A DNA stretch of 63,144 bases, the filler included, from Jimgerdemannia flammicorona (lineage: Eukaryota): the NCBI GenBank assembly GCA_003990765.1. It is 2 parts of 2 records of this genome, joined end to end, with 100 filler letters (N's around TTAATTAATTAA, not from the genome) between each part and the next. Parts side by side here need not be neighbours in the genome. Positions count along the whole stretch, not along the records: positions 31,627 to 63,144 come from RBNJ01000391.1; 1 more part is not named here. One strand, written 5' to 3'. Under the pieces are notes generated by a model. That model was not told the origin of the DNA. It searched no databases and saw only the letters and a list, made by a program, of their open reading frames with translations. The translations under genes were made by a program, and so were the position numbers. Positions 1-63,144 of the stretch are shown piece by piece. Position 1 is the stretch's first letter. The number at the start of each line of letters is the position of its first letter.

Positions 1-666
1 ATCTACTATCGGCTGCTCCAAAAAGGCTGCCGCGTACATAGCTGTGAGGTCTGTGAATTCCGAGGTCCGAAGGGCCGCCGTGAGTTGTTGCCGGAATTCT
101 CCCTCATCCCCGCCATCGCCATCGCCACTGCCACCGCCACCGCCGTCACCCCTTTGGCTCTCGATGAGCAGCTTGTGTGCTGTCCATATGAGAAAGAATC
201 TAACATTGTCAGCAGAGAGTGCATTTCCACCTCGAATACTCCCTCTTTTGACGATCATTGCAAGGTGAAAAATGAGTAGACTGGACCAACATACGAATTT
301 AGGGCTGCTGTTTTGTTTGCTCATGATGCGGCAGGAAAGAACAAAGAAAAAGAACAAAGAAAAGAGAGGAAACAAAGGAAAGGGTGATGTCACCAAAGTG
401 CGGCAGGAAAAAAAAACAAGAGCGAAATGAACAAAAGAAAGGGTGACGTCACCAAAGATTTCAATCCTGGGTCAATCCGGATGGGTCAATCCGGATGGGT
501 CAATCCGGATGGTCAATCCGGATGGATCAATCCGGATGGATCAATCCAGATCAATCCGGATCAATCCGGATCAGATCACGAGACCAATCCGAGTTGATTC
601 GAATCCATCACATGACGAATCTGAATCGAATCTCATCCGGATCAACTCCATTCGTTCGGAGCACTA
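1..666 (-). mobile_element. Terminus of a hAT-like TIR DNA transposon (end reads TAGTGCTCCGAACGAAT on the minus strand) with subterminal repeats and the start of an internal gene; continues beyond the window start
   Basis: Ends abruptly at ...TTCGGAGCACTA (666) against LINE ORF2 sequence. A degenerate paralogue at 38725-39380 ends at the same point (...AGGAGTACTA). TAGTG fits the hAT YARNG terminal consensus. A minus-strand frame ...IESQRGDGGGGGSGDGDGGDEGEFRQQLTAALRTSEF... is open to the window edge. Confidence 0.6.
470..575 (+). repeat. Subterminal tandem repeats, unit ~GGTCAATCCGGAT / GATCAATCCGGAT
   Basis: About 7-8 imperfect copies of TCAATCCGGAT visible directly. Confidence 0.85.
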
Positions 667-2509
667 CCTCTAGGGTTCTGAGGATCATTGATCGGCCTCT
701 TGGAGGGCAGTCAGACTGTGTTGGTCATCAATGACCACAGGGGTGTGGCTTTTCCCCTAGGTCATGGGGTGCCACAAGGTGACCCCTTATCACCAATATT
801 ATATGCCCTCTCTCTGGAGCCACTACTAGACAGGATTCAGCATCAAATCAGGGGTTTGGATATTCTAGAGATAAATTGGAAGGTGGGGGCCTTTGCTGAT
901 GATATGGTGGTTGGATTGGGCTCCTTGGTGGATGTGGGGGAGTTACAGTGTTCTGTAGAATAATATGAGAGGGGATCTGGTGCTAAACTAAACTGGCACA
1001 AGTGTGAGACTCTGGTACTGGGTGCTGGAATTATTGGTGGTGATGTAATTAGGACAGTGGTGCTGGCTGGTGAACCTGTATATTATTTGGAAATCTACTT
1101 CTTGGTGTTTGGATCTCTCCTTTCCTATGCATGGTGGAGCCATCAACTTCTGGAGTGGGGAAATGTTCTGCTGTGATGGGGAGGTCAGCATATGTCCTTG
1201 ACCAGTAGGGTGATGGTGCTGAATGTGTATTGGATGCTGAAGCTATGGTATGTGGGGTATCATTTGGATTTCCTGACCTGAGTGGTCCAGAGGCTATTGA
1301 AGATGGTGAGATCATGGATCTGGGGAGGGCGGCAAAGTCAGGTGGGTTAGAAGGTACTCACCCTGCTAGTGGAGAGAGGTGGGCTGGGCTTAGTGGACTT
1401 TACTAAGCGGCTTCATTGTTTGAGAGCTTGGTGGTTGAGGAGGGCGAGTGAGCTGAGGGGCTGGGAGTGGGTGCCACTCATGCAGAGGGTGTGGGAGGTT
1501 CAGTATTCCCCTTGTGGAGACTCTGGCAACCTGCTTGCAATGGTGGCCATGGATGGGAGTAGGAGGATGCAGTTCATGGGCTTCTGGTGGAGGGTGGTGG
1601 ATAGTGCTAAGAAAATTTGGCTTCAGTGGCAAGGTGATGAAGCAGAGGAGGATTGGGGACTACAAATGTAGCAGTGGGACAGGCTTCTACTGGGTGGTGT
1701 TCTGGTGGAGGATTTCCAGCTTAGAGAGGATATAGAGTACTTGCAGGGCTTGGGTGGAGATCTGTAGCCCAAAGCCTGGTAGAGGGTTGGAATTGGTGAG
1801 GAGTGGGATTGGAATAGACTCTGGCTTTAGAGCAAGCAGGTGAGGCAGTGGTTGCCCCCCAAGTTCTGGGTGGTATGGTGGTGAGTCTTATAGCAGAATG
1901 TGATGTTGAACTATTGGTCTAGGCACTTGGTGGATGGTGGTGTATTTGAGTGTGAGGAATATTTCAATATTGGTCAGGAGGGTGGAGTGATACAAATGCC
2001 TGAACATTGGCTTGGTGAGTGTGAGGTTTTGGAGGAGTTTTGGAGATGTATCATGGACTAGTTAGGGCTGTATGCCCTAGAGGGAGGGGAAGGGGGGAGA
2101 TGGGGAGAGCTCAACTGAAGACTGGTCAGCAGGGTTGGGGATGAATGGCTGACCCTTGGCTGAGCTCTGGTTATATGGGTTGGGTTAGCTGGGCATTGGG
2201 TACATGTATTTGAGGAGGGATGGTGGGTGGGGGTTGGAGATAAGATGGCATATTGGGAATGGTTATTACTGGATATTTTGAATAGCTGGTGGTGAGGGTG
2301 GGGGCTGGGTAAGGGGAATTGCAGGGGTTTGGTACAGTGTATCTCTCAGAAGAGTGGTGGGAGGATTCAGGTAGTGGGTGACTAGGTTGTGTTCAGGCAG
2401 AGGGAGGCTGAGGGGGGAGAGATGGGTCTATGGGGCATTGGTTGAGGGTTTGGGGTGACATTGTATTGTTAGAATTATAGATGGCAGTAATAAAGGGCAG
2501 TCCAAGTAA

Positions 2510-2540
<31 letters not shown>
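667..2540 (+). mobile_element. LINE (L1/Tx1-type) copy A: 3' half of ORF2 (RT and C-terminal Cys/His domain) plus poly(A); degenerate
   Basis: GVPQGDPLSPILYALSLEPL and AFADD RT motifs, GGLGLVDF, and the EHWLGEC motif. AATAAA near 2488, poly(A) 2513-2540. Paralogous to 9080-10950. Confidence 0.93.
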
Positions 2541-2543
<3 letters not shown>

Positions 2544-5041
2544 AGGTAACTATATACTAATCTGAAAAAAAATCTAAATATGATAGCTGATAGTAGGGTT
2601 GAGTAAAGAGGTGGTCTGAGGCCTGGGGATCTGATTGATAGTATAATGGATCTAATGGCAGCATCATTACTCAAGAAATCAGTATCAGAATTTATCATTA
2701 TATTGTGCTTCTAAGACTTAGTAGTTATGATCAAAATGGTTCTGGGGCTTCTAGTCTAGGAGATGAAAGAAGTAGTATCAGTAAAGTTCTTAAAGAGTCT
2801 GAAAGGAGTAGAGGTAGGTTTTGAGGAAAAGAAGTTGATATTAGGAGTATTGGAAAAAGAGGTGATAGTGGGTAGAGTGACTATTTCTATAATATAGTAC
2901 TTATATTGGAACCTACAGATGGTCTAGCTGATGGTAGTAAACATACCTATAGTGAAGAAGAAGGTGGCCAGAAGACTGATTGTTGACATCATCAAGAAGT
3001 ATAAAGATATAATAGATGTTGGGTTCTGAGTCTGGAAGAGTACTAAGTTCAGAACTGGAGATATAGATATCAGAGTAAGGCTAGTAAGTAAGGAGAATAT
3101 AGAGAAAGAGAGGGATTGGCCAGTAGTACTTAAGTGGGAATTAGTGGAGTATAAGGTCTCAAGAGTGAAGGAGACACTGGAGGAGGAGAAAGACTTATTG
3201 AAGATATTAAAAGACTTGGCTAGAGTAGTAGAGAGAAGATGGCTGATCTGAAAGAAGTTTAAGGCTAAGACAGTAGTGGAGGTTATGAATGGAAAGCAAG
3301 TATAACTAGACTAAGTGGCCTGAGAGAGAGTATAAGAGAGGTAGCATCAGAAGGATCTATTGGCAAATCTGGGTGAGAAGATAGTAAGAAAAAGTACTGC
3401 TAAAGAGATTGGATTGAGGGCTAGTACTTGAGCTAAAGAGCAGAAAGTAGCTCTTATAGTAATGCTGAAAGAGGGAGGAAATCTCAGACAGAGTGTAGTG
3501 ACTGAGGATAAGGTGATGGTTAAGGAAGCTTCCATATAGTATAGTTTGCCCACTGGAGAGGGGGGACCCAATGAGCTACAGAATGTACTGGAGGAGGTCT
3601 GAGATGAGTCAGTGAGGACAAATGCTAAGGAGAGCCTAGAGAGTAGAGAGCAGAAGACAGCTCTTGATATTGATGAGGTAATTGGAGAGGAGAGGTAGTT
3701 GTGGAAGGTACTGATGAATATGGTAGCAGATGAGTTAGGTGAGATTGACTTCTATATGATTAGTGAGAGGCAGTAGGGGGAGATTCTGTATAGGGATGAG
3801 ATAGTGTGGAAACTTTATGATAGGCTGATGACAGACTTGCTGGAAGCCAAGGAATATGAGATAGATGACAACAGAGATGCAGTACTTCTGGTAAATGCAA
3901 ATAAGCATGTGTCATATCTATAGGACCCAAGGAAGGGGTTGGCAAAGTGGCAGATAGTGTGTGAGAAGTATAGGTCTAATATAGAGGCTGTGGATGGTGA
4001 GGACTATCAGGAGATCTTGGAAGCACTAGATGCTCAGCAGGGAGAGGCAGATGAGCTTGAGGTAGAGAGGAACCTGGATGTTGCTAATGATACAATGAGT
4101 ATAAAACTATAGAGTAAGTGTTTATTCTCCAAACATTATTCAATATGAATAGTACAATTAGAATCTTCTCTTTGAATATCAATGGTTTAAAAGATATAGT
4201 ATAGTATTAGAATATTTTCAGCTAATTGAAGAGATTGGATATAGATTTATTCTTATTGCAGGATGTGAGATATGATGTAAACTCTGATATACTGAATTGG
4301 ATGAGCAAATGGGGGGAGAGTGGCTGTATAATAGAGTAGGATAGACATTCTAGTCAGAAAGGGTAAGAGAGATATTGGGGATATTGGATATTAGGAGGGC
4401 AGAGTAGTGTAGAGAGTGTAGAGACAACTGGGCTGAAATCCCTTAACTATTAGGTCATACTATTGTCTAGTAGAGAGAGGAGTATATGAAGTGAATAAGA
4501 GGACTATGAGATATAGACACAATAGTGGCAGAAGGGATTGACTGTCTGGATAGTGACTTTAATATAACAAGAGATAGACAATTGGACAGGAAGGAGAATG
4601 GTTGATAGAAGTGGAAAGATAGAGAACTGAGAGGAGATTGAGAGGCTGGGTATACTAGTAGATGCTAGATGTCTTAGATAGGAGAATCACAGAATTTATA
4701 CTCACTGAATAGCAGAACTGAGTTCAAGAATTGACTGGATCTTAATAGCTGAGTACTGAGAAGTAGATGTCTGGAGCTCTTTGGAAACAGTTTGGTATCT
4801 ATGATCAGATCACTGGAGCTTACTAGATTATAGAAGATTCAGGGAAAGTAAAGAGAGACCTGGACATTAATATCTGAATACTTTATTGCTGAGAGAATTC
4901 TCTTTATAAGATGTATAGATAGTAGATATTGGCTCTAAGATTTTGAGCTAGTGAGTACAAAGGCTGAAGATTGGAGATCATTTATAATATTTGAAATAAG
5001 ATATCTAGTAGTTCTGAAGAGAGATAGAGAGAGGGAGCAGT
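2541..5041 (+). mobile_element. LINE copy B (old, heavily mutated), segment 1: most of ORF1 and the APE-endonuclease part of ORF2
   Basis: Colinear with ~5480-8110 of copy C (ATGAATAGTACAATTAGAATCTTCTCTTTGAAT vs ATGAACAGTACAACCAACATTTTTTCTTTGAAT; SDH motif near 4805), with many G>A/C>T changes. Confidence 0.88.
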
Positions 5042-5131
5042 CATTTTTCCATCTTTCTCCGGTACCACTCAGGTTACACAATCTTTGGAAGGCACTCACG
5101 ATATTGTTTTTGGAGCAAAGAGACTAACAAC

Positions 5132-7168
5132 ATGACAACCAACAGGTGAGCTGAGATGCATACTGGGCAGGGCGGCCCAAGTGCTTTCAAATGGCAGCAA
5201 GTTGGGAGGGGCCCAGGCCTGGGGGGGAGCATGAGGGGGCTGCTGGCAGGTGGACAAGGAAGGGGTGGAGGTACTGATGAAGGTCAGGGGTCTGGGAGGG
5301 CAAGCTTTGCAGAGATGGTAAAGGGGAGATAGTAGGCATCAGGGCTGGAGGGCTGGCTGAGGAGGGGCAAGAAGAATGAGAAGGCAGCAGTGTAGAGAGG
5401 AGTGGCCCTTGGAAGGGGGGGCAGTGAAGCTGGGGGAGTAGCAGCTAGGGAGAGTGTGACTGCTGATGGCGACAGGACTGTTAATCTGGAAAAAAATCCA
5501 GATGTGATGGCTGTTGGTGAGGCTAAGCAGCTGGGGCTTAGAAGACAAGGAGATTTGGTGGATGGCATGATGGGCCTGGCAGTGGCCCCATTACTCAAGA
5601 AATCGATCTCGGTATTTGCAGTTACACTGTACTTCTGGGGCTTAGTGGTGATGGCAAAAATAGTGCTGGGGCTTATCGCTAAGCAGGTGGCGGGAACTGC
5701 ATCAGTGAAGTTTCTGAAGGGACTGAAGGGTGTGGAGGTGGGTTTTAAGAAGGCTGAACTGCTGGAGGAGGCACTGAAGGTTGGGTTGGTGGTTGGGGAG
5801 GTGTGTGTTTCAATGGTGAGGTGTTTGAAATGAGATCCGAGGGTGGTCCAACTGCTGGTGAAAGGAGTACCTACAGTGATGGCAATAGAGATGAGAAAGA
5901 GAGTGAAGGATGTCATGGCGGAGTATGGAGAGATAGTGGACATCAGATTCAGGGTCTGGGAAGAGACCACGCTCAGGACTAGGGATGTGGATGTGAGGAT
6001 TTGGCTGGCTGGGAAAGAGGCTACTGAGAAGGCAAGGGACTGGCCTTCAGTAATGGTTTGGGGAGCGATCCTGTGCAAGGTGACGAGGATAAAAGGAAGT
6101 GAAGAAGGGAAAGAAGATTTATTGGAAGTGCTGAAAGAACTGGATGGGGCTGTGGAGTAGCGAGCTAAGGCCTGGAAGACTTTCGAGGAGTTGACGCACC
6201 TGGAGGTGGTGGATGGAAAGAGGATTTGAGTGGACAAGATACAGTGGGAAAGGGCTCAGGGGCAGAAGAGATAGAAGGATCTGCTGGCTAAACTGGGGGG
6301 TGGACCACAGAAGGATGCAAGCAAGAAGACAGGTGTGGAAGGGGCTGGAGCAAGCATCTGGACTGGCGAGGGAAGTGGGAATGATGGGGGGAATGATGGG
6401 GTGAAGACAGGGAAGGCAAAAGAGGTGAAGATTAGTGACCCATATACTGATAGCACCTTGGAGGTTTGGGATGAAGTCTGGGAGAATTCCCCCACTCCTT
6501 CCCCTCTTATCAGGTGTGGCCCAGCTTCCAGAAACAAGACTGGGGAGGATGTGATGATGCTGGGGACCCAGCAGGTGAAATTCAGCATTCCAGAGATAAT
6601 AAATAGGGATCAAGTAGTAGCAGCCGGGGAGGAGGAACTGGTGGATGTCCCAGAGGTGTGGGATGAGGATGCAAGTGCTGGAGCTGATACCATAATGCTG
6701 GACAGAGGGAGGCTGGTGACCCCTGGTGGGAAGGAGGTGGGGAACCTACTTTGGATGTGCCGGATGATGAATAACCTGGCAGCAGAAGAGTTGGGAGAGG
6801 TGGACTTGTGTGGGATAGATGATAAGCACTGGACAAGAATTTTGCAGAGAGAAGGAGTGGTGATGGCACTGAAGGCAGAAATTCTCATGGTGTATCTGGA
6901 GGAGGAAGGGTATAAGGTGAATAAGGAGCAAGAGGCAGAGATGGTGGTTATCACTGGGGAGAGGGCTGAGTACTGTTGGAACAAGCATCATGGGCTGCAG
7001 CTTTGGCAGAAGGCTTACATCGAGTACAGAGAGGAGTTTGAGGAGAAGGCCGATGAGGAGATGAATGAGCTGTTGGCTGGATTGGAGGCTCAGAGGGCTG
7101 AAGAGGAGGAGGTGATGGCTGAACATAATCTGGACATAGCACAGGAGGAGATGAGAATGGAGCAGTAG
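5132..7168 (+). pseudogene. LINE ORF1 (~678 codons; RRM-like region VQLLVKGVP...YGEIVDIRF, acidic helical C-terminus) with in-frame stops
   Basis: ATG at 5132. Track ORFs 5402, 5843 and 6335 are all in this same frame, separated only by nonsense codons. Confidence 0.85.
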
Positions 7169-7198
7169 AGATTGACTGAGAACAAACCATAATTCATT

Positions 7199-10100
7199 AT
7201 GAACAGTACAACCAACATTTTTTCTTTGAATGTGAATAGGCTAAGGGGTACAGTTAGATGTAGGAACATTTTTATTTGGCTAAAGAGATTGGAGGCCAAT
7301 CTCTTCCTCTTGCAGGATGTCAGGTGTGGGGATGATTCTGATAGGATAGAATGGACAAAGAAATGGGATGGCATGGCAATTTGGAACAGCAAGGTCAGGA
7401 TTCTGGTTTGGAAAGGCAGAGGGGAGATAAGGGATGTAAGGAGCTGGGGGGAGAGGCTGGTCTGGGGTGAGTAGATTTGTGCAGGTTGGGAGCCAGTCAC
7501 AATTGGCTCCTGTTACTACCCTGCCATATGGGGGGAGCATGTGGACTAGGTGAAAGGGCTCCAGGAGAGTGGGATCCTTGCTGAAGCTGGGGTGGATATG
7601 TTTAGAGGAGATTTCAATATAGTTCGAAATATATGGTTGAATAGAACTGATGGAGAACAGGATACTGAGAGCAGGAGTGGGGGGCTGGTGATATGGGAGG
7701 AAGTCAAAAGGCTAGGAGTGCTGGTGGATGCTGGTAGGGAGTACTGGTGGGACAGGAGGGTATATATGTATTGGGCTGGAGACCTGGAGACAAGGATTGA
7801 CTGGATTCTGATGGCCAACTGTTGGGGCCATGATGTTTGGAAGGTGCTAGAGGTAGAATGGTGTCTGTGGTCAGATCACTAGAGCCTTTTGAGATAGAGG
7901 TGTTTTGGGGGAAGTGGTGATGGGCCTGGACATTGGTACCTAAATTCCTTCTTGTTGGATGATGAGTCCTGGTGGGAGGAGTGGGCAAAAGACATTCAGC
8001 TGAAGGTGGAGAACTGGTGGCAGGAAGGGGCCTCAATTAGGGTTCAGTAGGTGAGAATGAAAGAGATGGCTAGGATGTACTGGAGCAAGGCTGGCAGAGA
8101 GGCTGGGAAGCAGCAAAGGCAGAGAGTGCATTGGGCTTCTACTAGATTGGCTAGGCTCCTGGAGGAGTGGGCAAGACTGGCAGTAGTAGAGGGAGAAGAG
8201 GATTGGAGAATAATGAGGATAAAGATAGAGGTTGGGGAACTATAACAGGTGCTGCAGAAAGAGGAAGAGTCAAGGATGCAGGGCCTAGTATCATGGCTTC
8301 GTTGGCAGGGGCTGGAGGAAGGGGAGAGGTCTTCCAAGTTTCTCATGAGGACACTTCGAGTGAGAAGGGTACAGCAGCAGTGGGAAGGGGTACTTGGCTC
8401 AGATGGTGTACTAGTGCATGGTGTACAGGATATCCTAAGAATGCTGAAGGAGCAATGGAGTGGATTGTGGAGTGAGGAGGAGGGTGGGGCAGATGCTACA
8501 GCCATTGACCAAACATTAGAAGATTGGCACCCCCCATAAGCTGAGGGACTAGGTGACCTGGTGATGCCTGTAAAGGAGAATGAGATCTACCTGGTTCTTG
8601 CTGCGACAGCCTCGGGTATGGCACCTGGGGAGGATGGCCTACTCTGGGACTTCTGGAAGCAAATGGTTGGAGTCCCAGGCATGTTGGGGGAGTTGACAGC
8701 ACTGTGTGATTTTATATTACAGTCAGGGAGATGGGTGGGAGAGCAGGATCTTGGACTGGTGATACTGCTTTATAAGAACAAAGGAAGGCGAGAGAATTGG
8801 AAGAACTGGTGGCTGATAATGTTGCTGGATATGGACAGAAAGTTGGTGACTAAGGTAGTGGTCGCAAGGCTACAGAAGGTAGCCCAGCAAATTGTGGGTG
8901 TTGAGCAGAGGGGCTTCATAGGGGGTTGGCTTATTAGAGATGGTACAGCCTAGGTACATGGCATTATTGAAGGTGCTAGAGCCTGTGGACTGGATGGGTA
9001 TCTTGTCTTCTTGGACCAGGAGAAGACTTATGACTGGGTGTGGCAAGTCTGGCTAGAGAAAGTATTAGATAGAATTGGGGTTCTAGTCCCATTTCAGTCT
9101 GTGATAGTCAGCCTACTGGAAGGGAGTAGGGCTGTGCTCATGTGTAATGGGCATAGAGGGGTAGCATTCCCTCTGGGTAGGGGAGTGCTCCAGGGGGACC
9201 CACTGTCCCCTATTTTGTATGCTCTTTCTTTGGAACCTTTAATAGACAGAATTCAGCAGAGGATAGTGGGGCTCTCTATCTATAGAGTTGGCTGGAAAGT
9301 TGGAGCCTTTGCAGATGACATAGCGGTTGGTTTGGGAGTGACTGCTGATGTCGAGGAGCTCAAGAGGACAGTGGAGTGGTATGAGGAGAACTCTGGGGTG
9401 AAGCTGAATTGACACAAGTGCGAAACAATGGTGCTGGGCAATGGCCTGGTGGGCAGGGAGGTTATTGGAACAATTGTCCCCACCGGAGAAGCAGTGCGGT
9501 ACTTGGATATCTATTTGTCGATCTACAGGTCTGTTCTGTCCAGGCTGTGGTGGGAGCAGAGGGTTGGAATTTGGAAGGAGGACCTGCGGGGTTGGGGGGG
9601 AAGACACTTCTCTCTGGCAGGAAGGATCTCGATTTTGAATGCATACTGGCTGCCGAAGTTGTAGTATTTGGCTTATCATCTGAACTTTCCAGCCTGGGTG
9701 GTGAAGAGATTGGTGAAGGTGGTTAAGGGATAGATTTGGGCTAGCAGACAGAGTCAGATTGGTTGGGAGACTTTGTTCCGACTGGTGGCAAGAGGTGGTC
9801 TTGGGCTGGTGGACTTCCCCAAATGACTACACTGCTTGAGGGCATGGTGGCTTAAGAGAGCAGTGGAGCTACATGGAGGGGGTTGGGTTCCCCTACTGCA
9901 GAAGGTCTGGGAGAGGCAGTCATCACCAAGAGGCTCAACTGGTGATCTTCTTTTATTAGTTGGGCTTCGGAATACTGCACAATTGTGATATAAAGGCTTC
10001 TGGTGGGGGATAGCAGAGGGGGTACACCGCATTGGTATTCGCTGGCAAGGGAATGAGGGGGAGAGGGCTTGGGGCCTGGTGATGTGGAAATGGGATGGTA

Positions 10101-10855
10101 TTCTACTGGGTGGTGTACCTTTATCTGAGTTTGACATTAGTGATGGAGTAGAATGCCAAAGGGAACTGGGCCAGGATCTGTGGCCTAGTGGTTGACAAGG
10201 AGTTGGAATTGGAGAGGAGTGGGACTGGCATGGGGTTTGGACCTGGAGCACTACAGTGAAAAAATGAATACTGCCAAAGTACTGGGTGGTCTGGTGGCAC
10301 ATGCTGAGGAGAAATGTGATGCTTAACTTCCACTCAGGACACCTTATCACAGGGGGCTGCTTTGACTGCGAGGAGTGCCATAATGTAGGGCAGGAAGGGG
10401 GATTTGTACAGACACCAGAACATTGGCTAGAGGAGTGTGAGGTGTTGGGAGACTTTTGGCAGGCCATTGGGGACCACTTGGGGGTGAGACATAGGGGAGA
10501 TAATGTATGGGGGAGGTGGGAGGACCTGAGGGATTGACTGGTAGGAGGGGTAGGGGTAGAGTAGATTACTTTAGGCTGAGCATTGGCTATTTGGGTTGGG
10601 CTGGCCAGTCACTGGCTATTTGTATTTGAGAAGGAGAGGTGACAGAGTTTGGGGAGCTGGTTATCACAGTGGCAGTGCCTTATGGAGGACACCTTGACAG
10701 GCTGGTGGCTTGGTTGGGGGCTGCAGGGGGGTCGGAGGCACTGCTTGGTGGTGAAAATCTGTGGTCAGAGTGATGGAAGAGTTGGAGTCATTGATGAGAG
10801 GGTGGTCTTTATACATGAAGAGGTGGGGAGGGGCCCCCCTATGGGAATTGGATAG
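7199..10855 (+). pseudogene. LINE ORF2 (~1218 codons): APE endonuclease, reverse transcriptase, C-terminal Cys/His motif; nonsense-inactivated
   Basis: APE motifs IFSLNVN, GDFN, TRIDWIL, SDH. RT motifs APGEDGL, DQEKTYD, QGDPLSP, AFADD. C-terminal CEEC...EHWLEEC. Track fragments 7199 to 10649 share one frame. Confidence 0.93.
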
Positions 10856-10914
10856 TGGGTAGTGATATTGTATACTTATTCATAGACTGGTAATAAAGAC
10901 AGAGTCCAAGTGAC

Positions 10915-10950
<36 letters not shown>

Positions 10951-10954
<4 letters not shown>

Positions 10955-13697
10955 AGAGGAAGCAGTGCTCAGAGGAGGAGTTATATAAGATGGACTTTCA
11001 GGCAGTTAGAGAAGCTACTGGAGCAATAGATGGAATTACTAAATGATGAAAAGGAGAGGAATAAGAGAGTTTAGTAGATTTGGCTGGAGGTAGAGGAATT
11101 GAAGAGGCTGCTTAGATAGGAGGAGAAATTGCAGGTAAAGAGTATAGCTATCCAGTTGAGATGGTAGGGCTTAGAGAAGAGAGAGAGACCCATAAAGTTT
11201 TTATCAAGGATACTTCAGGCAAGGAGAGTCAGGCAGTAGTGAGAGGGGATATTGAATGAGACAGAAGAAATAGTGGTTAGAATTTCAGGGATCTTGGACC
11301 AGCTGAGGTTCAGATAGAAGTGACTGTAGAGTAAGAAAGAGAGGGGGGGGGGAGAATGTATTGGACATTGAACAGTATCTGATAGATTAGTACCCTGACC
11401 CAGTAGAGGGGTTAGGAGAACTTGGAGCAGTTGTCTGAAAAGAGGAGATTGGTAGAGTATTAGTGATAATAAGTTATGAGACTGCTCTGGAAGAGGATAG
11501 CCTATCTTGGAATTTCTGAAAGAGAATGGTAGGAGTGGAGGTGACTTTGTAAGAGATGATATGGATGTGTGATGAGGTTATTAGCTCAGAGTTCTGGATT
11601 GGGGGGCAGTGCTTAGAACTTATAGCTCTATTGTATAAGAATAAGAGAAGAAGAAAGAACTGAAAGAACTGGAGACTGATCATACTTCTGGATATAGATT
11701 GCAAATTAGTTATGAAGATATTAGTAGTTAGGCTGCAGAAAGTGACTCAGAGAATATTGAGAACAGAGCAGAGAGGCTTTGTAGAAGGTCAGCTAATAAG
11801 AGATAGGACAGTATAGGTCTATGGTATTATTGAAGGAGTTGTACTGCTGGAGTAGATAGTAGGCTAGTATTTCTAGACCAAGAGAAGGCCTATGATAGAG
11901 TCAGGAGAGTATGGCTAGAGGGAGTGTTGAAGTATATAGAGATCTCTCAAAGGTTCTATCAATCTTTAGTCAGTCTGTTAGAGGGAAGTCAGATGGCTAT
12001 TATAGTAAATAAGTATAGAGGAGAGTCTTTTCCCCTAGACAGAGGAGTGCCACAAGGAGACTCACTATCTCCAATTTTTTATGCCCTTACTCTGGATCCT
12101 TTATTAGACAGGATTAGGTGTAGGGTAGGGGGGTTGAACATTCTGAGGATAAACTGGAATATGGGGGCCTTTGCTAATAATATAGTAATAGGGTTGGACT
12201 TGGTGAAGAATGTGACAGTACTGAAGAGCACAGTAGAATAGTATGAGAGATGTTCCAGTGCTAAGCTTAACCAGCATAAGTGTAAGACTCTAGTACTCAG
12301 AGGTGGAATTATAGAAGAAGATGTAATTGGAACAATTGTCCTAGCAGAAGAGGTAGTCTAGTATCTGAGAATCTACTTCTTGATATATGGCTCCTTATTG
12401 CCTTAGAGATGGTAGGAATAGTAGCTGATTGAGTGGAGCAGTATACTTCTGGATTGAGATGATAGGTATATTTCTCTGGCTAGTAGAGTAATAGTATTAA
12501 ATATATATTAGTTGCCAAAGCTATAGTACCTGGAGTATCACTTGAACTTCCTAGCATAGGTAGTCAAACAACTGATAAAGATAGCCAGAACATGGATTTA
12601 GATAGAGAGACAGAGTTAGATTAGATGGGAAGTATTGATATTGCTAGTGGGTCAGAGAGGACTGAGACTGGTGGATTTTATCAAGTACCTACACTACTTG
12701 AAGATATAGTAGATGAAGTGAGCTTACAAGTTGAGGGGTCATAAGTGGGTACTACTTATATAGAGAGTTTGGAAGGTATGGTTCTCCCCTTAGAGTATAT
12801 CTAGTGACTTGCTCTCTTTGGTGGTACTGGAGGAGAGCCAGAGGATATACTATAAAGAATTCTAGTTGAGTATAATTGATGGGGCTTGATGAATTGGCTT
12901 CCAGTAGCAGGGTGATAAAGGAGAAAAAGAATGGAAAACCCAGATATAGAGGTGGGACTATTTGCTATTAGAGGTATGCTATTGGATAATTTCAGTTTAG
13001 AGAATAGTATATAATATCTTCAGAAGCATAGAAGGGATTTATAGCCTGAGACTTGGCAAAAAAGTAGGAATTGGCAAAGAGTAGAACTGGAATAGTATTT
13101 GATCTTGAAGCAAGTAGGTGATAAGGTAGATTCCTCCCAAATACTGGATAGTTTGGTGGAGGTTCTTGTAGTACAATGTGATATTAAACTATAGGTCAGA
13201 ATATCTGATAGAAGGAGATATAATAGAGTATGAGAAGTGCCTTAATATTGAGCAAGAGAATGGAATAGTACAGATATCTGAATATTGGCTGAGAAAGTAT
13301 GAGATTATGAGAGACTTTTGGAAGACTATCAAGGATTAGATAGGAGTGCTTCCAGCTAGATAAAGGGTGGGTGGGAGGTAGAGTGATCTCTGGAGGAGAC
13401 TAGTGAGTAGAGTTAGAGATAAGTAGTTAACCATTAGGTAAGTACTGGCTATTTAGGTTAGGCTTGCCAGATATTGGCTATATATATTTGAGGATAGTCA
13501 GTAGCTGATACTTGAAGTAAGAGTGATAAGGTGAGAATAGTTATTGTTAAACCTATTAAATAGTTAGTAGTGGGTGGAGACCTAGAAGGAGGCTCTATAA
13601 GAGACTTATAGAGAAGATATATGTATATATAGATAGAGTAGAGAGAGAATTGAGGTCACTGGAGAGATGGTGTATTTCTGAAGAGATGAAGAGAGAG
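10951..13697 (+). mobile_element. LINE copy B, segment 2: remainder of ORF2 (RT and C-terminal domain), heavily mutated
   Basis: RGVPQGDSLSPIFYALTLDPL and AFANN (mutated AFADD). Colinear with ~8100-10820. Confidence 0.9.
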
Positions 13698-14506
13698 TGT
13701 AATAACTCTCACTTCTACCCCTCTCTTATCCTTTGGATAATTAGAGAAGTGGACTATTACTTAGAGACTTAGTACACAATGTGTACCAAGAAGCCTTTAG
13801 TTTGAGAAAGCGCTCACTTATAAGTAGTTGTAGTGGCAGTGCCTTATCTTTCAAAGGTCTTTCTCTGGTTTGCCTTCTGTTTTAAAGGTCTTTCTCTTGT
13901 GCCCTATTTTGAGGGTCTTGTTCTTTGTTGTGCACAGACTGAATTTGCCTTGGAATTCAGATTCAATGGGTTTACTTAAGTCTTTGGGGATTTATATACC
14001 GATCTTTATTCTGGCAGAAGTTAGCTAGGCTTCTGGAGTTTAGTCAGAAATACTAGAGTCACTTAGATGTCATTACTAAGACTCAGGGGAATGTGTGTGT
14101 GTGGGGGGGGGACTTGATTCTTATATCAAGGACTGAACTAAAACTGTTTTATTTTGGATGGAAACTGGGGGGTATTTATACAAGTTGGTCTATGATTTCT
14201 GACTAAGTATGAGTGACTAATTTGGTAACTATAATGAGGTTTGTGATCATGACCTTTGTCAGGTGGTTTTTGGTAAAGAATATCTTTGTGATCAGGACCT
14301 CAATTACTAGGCAATAATCAGCAGCTGTGGCAACTATTACTACGGCACCAGTTGTCAGGGATAAGCTAAATATTATTTTCCATATCATTCGTTTGCATCA
14401 TTATTCATATGCCATGCTCGATTGTATGATGATGTCATCACCAGGTCATATGATCATTCATGATCACTCATCACATCCCATCTGTTTGCTTGTTTGTTCT
14501 ATTACA
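13698..14506 (-). repeat. 3' LTR (TGT...ACA)
   Basis: Starts TGTAATAAC and ends CTATTACA. Direct repeat of 22062-22870. Confidence 0.95.
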
Positions 14507-14521
14507 TCCTTCCCTCCTTAG
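14507..14521 (-). other. Polypurine tract
   Basis: Minus strand CTAAGGAGGGAAGGA lies immediately before the 3' LTR. Confidence 0.85.
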
Positions 14522-15991
14522 AAATCAATGTCCTTGTTGATTGAGAAATTGAGAACCAGGGGAGAGAAAGGTGGGGAATCCTGCTCAGGATTGTTGGCAT
14601 CTTCTTCAATAGCAGGGGGGGTGGTGGTTACTAATGGCTTGCTGTCCAGGATAGAGAAGTCAATGAGGTCTGCAAATGGTTCTTGTATTGGAATAGGTGC
14701 TAGTGTAGGGTTCTCCATCTGATGTGGTTGGGGCCATCCAAGTAGGGTTCTTGGTCCATATGTCTGGGAATATCCATTCAGATGGGTGGTCCTTTAAAGA
14801 GATCAGAGAGGCCTTGGAGCCATTGGTCAGAGTTGTCATTCAGAAGGAGGCTCTAGTGAGGCTTAATGTCAGTAGACTTGAGGGCAATCTAGGAGTTGGC
14901 TTCTTGGGCGACCTTGACTTCTAGGGCATTGACCTCAGGGAAAGAGAGGTTCTGGAAGTCCTTCAGTTATATGTAATTGAGATTGGGGATCATAAAGAGT
15001 GCATGGCACATGATTTGATGGACCTTCTTAGCAAATCTTTGCTTGTACCTATCTAGGTGAGTCCAGTCAGAGACCTGGTCTGTGGGTAGACCATTTGTAT
15101 GTTAGAGAAGCTGGTGACCGATTTCATATTCATACCAGATTTCTAGGTGGCTGGTAGCAAGGTAGGCCCTTTCGATAAGTTCATAGTGGTTAAGGACATA
15201 CTATCCTAGGTCTGGGCTGGAGAGGTTAAGAGCCTCTGAGTGGTGGTTCCTTCCTTAGATAGCAACCTGGATGTGTCCAAAGAGGTGGTCAATCTGGCTT
15301 GTGAGGGGCTGGCTATGGCAGGCAGTTTGGCGGCAGGTGGCAGGCATTCTTGTCTTGTTTTTTCTTTGTGAGAAGAGGGGGATGAGAGTTGCAGGGTATT
15401 CTTACCTTGGGTATTTATACTTATTCACCTGTCTGATGTGACCTTCCTTTGGTCACACTTTCTGGCAAAATGCATGACCTGTTGCTGTAAGTGGGGCATG
15501 TACTAGTTATATGAGAAAATCCTAATTTTAAAGATATTATTACTTATAATTGTGATTACACAGGGTTAACAGGTCTTGGTCCACTTTTTTTTTGTCTGGT
15601 TGATGCATTTGTGAGGACTGGCCATCCTCGTCTAGGGTGAGGGCTCCCATTGTTGCAGCTGGGAGTTTGAACCTCTCGGAAAGAGACTTTCTTATAATCT
15701 GAGGCAATTCCTAGTAACAATATCTGTCACATAGATGGACTTAGACTGGTTTCGACATTGTTGGCTTTCCTAAGTTTCACATAAAGCATCCATCATCATC
15801 CAGCAGAGATGACATAGATGGTGTGAAATGGAGTTGTTTAAATGTGTTTTGCTATGCTGTACTAGATTGTTCTTTTGCTCAGATATCTTCTTATTGGTTA
15901 TCTATAGTGTTCCTTTTTTCACAATGTTTGGTATTATATGTTTCCAGATAAAAATATATAGTATCCTTCTGCTTACTGTGTGCTCCTCTAC

Positions 15992-18900
15992 TTAGAGCTG
16001 TAGTTCCTTCCTTTGCTGGGAGGTGAGTGTTTCCATGTAGTCCTGGAGGGCTTCGCGTGCATTCTTCAGAGCTTCTTCTTTTTCCCAGGTGGTATCATGG
16101 GTGGGGTAACCCTTCCACTTGATCAGGAAAAAGCACTTGACTGTTTTGGGATATTTGCAGACCTTGTGGTCAAGTACTTCCTCAATTTCGAATTCCTCAT
16201 GATCATTGATCCTAATTGGGGATGGTGGTGGAACTGTACACTCAGGGAATGGATTCTCATAGTAGTCCACCAATTGGCTGATATGGAATACTGGATATAC
16301 TTGGATATTGTGGAGAAGTTGCAACTTATAGTTGACTTCACTGATTTTTTCCACAATCTTGTATGGTCCAATTCTTCTAGTATGGAGTTTCTTGGCTGGT
16401 TGTTGTACCAGGGTGTCTGGGTGGAGGTGGTCTGTTCTAAGCATGACCATGTCACCAATATTATAGGAGGCTTCTCTTCACTTTGAGTTCACATACTTGG
16501 TCTGGTAGTCTTGTGCTTCTATGAGAGCATCTCTTGTCATTCGCATAAGATCAGAAATAGTCTCGGCCAGATCTTGGACTGCTGGGACTGCTGATTTTGC
16601 AGTAGTACTTGGGGTCCTTGGGTGTTGACCATGGTTCAGGAAGAATGGAGTCTTCTTTGTGGAGGTTTGCTGACTATTGTTGTAGGCAAACTCAGCATGG
16701 GCTAGGTACTTGTCCCAATCATTTTGCTTGTAACAGCAGAAGATGCTAAACATCTGTTTGAGAGTCTTGTTGGTTTGCTTAGTTTGACTATCAGTCTGAG
16801 GGTGGTAGGTAGTAGAGAACTTCAGCTTGATTCCATGGAGAGTGAAAAATACCTTCCAGAAGTTGCTTGTGAACTTGGCATCTTGATCAGATACAATGGT
16901 GCTAGGCATACCATATAGTCTGAATACTTGATTGAGGAAAATCTCAGCAATCTCTGGTGCTGTAGCAGTGATCTTGGTGGGTACAAAATGGACTTGTTTA
17001 CTTAGACAGTCTATGAATACCATGATGGCATCTCATCCTGCCTTGGTCTTGGGGAGTTGGACAATGAAGTCTATTGCAATCTGGTCCCAATTGTGACTCG
17101 GGATAGGCAAGGATTACAGGAGTCCTGCTGGTAGCTTGTTACCACTTTTGAACCTTTGGTATATCTTGCATGAGGCCACAAAGTCTTTGATATCCTTGGT
17201 CATCTTTGGCCAGTAGAACTCTCTTGAGAGGAGGTTGTAGGTCTTTTCAAAGCCAAAGTATCCTGCTGCAGGAGTATCATGGAGTTCCTGCATGATCTTG
17301 AGTCACAAAGTATCATTGTTGGGTACAACCACTCTGCCATAGTCCCTGTAGATAAGTCCATCATGGTAGGTGAATCTCTTGGCCATTTGCCTCATGGGTT
17401 CTGGAACCTCGGCCTCTGGGTCTTGGTAGAATTGAAGGAAATTCATCAGGGAGCTGTCTTGCTGGTAGCCATCCTTGATCATTTGGGTAAGGTCTCTAAT
17501 TACTTTGACCATGAAGACAAGTTCATCTTCTATGTACCTAGAGAAACCATCAGCCACACGATTGATTTTGCCTGGGATATACTTGATTTCTATATCAAAG
17601 TTAGCAATATTTCCATCCAGTGGGCTTGTCTGTGGGTCAGCATAGGCTGTGTGTGAATATACCGCAGTGCATAGTAATCAGTGTAGGCTACAAATGGCTA
17701 TCCTAGGAGGAAATGGCGCTATTCCTGGAGTGCAGTGATAATAGCTAGGAGTTCCTTCTCATGGGTGGTATATCAGGTCTCAGCTGGCTTGAGCTTTTGG
17801 GAAAGGTAGGCCACTGGGCAGTCTTCTTGACTGAGTACTGCTCCAATAGCAATGTCAGAGGCATCTGTGGTCAGAGTGAATGGTCTGGTAGGGTCAGGTG
17901 CAATTAGTACTGGGGCCTTGGTAAGGAGTCTCTTGAGATGGTCCATAGCCAGGGTGCATTTGGGGGTCTATTCAGCTTTGATGTTCACTCCTTTGTGGGC
18001 CAGACTGGTTAATGGAGCTGCAATAGCAAAGTATCCTTGGATAAACCTTTAGTAATAACCAGCAATACCCAGAAAGCACTGGAGTAGCTTGAGGGTAGTA
18101 GGGATAGGGATATCTTTAAGGGCTGATACCTTTCAGGGGTCCACATTGATACCTTCAGCAGAGATGATGTGTCCTAAGTACTCAATCTGGTCTTGATAGA
18201 ACTTATACTTGCTCATCTTGGCATAGAGCTGGTGTTCTCATAGGAGGGTCAGTACTTGTCTGAGGTGGGTATAGTGTAGCTCTACTGTCTCACTGTAGAT
18301 TAGTATATCATCAATATACACAAGGGCACAGATGTTGAGGAGTGGTCTAAAGATATCATTCATCAGATACTGAAATGTTACTAGTACATTGGTCAATCCA
18401 AAAGGTATGACTTGGAACTGGTAGTGTCCAAACTGTGTTTGGAAAGCTGTCTTCTCAATGTCCTTCTCATCAATGAGAATCTGGTAGTAGTCATTTCACA
18501 AATCCAATAGAGAAAAGGTCTTGGCCTTGAAGATTTGGTATAGCAACTCATCAATCCTGGGCAAGGCATACCGGTTCTTGATAGTGATCTTATTGAGGGC
18601 TCTGTAGTCAATACACATTCGCAGAAAGCCATCCTTCTTCTTGATAAATAGAATGGGGGCTCCAAATGGAGAGTGGCTGGGTTCAATATATCCTTGGACC
18701 AGTAGTTTGGTCAATTCATCCTTGAGAGTCTTGAGCTCAGGTTGGGCCAGTTGGTAGATACTCTTGTATGGGAGTTCAGATTCTGGAATAAAATCAATTC
18801 TATGTTGGATTTGGTGCTTGGGTGGAAGTCCTTGAGGATCTTGGAATATATCTTGGAATTCTTCAAACAGTTCTTGAGCTTCTATTGGAATTGGGCTGCT

Positions 18901-21900
18901 TGTAGCTTCAGTGACTTCTTGTACTATACAGATGAAGTAGGTGTTTCCCTTTTTTCAAGAGAGTCTCTTTATTTGAATGGCAGAGATGATTTCGATTCTT
19001 TGGTGGTTGGTACCTTCCTGGGGTGTCAGGGTGATCTTTCTGCCTTTGTGGGTCAGGTTAACCTCATTGGTTCTCCAGTTGATATCTGGGTTGTGCTGGG
19101 TCAACCAGGCTTTTTCTAAGATAATATCTTGTCCTAGGAGATCTACAATGCTGAAGTCCAACTTCTCTTGATATTTGCCAATCTTGAGCAAAAGGTCTTC
19201 ACAGATCTTGGTCAATGGTGCAGTCTTTCCATCACTAAAGGTAACACTTCTTTTCTCAGTAGTGGGTCTGCTTTGGGCTCTGATCCTCTTGGTAGTCTTG
19301 GTGCTGATGTAGTTTCTGGTAGCACTACTATCAAGCAAGACATTGACATTTTGTCTGTGAACTTGGCCTGTGAACTTGATGCAACTGTCCTCCTTCTTGA
19401 TGGTATTGAGCTCTTCATCCTCATTATTGTCCCAATTGCTGTCAGTCTCCTCGAAGTCAGTTTCTCCCCACCCTTCACAAGGAGGGTTATCTTGTTTGGG
19501 TTCCTCAGTCTGTTGAGCTTGGCGCTTCTCGGATTGAATTTTGAAAACTTTGGAGAGGCATGCATGGTATTCACCAACATGTTCCATGCAGTACATTCAA
19601 ATGGAATGAGGGCATCGTCCATATGGTGCATAACTATCTGCAATTCTCTTATACCAGTTTTCATCATCTTCCTTCATGGTAGTAACCTTTTGACTGGGAG
19701 GTTTGTTGGTAGATCCAAACCCTTTCTTGCCACAATCTGTTTGGGAGAGTTTGGAGACTTCTTCAATGGTGAGATCTTGACAGATTTCTTCAATAATTGC
19801 TTGGGCAATTCTTTGGCCTGCTTTGACTTCAAATGATATGTCTCCAAAATTTTGCAAGATGACACAGATTTCGCCAGTAAATCCTTAGTCAACTACTCCT
19901 CCTCCTAGTCCAATGTTGAACTCTTTGGCTAGGTTGCTTTGCTTAGCAAGGCAGATATATGTTCCTTTGGGGACTTGCATTGCAATTCCTATTTACACTG
20001 TAGTATTGGTACTTGGTGGGATGGTGAGGTCTTGGCTGCTGTAGAGGTCATATCTAGCATTAGTTGGGTGGGTCTTAGTGGGGATGGTAGCCTTGTACCA
20101 TATCTTCTGTACTTTGATGATATTCTCAGGGGTTTTCTTTTCTGGACCTTCTCCAATGACAGTAATGTTCTAGTTACTGGGTTCGCCTGATCTGTTTCTC
20201 TTCTCAGGGCATTTGACTGAGATGTGTCCTGCCTTCTTACAGATGAAGCACAATTCCTTTTTATGGAGCTGCTTCTTTTCATCCTCAGTAGGAGGTCTGG
20301 GTCCTCTGGGGTTTCGCTGGTTCCTTTGATCATTCTATTGATCATATCTTTGATCATTTCTCCTGGTAGGATTTCTCCTATCTTGGTTATCCTTCTTGTG
20401 TTCTTGATTTCCTAGGGCTTATACAGCAAGGATTTTGTGAGCTCTTCTTTGTACTTGGGCAAAACACCATGAGTAGTAGGGACATCCTTGGGGAAGATCT
20501 TGTTCCTTGATCTTCTGGGTGAGCCAGTCTGGTAGGGCTGCAAAGAGATAGTTGGCTCTGGTACCATTGATGGCCAAATTGTTCTCCTGATAGGTAAGTC
20601 CAACAGTTTTGAGATAGGCATCCATTCTGGTGGCAAAGGTCTCTAGATCTTCTTCGCCATTCTTGTGGAACTTCATCTGGGATAGTTTGTTCCAAGTTTC
20701 TTATATGTAGGCTGCATTTTGGAATTTGGTCAGTAGCAAGACCTTGAGTCCTGGGCCTGCTTCGTAGTCATCCCAACCTGGTCTATTGTTGGTAGGTACT
20801 TGTCCAATGACTTGGGGGTGGGCTTCTCAGATTACTGAGTGTTGTTCCAAGGTTTTCCAGAATTTGGCTACTGTTCCTATAAAGAATGTGGCTACTGTTT
20901 CTACTTGTGCTGCTGATGTGGCAAATAGTTGTTGGAGGGTGTTAATCTGGTTATTGGTGAGCATTCCTATAGACATTCGGTTGTCATTCCATTGGTTTGC
21001 TTGGTAGCCTATGTCAACTGCATTGATGAAGTTTTCGATATCACTGTTTTTTTCACTGAATGTTGGGATTCGCAAGGTCTTGGTTAGTTTGTTCTGTTCA
21101 GCAATCTGTCCTACTATTCCTGCTAGTGCTGCTAGCTGGGTAGTCAGTGCTGCAATGTTGACATCTACTATTGTGTTGACTATTGGTAGTGGGCCTATTG
21201 GGGTAGATTCTCCTGAAGATTGTTCTGCTTGGTGGGGTTGTAGTGCTGTATGACTTGGAGTTACTTGATTTCCGGATATTAAGTCAAAGAGTCCTGTGAG
21301 AGAGGGTAAACCAAACCTCTGTATAGATAGTTGAGTTGGTTCTGGGGTCTGATCTTCTTGACCTGTGGTTCCTTGATAAATTCCTAGGCCTGCTGTTCCT
21401 CATTGGCTATCATTAGACTGGTAATCTGTAGAGTCTTCATCTGACTCCCTTTCCTGATGAGATAGTATGTCCTTATACTAACTAGGTCCTTCAAAGAGGA
21501 TATTAGTCTCTGGCTGGATAGATGGGCCTGCTTCTTGTTCAGCAGTAGGGGATGGTTGGCCTGCTTGCTCATTCTCATACCTAGTTATGGTAGAGGCATA
21601 GTATACAACTAGCCTGTAGTAGAGGGAGGTCTTGGTAGGGGTATGATGGTATCTATCAGAGGTAATCCACTTAGCAGCTGCTTCTCTTGCAGCAGGGGGT
21701 GTGATATAATCTAGAAAATCCTGGGTGGCTGCAGCAGTAGATTCTGGGGTCCTAGTGGTTCCAATGTATCCTCAGAGGAGTTCGTAGAACCTATGGTGGC
21801 TAACAATATTTCTAAGTCCTGAGTGGTATGTCCTAAAGACCTGGTATAGATCTCTGTAAGCCTGGTCAATTACAAGCTGGCAGGTCTCTGTGTCTGTAGT

Positions 21901-21960
21901 TTCCTGGTACCACCTGGTCCTAATGGCAAGGACTTCTCTGGCTCTGGTTTGAGAATCCAC
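15992..21960 (-). pseudogene. Gag-dUTPase-Pol polyprotein (capsid, CCHC knuckle, dUTPase, aspartic protease, RT, RNase H, integrase, chromodomain); degenerate
   Basis: CFICKKAGHISVKC knuckle (~20207-20250). [42 protein letters not shown] and YIDD. IN YHPQTDSQT. Chromodomain EEFEIEEVLDH...FLIKWKGYP...TWE. Gag through RT lie in one frame, with a net frameshift before IN. The start codon was not found. Confidence 0.93.
19708..20121 (-). pseudogene. Trimeric-type dUTPase domain inside the retrotransposon polyprotein
   Basis: Translation IKVQKIWYKATIPTKTHPTNARYDLYS...YICLAKQSNLAKEFNIGLGGGVVD*GFTGEICVILQNFGDISFEVKAGQRIAQAII...TDCGKKGFGST. All five dUTPase motifs are present, and the deviations are explicable by single transitions. 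Confidence 0.92.
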
Positions 21961-22046
21961 AGTTGATTCTGGAGGTAACTCCTGTCCAAGGTTGGTCTTG
22001 TTCCAACTTCAGGAATGTGTTCTTTAGTGCCTTCTTGGTTGGTAAA

Positions 22047-22058
22047 CCGCTGCTACCA
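22047..22058 (-). other. Primer-binding site, initiator tRNA-Met type
   Basis: TGGTAGCAGCGG lies 3 nt inside the 5' LTR and resembles the TGGTAGC start of tRNAiMet PBSs. Confidence 0.7.
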
Positions 22059-22061
22059 AGT

Positions 22062-22870
22062 TATAATAACTCTTACTTCTACCCCTCTCTTATCCTTTGG
22101 ATAATTAGGGAAGTGGACTATTACTTAGGGACTTAGTACACAATGTGTACCAAGAAGCCTTCAGTTTGAGAAAGCACTTGCTTATAAGTAGTTGTAGTGA
22201 CAGTGTCTTATCTTTCAAAGATCTTTCTCTAGTTTGCCTTTTATTTCAAAGGTCTTTCTCTTGTGCCCTATTTCGAGGGTCTTGTTCTTTGCTATATACA
22301 GACTGAATTTGCCTTAGAATTCAGGTTCAATGGGTTTACTTAAGTCTTTGGGGATTTATATACTGATATTTATTCTGGCAGAAGTTAGCTAGGCTTTTGG
22401 AGTTTAGTCAGAAACACTAGAGTCACTTAGATGTCATTACTAAGACTCAGGGGAATGTATATATATGGGGGGGGGACTTGATTCTTATATTAAGGACTAA
22501 ACTAAAACTGCTTTATTTTGGATAGAAACTGGGGGATATTTATACAAGTTGGTCTATGATTTCTGACTAAGTATGAGTGACTAATTTGGTAACTATAATG
22601 AGGTTTGTGATCACAACCTTTGTCAGGTGGTTTTTGGTAAAGAATATCTTTATGATCAGGACCTCAATTACTAGGCAATGATCAGCAGCTATGGTAACTG
22701 TTGCTGTGGTACCAGTTGTCAGAGATAAGCTAAATATTATTTTCCACATCATTTGTTTGTATCATTATTCATATACTGTGCTCAATCATATGATGACGTC
22801 ATTGCTGGGTTACATGATCGTTCATGATCACTTGTCATGTCCCATCTGTTCACTTGTTCATTCTATTATA
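22062..22870 (-). repeat. 5' LTR (termini mutated to TAT...ATA)
   Basis: 809-bp direct repeat of 13698-14506. Confidence 0.95.
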
Positions 22871-23006
22871 AAGAGGGAGGGGGGGGGAGAAGAGAGGCTC
22901 TATATAAGATTGGGTAAGAGAGATCTTTATACATATATTAATTTTAGTATAATATAGATTAGAGAGTAATAAAGTGAAAGTCTAAGTGACTATAAAAAAA
23001 AAAAAA
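22871..23006 (+). mobile_element. LINE copy B, segment 3: 3' UTR and poly(A)
   Basis: AATAAA...AGTCTAAGTGACTAT(A)n matches the copy C end AGTCCAAGTGACTAT(A)n. Confidence 0.88.
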
Positions 23007-24142
23007 GGACTGACCATTCTCATATAAAGCAGAGAGCCTATTATTAGACTAATTAACTAGAAAGAATTTACATCTAGCTAGTAGCTTTATTTCAGTAGAC
23101 TTCTTATTTACTAGATGTTCTGCTGGTTCTGGGGTCCTAAAATAAACTTCTGATATATATATAAGATGCTGATTATTGCTATAGGTTATTAATAATCTAA
23201 AAAAGTTATTACAGAGATTGAGCAATATATTTTACCTTAAAGTCTTAAACTAGATCTTAGGAGTTCTTGAGGTTAATTAGTAGTTTTTAAGTAGTATTAT
23301 ATTCAGAGTAGCCTATTTATTTGACCAGATATTCAGGATTATGATAGTAGATTCATTTATCAAGAATTTTCTTAACTTTATACTTAATATGGTCTTCAAT
23401 AATTACAAAGACAGATGGCTTGGAAATTTGACCAGAGTAGAGTAGTGACTGATTTTAGATCTTGAGATATAATATATGAAAGACTAGATATACTTTCATA
23501 GTTTCAGATAGCTTAAGACAATAGGAGGATACAGAGACTTATTTAGTAATCTTGAAGGATTCAATATACTTAGGTTGAAATTTATTCAATAAATGATTAA
23601 CTTGAGATTATATCTTGAGATTCTCAGTAGATAGTAGAATTTGATTACTAATAATATAGGTAATATTATAGTATTTTTTGTTAGTATACTTGACTTAATA
23701 CTATTGAGTCTTTTGGAGATTCATAGTAGTAATCTTGAGTAGTTCATCTATTTTGTCTATGAGATTCTTAGTAATAGAGACTTATATTTAACTATTTTTT
23801 CTGAAAGAGACTAGACTTATAGAGATTTCAGAATCTTGACTAATACTTCCAAATAAATTAAATAAATTCAAATTAAATTAAATTGAGAGTCATTCAAATT
23901 GAATCAAATTGGAGATTTTTTTTGATTTAAATCAAGTTTAAATCAAATCAAATTTGAATTAAATTGAGAGTTTGATTCAATCTCTATTTTTCAAAATATA
24001 ATAACTTGATAAAAAATATATCCAAATTTAATGATCTTTAGCTTGTTAGATCCCTCTTATATAGAGAAATCTAATAAGTTAAAGATTATTAAATTTTATA
24101 TATATATATTTTTTAAATATTCTAATAGAGTATATTAGCTAT

Positions 24143-24147
<5 letters not shown>

Positions 24148-24183
<36 letters not shown>

Positions 24184-24838
24184 TTTTTTTTTTTTTTTTT
24201 TTTTTAATAGACTTGAAGTTCTGTAGATTTTTATTAGAAGAGAATCTAGACTATATAGGTCAAAACTCTCTTCCACTACCTCTTGAGCACTATATCTCAA
24301 TTAAACCTAGGCTAGCTATTGTCTAATAGTTTAATTATACTAGATATAGTAGGGCTTATATTAATCCATATCTTATTCTATATACTATACTCTCTCTACT
24401 ATTAGAGAGAAAACAACTATATACTAATGATCAAAGACATATATCTGAAACCTCAATATATATATATAAGACTATATTCAAGTCAAATAAAATAGTCTCT
24501 ATTACTTCAAATAATATAATAGATAAAGAAAAATCCTCATCAAAGTACAGAATAATAGATAAGACCTCATTCTTCTCAATAAGATAAGTAGAGGACTTAT
24601 ATGTAAGAGAGTCAGCTATAGAATTCCTATAAATAGTATTTAGTAATATTATATAATATATAATTTTTTTAAAAATAATAATAAAGATAATTAGTCAGAA
24701 ATCTATATAGAAATATCTATCAAAATTTCTATATTTAATTAGTATAATTATTATCTACTATACTAATAGTAAAACTATATGAATACTTTTCAAAAATAGC
24801 TAGTAAAAAATTATTATCAACTATTATATATATATTTA
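24148..24838 (-). mobile_element. Degenerate minus-strand copy of the poly(A)-tailed element seen at 30331-31526; interrupted by the PLE and continuing from 29328
   Basis: Poly(T) at 24148-24205 is followed by AATAGACTTGAAGTTCTGTAGATTTTTATTAGAAGAGAATCTAGACTATATAGGTCAAAAC. This matches the reverse complement of 31460-31520 with mostly transition differences. Confidence 0.75.
24587..24838 (+). repeat. Left copy of a ~250-bp direct duplication flanking the PLE
   Basis: AGTAGAGGACTTATATGTAAG...ATATATATATTTA is near-identical to 29328-29583. Confidence 0.92.
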
Positions 24839-25174
24839 GAGGAGGAAGAAGGCCCAGCAGGAGCCAAGAGAGCGAACCCAGAGCCAGTGTCAAAGCGAAC
24901 GGAAGACATGTGGAAAGGTATGTATAAGGGGGACAAACAAAGAATGTAACCGAAAATGCATCAGCTGTTTATTGCCATGTAAAAATGTGGTCCTTATATA
25001 CAAAATATGATGTCCCAAAAGGGAGGACGCACCATAACTCAGGGCGAACCGAATTAAGAACCACATGACCACCAGAGATAAGCGGAGATAAAGGGGGAGC
25101 CAATCCCAGTTGCAGGATAAAAATCACAAACAAACACAAACAAAACAAATCCAAATCGAGATTAAAAAACATCC
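24838..25174 (-). repeat. Inverted copy of the distal 337 bp of the pLTR
   Basis: Reverse complement of 25326-25666 and 28990-29326. Confidence 0.95.
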
Positions 25175-25667
25175 TTGCTCCCTTCGGGGTCTCACGCTCG
25201 CTCCGGGGTCTTGGCCTTACTCCGCTCCCCTCCGCTGCCTTTGGCCCCTTGCTTCGCTCGGGCTCGCTGCGGCTCGCTCCGTTTCAGCCTCACCCCTTGC
25301 TCGCGCTCACCCCTCCGGGGTCTGCGGATGTTTTTTAATCTCGATTTGGATTTGTTTTGTTTGTGTTTATTTGTGATTTTTATCCTGCAACTGGGATTGG
25401 CTCCCCCTTTATCTCCGCTTATCTCCGGTGGTCATGTGGTTCCTAATTCGGTTCGCCCCGAGTTATGGCGCATCCTCCCTTTTGGGACATCGTATTTTGT
25501 ATATAAGGACTGCATTTTTACATGGCAATAAATGGCTGATGCATTTTCGGTTACATTCTTTGTTTGTCCCCCTTATATGTACATGCCTTTCCACATGTCT
25601 TCTGTTCGCTTTGACACTGGCTCTGGGTTCGCTCTCTTGGCTCCCACTGGGCCTTCTTCCTCCTCTG
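25160..25667 (+). repeat. 5' pseudo-LTR (structured 181-bp module, TATA-like TATATAAG near 25500, AATAAA at 25527, start of ORF1)
   Basis: Direct repeat of 28825-29327. Confidence 0.92.
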
Positions 25668-26815
25668 CTGTACCGCCTGCCCTCAGGGCCTCCGTCCTCG
25701 TCGATGAGCTCATGGATGAGGTACTTCCTCCTCCTCCTCCTCCCCCTGCCTTCACCCCCACCACTGTCTCCTTCGAGACCTACATCTCTTCTGCTATCCT
25801 TTCCCTCCCCCTGGACCTTTGTCCTTCTGGTTGTCCGCTTCTCTCTCAGTTCCGGTCGGTTCTTGCCCTCTCTGCTAAGGAGGCTCGTCTCTGTCATGAT
25901 GTCGACATCGTCGCTCCACCTGCCATCTGCTACTCTGTTCTCCCCGAGGCCCGCCACCAAGCCCTCTCCAAAGAGATTCATGCTGCCACTGCCACCGCCA
26001 AGCTCGCCACCGCTGATGCCGCCACTGCTTCCGCCGCCACCGCTTCCGCCTCCTTCCAACGTGCCTGTGCCACTTTCATGGCCTTCACCTCCTCCCGCCT
26101 TTTGGATACTGCCCCCTTCTGTGGCTTCGCCATCCAAGACATTCCTTTGGTCGCCGCCGACATTAACGTTGTATGTCATTTCCTCCTCACCGGCACCTCT
26201 TTTGTTGCTCGCCTTCATGAGCAGGAGTCATCATGTGCCGCCGCTGCTGCTCGCGCTGCCGCCACTGCTCCTCTGCCTGCCTCCCCCGAGGTTTCGGTCT
26301 CCGAGGCCATCCATGCCGAAGCTCGCGCTGCTGCTCATGCTGAGGTTCGTTCCTTCGCCACTGCTGCCGCCAAGGCCCCCTCCAAGACCCCCGCCAAGAC
26401 TCCCGCCCAGCCCAACCAGGCTTCGTTGGCCTCTTCTCAGTCCCCCTCCCCCGCCAAGGCTTCCTCCTCCATTCCCCCTGCCCCTAAGCATGGCCGCCAA
26501 CTTGGTTCTCGCCCTGTCAGGGCCTGGCCTTACGCTGTCTGCTCCAGTCACCTCCACCATGCCTACTGGTACCTGGCCAAGTCCATCTGTCCCCATGGTG
26601 GTGTTCCTCGCGCTGCTGCCCCTTCGGCTGCTCGCTCGCCCTCGGCCTCCTCTACCAGTTCCTCCTCCGCCTCCTCTCCCTGTGCCCCTGAATGTAAGGG
26701 CTACACAAAAGCCTGTGGCCACAAGGTCTGGCACTCTGATGGGGTGTGCTCTCGTTCGTCGAGTTCACCACCTTCAAAAAAAGTCAGAGGGAAGGGGAAG
26801 GCCTCCCACTCTTAA
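25595..26815 (+). CDS. PLE ORF1, ~406 aa; Ala-rich helical middle, Cys/His clusters and basic C-terminus; function unknown
   Basis: Uninterrupted ORF (track 25532-26815). The ATG at 25532 is not present in the other pLTR copies (ACG/ACA), whereas ATG 25595 is conserved in all three and follows the TATA-like box. Confidence 0.75.
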   Translation: MSSVRFDTGSGFALLAPTGPSSSSAVPPALRASVLVDELMDEVLPPPPPPPAFTPTTVSFETYISSAILSLPLDLCPSGCPLLSQFRSVLALSAKEARLCHDVDIVAPPAICYSVLPEARHQALSKEIHAATATAKLATADAATASAATASASFQRACATFMAFTSSRLLDTAPFCGFAIQDIPLVAADINVVCHFLLTGTSFVARLHEQESSCAAAAARAAATAPLPASPEVSVSEAIHAEARAAAHAEVRSFATAAAKAPSKTPAKTPAQPNQASLASSQSPSPAKASSSIPPAPKHGRQLGSRPVRAWPYAVCSSHLHHAYWYLAKSICPHGGVPRAAAPSAARSPSASSTSSSSASSPCAPECKGYTKACGHKVWHSDGVCSRSSSSPPSKKVRGKGKASHS

Positions 26816-26901
26816 ACTTCCCCCCAGTGTGGTTCTCCCCTGGTGTCCCCGTCCCTTCTCGGATTCTGTTGTTGCTTCTGGTGCACCCTGAGTGGTTCCT
26901 C

Positions 26902-28830
26902 ATGCTGTTCCCCCTTCGTCTTTCCCAGTTGCTTGTCCCGAACTTTCGGGTTTATTCTTCTCTTGGAACACTTTTGTCTCCTCCTTTTTCTTCAGCTGAC
27001 TGCCCCCTTTCTCCCCTTCAAGTCTTTGTCTTATCCTTGGGTCCTTGCTTTGTTTTTCCTGCGACTCCCTCACAATTCTCCTTCACTGATCTGGCTCATC
27101 TAATATGTTTTCGTCGTGCTCTTGACCTTGCCATTTTCTTTCAAGATCGTGGTGAGATGCCCTCTCGCTATTTTGTTCCTAGCGATTGGGTCCCCCCTCC
27201 CAATGTCTCTTTACACTGCGTATTCCTCGACATGGCCTGCTCACTATCCGTTCCTGGACGAGCTCGCTCTTGCTTGGTTTCGGACCATGCCATGCGTACC
27301 ACGCTTAAATCGGTCAAGCAATTGCCTATGCATTTGCTCACAGTCACTAATAAGAATCAGGGTTTTGCACTTATTCCTAAGTCGCTCTACCTTAATGGCC
27401 TTTCTGCCCTCCTTCAAGCCATGGCTTATGAGCCTAGTGCTCTTGGATTGGATGAGATTCTCACTCTTCTTCGGGTTTCTCTGACTCATGCTAGATTGCT
27501 TTCGGATTCCCTGCACGCGAACCCTATTTTTAACTTCTTCCAGGACTCTTTGTCCTTCTCAGATATCTCTCTTCTGGTTTTCTATGCTCTTCCTAAAGTT
27601 CACAAGCCTACTTTGGCTTGGTGTCCTATTACGGCTGCCTACAGTTCTCCTACCACCGAGATTTCGAAGTGGTTATCCCACTTCTTTCTCTCCTGGATGG
27701 CTCTCTTACAACACCGTCTTGGGCCTGAGTATACTATTCTTCATGATACTCAGGAGCTCGCCCATCTCTGCTCCACCATTGTGTCTGTTCACCGTTTTTC
27801 CCATTTGGCCTCTGGTGACTTCTCTTCCTTCTATACTGCTATTCGTTTTGATGAGATCGATGATTGCCTTCGCTTCTTGAGTTCCTTGGTTTTTCCCTTG
27901 GATTCCCCAGTTTCGCTGGCTTCCATTGTTGAGCTTACGCTCCTCGTCTGTGGCTCTAATTATTTTGAGTCAGCCCTTGGCTCCTTTCACCAGACTTCTG
28001 GTATTGCCATGGGAACGAATTGTGCCCCCACTCTTACCAACCTCGTTGGCCTGGCCCATGAATTGTGTGCGTTACATGATATTACTTCACCTCTTTCCAT
28101 TGCGTTCCAGGCTGGGGATATCTTCTTTTGCTGATACATTGATGACTTTATTGCCTTCGCTGTTGCTGGTATTGATATCCCTAGTGTGTTCCTGGGTGTC
28201 TACTCTCCCCATCATTCTATTACTTGGGTGTGCGGTATGACTAGTATTCCCTTTTTGGACCTTTCCATTTCTCTTTCTCCTTTCCGAACTGTTGTTTATT
28301 CCCATTTTTCCCGTTCCCAATAGTTCCCTGACTTCTTGTCCAACCATCCTCATCGCACTCTTCTTGAATGTGTTCGTGGTGAGGCTCGTCGTCTTGCACT
28401 ATGCTGCTCCCATCATTCTGATTGGATGTCTGCTGTTCAGGTTCTTGGCAACTTCGTGGTCCATCGTCGTGCCTACCCTATTTCTATCATTCGCGATCTG
28501 CTTACTTCTGTTGAATGGTCTGTTGTTCGCTCTTCCCTCCTCTCTCCCCTTTACCCCCCCTCCCTTCCCTCTCTCCCTCCTTACCCTATCTGTACCCCCT
28601 CTTCTTTCCCACCCCCGATTCTCGTCGTACCATTTGATTGTGCTCGCTGGGTTGCTCAACGCCCTGATACTGTCCTGCACTCTTCTCTTTCACGCCATGG
28701 ACTTTCATCTCTTTCCTGACACCCTCTGATTGCTCGTTCGCGTCTTTCTTCTGTTTCTTCTTCAATCCATCGCTCTCGTTTTGCGTTTTCGTCACCTTCT
28801 GGTGCCTCCAGTTCTGCCGGAGAGGATTAA
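26902..28830 (+). pseudogene. PLE reverse transcriptase (~642 codons) with three in-frame stops and no endonuclease domain
   Basis: FYALPKVHKP..WCPITAAYSSPT, SGDFSSFYTAI, FHQTSGIAMGTNCAPTLTNL, *YIDD (likely CGA>TGA at 28132), IPFLDLSI and SNHP thumb-like region. One frame throughout, with stops at 28132, 28321 and 28717. Confidence 0.9.
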
Positions 28831-29327
28831 AAAACATCCTTGCCCCCTCCAGGGTCTCGCGCTCGCTCTGGGGTCTCGGCCTTACTCCGCTCCCCTCTGC
28901 TGCCTTCGGCCCCTCGCTTTGCTCAGGCTCGCTGCAGCTCGCTCCGTTTCGGCCTCATCCCTTGCTCGCACCACCCCTCCGGGGTCTGTGGATGTTTTTT
29001 AATCTCGATTTGGATTTGTTTTATTTGTGTTTGTTTGTGATTTTTATCCTGCAACTGGGATTGGCTCCCCCTTTATCTCTGCTTATCTCTGGTGGTCATG
29101 TGGTTCCTAATTCGGTTCGCCCCAAGTTGTGGCGTGTCCTCCCTTTTGGGACATCGTATTTTGTATATAAGGACCACGTTTTTACATGGCAATAAACGGC
29201 TGATGCATTTTCAGTTACATTCTTTGTTCATCCCCCTTATACACGCCTTTCCACATGTCTTCCATTCGCTTTGATACTGGCTCTGGGTTCACTCTCTTGG
29301 CTCCCGCTGGGCCTTCTTCCTCCTCTG
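28825..29327 (+). repeat. 3' pseudo-LTR
   Basis: Begins GATTAAAAAACATCC (overlapping the RT stop codon) and ends ...GGGCCTTCTTCCTCCTCTG. Confidence 0.92.
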
Positions 29328-29583
29328 AGTAGAGGACTTATATGTAAGACAGTCAGCTATAGAATTCCTATAAATAGTATTTAGTAATATTATATAATAT
29401 ATAATTTTTTTAAAAAAAATAATAAAGATAATTAGTCAGAAATCTATATAGAAATATGTATCTATCAAAATTTCTATATTTAATTAGTATAATTATTATC
29501 TACTATACTAATAGTAAAACTATATGAATACTTTTCAAAAATAGCTAGTAAAAAATTATTATCAACTATTATATATATATTTA
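29328..29583 (+). repeat. Right copy of the ~250-bp flanking duplication
   Basis: Near-identical to 24587-24838 (a few substitutions and one 4-bp indel). Confidence 0.92.
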
Positions 29584-30330
29584 AGTCTAAGCTAAGAATA
29601 ATCAAAATTAAAAATAATAATAATAATATAAAATATCTATCATTAAAAGATAAGAGTAAGTAAAAACTAAAATATAAGTCTAAAAATGAGTTCTATTTCT
29701 TAAAAAGTTATTAGAATATATTAAAAAGTCTCAAATAATATTATAAGAATTATATAAGCTATACTAATATATAAATATATATAATAATATTTAAAATAAA
29801 TTAAATTAAATCAAATTTGACCCCAATTCAATTTGAGTATTAATTTAAACCTTAATTTTCAAAATTCAATAACTTAATAAAAATATATCTAAATTTGACA
29901 AAATTTAGCTTATTAAATTTTTTTATTTAGAAGAATTTAGTATAATAAAGATTATCAAATTTAGATATATTTTAGTTGAGTTATTATATTTTAAAGTTTA
30001 ACTCTTAATTTTAAATTAATTAGATCTCAATTTGATTCAAATTAAATTAAATCAAATCTTAATTCAATTAAAAAATTCTAATTCAAATCAACTTTAATTT
30101 AATTTGATTTAAATTAATTCAATTTATTTAGGAATATTATCTCTGATAATAAGTCTTATATATATAATGAGACCATTCAATTTTCTAACAACCAAAGGTA
30201 AAAACAAATAATAAATAAAGAATATAATTTACTTATCAAGAATATATGAAATCTAATATCTCTTCTATCAAACTGATAAGCAATCAGATCATATTAAGTA
30301 TATAAGATGTATAAGAGTAATAGAAGTAGG

Positions 30331-31526
30331 AATGCCCCTTTCTCCACTACCTTACTGGTCACAAGATTTGGTAGGCAACCTTCCGAGTCCCCTTTCCCCT
30401 ATTATTACCCCCTCTACCTCGGGTTGGTTTGCTGTGCCTGCATGGGCATGGTGGGAGGAGGGCAATGGTGATGAGTTGCCCCTTTATCGGTGTCAGATCG
30501 GTGTCTTTTCCACTTTTTCGCGGTTTCTGGTATCTTCAGCTGTGTCTGGAGTGCATCTGTTTTGGTGCGGCACCTTCTTCCTTTTGCCATTGCCAACAAG
30601 GTGCTGTCTCGGTATATCTCGGGCTATGTAGAGAGTCAGCCGACCTTGGGCGTCAAGTGCTCAGTGTAGGTTACCTGCAGGTTCTCGGTGCCTGTGGTGG
30701 GGCCCTCTGGCTTTGGCGAGCTTCCTGGCGAGTGCAGTTCTAGTATAGGTGACTACTTTTCAGGTGATGTCGGGATGGGAGGGGAGATGGCCGTCACAGA
30801 TAGGAGGAAGGGCGATTATGGTAAACCAGTAGGGTGCCAGGCTGGGGGCGGTCATCGGGGCTGGGGTGGACAATATTTCAGTGGGGCCTTTCGATTGGCT
30901 GGTAGGGGGTGGGGTGGTGCAGGGGCCGGTATCCTGGCTGTACTCAACTGGAACCGGGAGCTGACGCGGTAATGCGATCGAGGCCCACAGGCTTGGGGAG
31001 TGGGACCTTCCTCATTTGGCAGTACCTGACTGGAACCGGGAGCTGACACGGCAACGTAATCGAGGCCCGCAGGCTCGGGGAGTGGGAGTGGGGTCTTTTC
31101 AGGCCCTAGCTCATGCATAAGTCCTTTGAGGAAGGTGCTGCATATAAGTCCTTTACTCACCCGCTTTGAATCTATTTTGCTCTCTGTTGGTTGGTTGGGG
31201 GGTTTTTTCTTTGCCTCGGGCTTTCTTTTGGAGTTCGGGGGGCTATTCTTTATTCAGTCCCGGTGCTGCTAGATCTGACGCATAGGTGTGCTCTTGCGTG
31301 TAAATGATGATCCAGCCCTGGTGAGCAGACAAGTCTAGTCTATGTCGTTGGGGTTGACGTAGCCAGTGTTCGACAGGCATAACTGGAGTGGTGGGACTGC
31401 TGGACAATTTAGTAGCCTAGGTTAATGGGGGGATATTGTTTGGTGGGTGGTGGGGGAGGGTTTTGGCCTATATAATCTAGGTTCCCTTCCAATAAAAATC
31501 CATGGGACTATGAGTCCGTTAAAAAA
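30331..31526 (+). mobile_element. ~1.2-kb GC-rich poly(A)-tailed element without recognisable RT (non-autonomous retroelement or long LINE 3' UTR); 5' boundary approximate
   Basis: Ends AATAAAAATCCATGGGACTATGAGTCCGTT(A)n. Internal ~60-bp direct repeat (30947-31005 / 31029-31087). Related copies at 24148-24838 and 58825-58871. Confidence 0.6.
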
Positions 31527-31626
31527 NNNNNNNNNNNNNNNNNNNNNNNNNNNNNNNNNNNNNNNNNNNNTTAATTAATTAANNNNNNNNNNNNNNNNNN
31601 NNNNNNNNNNNNNNNNNNNNNNNNNN
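31527..31626. other. Artificial contig-joining spacer (N44-TTAATTAATTAA-N44)
   Basis: 100-bp N block with a central six-frame stop linker. Confidence 0.97.
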
Positions 31627-31704
31627 AAAAAAAAAAAAAACCAATAATGACATCGACCCAAAATTTTAGTTGACAAATCCCCCAACCCACCACCCGCCAC
31701 TCAC

Positions 31705-32860
31705 CGTAATAAGCGCGCCAATCACGAACGTCCTCATCGCCATATTTGAGCTCGCAGCCTCCTTGTACACACCCTCAGTGCCGGACTTATCAAGTGAATC
31801 CCACAACATCTCGTAGACTTTTGCATGCTCACCCGAAAGGATGAGGATGGGCAGGAGTGCGACGGCGGAGAGGAGATTGTTGTAGTAGACCAGATCCATG
31901 GTCGCGCCCTGGACGACGTCGAGGGACCTCTTGATGACGATGGCGTGCAGGGCGGTGGTGAAGGAGGAGAAAATGCCGTAGAAGATACCCAGGGGGGTAG
32001 TCGTCGAGATAGTTGAATGGGTCTCGGTGGCGACGCCGACGAAAAAGCCCAAGCAGACAATCAGGCACGAGACCAGGATCATTACGCTCGAGGATTTAGA
32101 GAGGAGGAGGTAGGAGAGGAGGACCGTGATGGGGAGGACGAGGGCACGAGCAACCTGAAAGAGAGAGTGTGAGGGGATGGATGAAGGTGAAGAATATGTC
32201 AGAGACGGAGAGCACTCAAGCCAGACTAGAATAATTTCCCGACTGTAAACCCAATACGTATAATCCACACTCAAATCCCACATGTCCCTTCACTGATTTT
32301 CCGTCGTAGTCCTTCCTCCTCAATTGTTTTCCAACCAACTCTCTCCAACCCCTCACTCCATTCCCACTCTCATACCTGGTAAAACGACGCGTCGACATAG
32401 TTTAGGCACAAGGTGTTGACCGTCAGCCCAATGACATTGACACCAATGAGCGGCAGGAGACGGTACGTGATGTCTCCCTGGATGACGGGAAGCTTGAGGA
32501 GGCCAAACCACGAAGAGACGTACAGCAGGATGACGGCGATGAGGAGCTGGGCCCAAAGGAAGGTCATAGGGACGGCGATGCCATTGAGGGTCCACTGTAC
32601 ATGATGGTCATGTGAGAGTGAGGAGAGATCTCAGCGTGTTGTGGCATTGACTTTGTGCTGACGTTCGCGACGGGATACGGGCTTTAATCGAATTTGTTTT
32701 TCGTCATCTCGACACGACTTATGGTGTCTGATTTTACACGGAAAAAAATATATAAATATACCTTATTGACCAAGACCATAACAAGGGAGGTGACCATATA
32801 AAAGGACACCGCGAAGGTGACGGTGCGCCATGGCTGGGTCTGCTCGTTCTGGGTGACCAT
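31705..32860 (-). CDS. Nucleotide-sugar transporter, GDP-fucose transporter-like (SLC35C1/TPT family); 3' part lost at the contig end
   Basis: GT-AG exons 32860-32762, 32594-32376 and 32154-31705. Motifs FYMVTSLVMVLVNKW, NTLCLNYVDASFYQVARALVLPITV and DLVYYNNLLS. Confidence 0.85.
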
Positions 32861-34703
32861 TTTAGGTATACAAGAGAGGGGTTGTGGATGGTTTGTCTTC
32901 AACAATCGAGCGAACAGTCAAAGTGGCCACAGCTCGGAATTTCGGAGTACCCCCAGTGATCCCATCACACACTAAACCTTAATTTCGAGGACCAACCAAC
33001 ATCACCAGTGACGTTACTTTGACTAAACAGAAAGCGCCGATAGTGATAGTCGGCGCGAATTATTTTTAGATTGGCCACACATTACGGAGCTGAGCCGTGT
33101 GGTTTCCTGAACAGTGAGCTTCACTGCTGTGCTCTGAGCCATGCCATAGTATCTTCATTGTGTAGTTTGGCTGAGCACCGAGCTTTTGCCATGTAATTTG
33201 GCTGAGTGCAGTATTCAAAGTCACTTATTTAACTATAATATTATTAGTTTAAATTAATTGATATTAGAATATACTTAACTATATTTATATTTATAGAAAG
33301 TAATATATTAAAGTACTTAAATTAATTATAATTTTGATAATTAGAAAAGTATTATTTTCTACTATTATAATAGCTATTAAAAAACTATTATTAAAATTTT
33401 TGATAAAAGATTTAATATCAAATATTTAAAAAGAAAAAAGTTATAAATATTTAATAAAGATTTATACTAATAATTTCTTATATTTATAATAAATATAATT
33501 TTTATAATATAAGAAAATATAGATTAAAGTTAGTATATCTTTAATAATTTATAAACTAATTAATAAGTTTATTTATTTAAAAATTTAGAATATTTTATAT
33601 AGCTAAAATTAATATATATATTACTTTGATTTAAATATATTTTATTAAAATATTATCTAATTTTGAAGCTATAGAGTTTATTTATTTATTTATTATTTAA
33701 AAGTTATTATTTAAACCTTCTAATAAATTTAATATTATTAAAATTATTTTATTTTATTTTTATTAAAATATAATAAAAATATTTATTTAAATTAAATTTA
33801 TATTCAATTTGACTAATTCAAATAGAAGAATCTCTAACTTAATTTATTTGATAGTATTATTATATATTTTATAGTTATTTTAACTAGAGATCTATTTTTA
33901 AAATAGTTATATTATATAAAAATAAGAGATATACTAACTTTAAAATATTATATTTATCTTTTATATTAGTATAATATCTTTTATTAATAGGGGGTTTCAA
34001 AGTTAGTTATAAAATTCTAAATATTGAAAAAAATTTAATCAATCAGATTTAATTTAGAATTCTATACATATCTGACTGAGATTTAAACTTTCTTATAAAT
34101 TAGTTTATCTATAAAAAGATATATATTAAATTATTATTGAAAATATATCTTCTTCTATCTATTATAGTAAAGCTTATAAAGTGTATAAGATATCTAAAAG
34201 GTAGGAGAATGATAATATTGATAGAGAACTATTCTTAATGAATATTATTTTTAACTAAATTATATTAGAGATAAATTATATTAGATAAAAGAGAGATATA
34301 GAGAAGTAATAAAGCAGACTCTTTATAGAGAGATAGTTGGCCTTTAAAGGAAGCTAATATTTATTATTATAATAATACTGATATATATCTGGATAAGACT
34401 ATTAGATCTCCAGATTATCTATATTAAGGCTTAGAACTAAAGTGAGAATATAGAAGAGAAGATTTGAGCAAGAGATAGAGATAATATAGAGATAATAATT
34501 TAGAGTATACTTTGGGCTTTGTTCTTTATCAACTAATTGAATTTATATTAAATGAAAATTCCTATCTAATAATAGCTATTTTTAAAAAAAGATACAAATA
34601 CTAGGATATTCTATACATATCTAGTCTTTACTAATAGAACCTCATCTTAGCTGAGGTTTACAGCTGATAACTTAGGAGATAATAATATTACTGAGAAACA
34701 GAG

Positions 34704-34736
<33 letters not shown>

Positions 34737-35429
34737 GAAATAACAATAATAGCAATAATACTAATAGTAATAATAATATTAATGATAGTAATAATAGTAA
34801 TGATATTAATAATAATAATAATAATAATAATAACAATACTAATAATACTTCTCTTAGCTCTGAGAGGATACCAGTGAGATAGAAAGATGAGAAAGTATGT
34901 GGCTGGGTGATAGGAAAGAAGCCAATAAGACTTAGAGTATCTGACTACTCTCAGAAGAAATTAAAGCTCTTATTGAGTAATGTTTTTTTTGATAGAAAAT
35001 ATAGCAAAAAATGAGAGAGCAAAGGATGCTCTGAACTTCATAAAGAGAAAATAAATAGAGAAGTATAAACTAGCAAAAAAGATATTAGTAATAGAGAAAA
35101 TAAAGGCTAAGACTGAGAGAGCTTTTGTAAAGACTTTATTGATAAAATTATTAAGCAATCTGAGTATATTATAGGAGGATATCTTAGAGTAGCTAAAGGA
35201 TTTGTAAATATAAATTGATTTATATAAATATAAATATATTTATTATTAAAAGTATTAGATATAAATAAGCTTATATAAATTATTATTTTTTCTAATATTT
35301 TAGAGTGAGATATTTTATAAATCTTTAGTAATATTATCTTTTTTATATATATTGTATTTTCAAAGTTTTGCAATATATCTCACTCAAGGCCTCACTAAAC
35401 TTTCTAAGGCCTCACCATACTTTCCAAGA

Positions 35430-36200
35430 CCTCACTGTACTTTCTCTTTTCTAGTCTCATTTCAATACTTATTACTCATATATACTTCTTATTTATTTTA
35501 GTATCTCAACTATACTTTTTGAAGCCAGCAATTTAGTCAGATATATTTTAGATCTCTTTTCTAACTTTATCACTCAATTTAAGACCTTATTGCACTTTTA
35601 TGACCTTACTACATTTTCTTATTTCAATATATCTCACTCATTTTAGTACCTTGACTATACTTTCTACATATTTCAGCATCTTGACTATACTTTTTAGAGC
35701 CAGCAATTTAGCCAGATATATGTATATACTTTAGATCTCTTTTCTGACTTTATTACTCAATTTAAGATCTTATGTACTTTTCTAATCTCACTGTATTTTC
35801 TTATTTCATATATCTTACTCATTTCAGCATCTTGACTATACTTCTTATATATTTCAATATCTCAACTATACTTTTGGAATCAATAATTTAGCTAGATATA
35901 CTTTAGATCTCTTTTCTAGTTTTATTACTCAATCTAAGATCTCATATACTTTTTTGATCTAACTTATTTTCTTATTTCAATATATCTCACTCATTCTAGT
36001 ATCTTGACTATACTTACTTATTCTAACACTCTAACTATACTTTTCAGAGCTAGCAATTTAGCCAGATATACTTCAGATCTCTTTTCTGATCTCACTACTC
36101 ATTCTAAGATCTGATTATACTTTTTAAGACTTTACTGCACTTTCTCTTTTCTGGTCTCTCTCATTTCAATACATCTTGTTTATCTAGCACCTCAACTATA
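35430..36200. repeat. Degenerate tandem repeat, ~4 copies of a ~170-185-bp unit
   Basis: Anchor GATCTCTTTTCT recurs at 35551, 35734, 35906 and 36076, each preceded by a variant of CAATTTAGCCAGATATA. Confidence 0.8.
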
Positions 36201-38399
36201 CTTTATTCTACTCTATTTTCAACTACTATCTCTTTATATACCATTTCTTCTATCTAGGAATAAGATAATATATAGTTTTATACTAATATTTCTTCTACTT
36301 ATCTGGAAGTAAGACAACATATAGTCTTATACAGATATTTTCTACAAAATATTTTTTCTTCTCTTAATATCTAAATACTACCTTTATATTAATATTCTCA
36401 AAAAGCTCATAATAAAAAAAAAGTCAAAATATATATAAAATAGTTGAAAAAGATAAGAGAATATAATACTCAGATCTGAGATACATATATAGAATTTGCA
36501 GTCCAATAATTCACTATAAGAAGTAACTTTAAGCAGATCAGACTCTGATACATATTTGAGCCCTATGGACACCCTAGCTCTATACTATAGTACTGTACTA
36601 GCAGTACTACAAAGCAGAGCCAAGGAGGTAGTAAAGCCTAGCAAAAGTTCAAACTAGTACTACAAAATAAGATTGGTGGAGTTAGTAGAGGAAGTATGCA
36701 AAATTTATAACTCTCCACCAGTAGCAAAGAGCAGCTCCAAGCTACAAGCTAGTGCAGGAGTCCAGATTAGAGAGAGTATGCAAAATTTGTAGCCCAATGA
36801 CCTACTGTGAAAAATATCTTCAAGCAGTTGGACTCTAGTACAGATTGGACTCTAGTGTAGATTGAACTCTAGTATAGATTCAGGTCTTGTGGACATTCTG
36901 GCTCTATGCTATAGTATCATACTAATAATACTATAAAACAGAGTCAAGAGATCAGTAGAGTCTAGCAAAAGCTAAAAACTAGTACTACAAAATAGTTGTC
37001 TAACTCTTATAAAAGACTGTCTAATCTTTACAAAAAGACTGCCTAGCCTAATCTTTACAAAACTGCTCCATCTGTTAGTTCCAGGTCTTGATGAGTCTAT
37101 TATCTATTATGAGTACAACTACTATAGTATTTGAGCTCTCCTCAAAGATAATAATACCATAGAGGTCATGTGGTTGAAATAGGATAGCCATGTTGACTGC
37201 AAACAGGACCTCAAAACCATAGATGAGATTATACTAGATATTACTACTGTTCTCTCAAGTTGGGTCCTTCTTCTCTAGAATATAAAATATTACTAGAGTG
37301 ATATTACTATCTATATATATAGGTAGAGAAATATTATACTCAATGTATTCCAATGTGATACAAGTATATGGTTGAGTGAACTCTTAGCCCAGGATCTCAT
37401 ATTGTTAGATAGTACTAGAGAATATCTATTCTTTATCTAGCTCTAGAAGTCTTAGCTTGAAAATCTACTGAAATAAACAGTATCTTATCAATTCTTTTTG
37501 TATATAAGTGGGCAGAAACTCTCAGACTATATCAAAAAAAAGTCAAGCTTCTCACCTCATATGGTATGCTAAATTGTATCAAGAATATACATATAGCTAT
37601 ACTGAGAGTACTATTAAGCTAGTCTGCTGTTTACTCTAGCAATCTGCTCAAAGAACTCTAGATCATGGCTACCATTACTGTACAGATCATGTTATGCTTA
37701 CATGTAGCTTATTCTTTGACAATACTTTTAAAGTTTCAATAAGAATATAGAATTCTGTATATTTTTAGAAATTTAACAAAAATATATTAGTAAAAAAAAT
37801 CTCAAAAAAAAAAAAGATAAATGTGAAGGATTTTGGAAAAAAACTCTAGAAAATCCACTCTTTGCCAATATTGTAGTATATCTAATTCTCATCCAAACTC
37901 TCTCTCCTTACTTTTATACTCTCTTTTTCCTATCACTTGATATTTGATATAATTCTTGCAAATCTTATTAATATAGTAATAAAGCTTATTACCATAAAGA
38001 TTTCTTATCACCATCACAATAATCTCTCTATATTTATTAATAATGATATAGTTCTCTTTGTTATTGAGTACTCCAGTAGGCCAATGAACTTCTTGATTGA
38101 GAATAATTGGCTCTGATTAGAATATAGATCTCAAGCCTTAATAGTAATACTGATATTGTTCATATTAAATAACTTAGCCTTAAACTTTCTAATTTAATTA
38201 GATACTGAATATGATCAAACTTAGGTAACTTTGAATTCTCCTCTATAGTGAAACTGAGCCTTGATCTGAGTAGTGAACTGAGTTAAGTATGCAGATAGAT
38301 TATATGTATATATATAAGTATTATATAAGAGTTTTTAGGAAAGAATATATAAAAATAAAGTTAAATAAAATACAAAGTAAGTATTCAGAAAAAAAGCAT

Positions 38400-38475
38400 A
38401 AGAATAAGTTGTATGCAGATAAGTTGCATGCAGATGAGTTATATGCAGATGAGTTATATATAGATGAGTTATACA
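38400..38475 (+). repeat. 15-bp tandem repeat (GATRAGTTRYATRYA), ~5 copies
   Basis: Directly visible. Confidence 0.8.
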
Positions 38476-38724
38476 AGATTACTCATAAAGGCTTGCTTCT
38501 AATCTTTTTGAAATCTCCACTATATAATATATTGATTCAATAGCTCAGTCACCAAAAGTATATCTTATAACATTCTCCAGCCTTTCTTCATCTTGATCAG
38601 ATATTGCAAATAAAGTTGACAGATCTTGTTAAAGAGCTATAGACCTTGAGAGAAAGAGAAATAGTATAAAATTAACTTAGTCATATTATGGGAATTTAAA
38701 TATAGTGACAAAAAGACAATCTAT

Positions 38725-39380
38725 ATCTACTATTAGCTACTCTAAAAAGACTACTACATATGTAGCTATGAGGTCTATGAATTCTGAGATCTGAAGAATT
38801 ACTATAAATTATTACTGAAATTCTCTCTTATCTTCATTATTGTCATTGCCATTACTATCGCTATTACTATTGTCATCACTACCACTATTTTGGCTCTTAA
38901 TAAGTAGTTTGTATACTACCTATATAAGAAAAAAATTTAATATTATTAGTAGAGAGTACTTTTCCATTTTAAATATTCTCTCTTTTGATAATCATTAGAT
39001 AAAAAAATAAGTAAACCAATATATGATTAAGGGCTGCTATTTATTTATTTATGATATAGCTAGAGAAATAAAAAAGAATATTAGAGAACAAAGAAAGAGA
39101 GAATAAAGAAATAGAGAATAAAGAAAGTATAATATCACCAAAGATAAAAAGAGAGTGATATCATCAAAGATAAAGAAAGAGTGATATCACCAAAGATAAA
39201 AAGAGAGTAATATCATCAAAGATAAAGAAAGAGTGATATCACCAAAGATTTCAAGTGATCTAAATTAATTTAGATCAATTCAGATTAGATTATATAATCA
39301 ATCTGAGTTGATTTAAATCTATTATATGATAAATCCGAATTAAATCTCATCCAGATAAATTGCATTTATTAGGAGTACTA
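38725..39380 (-). mobile_element. Hypermutated paralogue of the 1-666 transposon terminus (the element extends further left)
   Basis: Colinear with 1-666, and differences are overwhelmingly C>T/G>A. Confidence 0.85.
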
Positions 39381-41200
39381 GTTGACTATCAAAGTTGGAT
39401 TCCTTACTCTTACTTTCAATCTTACATATCCTTATTGGAAGAATTTATAAGTTTCTGGAGAATTAGGGCTTGCTCAAGATTCTTAAGAAGAAGTTAGTAT
39501 TTAGATCTTTGAGATATTTTCAAGATGAGGTGAGTTAGGGTAAATTTTCTAGAGTTTTATAAATTTTTCCTACAATTTCAATAGTCAGAGACTGTTGAAA
39601 TTATAGAAATATAGAAAAAAGTTATAGAAAAAATTTGACCAATTACATTACTTTAAAATTCTTAAATTTTCAATATTTAGAATTCTATAACTAACTTTGA
39701 AACCCCCTAATACTTTAGAAGATATATTAAAAAAAACTATAAGTTTTTATATTTAGTATAAAATTAATTAGTAATATAATTTTTACTATAATATTAAGAT
39801 TGAAAAAGAATAAAACATTACTTGGTCTTATTATTACAATCTTTACTTATTATCTAGTTTCTTATTATTATAATTTTTTATAAATATATATAAAAATGAG
39901 TTATTTATATCAGCTTATTGAATAATATTTTAGCAATTTTTACTAAAGTAAATTTGAAGTTTACCAAAGTTGAGAAGTGGTAGAAATACTATCAGCTCAG
40001 AAAGAAGTTGAAAAGAAGCAGGCAGATAACATTTACAATTTAATAAAATATTAGAGTGACCGAGAGATCTAAAAATGCAAGACAAGCTGAGGGTTTCTTA
40101 ATTCTCTTGGCAGCAGCTGCATGAAATTCAGTGTTTAATTTAGATATTGTGTTATTTGATTATGATAACAAAACTGGAAGTTGTGTGGCCAATCTAAAAA
40201 TAATTCGGGCACCGCCGAGTTGTGACCTATCGACGCTTTAGAAACCCCTAACAGGAAGAAAGTCACCTCATGTGTGTACATAATCGATCCTAGTGGAATG
40301 AATATCCACACGTCACAGCTAAACATAGCACACCACAGATTAAGCCTCCTTTGTTACACACAAAGGCGCTTGCTTCGTACTTATCACCCCACTCTCGTCC
40401 TCTTCCTGCTAAGTTGCTTATTACCTATAGAAAGCCCAAATATTCCTATACCAATATGCACATACTCATTTAGAAGGGAATGGTAAAGTCACGCATAACA
40501 CATGATCCTCCGTTATCTTATCTCTGATCCAAGCGGAAAATATACGCGTGGGAAATCGGCAAAATGAAACCAACCGATCGACGTGATCGCTTGTGTTAAT
40601 CGAACTCGGTTGAGCTTGTACAAGCCGCAGCGACAACGATTCCAGACGTGAGATACATGTACATTGTGTATTGAGCAACGTGGCAAATAAAAATCAATGG
40701 CGAGCGAGGGGCAAAGGTTTGGTAATGAGGTTAGCGGTAATAAGGGCATTCAATGGTCTTGGCAAAAGCAACCTGATCCGACCCTCCGACTATCTAAAGC
40801 TTGACTCATCGTCAGTATACGTTCCGGCTCGGCGAGACACTACATCCGAACCTACGCTGCTCGGTTCCGCATATCCATCCTCCCGAGATTCCGAGACACC
40901 TAATTCATGCGTGCCGGAGTATCCAGAGCACCGAAAGAACGCGTACGCACATTAGTCATCCTACCCACATGACAGTGGAAGGGCCACATGATTCTGTCGT
41001 GCTTCATCCTTGATGCGGACGTAATAGTAGCTCTAGACGGAAATGAGTCTAATGAGTGGCATCAAGATCAAAGGCCAGAATCCTGGACGAGGGTACCAAC
41101 CAGGTATGGTATTGTGGCGCGTGATCTCTTGGCGTGGACAGAGAGCGTGACGCAAAATGCGTGAAGTCGTTTCTAGTCACGAAATCGAACAGAGCATCAG

Positions 41201-41237
<37 letters not shown>

Positions 41238-43522
41238 ACGCAGTGAGGTTCCTAACCCACTTGCCAAACTTCCGAAAACTCCGGGTGTCCCACGCCGGAT
41301 GGACTCAAAACGCTGTTGCATGATGGCGGAAATATACTTTCAAACGTTATGGCGGAAATGTATTTTCAAATGTTATGTCTCGTATCTCTCGTTCCGAAAT
41401 TCCGTGAAAAACAAAAAACAAAAGGTTTATCTCGTCTTTGGCGTTGTTGTCGTAAACGCGGAGAATCAATCCTCAACCCCTGAAACCGCGAGGGCCCAGA
41501 CAACCGGAGAGATGCCAATCCTAGCGTAGCCCGAAGGTATCACTACCAGAGGGGCCTGTGACATAGGCCTTCCCTCTCCCGATCCGTCGCACCGCAAGTA
41601 CAACGAATACAACGCAACAGTATGCATGCGTGTAGATCCGGATCCGGAACTGATCGCGCTGGCGTAACATATGTTTGAAATCCAAACCCCGATGGGCCAA
41701 CCCCACAAAAAAGGACGCCAAGCGGAACAATGGAGAGCCCTGAGTTTTTTTGACCTTCGGCCTCGGATCGGCTCGGAAGCAAATATTGTGGCATCGCCTC
41801 GAAAGGGCGTACTGAACCCAATTTGGATTCCCCGAATTGATGGACCCTTCACGTCATCAACGCCTAGCCAGATTTAGGTGGATGCGCAGATGCCTAGAAA
41901 GTGCTCGAACGGGTGAAGATTTATGTAGTACGGTTCAATGCCGTTGTTTATCCGAGACTTGGCAAAATAACTCTTTGTCAGGGAGCTCCGCGATTCCTGT
42001 ACAGCAACGCGATAAATCTCAACGTACAAGTCGGGGACTCAACTCCGTCTCACACATTGTTGTTGTTTTTTTTTTTTTTTTCGATCACCTGGTACGACAC
42101 TGGAATGATGTATTTTTCTTTAAGGGGCGTGACACAGTTTCCCTTCACAAAAGACGGCGTATTGAATATGACGGTTTTGTCCATCCCTGTAATAACCTGG
42201 ATCTTGGAAAGTAATATCGAATGGCCGAAATGGAAATTGCTCGACAGGTGACTGCCATCTGATCGGGTCTAATCCACATCTCTGACAATTCCGAAGCTCC
42301 GTCCATTGTGAACAAGCAATGTTTCATTGTGGATCGCGATTAACGGAACGGAAATCACATCATTCAGTCCCGCAGGAGTGCCGGAAATAGGTAAACCCGT
42401 AATGCTTATGCAACGTTTCGATCGACAGGAGATGTGGTGGAAGATGATGTCTTATCCTATTAATTTGGATTCGAGTGGTGTTATACTGGACCTTGTGCTC
42501 CGAATGTTTTTCCTTCACGCTTACATTTGGGAATAGATCTCGTAAACAATACCGTTCGGTATGTTGCCGTAATTGTCTCGTCTGAGCAGACAATTAGACA
42601 TTGTAAAATTTCGGCTTTGCTATCCATATGTTCCGATCAGCAGACCCACCATTAATGGCACATTCCCCTGTTGCTATTCTCGCATTGCCAAGCGATTTTT
42701 CGCGGCGGGTCCGGTCATTGTTACTACATAACTATTGCCACCCGATCACACTCGGTGCGTACGTGTCGTCTGGGAGCACGCTTTGATCCCGTGGACCTGG
42801 ATTCCACTCCGGATATCCCCATGACGACGGACTACGACGCCGGTTATACCCGTGGGGCTATGCCTGTTGTGCAGTTGCTGAGGCGCAGCCTCGCTTTTCA
42901 GGCGATGCTAGATCGAAACCATACTCAAAATCGAAACCATGCTCGTGATAGTAGCCATCTTGTTTGCTTTGCTTTTTGGGGTAGGAGGGAGATCTTCCAC
43001 ATGTGGCTTTCGCTTATGTGTGCACGGCAGCGATCCCGAATATTCCTATCCGTCGGAAAAAAAAAAAAAAAAAAAAAAGATGCAGCTGATACGCCACCGT
43101 TATTCAGCGAGCTGAGGTATAAACCTTGTCGGAACCGTATGAGATCCAGTAACTAAATTAACAGGTTCCGTGCCAGGAGTATTGCTCCAGATTCCAGTTC
43201 TTCCAATGCTACGATGGAGCCAACCTTCACACCCCGCGCTTGGCTTTGTGGCGAATGCTTCTATAGTAAATTCTCCACCACGGTCTATTTTCGGCCTATT
43301 AAATTCTAACAGGCGCAGCCCTAGAAATTTGGTGTGACCCTGCTGCGTCATGGTGATTCCGCGACGTCTCCGACTGGTTACACGAACCAGATATGGCCCG
43401 TTCCACAAGCCCGAGCTTTTGGGCGAGGATCCGATGATCAAAAAAAAAAGAGAGAACAAATAAAAGAGGTCACCCCCCCAAAATTCAAATCACAAAATCC
43501 ACCTCACTTACCTCATTACATC

Positions 43523-44641
43523 ATGCCAAAGGATCAGCGCACCCCCTCCCCACCCCAAACACCCCGTAGTTCGCCTACATCTTCACCTTACCTCAAAACC
43601 CAAGAGAAGCCAAGCGACGTCCAGCGCCGCCACCTCGAGCAAATGAGCCAGGCATATCGTGGCGACTATAGCCAAGGCATGCTTCTGCTGCACGCTATCA
43701 GGAGGAATGGCAAGCGAACCCTGACCGAGCAAGCTATTGGTGGGTCTTAATACTGGCTCCATATTTTAGTCTATTGGAAAATATCGAGTTGATCTAACAT
43801 CATTCATAAAACATGCTCTATCTAGCTGAGACGACAAACCACATTCTGCGAATTTGGGAACCCAATACGGAAGTGGATCCTGCCCGTGCCGACGCTTTGG
43901 TTAAATTTGTCAAATTCTTCGTTACAAAGACCCAGTTTCCTCTCGAGGAAATGGCTCTCGAGCAGGCCATCATCATCTCGTGCCTGAACCGCTCCGCGGT
44001 GCCTGTCGTCTGCCCCGTCATTACTTTGGCGCTCGCGACGGTGTACATTGATAGGTTGAGGAAGGTGTGTAGGAAATTTCCCGGTTGGTCCTAGCTTTTT
44101 GTGATCATGCGAACTAATTAATTGACACGGTCAATCACGTCCATTGCAGAAATACCCAACCACTCAAGGTGCCAGCGGATGTACTCAACGCCTATTCTTG
44201 ATGTCATACATTATGGCCGCCAAGTTCATTCATGCCAGTTTGGGTACCTTGATCGCCTCATCAACTCTTCTGCACAACGGCCACCCAATTGTGCGCGATC
44301 GCGTCAAGATGGCCGCCGCACCCTCATGCCTGTTCACGCCGATGCAGACACTCGCGTCGACCACCTCGCTTTTTGCCTCCATGCTCCCGCGCACGACGCC
44401 TCAGGAACTTCACAAGATGGAGCTCGAGTTCCTGCACTTCCTCGATTCAGATCTGACCGTGCACAACGCCAGCGACCTCATGGGCCTATGGGAGAAGTGC
44501 GTTGGCATCGAACAAGTCGTACCGTTCCAGCGCATATCCATCTCGTCGCTGCTCGCCGACGAGGCCGAAAGAATGAAAGTTGAGGACGACGATTCGGGCA
44601 ATGAAGGTGATGACGAGATTGAGGAGGTTCCGAGCTGGTGA
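43523..44641 (+). CDS. Pcl/Pho80-like cyclin-domain protein
   Basis: Exons 43523-43739, 43826-44064 and 44150-44641. Cyclin-box motifs ITLALATVYIDRLRKK, QRLFLMSYIMAAKF and ELHKMELEFLHFLDSDL. Confidence 0.82.
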
Positions 44642-46161
44642 AGGTTCAGTTTCATTTTGGCGTTGGTACAATCGGAAATTGTTGTCGCTCGGTCGCCCCT
44701 TTCCCCGGCGGTTCTTTAGTGATAGCAATGACTATTTACCGAGCTATAATGTGGACTGAATCGATACTTTTCGGATATACCGAACCTGTTACAACAGACA
44801 ATTCCATTCCTTTTCTCTCTCCTTCATTGTAGATAATTTTGTTACCCTCAGGATACAAAATGTACAAAGGTTTATAGATCCTGCAATGCCCTAGATTACA
44901 TGCTTGACTCGTCAGTTTATGCTCCTCCATCGTTCTTTTTTCTTCGTAATATGGCCTGAATATGCGACATCTAAGTGTCAAGCAATCCATAAAACTGATT
45001 GCAGTATTTCTTTCTTTCTTTCCTGAAACAATTCCGAAACAATTCCGCTTGTAGCAATGTTATAAAATTATGTTTGCACGTACTATAATGAACATGAAAT
45101 ATGCCATAATATTTTATTATTATTTTTTATTTATTGGCATTTTGCAAAGTGAGCATGTCCATTTCGGATCCACCAAGTAACAAGTCAGCTGGCGACACCA
45201 TTTTAGTACTATTACTGAATTTAGCACGCCCCTCCCCAAAAGAACCAGAGGTGTAGCCGTGACCGCACCGGGTCCGACGCCACAGCCTTTCATTTAAAGC
45301 TGACTCACCGTCTCGGCAACACAGCCGCTGAGTAAAACAGAGACCAGCGGCAACGATTTCCTTTAGATTCGATTCCTATCATCCTGCACTTCCACGCTTT
45401 CAGCCTGATTATTTTTACGGAAGGCACGGGGCTCGTGGTAAAAATATCAAAATAGACGACGCACCTTGCGGTCAGATGCTGCGCCTCAAACTGTGGTGTG
45501 GCGCATGCCAGCCAAACGTGGCGGAGAAGCTTTTTTAGAAGAATGAGGCTAAACTACTGTTTCCTACCTTGGGAAGTTTGCATTTACCTCCAGCCTAACG
45601 TACCCTGGTCACATTGTTTTTCGCAGCCGCGTTGATTTGACGATTTGACGATTTGACGCCCCCACCATCCCCTTTCGATGCAACCGAGTTTGCGTCCTTT
45701 TTTGGGTCTTCGGTCCAGCCGGGACGGTCAACGAAGCGGGAGTCGGCGATATGGCTATTTTGACTAGAAATCAAGTCCTAAACGGGAGTTCTCAGACCGG
45801 AGGGCATGGATTGTTTGTCTCTTTACCAAACTGTCACACGGTGGACACCCCTCCATCTGAATTTGGTACGATAATCTGGGACAAATTCATATTGAGATTC
45901 CCATTGAACCTGTCCAAACCATCTCCTAACCCCTCGGGCTAGGTTTGCTTGCTCTGATACCGATACATCCTCTTGTGTATTCACGGACTACATTTCAATG
46001 TTATGCACAGTTCCTCATCTAGCCACTAAACAATAGTATACATTCATATCCGCAAAACATCCCCATGAACTGCTATGCAATAAAATCAATAAAATCTTAT
46101 AAAAATGTACTCGGTCCAGCCTCCTTTTCCTTCACGATTCACATCCTGCCAACTCTCATCA

Positions 46162-49100
46162 TCACCCTGTCGACCTCGGTTGAAAAAACAGTTCCCTCTT
46201 TCTCCGTTTAGTCTCCAGTTGATCTCGCTCCATCTCACCAGCTGCCCCCCTCTTACTGTCCGTGCCACCCTGCGGTACCGTTACTCCACCGTTCGGAACT
46301 CTGTCTCTTCGCCGTTCTTCATCCTGCAATGCTACCGCGAAGTGGAAGTCCAGGTGCTCGAGGACCTCGGATTCGGAAACTTGGACATTGCATATTGAGC
46401 AGCGGAGATCAGCGTCGAACTGAGGTCGCAAGATTGAGATAAGAGTCGGTTCGGAGCCGAAATGTTCATGTGAATAAGTTGCTAGCGGTGTAGCCTCTCT
46501 CGCTACTCCCTTGTCTCGTCCTTTAAAAAAATGTCGAATGTCCTTCCGCTCGCCTTTACGCACCAAATTTCCTGGCTGTTCCTCGACACCCTTTGCCACG
46601 GAACTATCGCGCTCCTGTTTCCCGCGCACCAAAAACGCCTCAATCCCGCCGCTCCTGCTACCCTGCCCAGAAGATAGCTGGGGCGACTTCGCACGTCCTC
46701 TGTCATAACTTGCGGTCTCTTTGCTCAATGCGTCATCCTCTTTCCCACTAGCATCCTCACTCAGCATCTCAGCTATTATCATTTCGGTAGCCACCTTTTC
46801 CGCTGCTGGCCCCGTTATCGCTGATTCGCCCTGGGCATGATCTTGCGTCATGGCCGTGGCGCCACGGACAAGGAATCTCGAGATATCAGACCCCTCGGCA
46901 GCGCCATCCTTTTCGAACATACCAGCAGTGAGGGAGAAATTGATCAAGGGAAAATGATTATTTGTGGTGCGGAAGAGCTCGAGGGCTCTTTGAGCGAGGA
47001 TATCTATTGTTTGAGTTGTAGTTGAAAGGTCAGGCAATAGAAAATAACGGCAACTTTATAAAGAGACACGACATTACCTGGCGATTTCAGGTCAAGACGC
47101 CTGAACATCGGACAAGATTTGGATCGTGGCGCGGATTCGGACATGACTCTAAAGTGTATCTGTATGCCGTGCGACACACCCAAAAATTAGTCTCGAACGG
47201 CGATATGACTTCGTTATTTTACCCTTAGTCCACAATCACGTCCTTTCGGTTGTCTCGACACACCAAACGAAATAACACCCACTCCCATTGTCTTCGGCCA
47301 CCGCGCGTGAGTCTCGAAATCGAACTGGATCCGCGTGAAGACCTCTGCGGCGAGAACGTTGAGCCAATGTTCGAGGGTCGCCATGTCTCGCACAGGTGGG
47401 CGGAAGGACTTGGCGGCCATCATCGATTTAGGGATATTTCGGATCGTGACTGTTTGTGTCCATGGGATGTTATGGGATGGAGAAACCTCTTCAGAATAAA
47501 TTGGTAACACATGTGCTTACCATCTTCAAAGTCAATGCCACGACAAATGTTGTGCAGCCATATCCCAGTGGCTTGGCCAAATTTGGATTGCAATTCTTCC
47601 TTCGGATACTTCCTAAAAGTCGTGAATTAGTAGGCAATCCATTTCGTATTGATATTATACGAAGTTCCCTGAACGCCTAAGAATTCAATTTCGAAACCCG
47701 CCCTAAACGCCCTTCGCCACTTACCACATATCTCCTGCGGTACGAATGCCCAGCTCGGTCTCGACTTCTTCACCAAGCTTACCGCCGAGGTTTCGAATTT
47801 TGGTGAAAGGCATATTGCGCATGAAATCGATGACGGCACAGTTGCGCATAATGGTCTGCCGTACGTAGTAAAAGAAGATACGATTGGGAATTTTGCGTCA
47901 ATTAACCCTTTGGGAATGCTACGAATAGGTCGACTAGTAATCACGCATCATAAATAAAGTACCTGTTTGTTGGGCTTGTTGAGGCCAGAACATATTTTGG
48001 CTAAGGCCTTGTTGTGGGTTACGCCTGCATGTAATGTGGTTTCAATCGTGTTGAGTATATGCAACATCGACACACCAAGCTGTTTCACTGTGACAAATCA
48101 ATGACATGAAACTAGAATCACAGCACTCCATACCTGCTGAGCAAGTGTATCCGAGTTCGTCAAACACCGCCTTTCGAATCTCGCGCGCTATCTCGGCCGC
48201 CATCGCCAGCTGCACGTCGTCCCAGTTGACTTTGGGTAATGCCTTCTTGGCCTCTTGGAGCCCATCCGTCCCCGCCCCATCTTTGGCCCTCTCCAAGCCT
48301 TCCGAACAATCCGCTCGTACCTCAACCTTCCCGCCCGCTTCTACACCCACTTCCGACTCCACTTTCGTCCACTCTTCCTTTTCCACCTCTGCGCCCCCAA
48401 CCACAACCCCCAACTCGTCCCATTTTACCTCCACCGGACACCCGATCTCCCCGTCCGGCCTCCCCTCCACCGCAAACAGATGCCCGTATCGCTCCGTCAG
48501 CCGCTGATTTGCGCAGTCGGTCACGTCCATAAACGCTTCGTCAATGCCTGCTTTTTGCAGTTTGGCGCCCAGGCTACCGCAGAAGCGCGCAAAAACGCCG
48601 AAGATCAGCGCCGATGCGCGTCGGTACGGCTCCAGCGACACCTTGTGCGTGGCGTAATGAGGGGAGGGGTGGTAGCGGGGCTCGGGGTCTTGGTTCGCGT
48701 AAGTGGCGACATGAACAAGGATGACGTCTATGATTTGAAGGGGGCGAACGCATGATTTCGTTTCAGAATATACAAAGAGGCACAACATAAAAGACTAAAC
48801 TAGATCAGAGCGTACGCACCAGGGCATTTCTTTTTCGCTTCTTCGATTACACAATGCCGTTGGATACCGGCTTTCCTGGCCGCATAGTTTACTATAATCA
48901 TTATTTCGCGATTAAACATATTGGATTGTGCGCCGCTGCATTGAAAGATCACCTCTATATAAATCGGTCGAACCTGCAATCAAACCGTTCCATTGCTGGA
49001 CAGCGATAGGGGAGTCCGAAGAGAGTCCTAAGCGCAGCTGCTCTGGCATTTGCGAGGACAAATTATATGAACGTCAGTGGTCAAACGCGACATAGCAAAG

Positions 49101-49340
49101 CCAATAGGCCAGTTTAATAACTCTCACTAAGTAAAATGGGACTCACCGACTTGACAATAGAAGCAATCTTCAAGTTCGCGTCGAACGCGTTTCCGACGAA
49201 GCGAATGTTGTTTATTTTTTGGCAAAGTTGAAGTAATTGCATTGCGGCTTAAATAAGTCAACAGTGGCAAACTTACCAAGATCTATGTGCAAAATGCAGC
49301 GCTGGCCTTTGAGCTCCTTGGGCAAGCGTAGCTTTGACAT
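46162..49340 (-). CDS. RAD30: DNA polymerase eta (Y-family), multi-exon
   Basis: RCILHIDL-DCFYCQV, AVQQW, VNYAAR, KVSLEPYRRAS, KAGIDEAFMD, LGYTCSAG and KSMMAAKSF. UBZ finger CSICN...EHLDFHFA and a C-terminal FF PIP-like motif. Confidence 0.92.
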
Positions 49341-49922
49341 GAGAACTCGCGTACGACAAGAACGAAACGAAGTGCTGTGACGTCACCGGGGTTCGAAGTC
49401 ACGCACAGCCCAGAACAGCCCAGAGCCAAGAAGTCGCCAACAGAAAGGTAAAATTAACTCGGGTGTCGCCATGGATATAAGGTCATGTAGCACACGGATT
49501 CATTCCGTTGAAGTAATCCAGTGTGCGGATCTAGAACATTGAATATACATCTCGGGCCAAAAATTAGCTAAGCAATTCCTCTCTTATATATAACCTACAC
49601 CGATGGCTCTGGCGACATTACAGCAACACAGTCCTGCAATCATGAGTCATATGTACATCCCTGAGGTTCTTGCCCGCTCCAATCCCACTGGTGCCCAACC
49701 GGCGTCCCCCAAATGTCACAAAATGAAACCCCGTCTTGTTTCTCTGGGACTACTCGCCCATGTCGACGTTGATGAAGCTTGCACAGAAACCGTTGTCCGC
49801 ACGCAGCATGAACTCATCCGGCGGCGACGCACCAGTGATCCATGCAAGGATCCTCGCAAGCGCCAGAAATGTAAGCATTGGATGGCAGGATTGCAGGATC
49901 CACCTAGTAAGTGAGAAGAAAT

Positions 49923-50021
49923 GTTGTCGGTTGTCATTGTCGGAACTGCCTTCAATGTTGTCGGTTGTCATTGTCGGAACTGCCTTCAAGGTTGTCGGTT
50001 GTCATTGTCGGAACTGCCTTC
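49923..50021 (+). repeat. 34-bp tandem repeat x3 (GTTGTCGGTTGTCATTGTCGGAACTGCCTTCAAK)
   Basis: Three near-perfect adjacent copies without spacers. Confidence 0.95.
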
Positions 50022-50203
50022 CGACGCCGATTTCGTTGATCCGGACGTCGATCCGGAACCCATGTACTAATTGATAATCCAATTACCTTTTCTAGTCGCA
50101 AATTGGGTTCCTGAATACTGGCAGCAAGGTAGCTTACACGCTTCATGCACTTGATTGCAGATAATTTGGTGGCAAATATCTTAAACTTCGTATATTCAAA
50201 TTA

Positions 50204-50573
50204 ATGACTCCACCAGCACCAGCCATTGCTACTGATGAAAGCCAGATCACACAGCTGTCAGAACTGATGGCGAGCCAACAGAATGTCGAATGGGATACCA
50301 CGACGCACCGATCACTTAATCAGCCATCGGAACCTTTCCATGTCGATCCGCACGTGCAATACCTCGCTAATGGCAGCCCATTTCCATTCTCCTTTAACGA
50401 CACAGAGCTTGAGTTCTTGCAGACAATTCTTAAGAGGGACCAAGGTAAGCATGGCCTACCTATTTAACTCTATTTGTTGTGATTGGTTATTAAGGGTTTC
50501 CTTCCGCATGCTCACTCGTTTTTTCCTACCCGACGATAGACACGCTATGGGCCTCGTATCCGTACGTTCAGTA
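50204..50573 (+). CDS. Possible small hypothetical protein (or 3' exons of one)
   Basis: ORF from 50204 with a GTAAGC donor at 50444 and an AG acceptor near 50539 giving DTLWASYPYVQ*. No recognisable domain. Confidence 0.3.
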
Positions 50574-51421
50574 AGGTTTACCATTCCCACAAGACACGTA
50601 CTTCCATTTTAATTAATGGCGGTTTAAGTCGGCGACACTGGCGAGGCTCAGGATACAAACATCTATAGGCGTTTTCTCATACTCTCTCTTGGACAATAAG
50701 AAATAATAGGTATTAAAAGAAATATTTGCTTTCTCCGGGATTCTTTTTGGATGGAAATTCCGTTTTGTGCAAAAAGGAAACCGTGCTAGGATATTTTATG
50801 CTCTTCATTGTAAATTTTTAAGGTCTTCGCTTGTATGTATGAATCCATTAAGGTTATTGAATATTCATTATGTATGATATGGTACATTTGTGCTGTTTTA
50901 CTCGGTTAATTAAAAGCTCGTGGTGGAAGTCACTTCTCGTTTGCATTGGCGATGTGAGTGCTCTGTGGCCTGCCAGTGTCGAAGGTCGCGATCATGTGTA
51001 TTGAAATTACTTATACACACGACGAATTGCACTCGACATAGAGCGTGGCCACACCGCGCAAGGAGCTTTGTCCACCGCAAAGCGCATTCCAATCAATAAA
51101 AGCCCGTGCATGCTATTGGCCGCGGGTTCAGGGGAGCAACCCGTTGCTTCTTCCCGATCAGGTCGGTGGCTTGGTAACATGGCCAAGGAGTCAAGGGGTT
51201 CAAATACGGCGGAAGGCCCGTTCTTGGCGATCCGGTCTCGAATTCCCACTATTGTCAATCTCGCCTGCGGACAGAACCCGGGAGCCACGAAAAACTCGTC
51301 ATTTCCTACACGGGTTCACTAGACCGAGGCGCAACATAACAGCAAATATCAACCCTTCCCTGCTTCAAGACATAATCTCACTCTTTATCCATCATACTAA
51401 TCTCAAACAAACAAGCACAAT

Positions 51422-51931
51422 ATGTCGCTCGCCGAACTGCTCGCTCCACTCGGCTCCTGCTGCTCCTTGCTTCCCGGTCTCCTCCGCCGCGAAAGCAAGC
51501 GCGGTGACTACGCCCCCCTTCCGTTGCTGACAACGACGTCAGATTCGCCCGAAATGTCGCACTTGGTCAATCACCACCACCACCCCTCCGCACCCGCCTC
51601 CGTCACGCTCGTCGTCGCAAGCTCGCACTTCCCGCCGGCCTCATTCCTCCCACCCTCGAACCTACCCGCTTCCACTCGTCTTCTTGACTTCCACGAGGGC
51701 GACCGTATCCGCGTCGTGGACCGCTTGGTGAATAATGAGTATTTTCTCGGATATCGCGATGACGATGCGGATATGGTGGTCGGTGCGTTCCCGATGAATG
51801 TTGTCAGGGTAGATCGTGGGTGGTTGATGTCGCGGTGGAGTGGGGTAACTGGTGGGGAGGAAGGAGTGAAAGGATATGGCGGTGCTGAGGTTATGAGTAT
51901 GCCGGCACCTGGGGTGGTGATGGAGGTGTGA
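51422..51931 (+). CDS. Small single-exon SH3-like domain protein, 169 aa
   Basis: LLDFHEGDRIRVVDR...EYFLGY...VGAFPMNVV fits the SH3 pattern LxFxxGDxIxV...GxFPxNxV. Confidence 0.65.
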   Translation: MSLAELLAPLGSCCSLLPGLLRRESKRGDYAPLPLLTTTSDSPEMSHLVNHHHHPSAPASVTLVVASSHFPPASFLPPSNLPASTRLLDFHEGDRIRVVDRLVNNEYFLGYRDDDADMVVGAFPMNVVRVDRGWLMSRWSGVTGGEEGVKGYGGAEVMSMPAPGVVMEV

Positions 51932-52171
51932 ATATGTATACCCACTCCCCAGTTTTAAATTGTATCATAGTTATTATAGTTCTCTTTTCTTCTCTTTCTA
52001 TATGCTTGACTGTCCTTCCGCCTCTGTCACTATTTTCTCTGACCGGTCAGAAGCAACAAACCATAAACCATAATTTTCAATCCGCATTGGTGTTTGTGTG
52101 CGCAAAGCCACCCAATTCTCCAATTCTGCCGTTCTGTACTGTCTCTCATCAACCCGAGCTGACCTTTCAAA

Positions 52172-55320
<3,149 letters not shown>

Positions 55321-55775
55321 GCGCGATGGGAGGAGAAAAGGTGAAAAATGGAAATCGTGTTTGGGGTTCTGACGGATTTACATAGGGATGCTGTTTCGGC
55401 AGCAGGCTGTCGCGGGTAGGAGGGGGGGGGGGGGGGGGGGGGGTTTCTCGCAACTGGTGGGACGCTAAAGCGGGCGGTTGAATGTACAGTTGTTGGTTTT
55501 AACGCGCGTTGGGTAATTTGTATGATATAGAGATATATGGATTACTGTGCGCATACAAAAATGTATTCCTTTATTCTGTGTAATTTTCTGTAGTAGGTAT
55601 GTAATACGGATGATCTCAGATCAGACATTGTGGTTGGCATGTTGGGTTTCGTTTGTATCGCGGGGTTGTGGGCTGTGAGACTCAGGTCGGGTGACGGCGT
55701 TTCGATTTTGCCTCTGCTTGTTTGTTTTCGTCTTCCTTCTTATCCACGCCCCACTCCCACCCTCTCCATCTCGCA

Positions 55776-57679
55776 ATGTTCTTGTCGAAGACCACCTCCG
55801 CCTTCAGGGTCGCCGCTTGCTCTGCTAAGGTATAATGAGCCGTTCCGAAGCACCGAACCTTAGCCAGAACGCGTTCCGCTATCAATAGACCAAATCGAGT
55901 TCTCTAACACGCCGCCTGCACGATTTCAACGTCATAGCTCAACGCTGCCCGCTCCATCTCCACTGCCACTCCCTCCACCCTCACCGAGGCCTTCTCCGCC
56001 TGCCAGAATGCCAACGTACGTACTTGGAGCTTACATGGGAATTCTCAGTTCTTTCTGAAAATCGGAGCAGAGTTTGACCTTTGATCTTCGCGTAAATCTT
56101 TGGATTTACTCCATAGGGTAACTACGAAGTGACGCTTATCCCCGGCGACGGTATCGGCCCCGAGATCTCCCGCTCTGTCAAACACATCTTCTCCGCTGCC
56201 AAGGTATACCTCTATCACAACATAGCCATTTCCTCTTTCCATCTTCTCGCTCACGGTGCCTTCTCTCCTCTCCCGGAAAGGTCCCCATCGAATGGGACGA
56301 AGTGGATGTAACGCCTGTCCTCAAGGACGGCAAGACAGCGATCCCCGATGAGGCCATTGCCTCGGTGAAGAAGAACACGCTAGCGCTCAAGGGTCCGCTG
56401 GCTACGCCGATTGGCAAGGGTCACGTCTCCCTCAACCTGACCCTGCGCCGCACTTTCAGCCTATATGCCAACGTGCGTCCGTGCCGCTCCATCGCCGGGT
56501 TTAAAACCCCGTACGAGAATGTGGACACCGTACTGATCAGGGAAAATACAGAGGGAGAGTATTCAGGTATCGAGCATGAGGTGAGTGGTAGTGACGGAGG
56601 TTGGAGGGGGCGGTGTATATGAGGGTCGAGGTTTGGAAGACGAGGGGCTTGAAATTGACCAGAGAGGAATGGAATGAGATTATGCTGAATCGGTGCGATC
56701 AACAACCACCGAGAAATATTGATGACGGTACAATTCTCATGGGATTGACATAGGCGAACAATCCCAAAGAGATGTCGTGCGTGTTTCACGCATTCACTCT
56801 TCAACCAATCTGTTACACAACACCATCGCGCGAATCTCCAACATCCGACTCCTTCATACAGGCATTCCACTAAACCCATTTCCTCTCCTCCAACCTTAGG
56901 TCATCGACGGCGTCGTGCAATCGATCAAACTGATCACAAAGGAAGCGTCGGAGCGGTGCGCCCGCTACGCCTTTACCTATGCTTCGCAGGTGGGCCGCGA
57001 CCGCGTCACCGCCGTGCACAAGGCCAACATCATGAAGCTTTCCGACGGCCTGTTCCTCGACACCTGCCAGCAGGTCGCCAAAGAGTTCCCTAGCATCCAG
57101 TTCAATGACGTCCTGTTGGATCGCGCTTGTCTTCATGTAGGTGTTGGGTTTTGGGGAGCAATTTCGGGCAGGCGATTGTGGAATGTGGTGATATCGGCAC
57201 ATTATATGCCAGCTATACATATACACGTTTATGCCCGGCCACTCTATACACGTCGCTTACCACCCACCCACGCACTCCACCTCCCTCACCCACGCCAGAT
57301 CGTCGAAGACCCGAGCCACTACGCCGACACTGTGATGGTGATGCCTAACCTGTACGGCGACATCCTGTCTGACATGTCCGCCGGCCTGATCGGCGGGCTC
57401 GGTCTGACACCCTCGGGCAACATTGGTCGCGAAGCCTCCATTTTTGAAGCCGTGCACGGCACCGCACCCGACATCGCCGGGCAGGACAAGGCCAACCCAA
57501 CGGCGCTGCTACTCTCCGCCATCATGATGCTGCGCCACATGCGCCTGTACGAGCACGCTGACAACATCGAGCAGGCCGTCCTCGGCACCATCGCCGAGGG
57601 GAAGACCCTAACGGGCGATTTGGGTGGCAAGTCAACGAACACACAGTATACGGCGGAGATTATTAAGAAGTTGACGTAG
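55776..57679 (+). CDS. IDH2: Mitochondrial NAD-dependent isocitrate dehydrogenase, catalytic subunit (fungal Idh2 / IDH3A type), multi-exon
   Basis: Presequence-like [18 protein letters not shown]. Motifs [44 protein letters not shown] and [13 protein letters not shown]. Confidence 0.93.
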
Positions 57680-58824
57680 TGCGAGGTTAAAGTTATATAT
57701 AGGATTTATGCTATACAATTACGGTGATGGTTTGAGCGGTGTGATGGGATAGAGATGTGGAGAGGTATGGAGTAACACAAACCGCAAAATATACATACCA
57801 CATACTAACTGTACTATGCTTAAAATGTGGAGGGTGCTCGATTTATCGGTAAAAATCCTTGGAAGTTATTTGGCGCACCAGCACAACAAATGTTATGTGG
57901 CAACTTGTCTCCCAGGCGACGATAGGTTTGACGATGTATTTTATCCATTTTTCGCAACGTTTTTATTTCCCTATCTTGTTTGTCCCTGGTTGATCGCTTT
58001 GATCTCCAAAGGGTCATCCCATCACAATATAATGAGAGGGGTTTGTCCTTCTCTCTTCATCCGGGGGCTGTTGACGAAGAAGAGTGATACTTCCTTGTGT
58101 TTGGTGATACTCCACGAAGATGTATTCTATTACAACGACTTGCACCCTGGCAATAGAGTGTTTGATCTTGTCACATCAGCCGAAGATGCCCACGTCGAAA
58201 CCGGCGCCTATGGAAGACTCGACTGCCTGCCGTCGGAAACCTTTCAAACGATGGCGTCCGGCATCCACTGTCTTGGACTTTGTTATGGGAATTGATCAGT
58301 ACCCTGCGTGAAGATCCGATCTGGAACTTGAACCCGAGCGGCGTTGAGGTCTTGAGAGCTGGGTGGATGCCATGAAACAACCTTCCGTTTTCGTCAGAGA
58401 CTCTATCCTTTATTGTCGAACGACGAACAGCCCATGAGTGCTAGAATCTGCATCAACGACCGTATACAACGAGGTCAGCGATGGCAGCCTCGACTCCAGC
58501 GTCCGTTCCCTTCCATGCCAGCTGGTTCCATCCCCATGTGAGTATTCGCGGAGCTGTCCAGGAAAGTGATCAAAGGGGCCAACGCTCGCGTACGACCACA
58601 CAAGTGTTGCTTTGGTGCTTTGTTGGGGTAAGATACAAGGTTTCCTGACATTCTCTCATTTTCGTGGTTTTGATCAGATGACGATAATGTGTTCATTCTC
58701 AGAGCCTTCATCTCAACGGGCGGTTTTCTGCTCGTTTATATAGCATGACTTGCGGGTGGTTCCATACGCTTTCTGTTTATTTGTAAAACCCCCTACTCCT
58801 CAATATGCGAGATACAGATAAACG

Positions 58825-58871
58825 GGACTCTGAGTCCGTAAAACAAAAAAAAAAAAAAAAAAAAAAAAAAA
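58825..58871 (+). mobile_element. Extremely 5'-truncated retro-insertion (20 nt plus poly(A)) with 16-bp TSD
   Basis: GAGATACAGATAAACG (58809-58824), then GGACTCTGAGTCCGTAAAAC(A)n, then GAGATACAGATAAACG (58872-58887). Confidence 0.9.
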
Positions 58872-59046
58872 GAGATACAGATAAACGAGCGAAGTCAACA
58901 GAGGCTTAGTCGTAATTCACCGACATGGAGTATTGTTCACGTGATAAAGTGGCTGAGCAAATCCTCGACAAGAAATTTCGACCGTCACGTGTTCCATACA
59001 TCGAAAAAGTGAGTCACCCTCATATATGTACATCGTCGAACGCAAA

Positions 59047-59644
59047 ATGTCAAACAACTTCAGTTGCGGCTGCATGCTCCCCAAAAACACTAAGGAGCCG
59101 ACCTTTAAGGCCTCAAAATATTTTGAAGACCTCAGTGCCAGCTTCGCCATCAACACCAAACAGGAACAATTGACCGCCCAGTAAGTGCCCCAATCACACC
59201 AACCGAGTTCCGATCCCTCTAATTCTTACCACCTCACCCCACTCTAGCTACTCCTGGCTCGTTCAACTCCGACGCGACCTCCCAACCACCTCCATTCCAT
59301 ACATCGAAGCGACGCTCGAGCACCCCTCTCGCCGCAGCGAACCACTAGTGGTTCCAGCGATGGAGCTGGCACAGACGGACCCGCATGCAGCGCCGTTTCC
59401 TTCGCGGCGGTTCTACGTGCTGTCGCCAGCGCTGGCGGGTGTGCAGTGCGGGTTGTACAGCATGCGGCTGACGGCGTACGCGGATCGGAGCAAAACCAAG
59501 GTGCTGGCCACTCATGAGAATGAGATCTTGTCGAGGGTGAATACAGAGACATGCTTCAGGGACGAGTTTATGAGGGCAATGGGGGAGATGGAGAAGAGCC
59601 AGGGGTGGGAGGAGGCGGATAAGAGGAAGAACGGGAAGAAATAG
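59047..59644 (+). CDS. Hypothetical protein, ~176 aa, two exons
   Basis: Exons 59047-59180 and 59248-59644 are joined in frame by a GTAAGT...CTAG intron (MSNNFSCGC...EQLTAH-YSWLVQL...). Confidence 0.65.
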
Positions 59645-59957
59645 TAGAGGATTATATTAATCCGCTACGGTAAATAGAGCGTGGTATTGGTTGTGAATTT
59701 GTATATCCTCGGCATTTAGATGAGAACCGCGACTAATGTGGTTGGTATGCCCGGCAGTCGGACATAGGATTCAAGGATATAGGTGAAAGAGGCAATTTAA
59801 ATCCTGTGGCCCGAGAACTATCTCACATAGAGTTTGCCCTCTCTGGATGTTCGTATCGAACCCGCCGATCTCAATAACGATAATGTGAAATTGGCATATG
59901 CATTTATTTGCACCAAGACAAACCTCACACAACCAGCACCCCGTTCTACAAACGCCA

Positions 59958-61948
59958 TCACGCTCTCCCTTCCATGATCGCCCTATACTTCCTCTGATCC
60001 TCCAGCATCTTCCTAAAAACCCTGTATCTCCTCTCATTCAACTCTACCACCTCCGATACCCGCGTCGGCTCCACCACCTCTCCCGCCTGGCCCATTCTCA
60101 CCATAACGTCCCACAGCTCCTCCCTCTTCCCCTCCGCCGCCGTCGCCGCCTTGGCTCCCAAAAACGCCGCGCCGACGACCACGGCGCCCTCGATGCTCCT
60201 AGGCAGCACGACACGACACCGGGTCACATCGGCGTGGAGCGATAGGAACAACGGATTCCTGCATAGGCCTCCGGAGAGGCAAAGTGTATCAAGTGTATAC
60301 CCCTGTTTGTTGAGCGACTCGAGGATATGCCTCGTCTGGCATGCGATGGCCTGCAGTGTGGCGTAGTAACGAAGGGCAAGGTCGTCGACGGAAGTGTCGA
60401 GGGAGAGTCCCGAGACGGTACCGCGGAGGGTTGGGTCCGCGAGCGGGGAGCGGTTGCCGTGGAAGTCTGGGTAGATATGGAGGTGGGTAGTGAGGAGCTC
60501 GAGGTGTGGAAGGTGGCGAACGGTGCGAAGGTGGGCAAGGCGAGTGTTAAGGAAGGTGTAAATGTCGAGATTTTGGGAGGCAGCTTGAGAGCGGGCCTCG
60601 GAGATCGAGGGATGCGTGGTGAGGGTGTGGTCGATAAGTTGGCCGGTAGAGGATTGGCCGCCTTCGGCGCACCACATCGAGGGGACGAGGACGGAGAGGT
60701 ATGGGCTGTGGTGGGGAAATATGGTCAAAGAGATGTTGCCCGAAATAATCGCCAAAGTCAAATAAAATTTTATCATCGACTCACCCCCACACCCCTGGCA
60801 CGAAAATAGGCCTCGGTGACATCGCGATATGACAACTCGAGGTCCCACAAATGATCGCCAAGCGGTTCGCCCCCCTCTGCACCACACTACCCTCCTGCGC
60901 CTCCTCCCTGCCACCAGCTCCCAACGTCGCAATCGCCCCCGCATACGCATCGATGACGGCGGACCCAACGGGCGTCCCCTCGACCAACCCCATCTCCTCT
61001 GCCGCGTTCTTAGCCAACCCGTTGCCAACCACATCCCCAGCAAACAAGACCTCGCCGTTCTCCCCGGGCACTCCTCCGATACGTCTATACCTCTCCTGTA
61101 CGAACTCGCTCAACCCGATAGTGTCGAAGAAACTGTCGTCCCATCCCTTGGACCCCTCAACCCCGGGTGGGACGAACGAGCACTTGCACGTGAGTGAGCA
61201 CGCCGACCTTGCGAGTGACCCCGTGGCACGGAAGGTCAGAAAGTCCGGCAGGTCGAACAAGTGGGCAACGCGATCCCAATGCTCGCGCGGCGCATTCTCC
61301 TTCAACCACAAAATCTTGGGTACCTCCATCTCAAGGCTGACGGCCCCGCCAACGTAACTCAGAACAGTGTGCTGAGTAGCGTTGATGCGATCTGCCTGCT
61401 CCGCTGCACGATGGTCTGCCCAGAGGATGACGTCCTGGTCATTTTCGGCGAAGGCGGAGTCCTTGTCGACGCTGACTGGCGCGTGGCCGGCGTCGAGGAC
61501 GACGAGAGAGCATGTGGCATCGAAACCGATCCCGCGAACACGGGTTGCAGGGAGGTTGGAAGCGGTGAGGGCAGAGCGGACGGCGACACAGACGGAGGAC
61601 CAGATATCAGCGGAGGATTGTTGGTAGATGTCGTGGCGCGGGTGCCAGGTTTGGATCGGTTGGACATGGAGGCCTAGGATGTCGCCGTGTGCGTTGATGA
61701 TGGCCGCACGGGTGGAGCTGAGTAGGAAAAGCGGTTAATAGGAAGACGCAAGTTAGGATGCGCGGGTGCTTCATGCATCAAATCTTATACGGATTGTAGG
61801 TGTTATCTCCTACAATATCCCTCACAAAGTGCCGTGATAATCCGCTGTCTCAATTTCTAGTCTCCTCCGCATCGCTCAAAAAAGCTCACCCGGTTCCTAC
61901 ATCGACGCCCACAAAGCAAGGGCCGTCTTCGGTTGGAGTGGCAGGCAT
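59958..61948 (-). CDS. FGGY-family pentulose kinase (D-ribulokinase-like), three exons
   Basis: FVGVDVGTG, IGFDATCSL, WADHRA, EMEVPKILWL, IDAYAG, ICGTSSCH, EGGQSSTG, YPDFHGNRSPLADP and SGGLCRN. Confidence 0.92.
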
Positions 61949-62199
61949 TAGCAAGTAATGGCGACTAAGTAAGTTCTCGTCCAGAGATAGCGTAAGACAC
62001 CGATTTCATATTACAGATCACATGATTTGTTACGTCACGTGCACAGGGGTAATAAAACGGCCCCTTCGCTTTACGCGAATGGCGGGTCTTGGAAGCATAT
62101 GCTTCCATATAGCCAAACTCATTCGCCCCAGTTTACATTCAGACATTTGGAAATTCTGATTTTGCGTACATTTCGCGAAGGACACTTTGTAGCTTAAAT

Positions 62200-63144
62200 T
62201 TGTCTATTTTGCTGAAAAAAAAGATTTTTCAGTATTATCAATAAGTAGTTTGTGAGGTTTTATATAAGATCTTTAAAAGTATAATATATATTATATGAGT
62301 CAACTATAATTATATTATAATAGTCAAACCATCAAACTCAATACTCTATCTATTCTAAATATATATATAAATACTAGTACTGATATTTATTTATTTATTT
62401 ATTTATTTTCAAAAAAGAGTAAGTATTATAAAAATACTATATATAATCTATATTATGTAAATTACTCTCAAATTAACTCTTGAATATAGAATAAAGTAAA
62501 TATATATATATATAGATATAATTATACTTATTAACTTTAGTAAAAATTATATCTAGTAAATTACTATAGTAGTATTTCTAGTTTAAATATATATAAACTA
62601 AATATATATTTTATATAATTATCCTAATATAAATAAAATAATTATATTTCTTTACATATAAACAATTAGTATTTTTATAATTAAATATATTAATCAACTA
62701 TATTTATTAATTTATTTTTATATTTAATAATATTTTTATTAAAAAAATTTTTAAATCTCAAAATAGTATTTTTTTATAAATATATAAATATAGTCTAAAG
62801 TATCTTTTATAAAAATAAAAAATAAAATAAAAAAAAACTTAATAACTTTATAACTTTATAATAATATAATAATAATAATAAATAAGTCTAATATATATTA
62901 ATATATTAAAAATAATTACTTATTAATTATAAAATATTATAAATCTCTTATTTTTATATAAAAGAGATATAATCTATTATAGAGAGTTTTTTTATTTTAT
63001 TTTTATACAGTATGTTCCAAAACTGAACCAATGTTTTATTAAATTTTATATTTTAATTATTTAAATAAAAATACTCTAAATAAATATATTTTATATTATA
63101 ATATATTATAGTTTTATATTAGAGATATTTAAAAATATTAAATT
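62200..63144. repeat. Extremely AT-rich degenerate sequence, probably a hypermutated transposon relic
   Basis: Abrupt loss of C/G and TpA enrichment, same texture as 33210-34000. Confidence 0.55.

Follow-up and report, generated by a model that had tools for sequence, protein, structure and literature searches.

The typical structure of Penelope elements, as PMC3846280 and PMC8557442 describe it, consists of direct and inverted pLTRs with a 15–38-bp palindrome at the inverted junction and a target-site duplication (TSD). In Penelope/Poseidon elements that carry an endonuclease (EN+), such as Pen2a_Av of Adineta vaga (Arkhipova et al. 2013, PMC3846280; Craig et al. 2021, PMC8557442), the ORF is placed between two direct pLTRs, and an inverted, 5'-truncated pLTR adjoins them, so that both outer ends are 3' termini. 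According to the same sources, a short palindrome, of 15 bp in Pen2a_Av and of 18 and 38 bp elsewhere, is shared by the inverted pLTR and the direct one where they overlap; the initial codons of the ORF and a TATA-like motif are found within the pLTR, and the unit is surrounded by a target duplication. Published PLE duplications measure 8–10 bp (PMC3846280) and come with 30–40-bp tails. The tandem/inverted structure has been tied to the GIY-YIG endonuclease (PMC8557442), and the fungal and protist EN-deficient Penelope-like elements (PLEs) are stated in PMC3846280 to be without the Penelope organisation.

EN-deficient PLEs of the Coprina and Athena type (Gladyshev & Arkhipova 2007, as cited in PMC8557442; Coprina-1_Alen of Ascochyta lentis, PMC13159263; a telomeric PLE of Mycosphaerella graminicola, PMC4522978) encode a reverse transcriptase (RT) plus thumb of about 600–640 aa with a DKN-type motif and no nuclease. 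They measure about 4.5 kb, with two ORFs, the first of which is disordered and low-complexity, and end in direct repeats some hundreds of bp long. Coprina and Athena sit at chromosome ends, their 3' end being attached to telomeric repeats in reverse complement. The original prediction made on the locus described here regarded EN-minus PLEs as mainly telomeric, a statement too narrow in view of the chromosome-internal EN-minus elements reported in PMC8557442, which are found genome-wide or in 28S rDNA (PLE-X of Chara and Selaginella, MjPLE01 of the kuruma shrimp). As given there, these come from EN+ clades (Chlamys, Neptune), keep the CxC motif and canonical hammerheads, and have plants, algae or animals as hosts.

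The window, i.e., the whole stretch of 63,144 nt analysed, made of two joined parts, contains at 24838–29327 an element with the layout A'(inverted)-B-A-[ORF1-RT]-B-A, or, flanks included, TSD-A'-B-A-ORF1-RT-B-A-TSD. Repeat comparison bears out this layout as originally read. The layout in itself is not new, being the published standard of endonuclease-carrying Penelope elements: the partial-tandem pLTRs of the PLE class, often with an inverted 5'-truncated copy upstream, are both present here. The claim of a new integration route is therefore not upheld, since the arrangement corresponds to the typical Penelope structure of PMC3846280 and PMC8557442. What is unusual is to find this structure in a probably basidiomycete element without endonuclease, at an internal site and with so long a duplication. 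The locus shares with the EN+ Penelope/Poseidon elements, as described in those sources, each of the structural traits listed above, but has no GIY-YIG domain, a duplication of 252 bp instead of 8–10 bp, a palindrome split by a 151-nt module (B), two ORFs, no visible 30–40-bp tail, no hammerhead that we could find and a host that is probably fungal. With Coprina and Athena, as far as the cited descriptions go, it shares size, the two ORFs, an RT of similar length without nuclease, the DKN-type motif of its family (NKN in the decayed copy of the window), terminal direct repeats and, probably, a fungal host, and it differs from them in the internal site with no telomeric repeats or hammerhead found, the inverted arm and the target duplication bracketing the unit. 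No other copy of the element was found in the window, either by sensitive blastn or by tblastn with 150 related RTs (0 matches outside the element).

Module A is present in three copies. A' (24838–25174, minus strand) is an inverted, 5'-truncated pLTR module with its 3' terminus leftward, 94% identical to both direct copies (reverse complement of 25326–25666 at 94.4% over 341 columns, and of 28990–29326 at 94.1% over 337 columns); 7 substitutions found in neither of them show it to be a separate genomic copy. The direct pLTR, composed of IRa, B and A, extends from 25160 to 25667 and matches 28825–29327 at 91.7% over 508 columns, giving direct repeats of 503–508 bp with a unit period of 3,664, besides the 337-bp inverted arm. 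Its module A (25326–25667, plus strand) starts with IRb (GGATGTTTTTTAATC), has a TATATAA at 25500 and contains the ORF1 start, and the 3' module A (28990–29327, plus strand) has its terminus, ...CCTCCTCTG, rightward. The 5' copy of module B (25175–25325, plus strand; 151 nt, 70% G+C, pyrimidine-rich) and the 3' copy (28840–28989, plus strand) differ at 16 sites, all transitions, plus 1 gap.

The 5' copy of IRa (GATTAAAAAACATCC; 25160–25174, plus strand) both closes A' and opens the direct pLTR, so that it contains the inversion junction; the 3' copy (28825–28839, plus strand) overlaps the RT stop codon. This 15-mer occurs four times in the window (25160 +, 25326 −, 28825 +, 28990 −; expected count 0.00 from 100 shuffles), and 4/4 occurrences sit at the borders of B, those of the 3' pLTR included. 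It thus brackets B in both pLTRs and, at the 5' copy, holds the A'/B junction, as had been proposed. The junction repeat is part of the unit itself, since the 3' pLTR, which has no inversion, contains it as well. In RNA folding the repeat halves close a stem around B, which is not strongly favoured (z = −1.81, 9/200 shuffles folding equally well) and so gives no account of why a cDNA should stop right after the repeat.

The right outer end reads ...CCTCCTCT followed by a G at 29327, and an identical G follows A at 25667, where the 5' direct A joins the body (25667/25668) with the same end base as the 3' terminus. The left arm begins with AGAGGAGG at 24838, preceded by a T and not by a C. These sequences place the stop of both ends at ...CCTCCTCT, to within 1 nt, and the terminus in all three A copies is ...GGGCCTTCTTCCTCCTCT(G). 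The outer ends are therefore supported as outward-facing copies of one terminus, and the terminal inverted repeats of ~337 bp ending at the same pLTR base, already noticed in the original prediction, hold except for that one ambiguous base. No structure was evident at the end site by folding (z = −0.79).

ORF1 (25532–26815, plus strand; 427 codons) codes for an Ala/Ser/Pro-rich product with no known domain, no Pfam match at E ≤ 1 and no similarity to the N-terminal extensions of relatives. Its ATG at 25532 is replaced by ACG and ACA in the other two A copies and the ATG at 25595 is conserved in 3/3; the element ends fall 72 or 135 nt into ORF1. ORF2 (26902–28830, plus strand; 642 codons) encodes a PLE-type RT broken by in-frame stops. 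All of 150 relatives align in a single frame, from 26914 to 28791; identity to relative P0001 is 47%, and the ORF stops 12 codons past the last residue aligned with it, relatives of about 600 aa stopping where ORF2 stops. A profile built from the window RT and two relatives retrieved 16,149 proteins at E ≤ 0.001, and the feature-based nearest clusters of P0001 are PF26215/RVT_1, eukaryotic and mostly rotifer. The RT of PLEs is regarded as sister to that of telomerase. The protein of the window has the N-terminal DKG-type motif and PLE-like core motifs. In the family alignment DKNLG is nearly invariant, the window copy having NKNQG; DKG and its variants are named in PMC8557442 as diagnostic, and DKN is reported for Coprina-1_Alen (PMC13159263). 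Pfam gave only a weak RVT_1 match for the window RT (E 0.021), and a sequence search against solved structures gave 0 matches at E ≤ 1. The ORF end predicted at 28830 was found as a TAA (28828–28830, inside IRa), but three premature in-frame stops had been overlooked (TGA 28132–28134, TAG 28321–28323 and TGA 28717–28719), and this copy is thus dead.

EN+ PLEs (Penelope/Poseidon, Neptune, Nematis, Hydra; Naiad/Chlamys) carry a GIY-YIG endonuclease at the C-terminus or the N-terminus. A six-frame Pfam scan of 24838–29327 at E ≤ 1 revealed no nuclease domain, the weak RVT_1 match being the only one, and GIY-YIG was found in 0/144 relatives scanned among the 150 best, in agreement with the predicted lack of this domain; the positive control, an EN+ PLE (L026), was detected by Pfam with E 3.5e-6. 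A hammerhead in the pLTR is reported by PMC8557442 for all PLEs except Naiads and most Chlamys. Here, no Rfam match was obtained in 24000–30000 (E ≤ 1), a negative that is weak alone, since the Rfam scan also failed to report the hammerhead-like motifs of L004 and L026. A core-motif regular expression, which found hammerhead-like motifs in the PLE loci L004, L006, L021, L026 and L032, gave none in any A or B copy, and loss by decay is possible. The evidence supports a Penelope-like element without endonuclease, located at an internal site.

Within the window, which is made of two joined parts, the element has 24.8 kb of sequence before it and 33.8 kb after it, so that neither end is nearer than 24 kb, and genes are present on both sides. 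One neighbouring gene codes for an FGGY kinase, whose named relatives are all Basidiomycota (31–45% identity). The host is probably a basidiomycete. Both junctions adjoin unique AT-rich host DNA. Of 10 common telomere repeat patterns, 0 were found in the window, except for one 14-nt TG-rich run at 14092, and no reverse-complement telomeric repeats are present at the element 3' end among the common motifs, from which those of the host may differ. The internal location and the lack of attached telomeric repeats were both part of the original prediction and are retained. On the contrary, a direct duplication of the flanks had escaped it: the left copy (24587–24838; 252 nt, 16% G+C, no strand assigned) matches the right copy (29328–29583; 256 nt, no strand assigned), from which it differs by 2 substitutions and one 4-nt indel. 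The duplication has sharp edges that coincide exactly with both element ends; base 24838 (A) is ambiguous, because common to the left duplication copy and to the inverted arm.

Divergence among the three A copies is star-like: 7, 8 and 13 substitutions are private to one copy each, as is a 4-nt insertion in the 5' A. CpG transitions account for nearly all of the decay. In A and B, 44/44 variable positions show a transition, most of them in a CpG context, and in the duplication, which is poor in CpG, only 2 transversions and 1 indel were counted. Such decay, the duplication being CpG-poor, reconciles identities of 92–94% in the element and 99% in the flanks with one age. The CpG observed/expected ratio is 0.66 in the element, 1.0–1.1 in genes and 0.10 in a Gypsy relic. 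The likeliest interpretation of the locus is thus one old, inactivated PLE insertion that occurred as a single event.

Three other explanations are less likely. In the first, a B-A-ORFs-B-A insertion would have been followed, at the DNA level, by a fold-back inverted duplication of A at the short inverted repeats. Short inverted repeats do seed palindromic duplications after breaks, and A' shows slightly fewer differences from the 5' A (15) than from the 3' A (20). However, the arm stops at the unit terminus and adjoins the left duplication copy exactly, all three A copies look equally old, and the larger number of private changes in the 3' A, 13 vs. 7 and 8, does not reach significance (chi-square computed by hand, about 2.2 with 2 d.f.), making a later rearrangement highly unlikely. 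Less likely still is an assembly artefact, with the inverted arm or the duplicated flank arising from a read misjoin across the repeats. PLE tandem/inverted structures are known to trouble assemblies (PMC8557442), but the junction coincides with a biologically meaningful repeat, and the 7 private substitutions of A', the 4-nt insertion of the 5' A and the flank differences denote distinct sequences and not one copy collapsed or duplicated. The least probable explanation is that of two independent insertions, a reverse, 5'-truncated 337-bp copy being placed beside a second insertion, or there before it. Heavy 5' truncation is frequent in PLE insertions according to PMC8557442; nevertheless, there is only one duplication, which surrounds the composite, with none around either part alone, the parts meet inside the 15-nt repeat without filler, and decay is equal in all copies.

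For the origin of the insertion, the reading we favour, with a confidence only somewhat better than even and from a single copy, is that two DNA 3' ends that already existed, 252 nt from each other, primed reverse transcription and that the resulting cDNAs were joined head to head at the repeat. Because the duplicated 252 bp adjoin A' on the left and A on the right, the two priming ends must overlap by 252 bp, and the flanking duplication has exactly the geometry expected if a 3'-OH of the top strand ending at 24838 and one of the bottom strand ending at 24587 each primed a cDNA. These opposite-strand ends would have been available without an element-encoded nuclease, possibly through nicking of the strongly AT-rich DNA at staggered positions, or through a pair of breaks on sister chromatids. 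[quoted passage not shown] The right-hand cDNA would have copied the full unit and then A and B of a second unit or second template, yielding the pLTR, and the left-hand cDNA A only. With their 3' ends complementary over the 15-nt repeat, the two cDNAs could anneal head to head and each be elongated along the other, and fill-in would then separate the strands of the 252-bp overlap, leaving the duplication.

As to the start position, a Poseidon protein was shown in vitro to extend the two strands of its target from one and the same RT start site, which is an internal initiation site 111–118 nt into the ORF and is not homologous to the target (PMC11167929). A common end thus need not be the RNA 3' end; the two 3'-OH primers originally proposed agree with the duplication geometry, but a start at the RNA 3' end, proposed with them, is not required. 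The protein used there, PAc (Poseidon of Anolis carolinensis; Frangieh et al. 2024), compares with the reading favoured here in the extension of both target strands from a common start, in the position of that start (111–118 nt into the ORF, versus 72–135 nt here) and its lack of homology to the target, and in the AT-rich target DNA, and differs in making its own nicks with GIY-YIG, which is not encoded here, where no stem-loop is evident at the end site either.

Two observations at the breaks do not follow from the favoured reading. First, both breaks lie in TA/AGT on the same strand, which simple opposite-strand nicking does not predict. Second, the target has a TAGAGGA patch (24589–24595, plus strand), complementary to the terminal TCCTCT(G), 3 nt away from the break of the right junction; AGAGGA/TCCTCT occurs nowhere else in the 3,055 nt of AT-rich host DNA around the element, and 113/20,000 shuffles put one at 10 nt or less from either break, a post hoc test. 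As this patch is on the strand that did not prime at the right junction, it counts against priming from the two ends as outlined. The 252-nt distance between the two ends also departs from the 8–10 bp of published PLE duplications.

The recurrence of the break motif hints at sequence-selective cutting, both breaks falling between the two A's of TAAGT (chance of about 10/3,055 for the second site, post hoc), and would agree with two-ended target-primed reverse transcription at nicks made by a nuclease acting in trans, from another mobile element or from host repair or structure-specific enzymes, in which case the insertion would not be nuclease-independent. A PLE endonuclease is also reported to prefer AT-rich DNA (PMC11167929), and the target here has 16% G+C. 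Nonetheless, we consider this unlikely: neither the element nor the 144 scanned relatives have a nuclease domain, the window contains no second PLE, a 252-nt stagger is far from the 8–10-bp duplications that PMC3846280 gives for EN+ Penelope, and the motif has the same orientation at both sites, yet the nicks would be on opposite strands.

Somewhat less probable again is snap-back self-priming, in which the 3' end of a cDNA, at IRa, would fold onto a repeat half and copy itself to give the inverted arm. The junction does lie in an inverted repeat with pairable halves, and Arkhipova et al. 2013 read palindromes at inverted Penelope junctions as signs of self-priming (PMC3846280). Self-copying, however, gives no reason for a stop at the exact unit terminus, the template A continuing into ORF1 at 25667/25668, and by itself it places no second copy of the 252-bp target beside the arm.

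Priming from two ends, our preferred reading, can also be set against L1 elements, the comparison being one of mechanism only since the element is not a LINE. The inverted 5' segment and the duplication around the whole insertion that mark L1 twin priming are both found here. In L1 twin priming the second priming takes place at an internal, variable position of the RNA and the join is made by chance microhomology, whereas here both primings would start at one terminus and the join lies in a repeat carried by the element. The use of a second-strand 3'-OH as primer on the template, giving an inverted 5' part and a target duplication of the whole unit, is as described for human L1 in PMC2837659.

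The locus suggests that the arrangement can arise without need for a nuclease. A stronger version, which we advance tentatively and regard as rather doubtful, is that the RT of an endonuclease-less PLE alone performs two-ended internal insertion, capping two pre-existing 3' ends from one fixed template start, with the caps joining through an inverted repeat carried for this purpose. If true, the tandem/inverted pLTR architecture of all PLEs would be set by the RT and its template and not by the GIY-YIG nuclease, and internal insertion would be the telomere-capping reaction of Coprina and Athena carried out on both sides of a break. The full structure, with target duplication, in a nuclease-free element and clade argues against the link with the endonuclease, and suggests that the RT and its template are responsible both for initiating at the same site on the two strands and for the head-to-head join at a repeat that is built in. 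A single decayed copy is a lead for a family-wide survey and not a demonstration; what it points to is internal insertion, probably at breaks, of elements regarded as restricted to chromosome ends, and this would link telomere capping to break repair by reverse transcription.

A repeat scan, self-BLAST and direct reading of the sequence bore out the layout A'-B-A-[ORF1-RT]-B-A first noted for the Penelope-like element (PLE) at window positions 24838–29327. The inverted arm A' (24838–25174), reverse complement of module A, is 94.4% and 94.1% identical to the two direct A copies, and is followed by a direct 5' pLTR (25160–25667) made of the 15-nt half repeat IRa, B and A, by a body with two reading frames, and by a second, 3' pLTR (28825–29327) showing 91.7% identity to the first over 508 columns, with a unit period of 3,664. 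Four occurrences of the 15-mer GATTAAAAAACATCC were counted in the window, two per strand, against none expected from 100 shuffles, and all of them border B; the 15-nt inverted repeat is thus found both at the B borders and at the inversion junction, as originally proposed. Since B in the 3' pLTR, where there is no inversion, is equally bracketed, the repeat is part of the unit and not a by-product of the inversion. The A'/B junction lies inside the repeat, without any filler, because the final 15 nt of A' are the 15 nt preceding B in the 5' pLTR. The right end of the element reads ...CCTCCTCTG (29327), with an identical G after A where this module meets the body inside the element (25667), and the left arm starts with AGAGGAGG (24838), preceded by T. 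The two outer ends, ...CCTCCTCT, agree within one base, and with that tolerance the claim of a common end base at both junctions holds.

The flanks at 24587–24838 and 29328–29583 are a direct duplication (256 columns, two substitutions and one 4-nt indel), whose similarity begins and stops precisely at the two ends of the element. As it adjoins both ends of the insertion, this repeat is by definition a target-site duplication (TSD). A tandem repeat already present before the insertion could be invoked instead, but the insertion would then need to have struck its junction precisely. Elsewhere in the window, neither a further copy of the 252-bp stretch nor another fragment of the element was found; weak short matches to the element at 30389–30488, to the right of the insertion, were checked and dismissed.

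The inferred empty site, ...GATA/AGTAGAGG...ATATTTA/AGTCTAAG (slashes marking the breaks), would hold a single 252-bp copy, and both breaks fall between the A's of a TAAGT (TA/AGT) in the same orientation (window 24585–24589 and 29582–29586). TAAGT occurs 10 times in the 3,055 nt of local AT-rich DNA, which sets the coincidence at about 0.3%, as computed post hoc. These 3,055 nt also contain a single AGAGGA, the complement of the terminal TCCTCT, at a distance of 3 nt from the right-hand break, a proximity equalled or bettered in 113 of 20,000 shuffles (also post hoc). By analogy with the telomere-overhang pairing of Athena and Coprina, this patch could have tethered the template, but its location on the non-priming strand of the right junction counts against such a role.

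Private substitutions number 7, 8 and 13 in the three A copies, the 5' A having also a private 4-nt insertion, and 16 sites distinguish the two B copies. The 44 variable sites are without exception transitions, and as read from the triplets about three quarters have a CpG context. The flank duplication (16% G+C) shows no transitions, two transversions and one indel. The CpG observed/expected ratio is 0.66 in the element, 1.0–1.1 in the neighbouring genes and 0.10–0.15 in the older repeats on the left. Under repeat-targeted CpG decay, an identity of 92–94% within the element and of 99% between the flanks fits one age, and the star-like pattern of the substitutions fits a simultaneous origin of the three A copies. 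The private differences make A' and both flank copies distinct genomic sequences, which argues against a simple assembly artefact. The exact ends, the single bracketing duplication and the private substitutions, one or another of them in each case, make misassembly, a later fold-back duplication and two separate insertions unlikely. Among sequencing runs, window sequence turned up in one alone, from a soil metagenome, which shared 7% of the sampled words; no RNA run was listed.

The host of the element is a eukaryote with Gypsy relics and ordinary genes. The relics, of a Ty3/Gypsy-type LTR retrotransposon, occupy 14000–22000 on the minus strand, with an integrase core at 16481–17032 and a retroviral-type aspartyl protease at 18958–19596, and are much more decayed than the PLE (CpG observed/expected 0.10). 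The plus strand at window positions 1–13000 has a strong excess of G (GC skew +0.33 to +0.57; CpG observed/expected 0.15) and several minus-strand frames of 180–320 codons have no Pfam match; this region is probably another old repeat family with, like the PLE, a pyrimidine-rich coding strand. Blocks of 18–30% G+C (22000–25000, 29300–30300, 33000–40000 and 62000–63144) lie between gene islands of about 50% G+C, and the PLE sits inside one of the former, together with weak, older direct and inverted AT-rich repeats (23840–24100 versus 29780–30140). A Y-family DNA polymerase gene with an IMS domain and a ubiquitin-binding zinc finger (46165–48794, minus strand) spans at least two frames, presumably owing to introns, and has to its right genes for a GH47 mannosidase, an isocitrate/isopropylmalate dehydrogenase and an FGGY kinase. 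The named relatives of the FGGY kinase, searched among longer proteins only, all belong to Basidiomycota (31–45% identity). The GH47 fragment gives no more than a fungal lead, Ascomycota being commonest. A basidiomycete host is accordingly probable, as a lead and not as an identification.

The RT frame (26902–28830) is interrupted by in-frame stops at 28132 (TGA, immediately before the YIDD motif), 28321 (TAG) and 28717 (TGA), ahead of the terminal TAA at 28828; this copy of the PLE is dead. The frame is nevertheless free of frameshifts, all 150 related proteins aligning in one frame over 26914–28791. Pfam returned only a weak RVT_1 match (E 0.021). Word-indexed protein searches retrieved two and five relatives, one of them close (P0001, 47% identity, truncated by the ends of its own contig), and none of the searches made found a relative closer than this; an exhaustive profile search collected 16,149 proteins at E<=0.001. 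Most of the relatives measure 520–680 aa and terminate where the window ORF does. In a language-model atlas, P0001 adjoins eukaryotic clusters with PF26215/RVT_1, mostly from rotifers, and a sequence search of solved structures gave no matches. The family alignment keeps DKNLG (NKNQG in the window copy), LPKxHK, D..S.YT, GIAMGTNCAP and YIDD, the last four of which we take to be typical of PLEs. Craig et al. (2021, PMC8557442) give DKG-type motifs as a diagnostic feature of PLEs, and DKN is the form named for Coprina-1_Alen (PMC13159263).

ORF1 (427 codons) opens with an ATG at 25532 that reads ACG in the 3' pLTR (29197) and ACA in the inverted arm, and this ATG apparently arose by CpG decay; the one at 25595 is kept in all three A copies. 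With these two candidate starts, the distance from the start of ORF1 to the common end is 72 nt (or 135 nt). No Pfam family was found in ORF1, nor any similarity to the N-terminal extensions carried by the longer RT relatives.

A metagenome scan identified 45 loci with distant PLEs, all just 21–34% identical and none belonging to the family of the window element. When compared with themselves, these loci showed tandem arrays and contig-end palindromes, and no structure comparable to A'-B-A. On one contig (L014:1-11371), a distant PLE is repeated head to tail about 3.5 times, in units of 3,196 bp at about 100% identity, and three others of 3.2–3.7 kb (L004, L016 and L017) have identical first and last 123–127 nt, as in a tandem or circular assembly.

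Scanning the whole element in six frames against Pfam at E<=1 returned RVT_1 alone and no nuclease, and no GIY-YIG or other nuclease family was found in the 144 scanned of the 150 best relatives (all but P0143-P0146, P0148 and P0150). An endonuclease-bearing (EN+) PLE from a metagenome, L026, served as positive control, Pfam detecting GIY-YIG in its 872-aa ORF (E 3.5e-6). The lack of a GIY-YIG domain, as first noted, stands. A nuclease supplied in trans would allow the same reaction, depriving it only of its endonuclease-independent character. No hammerhead was reported by Rfam on the element at E<=1, and a core-motif regular expression had no match in any pLTR copy. The same expression revealed hammerhead-like motifs in five other PLE loci, used as positive controls, whereas Rfam reported none on eight PLE loci and missed two that were positive by the expression, which is thus the better negative. 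In L026 the RT-GIY-YIG ORF (872 codons, L026:2336-4954) has a minimal hammerhead-like motif upstream (L026:~819); this motif and that of L004 are unreported by Rfam at E<=0.01. None of the common telomeric repeats searched for was found at the element junctions or in the rest of the window, in line with the original observation.

Craig et al. (2021, PMC8557442) describe typical PLE insertions as partial tandems that give rise to pLTRs, in many cases with a 5'-truncated inverted copy at the 5' end; in their view EN cleavage properties very likely set these tandem and inverted structures, and they report EN- PLE-X families that insert genome-wide or target 28S. The work of Arkhipova et al. (2013, PMC3846280) describes a typical Penelope as an ORF between two pLTRs with an adjacent inverted pLTR, an overlap of 15 bp between inverted and direct pLTR, and a duplication of 8–10 bp; it also reports palindromes of 18 and 38 bp at pLTR 5' ends, proposes self-priming, and concludes that fungal and protist EN-deficient PLEs are without this organisation. 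Fungal EN- PLEs are placed solely at chromosome ends, between telomeric repeats, in PMC13159263 and PMC4522978. Coprina-1_Alen otherwise resembles the window element: it measures about 4.5 kb and has two ORFs, the first of them disordered, and direct repeats a few hundred bp long. Within a limited literature collection, no report was found of an EN- fungal PLE with direct and inverted pLTRs and a TSD. On an AT-rich target, a purified Poseidon protein cuts both strands and extends them, reverse transcription starting for both at one internal template site, 111–118 nt into the ORF, with no target homology (Frangieh et al. 2024, PMC11167929).

From the geometry of the TSD, the primer strands would have overlapped by 252 nt. 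The left arm would be a cDNA joined to the top-strand 3' end at 24838 and the right end a cDNA joined to the bottom-strand 3' end at 24587, both started at one common template base. Priming had originally been placed at the RNA 3' end; because of the parallel with the internal site at which the Poseidon enzyme starts, the shared end may rather be a start site defined by the RT. We infer that the right-hand cDNA copied the whole unit and then, from a second unit or template, A and B, that the left-hand cDNA copied A alone, and that the two were joined head to head, as the complementarity of their 3' ends across the 15-nt repeat would allow annealing and mutual priming. RNA folding predicts that the 15-nt repeat closes a stem around B, only mildly better than in shuffles (z = -1.81); no structure was predicted at the end site (z = -0.79). 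Snap-back self-priming of the cDNA would equally explain the inversion junction, but leaves the exact end of the arm and the TSD unaccounted for. Alternatively, the RT could have capped blunt breaks at like sites in two sister chromatids, which were afterwards joined; the product would equal that of staggered nicks, and same-orientation breaks at TAAGT would suit this course better.

Of the programmed, endonuclease-independent route first proposed from two 3'-OH ends, two-ended priming is likely, as judged from the TSD geometry, whereas its programmed character and the novelty of the route are unsupported, Penelope elements being already known to have both the layout and the built-in repeat. 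The window element departs from them in that it is without an endonuclease, is probably fungal, and lies at an internal site within a duplication about 25 times the usual length.

Follow-up and report, generated by a model that had tools for sequence, protein, structure and literature searches.

Each direct pseudo-LTR of a decayed Penelope-like element (PLE) in Jimgerdemannia flammicorona opens with a 181-nt module closed by a perfect 15-bp inverted repeat, and one strand of this repeat is exactly the sequence over which the direct and inverted pseudo-LTRs overlap. We put at about even the chance that the module is a palindrome for junction formation and fold-back priming, acting on the minus strand, a reading drawn from one insertion. 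Junction palindromes are already known in animal elements, where they are much shorter; the module is a large variant of this known feature. A first-pass annotation had described it as a branched single-stranded DNA fold on the cDNA strand; that observation was confirmed in part, and the interpretation placed on it was supported in part.

The module is hosted by a single decayed Penelope-like retrotransposon without an endonuclease, at positions 24838-29327, which occurs once within the window (the whole stretch of DNA that was analysed, 63,144 nucleotides with filler). Its layout runs from an inverted, truncated pseudo-LTR through a direct pseudo-LTR, ORF1 and ORF2 (the reverse transcriptase) to a second direct pseudo-LTR (Table 1). 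The outer end of the inverted pseudo-LTR is the same terminus as the 3' end of the element, with ...CCTCCTCT common to both. The pseudo-LTRs are ~505 bp long, the module being their first 181 nt, and the remainder (the arm) is present in three copies that have diverged about equally (92.7-94.2% identity, chiefly by transitions), consistent with a single insertion event. A 252-bp duplication flanks the insertion, with each duplicate adjoining one element end; the mismatches between duplicates are two substitutions and one 4-nt indel. Decay is apparent from reading frames broken after 28134 and from repeat copies that differ by 6-8%, and a minus-strand purine bias spans the whole element.

Table 1. 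Coordinates of the element, its repeats and its flanks, counted along the window.
Feature	Position	Strand	Remarks
Flank duplicate, left, AT-rich	24587..24838	.	250 of 256 columns match 29328-29583; behaves like a target-site duplication
Pseudo-LTR copy, inverted, 5'-truncated	24838..25174	-	94% complementary to 25326-25666 and 28990-29326
5' pseudo-LTR (module and arm)	25160..25667	+	91.7% identity to 28825-29327
S, 5' strand of stem, GATTAAAAAACATCC	25160..25174	+	inverted arm ends at 25174, direct repeat starts at 25160; again at 28825-28839
Interior, copy 1	25175..25325	+	quasi-palindrome; GC-GAA-GC at the minus-strand centre
S*, 3' strand of stem, complement of S	25326..25340	+	opens the arm that all three pseudo-LTR copies have in common; again at 28990-29004
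ORF1, 427 codons, start within pseudo-LTR	25532..26815	+	no Pfam match
ORF2, N-terminal and core part of reverse transcriptase	26740..28134	+	LPKVHK, GDFSSFYT, GIAMGTNCAP; frame disrupted past 28134
ORF2, C-terminal part, frame-shifted	28324..28719	+	translation lined up by eye with the C terminus of P0001
Module copy 2 (S, interior, S*)	28825..29004	+	downstream of ORF2; 3' untranslated region if transcribed
3' pseudo-LTR	28825..29327	+	direct repeat of 25160-25667
Flank duplicate, right	29328..29583	.	pairwise match to left copy

The reverse transcriptase is of the PLE type. Its motifs align with those of relatives (LPKVHK, RPI, GDFxSFYT, GIAMGTNCAP and RYIDD), and they include the form LPK(I/V)HK, which we take to be typical of PLE reverse transcriptases. 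Among 837 relatives at E<=1e-3, RVT_1 was detected in 14 of 20 high-ranking matches scanned and GIY-YIG in none of these 20, with GIY-YIG lying C-terminal to RVT_1 in 5 of 51 further matches scanned, three of them at or above the Pfam cut-off. The placement of the module in a PLE pseudo-LTR, as first annotated, was therefore upheld, as the direct repeats at 25160-25667 and 28825-29327 flank a reverse transcriptase ORF with distant relatives that combine this domain with GIY-YIG. The same PLE-type relatives, some with GIY-YIG, rule out an LTR- or DIRS-type element. A profile search against the PDB gave one weak reverse transcriptase match (E 0.0014), of no help for classification. The overlapping arrangement of ORF1 and ORF2 is also present in relatives, the closest protein being P0001 (52% identity), encoded on a 1271-bp contig. 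In a tree of unnamed proteins and metagenome loci, the reverse transcriptase falls in a small clade with P0001, P0003, P0004, P0007 and P0009, separate from metagenome relatives that bear hammerhead-like cores and CCCTAA-like words. At the N-terminal DKN/DKG position (the DKN motif is so named in a section of PMC13159263), relatives read TDKNLG and the element TNKNQG, as a G-to-A change in a decayed copy would give.

PLE pseudo-LTRs are defined, in the relevant part of PMC8557442, as partly tandem and often accompanied by a neighbouring inverted 5'-truncated copy, and both features are present here. The element carries no C-terminal GIY-YIG domain of the kind that marks canonical EN+ PLEs (Penelope/Poseidon, Neptune and Nematis), and the absence of an endonuclease domain is shared with the telomere-associated EN- PLEs (Athena and Coprina). 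No GIY-YIG match was found in the scanned ORFs of the element, and ~105 nt are left between the end of ORF2 (28719) and the module, therefore too little space for an endonuclease domain.

Two copies of the module, at 25160-25340 and 28825-29004, and the 15-bp stem that closes each of them perfectly were borne out as first described. Of the 181 aligned columns, 17 differ between the copies, 16 by a transition and one by a 1-nt indel, and 13 of these 17 are at CpG sites. In both, the stem encloses ~151 nt of C/T-rich DNA; on the plus strand, the interior of copy 1 is 44% C, 27% T, 25% G and 3% A. TRF found no tandem repeat within the module, which rules out a tandem-repeat origin. The inverted pseudo-LTR ends in S and each direct pseudo-LTR begins with it, such that the two orientations overlap by exactly this 15-nt stem strand.

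The nearest known anatomy is that of Penelope elements in the rotifer Adineta vaga, which do contain an endonuclease, as set out in the parts of PMC3846280 devoted to them. Those elements also have two direct pseudo-LTRs with an adjoining shorter inverted one, a palindrome at the 5' end of the pseudo-LTR, a TATA-like motif, an ORF that starts inside the pseudo-LTR and a target duplication around the insert, and self-priming has been proposed for them. In Pen2a_Av the overlap between inverted and direct copies is likewise 15 bp. A 5' palindrome that forms this overlap was found here at 25160-25174, with its partner at 25326-25340, and the pair recurs in the 3' pseudo-LTR. The A. vaga pseudo-LTRs have 5' palindromes of 18 bp and 38 bp (PMC3846280), whereas the palindrome here extends over 181 nt, comprising the 15-bp stem and ~151 nt of imperfect, strand-biased interior; for Pen2a_Av, the lengths given in that source imply a palindrome of ~52 nt. 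The flank duplication is 252 bp here and 8-10 bp in A. vaga, and the GIY-YIG domain of the A. vaga elements is missing here, as is a hammerhead core.

A perfect 15-bp inverted repeat with a spacing of 151 nt lies far above chance expectation and is seen in both copies. These observations bear on the view that the module is a functionless, compositionally biased and low-complexity spacer of a dead element, with its inverted repeat arising by chance or inheritance. The decay of the element (its broken frames and its repeats 6-8% apart), the modest statistics of the interior described below and the element-wide extent of the strand bias would all suit such a spacer, but we consider it highly improbable: the 15-bp repeat coincides with two independent boundaries, and a 15-bp overlap together with 5' palindromes recurs in unrelated Penelope families, according to passages of PMC3846280.

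The idea of self-priming or a second-strand origin in the first-pass annotation fits this anatomy, in which the inverted/direct overlap is exactly the 15-nt stem; self-priming at palindromes of inverted pseudo-LTR junctions had already been published for rotifer Penelope elements in 2013 (in part of PMC3846280). Under the fold-back priming that we favour, the head-to-head junction would be made at the module palindrome. A minus-strand cDNA that has just finished copying S would carry S* at its end, and this end could pair with a minus-strand S, found either within its own molecule, by folding back, or in a second short cDNA, which would have been primed from the other target strand and have an identical reverse transcriptase start site. 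Extension of the paired S* end would then yield the observed order of inverted arm, S, interior, S* and arm. The strand that folds or anneals would be the purine-rich minus strand, as first-strand cDNA or as an antisense transcript, the latter being a proposal of Arkhipova et al. 2013 (sections of PMC3846280). A PLE protein has been found to cleave and extend both target strands, with the same reverse transcriptase start sites on both (PMC11167929). As an endonuclease is lacking, both of the 3' ends used for priming would be supplied by a break already in place, with a stagger of 252 nt.

Other features of the module would suit a promoter-upstream role. Its 5' copy lies 160-340 nt upstream of a TATA-like TATATAAGG motif (25500-25508), which may have a promoter role and is followed by the ORF1 ATG at 25532, and this copy sits between two divergent copies of the motif. 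The word GCTCGC occurs four times on the plus strand of the 181-nt module compared with nine times in the 3157-nt internal region, GGGGTCT is found by eye three times on the same strand, and the observed/expected ratio of CpG is 0.97 and 0.82 in the two module copies versus ~0.6 elsewhere in the element. Portions of PMC8557442 and PMC3846280 also locate the PLE promoter in the pseudo-LTR. The module could therefore be promoter-upstream sequence with a GC- and CpG-rich, enhancer-like interior of sites bound, on double-stranded DNA, by proteins of the host or the element, and the 15-bp repeat a microhomology or the scar of an old inverted junction; the interior is indeed without excess stability under DNA or plus-strand RNA parameters. 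The same-strand words and the position upstream of the TATA-like motif count against fold-back priming. We nevertheless regard a promoter-upstream role as rather unlikely, as it does not account for the exact coincidence of repeat boundary and inverted junction with the 15-bp inverted repeat, for the quasi-palindromic order of the interior or for the excess stability specific to its minus strand.

That stability was assessed by folding both strands under DNA and RNA parameters and comparing them with shuffled sequences. The whole module folds more stably than shuffles on both strands, with z -2.8 to -4.0 under DNA parameters and -4.2 to -6.8 under RNA parameters; as plus-strand RNA, one copy reaches -67.0 kcal/mol (z -4.2) and the other -62.6 kcal/mol (z -4.3). 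The 151-nt interior alone shows no excess under DNA parameters on either strand of either copy (z +0.6 to +1.1), nor does a C/G-restored state, in which each C/T or G/A difference between the copies is set to C or G (z +0.2 to +0.7). As plus-strand RNA, the interior gives z 0.0 and +0.4 (restored, -1.0), and as minus-strand RNA -3.3 and -2.2 (restored, -4.2). Among 45 other 151-nt windows of the element folded as minus-strand RNA, none reached -3.3 and three reached -2.2. The proposed single-stranded DNA fold on the cDNA strand thus stands as far as strand is concerned, the excess being minus-strand specific, but this excess appears under RNA parameters and is absent for the interior under DNA parameters. 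The latter result counts against fold-back priming; against the fold first annotated it is weak evidence, since GNA triloops and sheared G.A pairs have no term of their own in the nearest-neighbour DNA parameters applied. Alignment of the interior with its own reverse complement gave a score reached by 5 of 1000 shuffles for copy 1 and 37 of 1000 for copy 2, and this quasi-palindrome is in register with the 15-bp stem.

The minimum-free-energy fold is a long, imperfect rod-shaped hairpin that counts 54-56 bp and, in copy 1, ends in a GC-GAA-GC tip. The ~151-nt interior pairs as 12-13 short G-C helices, separated on the minus strand by loops made entirely of purines. Long-range pairs of the GGGG/CCCC, GGCC and CGCG type occur in every predicted fold, as expected from the nested stems first annotated, and the G.A motifs held up as well, the internal loops of the minus-strand fold consisting solely of G and A, including GA/GA and GGA/GGA. 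Four GCGAGC motifs are present per copy on the minus strand, of which the outer pair alone is symmetric about the centre. Between the copies, 48 of 55 pairs of the minus-strand fold are the same, five have one-sided changes that still pair, one has a two-sided change that still pairs and one is broken, and the 17 differences are spread over 8 of the 110 paired positions and 9 of the 71 unpaired ones; these comparisons, between two copies in one dead element altered mostly by CpG decay, are uninformative.

Small GNA hairpins were the basis of the original description, in which the 15-bp stem surrounds four mini-hairpins. Copy 1 has ACCCC-GGA-GGGGT, GC-GAA-GC and CCC-GAA-GGG on its minus strand, and copy 2 has ACCCC-GGA-GGGGT and GCC-GAA-GGC, each with a C-G closing pair (5'-C...G-3') around the GNA loop. 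In the C/G-restored sequence the four coexist, placed almost mirror-symmetrically at positions 21, 84, 96 and 152 of the minus strand, but they are a composite of the two copies, neither of which holds them all; the prevalence of CpG differences (13 of 17) makes the restored state plausible as the ancestral one. GNA triloop hairpins with a stem of at least 3 bp number two per copy on the minus strand, against 0.23-0.24 expected, a count matched by 22 and 18 of 1000 shuffles, and zero on the plus strand; as the purine bias is element-wide, the G/A loops are in part compositional, a point against fold-back priming. Unusual stability has been described for d(GCGNAGC) mini-hairpins and for d(GNA) loops closed by C-G (in parts of PMC13037366 and PMC3201870), and the folding parameters omit it. 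As in such DNA, GCGAAGC lies at the minus-strand fold tip of copy 1; here, by contrast, the 7-mer stands in a purine-rich strand and reads GCAAAGC at the equivalent place in copy 2.

In the first-strand cDNA, a branched form with four C(GNA)G mini-hairpins enclosed by the 15-bp stem could act as a reverse transcriptase terminator or as a protein-binding platform. We consider this very improbable: the predicted structure is a single rod, no predicted fold of copy 1 contains the four-way form, each present-day copy has only two to three of the hairpins, and the two CCCC-GGA-GGGG words pair equally well with each other in the rod. Nor are the minus-strand GNA loops kept in any relative, GCGAAGC being on the plus strand in loci L011, L012 and L014.

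In relatives, a hammerhead-like core lies where the module is found here, as had been proposed. In 10 of 28 related metagenome loci, one plus-strand match to CTGANGA-N(4-30)-CGAAA lies between ORF2 and ORF1, outside the long ORFs or at their very edge by ORF coordinates. Several relatives also have an 11-bp perfect stem around ~50-130 nt that contains a CTGANGA word, with the full core pattern in L010 and L025 and the word only in L011, L012, L015, L016 and L017. The hammerhead domains of PLEs (Cervera and de la Pena 2014, in part of PMC4209133) have the same unit position, from the end of ORF2 to the start of ORF1, and in some relatives a long-range stem closes the domain, but the CUGANGA...GAAA core is missing from the element here: a pattern search for CTGANGA...GAAA found none in its non-coding parts on either strand. 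No Rfam family matched at E<=10, and none reached the gathering score. A hammerhead ribozyme and other Rfam families were rejected on these results. Rfam silence is weak evidence, as Rfam also missed the cores of the relatives, and the conclusion leans mainly on the pattern search. The possibility of a leftover hammerhead helix III was discarded, no core being adjacent to S. Hammerhead motifs are present in the pseudo-LTRs of all PLEs except Naiads and most Chlamys, in the account given in a section of PMC8557442; the pseudo-LTRs here have none.

With copy 2 downstream of ORF2, where it would be transcribed, the module might instead be a plus-strand RNA element of the 3' UTR, a stem-closed domain that is bound by the reverse transcriptase or ORF1 protein, or that serves transcript processing, and stands in for the hammerhead-like domain. 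The whole-module plus-strand energies and the cores and 11-bp stems of relatives are compatible with such an element. It nonetheless appears quite unlikely, given that the plus-strand interior without the stem does not exceed shuffles and that the Rfam search, weak as its silence is, and the core search were negative.

A search of metagenome contigs with the reverse transcriptase recovered the 28 distant loci, with 26-36% identity in 27 of them and a match of 20 residues in L027; an alignable module was present in none of the 28. The same search gave no match in viral or genome contigs, and a 24-nt word spanning S* and the arm likewise had no match in either. Among sequencing runs, one soil-metagenome DNA run contained 0.08 of the sampled words, and no RNA run was listed. 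Fold-back priming therefore has against it that it concerns a single insertion, for which the contig searches found neither a second module copy nor an alignable relative.

Two ORFs, with an ORF1 followed by a reverse transcriptase-only ORF2, and direct terminal repeats of a few hundred bp are shared with the endonuclease-deficient Athena and Coprina elements; Coprina-1_Alen, for example, combines two ORFs and a DKN motif with repeats of 422 bp (in part of PMC13159263). The fungal-looking genomic context also fits this group. In contrast to Athena and Coprina, the element here lacks reverse-complement telomeric repeats at its 3' end, a telomeric position and a hammerhead core, and does possess an inverted pseudo-LTR and duplicated flanks. 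The window contains no dimer of CCCTAA or TTAGGG, ruling out a telomeric-repeat tract, and the single CCCTAA in the element lies within ORF1. As endonuclease-deficient fungal and protist PLEs are described in passages of PMC3846280 as being without the direct/inverted pseudo-LTR organisation, the analogy with A. vaga crosses clades, which also weighs against fold-back priming. A broader scenario, which we hold to be doubtful, is that an endonuclease-less PLE lineage exchanged the hammerhead and telomere-repeat module of its relatives for a 181-nt strand-asymmetric fold-back element. Whether as cDNA or as antisense RNA, its purine-rich minus strand, with C(GNA)G triloops and tandem G.A pairs lending it stability, would prime or join the second strand and so enable intrachromosomal integration at long-staggered breaks with Penelope-type repeats.

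Fold-back and double priming have precedents in other systems. In twin priming, which produces LINE-1 inversions, each of two target 3' ends primes a cDNA, and short complementarity joins the two products; what is inverted there is another segment of the element, and the join involves a few bases. At the rolling-hairpin termini of parvoviruses and the telomeres of Streptomyces, a terminal fold-back supplies the primer, and the hairpins, to which dedicated proteins bind, form the physical ends of the DNA. The hairpin here lies inside the repeat of a retroelement, and the likeness to these termini raised in the first-pass annotation is one of resemblance only, the module being internal to a chromosomal retroelement and not at a replicon end.

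The origin of the direct and inverted repeats of PLEs is still unsettled, their complex structures having been attributed to the GIY-YIG nuclease (a section of PMC8557442) or to self-priming at junction palindromes (parts of PMC3846280). The insertion described here has a complete Penelope-type layout without a nuclease, a hammerhead core or telomeric repeats. Should it prove a one-off, it would be no more than a common decayed copy of a transposon. Should it instead typify its family, this layout would depend on RNA and the reverse transcriptase and not on a nuclease, and the 181-nt, minus-strand-biased junction palindrome would offer a concrete in vitro substrate for fold-back priming and the joining of two cDNAs.

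The segments at 25160-25340 and 28825-29004 are genuine copies of one repeated module. Aligned over 181 columns, they show 17 differences, of which 16 are transitions and one is a 1-nt indel; with C or G assumed to be the original state, 13 of the 17 are at CpG. Each copy opens with S (GATTAAAAAACATCC) and closes with S*, the exact complement of S, and the two form a perfect 15-bp stem that encloses 151 or 150 nt. S doubles as the inner end of an inverted repeat and as the 15-nt start of each direct repeat, and the outer terminus of the inverted copy is that of the 3′ repeat. The excerpted text of Craig et al. 2021 (PMC8557442) describes insertions of Penelope-like elements (PLEs) as partial tandems that give rise to pseudo-LTRs (pLTRs), often with an inverted 5′-truncated copy at the 5′ end. 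The direct and inverted repeat layout found here, together with ORF2 relatives that include GIY-YIG carriers, bears out the first-pass assignment of the module to a PLE pLTR. The three copies of the arm share 92.7-94.2% pairwise identity and differ mostly by transitions, which fits a single insertion followed by decay. Immediately past S*, a T/G-rich 10-nt unit (ATTTGTGTTT, or CACAAACAAA when read on the opposite strand) is repeated 2.6-2.7 times at the start of the arm; it is not a canonical telomere repeat.

Coordinates of the element, its flanks and the variant cores in metagenome relatives
Feature	Position	Strand	Remark
Duplicated flank, left copy	24587-24838		
Inverted arm	24838-25174		
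10-nt T/G-rich unit	25350-25375, 29014-29039		mirrored at 25125-25149
Direct repeat (module and arm)	25160-25667		
ORF1	25532-26815	+	starts inside the repeat, 23 nt past the end of the TATATAAGG motif
Internal region	25668-28824		
Direct repeat	28825-29327		
Duplicated flank, right copy	29328-29583		250 of 256 columns identical to left copy
CACTGAAGAAGG...ACCCGGAATTAC variant, L011	2500-2633		
CACTGAAGAAGG...ACCCGGAATTAC variant, L015	2564-2698		
CACTGAAGAAGG...ACCCGGAATTAC variant, L014	about 2390-2420		

ORF2, on the plus strand, overlaps ORF1 in the -1 frame and ends 105 nt before the module; its motifs LPKVHK, GDFSSFYT and GIAMGTNCAP precede frameshifts that break the frame. The -1 overlap (26740-26815 in the window) recurs in two-ORF metagenome units where both ORFs are visible (6 of 6 checked: L005, L006, L007, L009, L016 and L021), and no plus-strand RNA window of the element scored a lower z than 26691-26841 (-3.14). 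This group of PLEs may carry a programmed -1 frameshift signal there.

ORF2 had 837 relatives at E ≤ 1e-3. Among 20 high-ranking matches scanned, 14 carried RVT_1 and none GIY-YIG; a C-terminal GIY-YIG domain, the canonical Penelope-like architecture, was present in 5 of 51 further matches scanned, and no ORF scanned in the window matched GIY-YIG. A quick 42-row tree paired the window RT with P0001 (SH-aLRT 100), the closest protein relative of ORF2, inside a six-row clade (97) apart from the GIY-YIG rows and the metagenome loci. Identity to the 28 metagenome loci was 26-36% for 27 of them, and the match of L027 spans 20 residues only. Most of these loci are 3.0-3.6-kb units assembling as tandems or wrap-arounds, with a spacer of 310-560 nt between ORF2 and ORF1 in the eleven units where it was cleanly measurable. 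The contig end exactly repeats 60-127 bp of the start in L002, L006-L009, L011-L014, L016-L018 and L026, and a single 11.8-kb contig (L021/L022) holds a 3196-bp unit in three identical copies; related RT units therefore assemble as 3.0-3.6-kb tandem arrays or circles. The module had no alignable counterpart in any relative.

According to excerpts of PMC8557442, only Naiads and most Chlamys among PLEs lack hammerheads. A single match to CTGANGA-N(4-30)-CGAAA, always on the plus strand, was found in 10 of the 28 metagenome loci (L001-L005, L010, L018 and L023-L025), which ORF coordinates place beyond the long ORFs or right at their margins; the core in L002 reads CTGAAGAG-GGTCT...AGATC-CGAAAC. 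An 11-bp perfect stem encloses the core in L010 and L025, and in L011, L012, L015, L016 and L017 it surrounds a CTGANGA word that is not part of a complete core. As first proposed, the module occupies the site of this hammerhead-like domain, and it could be a plus-strand 3′-UTR RNA domain in its place. No match to a known ribozyme was found: a direct pattern search of the non-coding parts of the element found no hammerhead core, and Rfam gave no match to the module or element in the window, which is weak evidence because Rfam release 15 also misses the cores of the relatives, reporting none at gathering score (all loci) or at E ≤ 10 (eight loci).

Several other features of the metagenome loci were observed. 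A conserved CACTGAAGAAGG...ACCCGGAATTAC core in which GGAA replaces the expected GAAA is, from its sequence, a candidate hammerhead variant; it lies within an 11-bp perfect stem in L011 and L015 and has none in L014. GCGAAGC occurs just past the ORF2 stop, twice in L011 and L012 (one of them TCAAGC-GAA-GCTTGA, with a 6-bp stem) and once in L014, in each case on the plus strand and thus on the strand opposite to that in the window. CCCTAA-like words were read by eye in several loci.

The plus-strand interior is extremely skewed in composition (C 44%, T 27%, G 25%, A 3%). The first-pass annotation had placed four GNA mini-hairpins inside the closing stem. The repeat copies and the stem stand, but CCCC-GGA-GGGG (twice), GCC-GAA-GGC and GC-GAA-GC coexist only when all C/T and G/A differences are restored to C/G, at minus-strand positions 21, 84, 96 and 152 of 181, nearly mirror-symmetric. 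Copy 1 itself has ACCCC-GGA-GGGGT, GC-GAA-GC and CCC-GAA-GGG on the minus strand, and copy 2 has ACCCC-GGA-GGGGT and GCC-GAA-GGC. Nor did folding return the proposed four-way single-stranded DNA structure: for both strands and copies, with DNA and RNA parameters, the minimum-energy fold is a single long imperfect hairpin, in which the 15-bp stem is joined by 12-13 short helices (1-5 bp each) to a total of 54-56 bp, and the suggested comparison with replicon termini was not upheld. In the predicted minus-strand fold every internal loop is G/A-only, GA/GA and GGA/GGA among them, with GC-GAA-GC at the tip in copy 1. On the cDNA, the branched mini-hairpin form could be the active one, yet by these predictions it would be an alternative conformer at best.

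Against dinucleotide shuffles, the whole module folded better on either strand and with either parameter set, with z-scores for DNA of -2.9 (minus strand) and -2.8 (plus) in copy 1 and -4.0 (minus) in copy 2, and for RNA of -4.2 (plus, copy 1), -4.3 (plus, copy 2) and -6.8 (minus, copy 1). The 15-bp stem supplies most of this signal. Without it, the interior gained nothing over shuffles with DNA parameters (z +0.6 to +1.1; restored, +0.2 to +0.7) or as plus-strand RNA (0.0 and +0.4; restored, -1.0), and beat them only as minus-strand RNA (-3.3 and -2.2; restored, -4.2), in line with the minus-strand bias first suspected. Among 45 other 151-nt windows of this purine-biased element, none reached -3.3 and three reached -2.2. 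These predictions give a modest structure signal on the minus strand, seen with the RNA parameter set, which rewards purine mismatches as the DNA set does not; it may or may not extend to DNA. Alternatively, the interior could belong to the upstream part of a promoter and work as double-stranded DNA: a TATA-like motif follows at 160-340 nt, same-strand words are repeated (GCTCGC four times), the CpG observed/expected ratio is 0.8-1.0, and there is no fold signal for DNA or plus-strand RNA.

Two tests based on sequence alone likewise give a modest signal; the two copies are not mutually independent. Of 1000 shuffles, 5 (copy 1) and 37 (copy 2) matched the score from aligning the interior with its own reverse complement. 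Each copy has two minus-strand GNA-triloop hairpins with stems of at least 3 bp, where 0.23-0.24 are expected (equalled in 22 and 18 of 1000 shuffles), and the plus strand has none. Between the copies, 48 of 55 minus-strand pairs are unchanged, five changed on one side and one on both sides while still pairing, and one is broken, an uninformative tally for two copies that decayed together in a dead element. The module could also be without function. All four alternatives (promoter-upstream DNA, 3′-UTR RNA domain, branched conformer and no function) explain less well why both boundaries fall on a perfect 15-bp inverted repeat.

We identify the module as the 5′ junction palindrome of the pLTR, a reading much firmer than the mechanism proposed next for the junction. 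When S has just been copied, the minus-strand cDNA would end 3′ in S*, complementary to S lying 151 nt behind in the same strand, and could fold back. Alternatively, S* could pair with a second, short cDNA whose 3′ end is S and whose synthesis was primed by the other target strand, beginning at the same RT start site. Extension after either event would give the observed arrangement (inverted arm, S, interior, S*, arm); with two cDNAs, the stop of the inverted copy at the normal terminus of the element would also be accounted for. From this one insertion, we put the chances of such a junction mechanism, by fold-back or annealing of two 3′ ends at S/S*, at about even. The self-priming originally suggested fits this junction, and excerpts of Arkhipova et al. 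2013 (PMC3846280) already describe one of the same kind. In the work of Frangieh et al. 2024 (PMC11167929), a PLE protein was purified and shown to cut both target strands and to extend them, with RT start sites that are the same on each and lie slightly more than 100 nt into the ORF. The direct repeat here ends 136 nt past the ORF1 ATG.

The element is flanked by an AT-rich target duplication of 252/256 bp, far longer than the 8-10 bp given for Penelope elements in the excerpts of PMC3846280. This suggests integration at a long-staggered break by a nuclease-less element, which would need a pre-existing staggered break; in the two-cDNA version, a 252-nt stagger would yield the long duplication.

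In content the window resembles fungal-type eukaryotic DNA: it holds a Ty3/gypsy chromovirus integrase, a LINE-like RT, genes for GH47, isocitrate/isopropylmalate dehydrogenase and FGGY kinase, AT-rich blocks and CpG-depleted older transposons. Across the regions compared (1-22000, 22500-24837, 29328-30200, 33000-40000 and 40000-62000), CpG observed/expected was 0.10-0.16 in older transposon regions, 0.0-0.1 in AT-rich blocks (15-25% GC) and 1.06 in the genic region 40000-62000; the element has 0.6-1.0. These ratios point to decay of a methylation- or RIP-like type that targets repeats, and to a comparatively young element. At 31527-31626, TTAATTAATTAA between two 44-N runs resembles an artificial six-frame-stop linker joining contigs, so the window is possibly not one continuous chromosome piece.

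Among four papers returned by a literature search, PMC3846280 alone, judged from the search listing and its own excerpts, treats pLTR palindromes in Penelope; it reports 18-bp and nearly perfect 38-bp palindromes at the 5′ ends of other pLTRs. The junction palindrome is thus of a kind known from animal, nuclease-bearing Penelope, but the module is a much enlarged, strand-asymmetric version, and endonuclease-deficient fungal and protist PLEs are said in the same excerpts not to share such organization. What is new, from a single decayed insertion, is an enlarged junction palindrome in a nuclease-less, hammerhead-less element of a fungal-type genome, one that combines the full direct and inverted repeat layout with a 252-bp flank duplication.

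What the first reader, a model, noticed from the sequence alone, without database searches (positions are those of the whole stretch)
38725..39380. Paralogue pair reveals RIP-like hypermutation at both CpG and CpA
Seen: positions 1-70 (ATCTACTATCGGCTGCTCCAAAAAGGCTGCCGCGTAC...) versus 38725 onward (ATCTACTATTAGCTACTCTAAAAAGACTACTACATAT...) differ only by transitions. These include CG>TA double hits, CA>TA, TG>TA and some GG>GA. Older nested elements approach pure AT with sharp boundaries (~33210, ~40140, ~62200), while adjacent genes stay CpG-rich. Known: RIP (CpA>TpA) is established in Pezizomycotina, and simple 5mCpG decay would not drive TpG on to TpA. Inference: if this is a Mucoromycota genome, it has a repeat-targeted mutator or non-CpG methylation system outside the lineages where RIP is accepted.
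Basis: partly seen in the sequence, partly recalled or inferred. Interest (0 to 1): 0.72.

Follow-up and report, generated by a model that had tools for sequence, protein, structure and literature searches.

The report
Methylation-type erosion of fungal transposons
In the early-diverging mycorrhizal fungus Jimgerdemannia flammicorona, transposon copies steadily lose cytosines to thymine (fastest before G, then before A and C, hardly at all before T) while neighbouring genes do not, which looks more like the scar of transposon-targeted DNA methylation than like classical repeat-induced point mutation.

Summary
Both stretches are the right end of a hAT-like DNA transposon, on two contigs of Jimgerdemannia flammicorona (Endogonales, Mucoromycota). 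In 30 young copies C>T reaches CpG 11.6%, CpA 2.6%, CpC 1.5% and CpT 0.3%, against T>C 0.26%. The window's old copy has 402 C>T, 20 T>C and 40 transversions in 1548 sites. One rate set from young copies predicts the middle-aged copies closely and the old ones roughly; a CpG-only model fails. Most other repeat families follow a similar order; unique genes do not.

Signs of classical RIP are absent: CpG beats CpA fivefold, young copies show no strand coordination, linked repeats carry no extra load, a gene-side transposon end is spared, and no RID was found (weak search). The order matches published Dim2-type methylation of Zymoseptoria transposons, and three DIM-2-like genes are present.

Best reading: DIM-2-type methylation of transposons with steady 5mC>T decay; no methylome was seen. 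A 2025 survey scored this species 'no RIP'; my searches found no published spectrum. This scan noted the same pattern on at least eight other pieces of this genome.

The parts
1..666 (+). Right end of a young copy of a hAT-like DNA transposon (element about 6.3 kb; terminal inverted repeat of about 14 bp at 653-666); almost unmutated
   Evidence: 95-97% identical to the best 40 scored copies; all end at the same base; the inverted end is seen at the far side in L179, L188, L190; CpG 5/80, CpA 0/84
36486..39381 (+). Old, eroded partial copy of an older subfamily of the same transposon; holds the flagged 38725-39380
   Evidence: Matches other old copies L073, L075, L080, L081 at 75-82%; C>T 402/857, T>C 20/691, 40 transversions
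37060..37500 (-). Broken cargo gene resembling a TET/JBP 2OG-Fe(II) dioxygenase, inside the old copy
   Evidence: tblastn 51% to the open piece in young copy L066, with stops; Atlas hits 0.92 (PF20515) and 0.89 (PF12851); no Pfam match directly
33053..33207 (+). Left terminal inverted repeat (33053-33081) and spared, GC-normal end of an outer repeated element, next to a gene
   Evidence: 29-bp arms 97% complementary with 40182-40210; copies in CpG-free surroundings lost C where the window kept it (L112 10:1, L115 4:0)
33208..33990 (+). Inner part of the same outer element, eroded to 6-12% GC
   Evidence: Window T/A where L136/L128 and L125 keep C/G: 35:2, 26:1, 25:2; those copies are 35-37% GC
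33985..39712 (.). Nested element bounded by a second inverted-repeat pair (33985-34030 and 39667-39712)
   Evidence: 46-bp arms, 96% complementary
40182..40260 (-). Right terminal inverted repeat and spared end of the outer element, beside the gene-rich block
   Evidence: L112 differs by 15:0 and L115 by 9:1 C>T, while 4 other copies differ by 0-3
13700..22868 (-). LTR retrotransposon (LTRs 13700-14504 and 22064-22868, 91% identical), used for the linked-repeat test
   Evidence: 70 transitions, 1 transversion between LTRs; CpG 8/8, CpA 30/111, CpC 8/65, CpT 4/110; protease, RT and integrase-like peptides read by eye on the minus strand
24587..29583 (+). Young retroelement with terminal repeats, second linked-repeat test (an earlier scan note calls it Penelope-like; not tested here)
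   Evidence: Repeats 92-98% identical; same transition load in repeated and internal parts vs L078
31527..31626 (.). Spacer of N and a short linker joining contigs C390 and C391; not biological
40260..62050 (.). Gene-rich unique DNA used as control: polymerase eta-like gene (IMS and UBZ domains), GH47 mannosidase, isocitrate dehydrogenase, FGGY kinase
   Evidence: Pfam; spliced RNA contigs and allele differences; CpG o/e near 1
62200..63144 (.). AT-rich tract (8-20% GC) after a CpG-retaining repeat end; probably another eroded element, not traced to a GC-richer copy
   Evidence: RNA contigs with loose ends at 62058-62191

Best explanation
Transposon-rich chromatin in J. flammicorona is methylated at C5 by DIM-2-type enzymes, most at CpG, less at CpA and CpC, hardly at CpT (inferred). 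Methylated cytosines turn into thymine steadily, one at a time and on either strand, by deamination that is poorly repaired (inferred). Each copy therefore loses CpG first; TpG and CpA left behind are hit again through the CpA rate, which gives CG>TA; over long times the copy sinks towards 10% GC (pattern shown). The target is set by the chromatin domain more than by sequence homology (suggested by few cases). Shown: taxon, spectrum, confinement to repeats, age-graded progression, presence of three DIM-2-like genes. Inferred: methylation itself, the enzyme responsible, and passive deamination.
For: Spectrum in 30 young copies: CpG 598/5141, CpA 140/5345, CpC 86/5727, CpT 13/4231; T>C 47/18397; 33 transversions in 38841 sites. 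By site: 157/176 CpG, 77/173 CpA, 42/172 CpC, 6/131 CpT and 10/601 T sites changed in at least one copy. Rates from young copies, scaled by time only, give 0.56/0.26/0.15/0.03 and CG>TA 0.18 against 0.58/0.27/0.15/0.045 and 0.17 in 3 middle copies. CpG highest and CpA, CpC above CpT in most of 13 other family clusters (exceptions: clusters 6 and 10 in part); 61% of 678 sampled 500-bp windows have CpG o/e under 0.3. Control in unique genes: 20 transitions, 7 transversions; CpG 6, CpA 6, CpT 5, CpC 3 (Fisher P about 1e-4). Z. tritici transposon methylation with Dim2: CG 43-61%, CA 10-22%, CC 3-8%, CT under 0.01% (PMC8016269 section 8), close to the rate ratios here (1: 0.20: 0.11: 0.02). Three DIM-2-like loci C8187, C11271, C3657. 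Best PDB match 9baq/9bap, E 1e-38, vs DNMT1 1e-25 (that these entries are Neurospora DIM-2 is recalled). The C8187 protein groups with an annotated Apophysomyces Dim-2 and Trichoderma proteins, apart from DNMT1 and CMT. Same-strand neighbours 390/810 vs 405 expected. Linked repeats carry no extra load. Gene-side end spared.
Against: No methylation data and no functional test. CpG runs at about 50 times the T>C rate, above the 10-15 times recalled for mammals, so an enzyme-assisted step is not excluded. Old copies show more CpC and CpT loss (0.36, 0.15) and fewer T>A (0.007) than the model at T=28 (0.28, 0.09, 0.017). Non-CpG changes in the 3 middle copies lean to the same strand (207/370 vs 187, P 0.015), and events within 100 bp exceed all 500 permutations (725 vs 674). 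The 30 young copies were the closest of 1141 candidates, which trims variance and weakens the dispersion test; CpG dispersion was mildly raised (P 0.027). A TDG/MUG-like glycosylase gene exists. The control rests on 27 of 83 differences (40 shown, 13 in a misaligned block dropped, 43 not shown), mostly coding and unpolarised. The tree is a quick one with long outgroup branches and lacks C11271 and C3657.
Confidence: 0.62

Rival explanations
1. Enzyme-assisted mutator: the DIM-2 paralogues, or a partner, both methylate and actively deaminate cytosines in heterochromatic repeats during growth or before meiosis, at a low dose per cycle, like the Dim2-dependent mutation of Z. tritici or the DIM-2 branch of Neurospora RIP.
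For: CpG about 50 times and CpA about 10 times T>C; per-type transversions only 0.0004. Three DIM-2 paralogues. Weak same-strand and 100-bp clustering signals. Precedents: PMC8016269, bioRxiv 115501.
Against: Both precedents mutate CpA specifically: over 98% of C>T at CA with CG spared in Z. tritici, 'very strong preference for CpA' in Neurospora. Here mutation follows the methylation order, CpG first.
Confidence: 0.24
2. True RIP: a RID-like enzyme detects duplicated DNA before meiosis and mutates it, on top of ordinary CpG decay.
For: C>T confined to repeats, CpA elevated, AT-rich relics with sharp edges. RIP indices were reported outside Dikarya in Zoopagomycota (PMC11105155, passages). A weak RIP of about one hit per copy per cycle would look clock-like.
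Against: No RID-like gene among the methyltransferase loci found; RID reported as confined to Pezizomycotina. CpA dispersion is Poisson (chi2 29.6 on 29 df) and strands are random in young copies, whereas one Neurospora cross gives up to 108, or a mean of 175, changes. Linked repeats not hit harder: 6.6-7.7% vs 7.6% internal; LTR vs internal 9.3-11.0 vs 8.8, 8.2-9.7 vs 11.2, 13.4-13.5 vs 15.0, and 21 vs 15.8% on 166 sites. About a thousand candidate copies exist, the best 40 at 95-97%.
Confidence: 0.08
3. Ordinary CpG decay plus a general AT-biased mutation acting for a long time on unselected DNA.
For: CpG is the dominant class, and genes are shielded by selection.
Against: The CpG-only simulation gives CpA 0.07 and CG>TA 0.05 at T=28; reaching CpA 0.40 needs T>A 0.14, about 19 times the observed 0.007. 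It cannot separate CpA from CpT eightfold. Differences in unique DNA are spread evenly over contexts.
Confidence: 0.03
4. A single-strand DNA deaminase of APOBEC type, or the transposon-borne TET-like enzyme, causes the changes.
For: The element carries a TET-like cargo, and oxidised 5mC could be mutagenic (inference).
Against: No strand-coordinated clusters within 10 bp (142 vs 139). The 3' base dominates the context. DNA transposons and retroelements are hit alike. PF08210 found nothing (weak).
Confidence: 0.03

Closest known systems
Dim2-dependent transposon methylation and C>T mutation in Zymoseptoria tritici (PMC8016269; passages and section 8 read)
   Same: Confined to transposons; DIM-2 family enzyme; context order CG > CA > CC >> CT for methylation, with ratios close to the mutation ratios here
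   Different: There the mutations are over 98% at CA and CG is spared; here CpG is the main mutated class. There the dependence on Dim2 was shown by experiment; here it is inferred.
RIP of Neurospora crassa: RID branch and DIM-2 heterochromatin branch (bioRxiv 115501, PMC12543289; passages and sections read)
   Same: C:G>T:A in repeats, AT-rich relics, CpA elevated
   Different: CpG first, no bursts or strand coordination in young copies, linked repeats not favoured, no RID found, young high-identity copies abundant in a 231-Mb genome
CG and CHH methylation of transposons in Phycomyces blakesleeanus (PMC11258239, PMC7862722; passages read)
   Same: Same phylum; DIM2 and two DNMT2 genes; methylation almost only in repeats, CG above non-CG
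   Different: Phycomyces has one DIM2 and a DNMT1; here three DIM-2-like loci and no DNMT1 detected. The passages read report no mutation spectrum for Phycomyces.
CpG-biased C>T in transposons of basidiomycetes and Tuber (PMC4352252, passages read; PMC3318451, listing only)
   Same: CpG-first hypermutation attributed to methylation followed by deamination; Tuber shows CpG then CpA
   Different: The basidiomycete cases are CpG only and tied to Masc2/DNMT1; Tuber has RID. No Mucoromycota terms in that paper.

Membership tests
Canonical RIP | C:G>T:A transitions confined to repeated DNA | tested here: met
   Young copies 884 transitions vs 33 transversions; unique genes 20 vs 7
Canonical RIP | CpA is the preferred target | tested here: not met
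   CpG rate 0.132 vs CpA 0.026
Canonical RIP | RID/Masc1 methyltransferase gene | tested here: inconclusive
   PF00145, TIGR00675 and two protein searches gave three DIM-2-like and DNMT2-like loci only; no RID sequence was available as query, few candidates were scored, and the assembly is in 35354 pieces
Canonical RIP | Many changes per event, coordinated on one strand (strand feature recalled) | tested here: not met
   390/810 same-strand vs 405 expected; CpA dispersion P 0.43 in a trimmed sample; weak signal in 3 middle copies, P 0.015
Canonical RIP | Closely linked duplications hit harder than unlinked ones | tested here: not met
   Two elements, five partner copies; four show no consistent excess, one shows 21 vs 15.8% on 166 sites
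Canonical RIP | Homology alone sets the target | tested here: inconclusive
   A repeated end is spared beside genes and eroded in two copies in CpG-free surroundings; few copies, and short ends can also escape RIP
Canonical RIP | Acts in premeiotic nuclei | not testable with these tools
   Needs crosses or lineages
Z. tritici-type Dim2 mutator | CA-specific mutation with CG spared | tested here: not met
   CpG is the most mutated class in every age group vs PMC8016269
Z. tritici-type Dim2 mutator | Dependence on Dim2 during mitosis | not testable with these tools
   Needs mutants or heterologous expression
DIM-2 methyltransferases (genes at C8187, C11271, C3657) | RFTS-like, BAH and C5-methylase domains with catalytic PCQ motif | tested here: met
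   P0121: PF00145 E 2e-24, BAH and RFD below cut-off, DUF7893; motif seen for C8187 and C11271, not inspected for C3657
DIM-2 methyltransferases (genes at C8187, C11271, C3657) | Groups with DIM-2, not DNMT1 | tested here: met
   Quick tree of 20 rows, SH-aLRT 100, long outgroup branches, C8187 only; summed tblastn scores favour the Trichoderma query over DNMT1 for all three contigs: 162 vs 113, 217 vs 115, 112 vs 91
DIM-2 methyltransferases (genes at C8187, C11271, C3657) | Methylates transposons in vivo | not testable with these tools
   No methylome seen
hAT DNA transposon (the repeat) | Short terminal inverted repeats and hAT transposase | tested here: met
   Inverted ends; Atlas 0.94 to a cluster with PF05699 on 53% of members, 8 of 10 best hits in the family; Pfam direct scans blank
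hAT DNA transposon (the repeat) | 8-bp target-site duplication | tested here: inconclusive
   No copy with both clean flanks was held; in L081 the right end abuts another copy

The most novel reading that the evidence does not exclude
An expanded set of DIM-2 enzymes, without RID and perhaps without DNMT1, acts in this Mucoromycota fungus as an active, low-dose mutator of heterochromatic repeats with a CpG-first spectrum. This would be an ancestral, RID-independent form of RIP-like defence older than Dikarya, opposed by TET-carrying transposons.
Probability: 0.2. Interest if true: 0.8.

Novelty: new variant of a known kind. Interest (0 to 1): 0.46.

Why it matters
A kingdom-wide screen concluded that RIP-like signatures are confined to Ascomycota and scored all 30 Mucoromycota, this species included, 'no_rip' (PMC12543289, S14 table). 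That screen contrasts repeats with all non-coding DNA on scaffolds over 50 kb, which has little power where most non-coding DNA is repeat (inference). Direct comparison of copies shows strong repeat-confined C>T erosion here.

If the methylation reading holds, the mutation spectrum is a readable fossil of the methylome of a poorly studied fungus, and it places the CG > CA > CC >> CT preference of DIM-2 before the split from Dikarya. It also makes testable whether DIM-2 alone, without RID, can wear down transposons, a candidate precursor of RIP. It warns that positive RIP indices outside Dikarya may reflect methylation decay. The parts (DIM-2 in Endogonales, non-CG methylation in Phycomyces) are known, which limits the surprise.

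Tried and rejected
Sequencing or damage artefact: rejected, because the changes are context-specific, age-graded and absent from genes on the same contigs.

Shared ancestry of the old subfamily as the source of the AT richness: rejected. Per-site derived fractions among old copies are broad, few sites are fixed (10 of 207 CpA), and 153 subfamily-difference sites were excluded in the model test.

Plant-like CHG effect: none (CCG 0.010, CAG 0.028, CTG 0.005).

Flank effect on young hAT copies: untestable, since 28 of 29 flanks were CpG-poor or missing.

DNMT1: a DNMT1-like query and PF12047 found only the DIM-2-like contigs; not proof of absence. DNMT5 and RID were not searched with their own sequences. 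The extra hit on C1744 proved to be DNMT2. PF20515 and PF08210 found nothing (uninformative). A PDB search with the TET-like piece gave only WD40 noise.

Run X3 covered 3 of 30 bins and gave no differences. Classical RIP indices are mostly near zero or negative even in eroded stretches. A full-length copy with both flanks was not obtained, so the target-site duplication stays open.

Literature: ten searches found no paper giving a mutation spectrum for Endogonales repeats. The library lacks most subscription papers; the original genome paper and Bewick 2019 were not seen. Of PMC12543289's supplements, files 13-19 were not searched and the k-mer table S13 is too large to read.

Full report
What the window is. 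It joins two contigs, C390 (1-31526) and C391 (31627-63144), through a spacer. An FGGY kinase exon at 60781-61710 is 100% identical to a Jimgerdemannia flammicorona protein, with Umbelopsis and Bifiguratus next at 62%. Other genes carry IMS and UBZ, GH47 and Iso_dh domains.

What the pair is. Both stretches are the right end of a repeat with 1141 first-look candidates, of which 40 were scored at 95-97% and 30 fetched. A search with the old copy gave 929 candidates, 40 scored, 30 fetched. All young copies stop at the same base, and the inverted end lies about 6.3 kb away. A transposase piece scores 0.94 to hAT clusters in the Atlas, though Pfam scans were blank. The element also carries a TET/JBP-like piece, broken in the window at 37060-37500. 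TET-carrying transposons, hAT included, are described from Basidiomycota and Pezizomycetes; that paper does not contain the word Mucoromycota (PMC12730594, passages).

The observation. Positions 1-70 and 38725-38794 differ at 16 of 70 sites, all transitions. Over 330 bases there are 86 C>T/G>A, 3 reverse transitions and 7 transversions. I aligned all held copies to one real young copy and took the majority of young copies as the ancestral state at 3613 of 5008 positions. Thirty young copies give CpG 598/5141, CpA 140/5345, CpC 86/5727, CpT 13/4231, T>C 47/18397 and 33 transversions. Three middle copies give 0.58, 0.27, 0.15, 0.045. Thirty-three old copies give 0.73, 0.52, 0.36, 0.15. Counting sites, not copies, 77 of 173 CpA sites and 42 of 172 CpC sites changed, against 10 of 601 T sites. 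Relative to T>C, CpG runs at about 50 times, CpA 10, CpC 6 and CpT 1.2.

Clock or burst. A neighbour-dependent simulation with the young rates, scaled only by time, reproduces the middle copies: 0.56, 0.26, 0.15, 0.03, CG>TA 0.18 and T>A 0.0055, against T>A 0.0061 and CG>TA 0.17 observed. It fits the old copies at CpG, CpA and CG>TA (0.70, 0.515, 0.42 vs 0.73, 0.52, 0.45), but under-predicts CpC and CpT and over-predicts T>A about twofold. A CpG-only model gives CpA 0.07 and CG>TA 0.05 at the same time. In young copies, neighbouring changes fall on the same strand 390 of 810 times (405 expected), and CpA counts are Poisson (chi2 29.6, 29 df). Against this reading: non-CpG changes in the middle copies are 207 of 370 same-strand (187 expected, P 0.015, one of four tests); events within 100 bp exceed all 500 permutations, though not within 10 bp; and CpG dispersion has P 0.027. 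Rates vary along the element, with CpA 10/930 in the last 250 bp against 40/1080 just inside, which may explain the 100-bp excess. The young set was chosen for closeness to the query, which trims dispersion.

Generality and control. Among 1356 pairwise matches in 33 clusters outside this family, the order CG > CA > CC > CT holds in five of six identity bins; in the smallest (5 pairs) CC exceeds CA. In 13 clusters with enough sites CpG leads and CpT is usually lowest. Of 678 windows from 40 sampled contigs, 61% have CpG o/e under 0.3 and 26% over 0.7. The window's LTR pair differs by 70 transitions and 1 transversion. For unique DNA I laid three runs on 42300-62200. Of 83 differences 40 were shown, and I dropped 13 in one misaligned block. 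The remaining 27 are 20 transitions and 7 transversions, spread CpG 6, CpA 6, CpT 5, CpC 3, unlike the transposon spectrum (P about 1e-4). This control is small, mostly coding and unpolarised.

Homology or neighbourhood. Closely linked repeats are not hit harder. In the element at 24587-29583, transitions against L078 are 7.6% inside and 6.6-7.7% in the repeats. In the LTR element three partners show LTR and internal loads within about 3 points in either direction, and one shows 21 vs 15.8% on 166 sites. The boundary at about 33210 lies inside a repeated element with inverted ends at 33053-33081 and 40182-40210. Its inner part is eroded (35:2 and 26:1 against GC-richer copies), while its gene-side ends keep cytosines that two copies in CpG-free surroundings have lost (15:0, 9:1, 10:1, 4:0). 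These are few cases, but they fit a chromatin domain better than homology sensing.

Candidate enzymes. Family and protein searches found DIM-2-like genes on C8187, C11271 and C3657, and DNMT2-like genes on C58/C2181 and C1744. The C8187 protein has C5-methylase, BAH and RFTS-like regions, matches PDB 9baq/9bap better than DNMT1 (their identity as Neurospora DIM-2 is recalled), and groups with Endogone, Mucorales, Glomeromycota and Trichoderma proteins in a quick tree of 20 rows. A DNMT1-like query found only these contigs. RID and DNMT5 were not searched with their own sequences. A TDG/MUG-like gene is present (motif reading recalled).

Comparison with print. In Z. tritici, Dim2 methylates transposons at CG 43-61%, CA 10-22%, CC 3-8% and CT under 0.01%, but the mutations it promotes are over 98% at CA. 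Neurospora DIM-2-mediated RIP also prefers CpA strongly. Here mutation tracks the methylation order, which favours plain decay of 5mC over a CA-specific mutator; the high CpG rate keeps the active version alive. DIM-2-like homologues in Endogonales and RID only in Pezizomycotina are stated in a preprint. Phycomyces transposons carry CG and CHH methylation. Badet and Croll scored this species no_rip, with 23 non-coding-enriched and 0 repeat-enriched k-mers. RIP indices were reported in Zoopagomycota with caveats. PMC13297926 and PMC7928374 were read as passages; PMC8497519, PMC3318451 and PMC4014442 were seen as listings only.

Verdict. The feature is real and genome-wide: a CpG-first, DIM-2-patterned erosion of transposons in a Mucoromycota fungus. 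It works like RIP in outcome but fails the RIP features that could be tested. My searches found no published description of this spectrum, but its ingredients are known. The scan has noted it on at least eight other pieces of this genome and the TET-like cargo on two; my reading was stated before those look-ups.

Noticed in passing
window 37060-37500 (-); L066:3496-3942 (+): The hAT-like family carries a TET/JBP-like dioxygenase piece with an HxD...H motif, open in young copies; TET-carrying transposons are described only from Dikarya in the paper read. Earlier scan notes saw dead copies.
   Followed up: partly
G000 C8187, C11271, C3657: Three DIM-2-like paralogues and no DNMT1 detected; Endogone has matching proteins P0123 and P0286, so the expansion may predate the genus.
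   Followed up: partly
G000 C58/C2181 and C1744 (L192): Two DNMT2-like genes, as reported for Phycomyces.
   Followed up: yes
window 670-13500: Nested LINE-like fragments with a strong GC skew (about 0.3-0.6 over 12 kb, G-rich plus strand); not tested whether inherent or strand-biased decay.
   Followed up: no
L163:1900-3584 vs 5326-6999 (cluster 17): A repeat cluster with a low transition/transversion ratio (1.8) and CpC above CpA; it may be a gene family or an old subfamily split.
   Followed up: no
L066-based alignment, +2 context: Finer preference: CAA is hit least among CA (0.015 vs 0.028-0.036) and CCT most among CC (0.028 vs 0.010-0.016), the same in all three age classes; a testable signature for the enzyme.
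   Followed up: partly
window 29785-30061, 23841-24116, 33442-33802, 62559-63004: AT-rich stretches that match their own reverse complement or each other; likely eroded foldback elements, some matches may be low-complexity noise.
   Followed up: no
L081:7170-7230; all 29 young flanks: One copy ends exactly at the start of an older copy, and nearly all young copies sit in CpG-poor DNA, suggesting insertion preference for, or survival in, other transposons.
   Followed up: no
G000 C34337 (L177): TDG/MUG-like glycosylase fragment; the only PF03167 hit of 2 candidates.
   Followed up: partly
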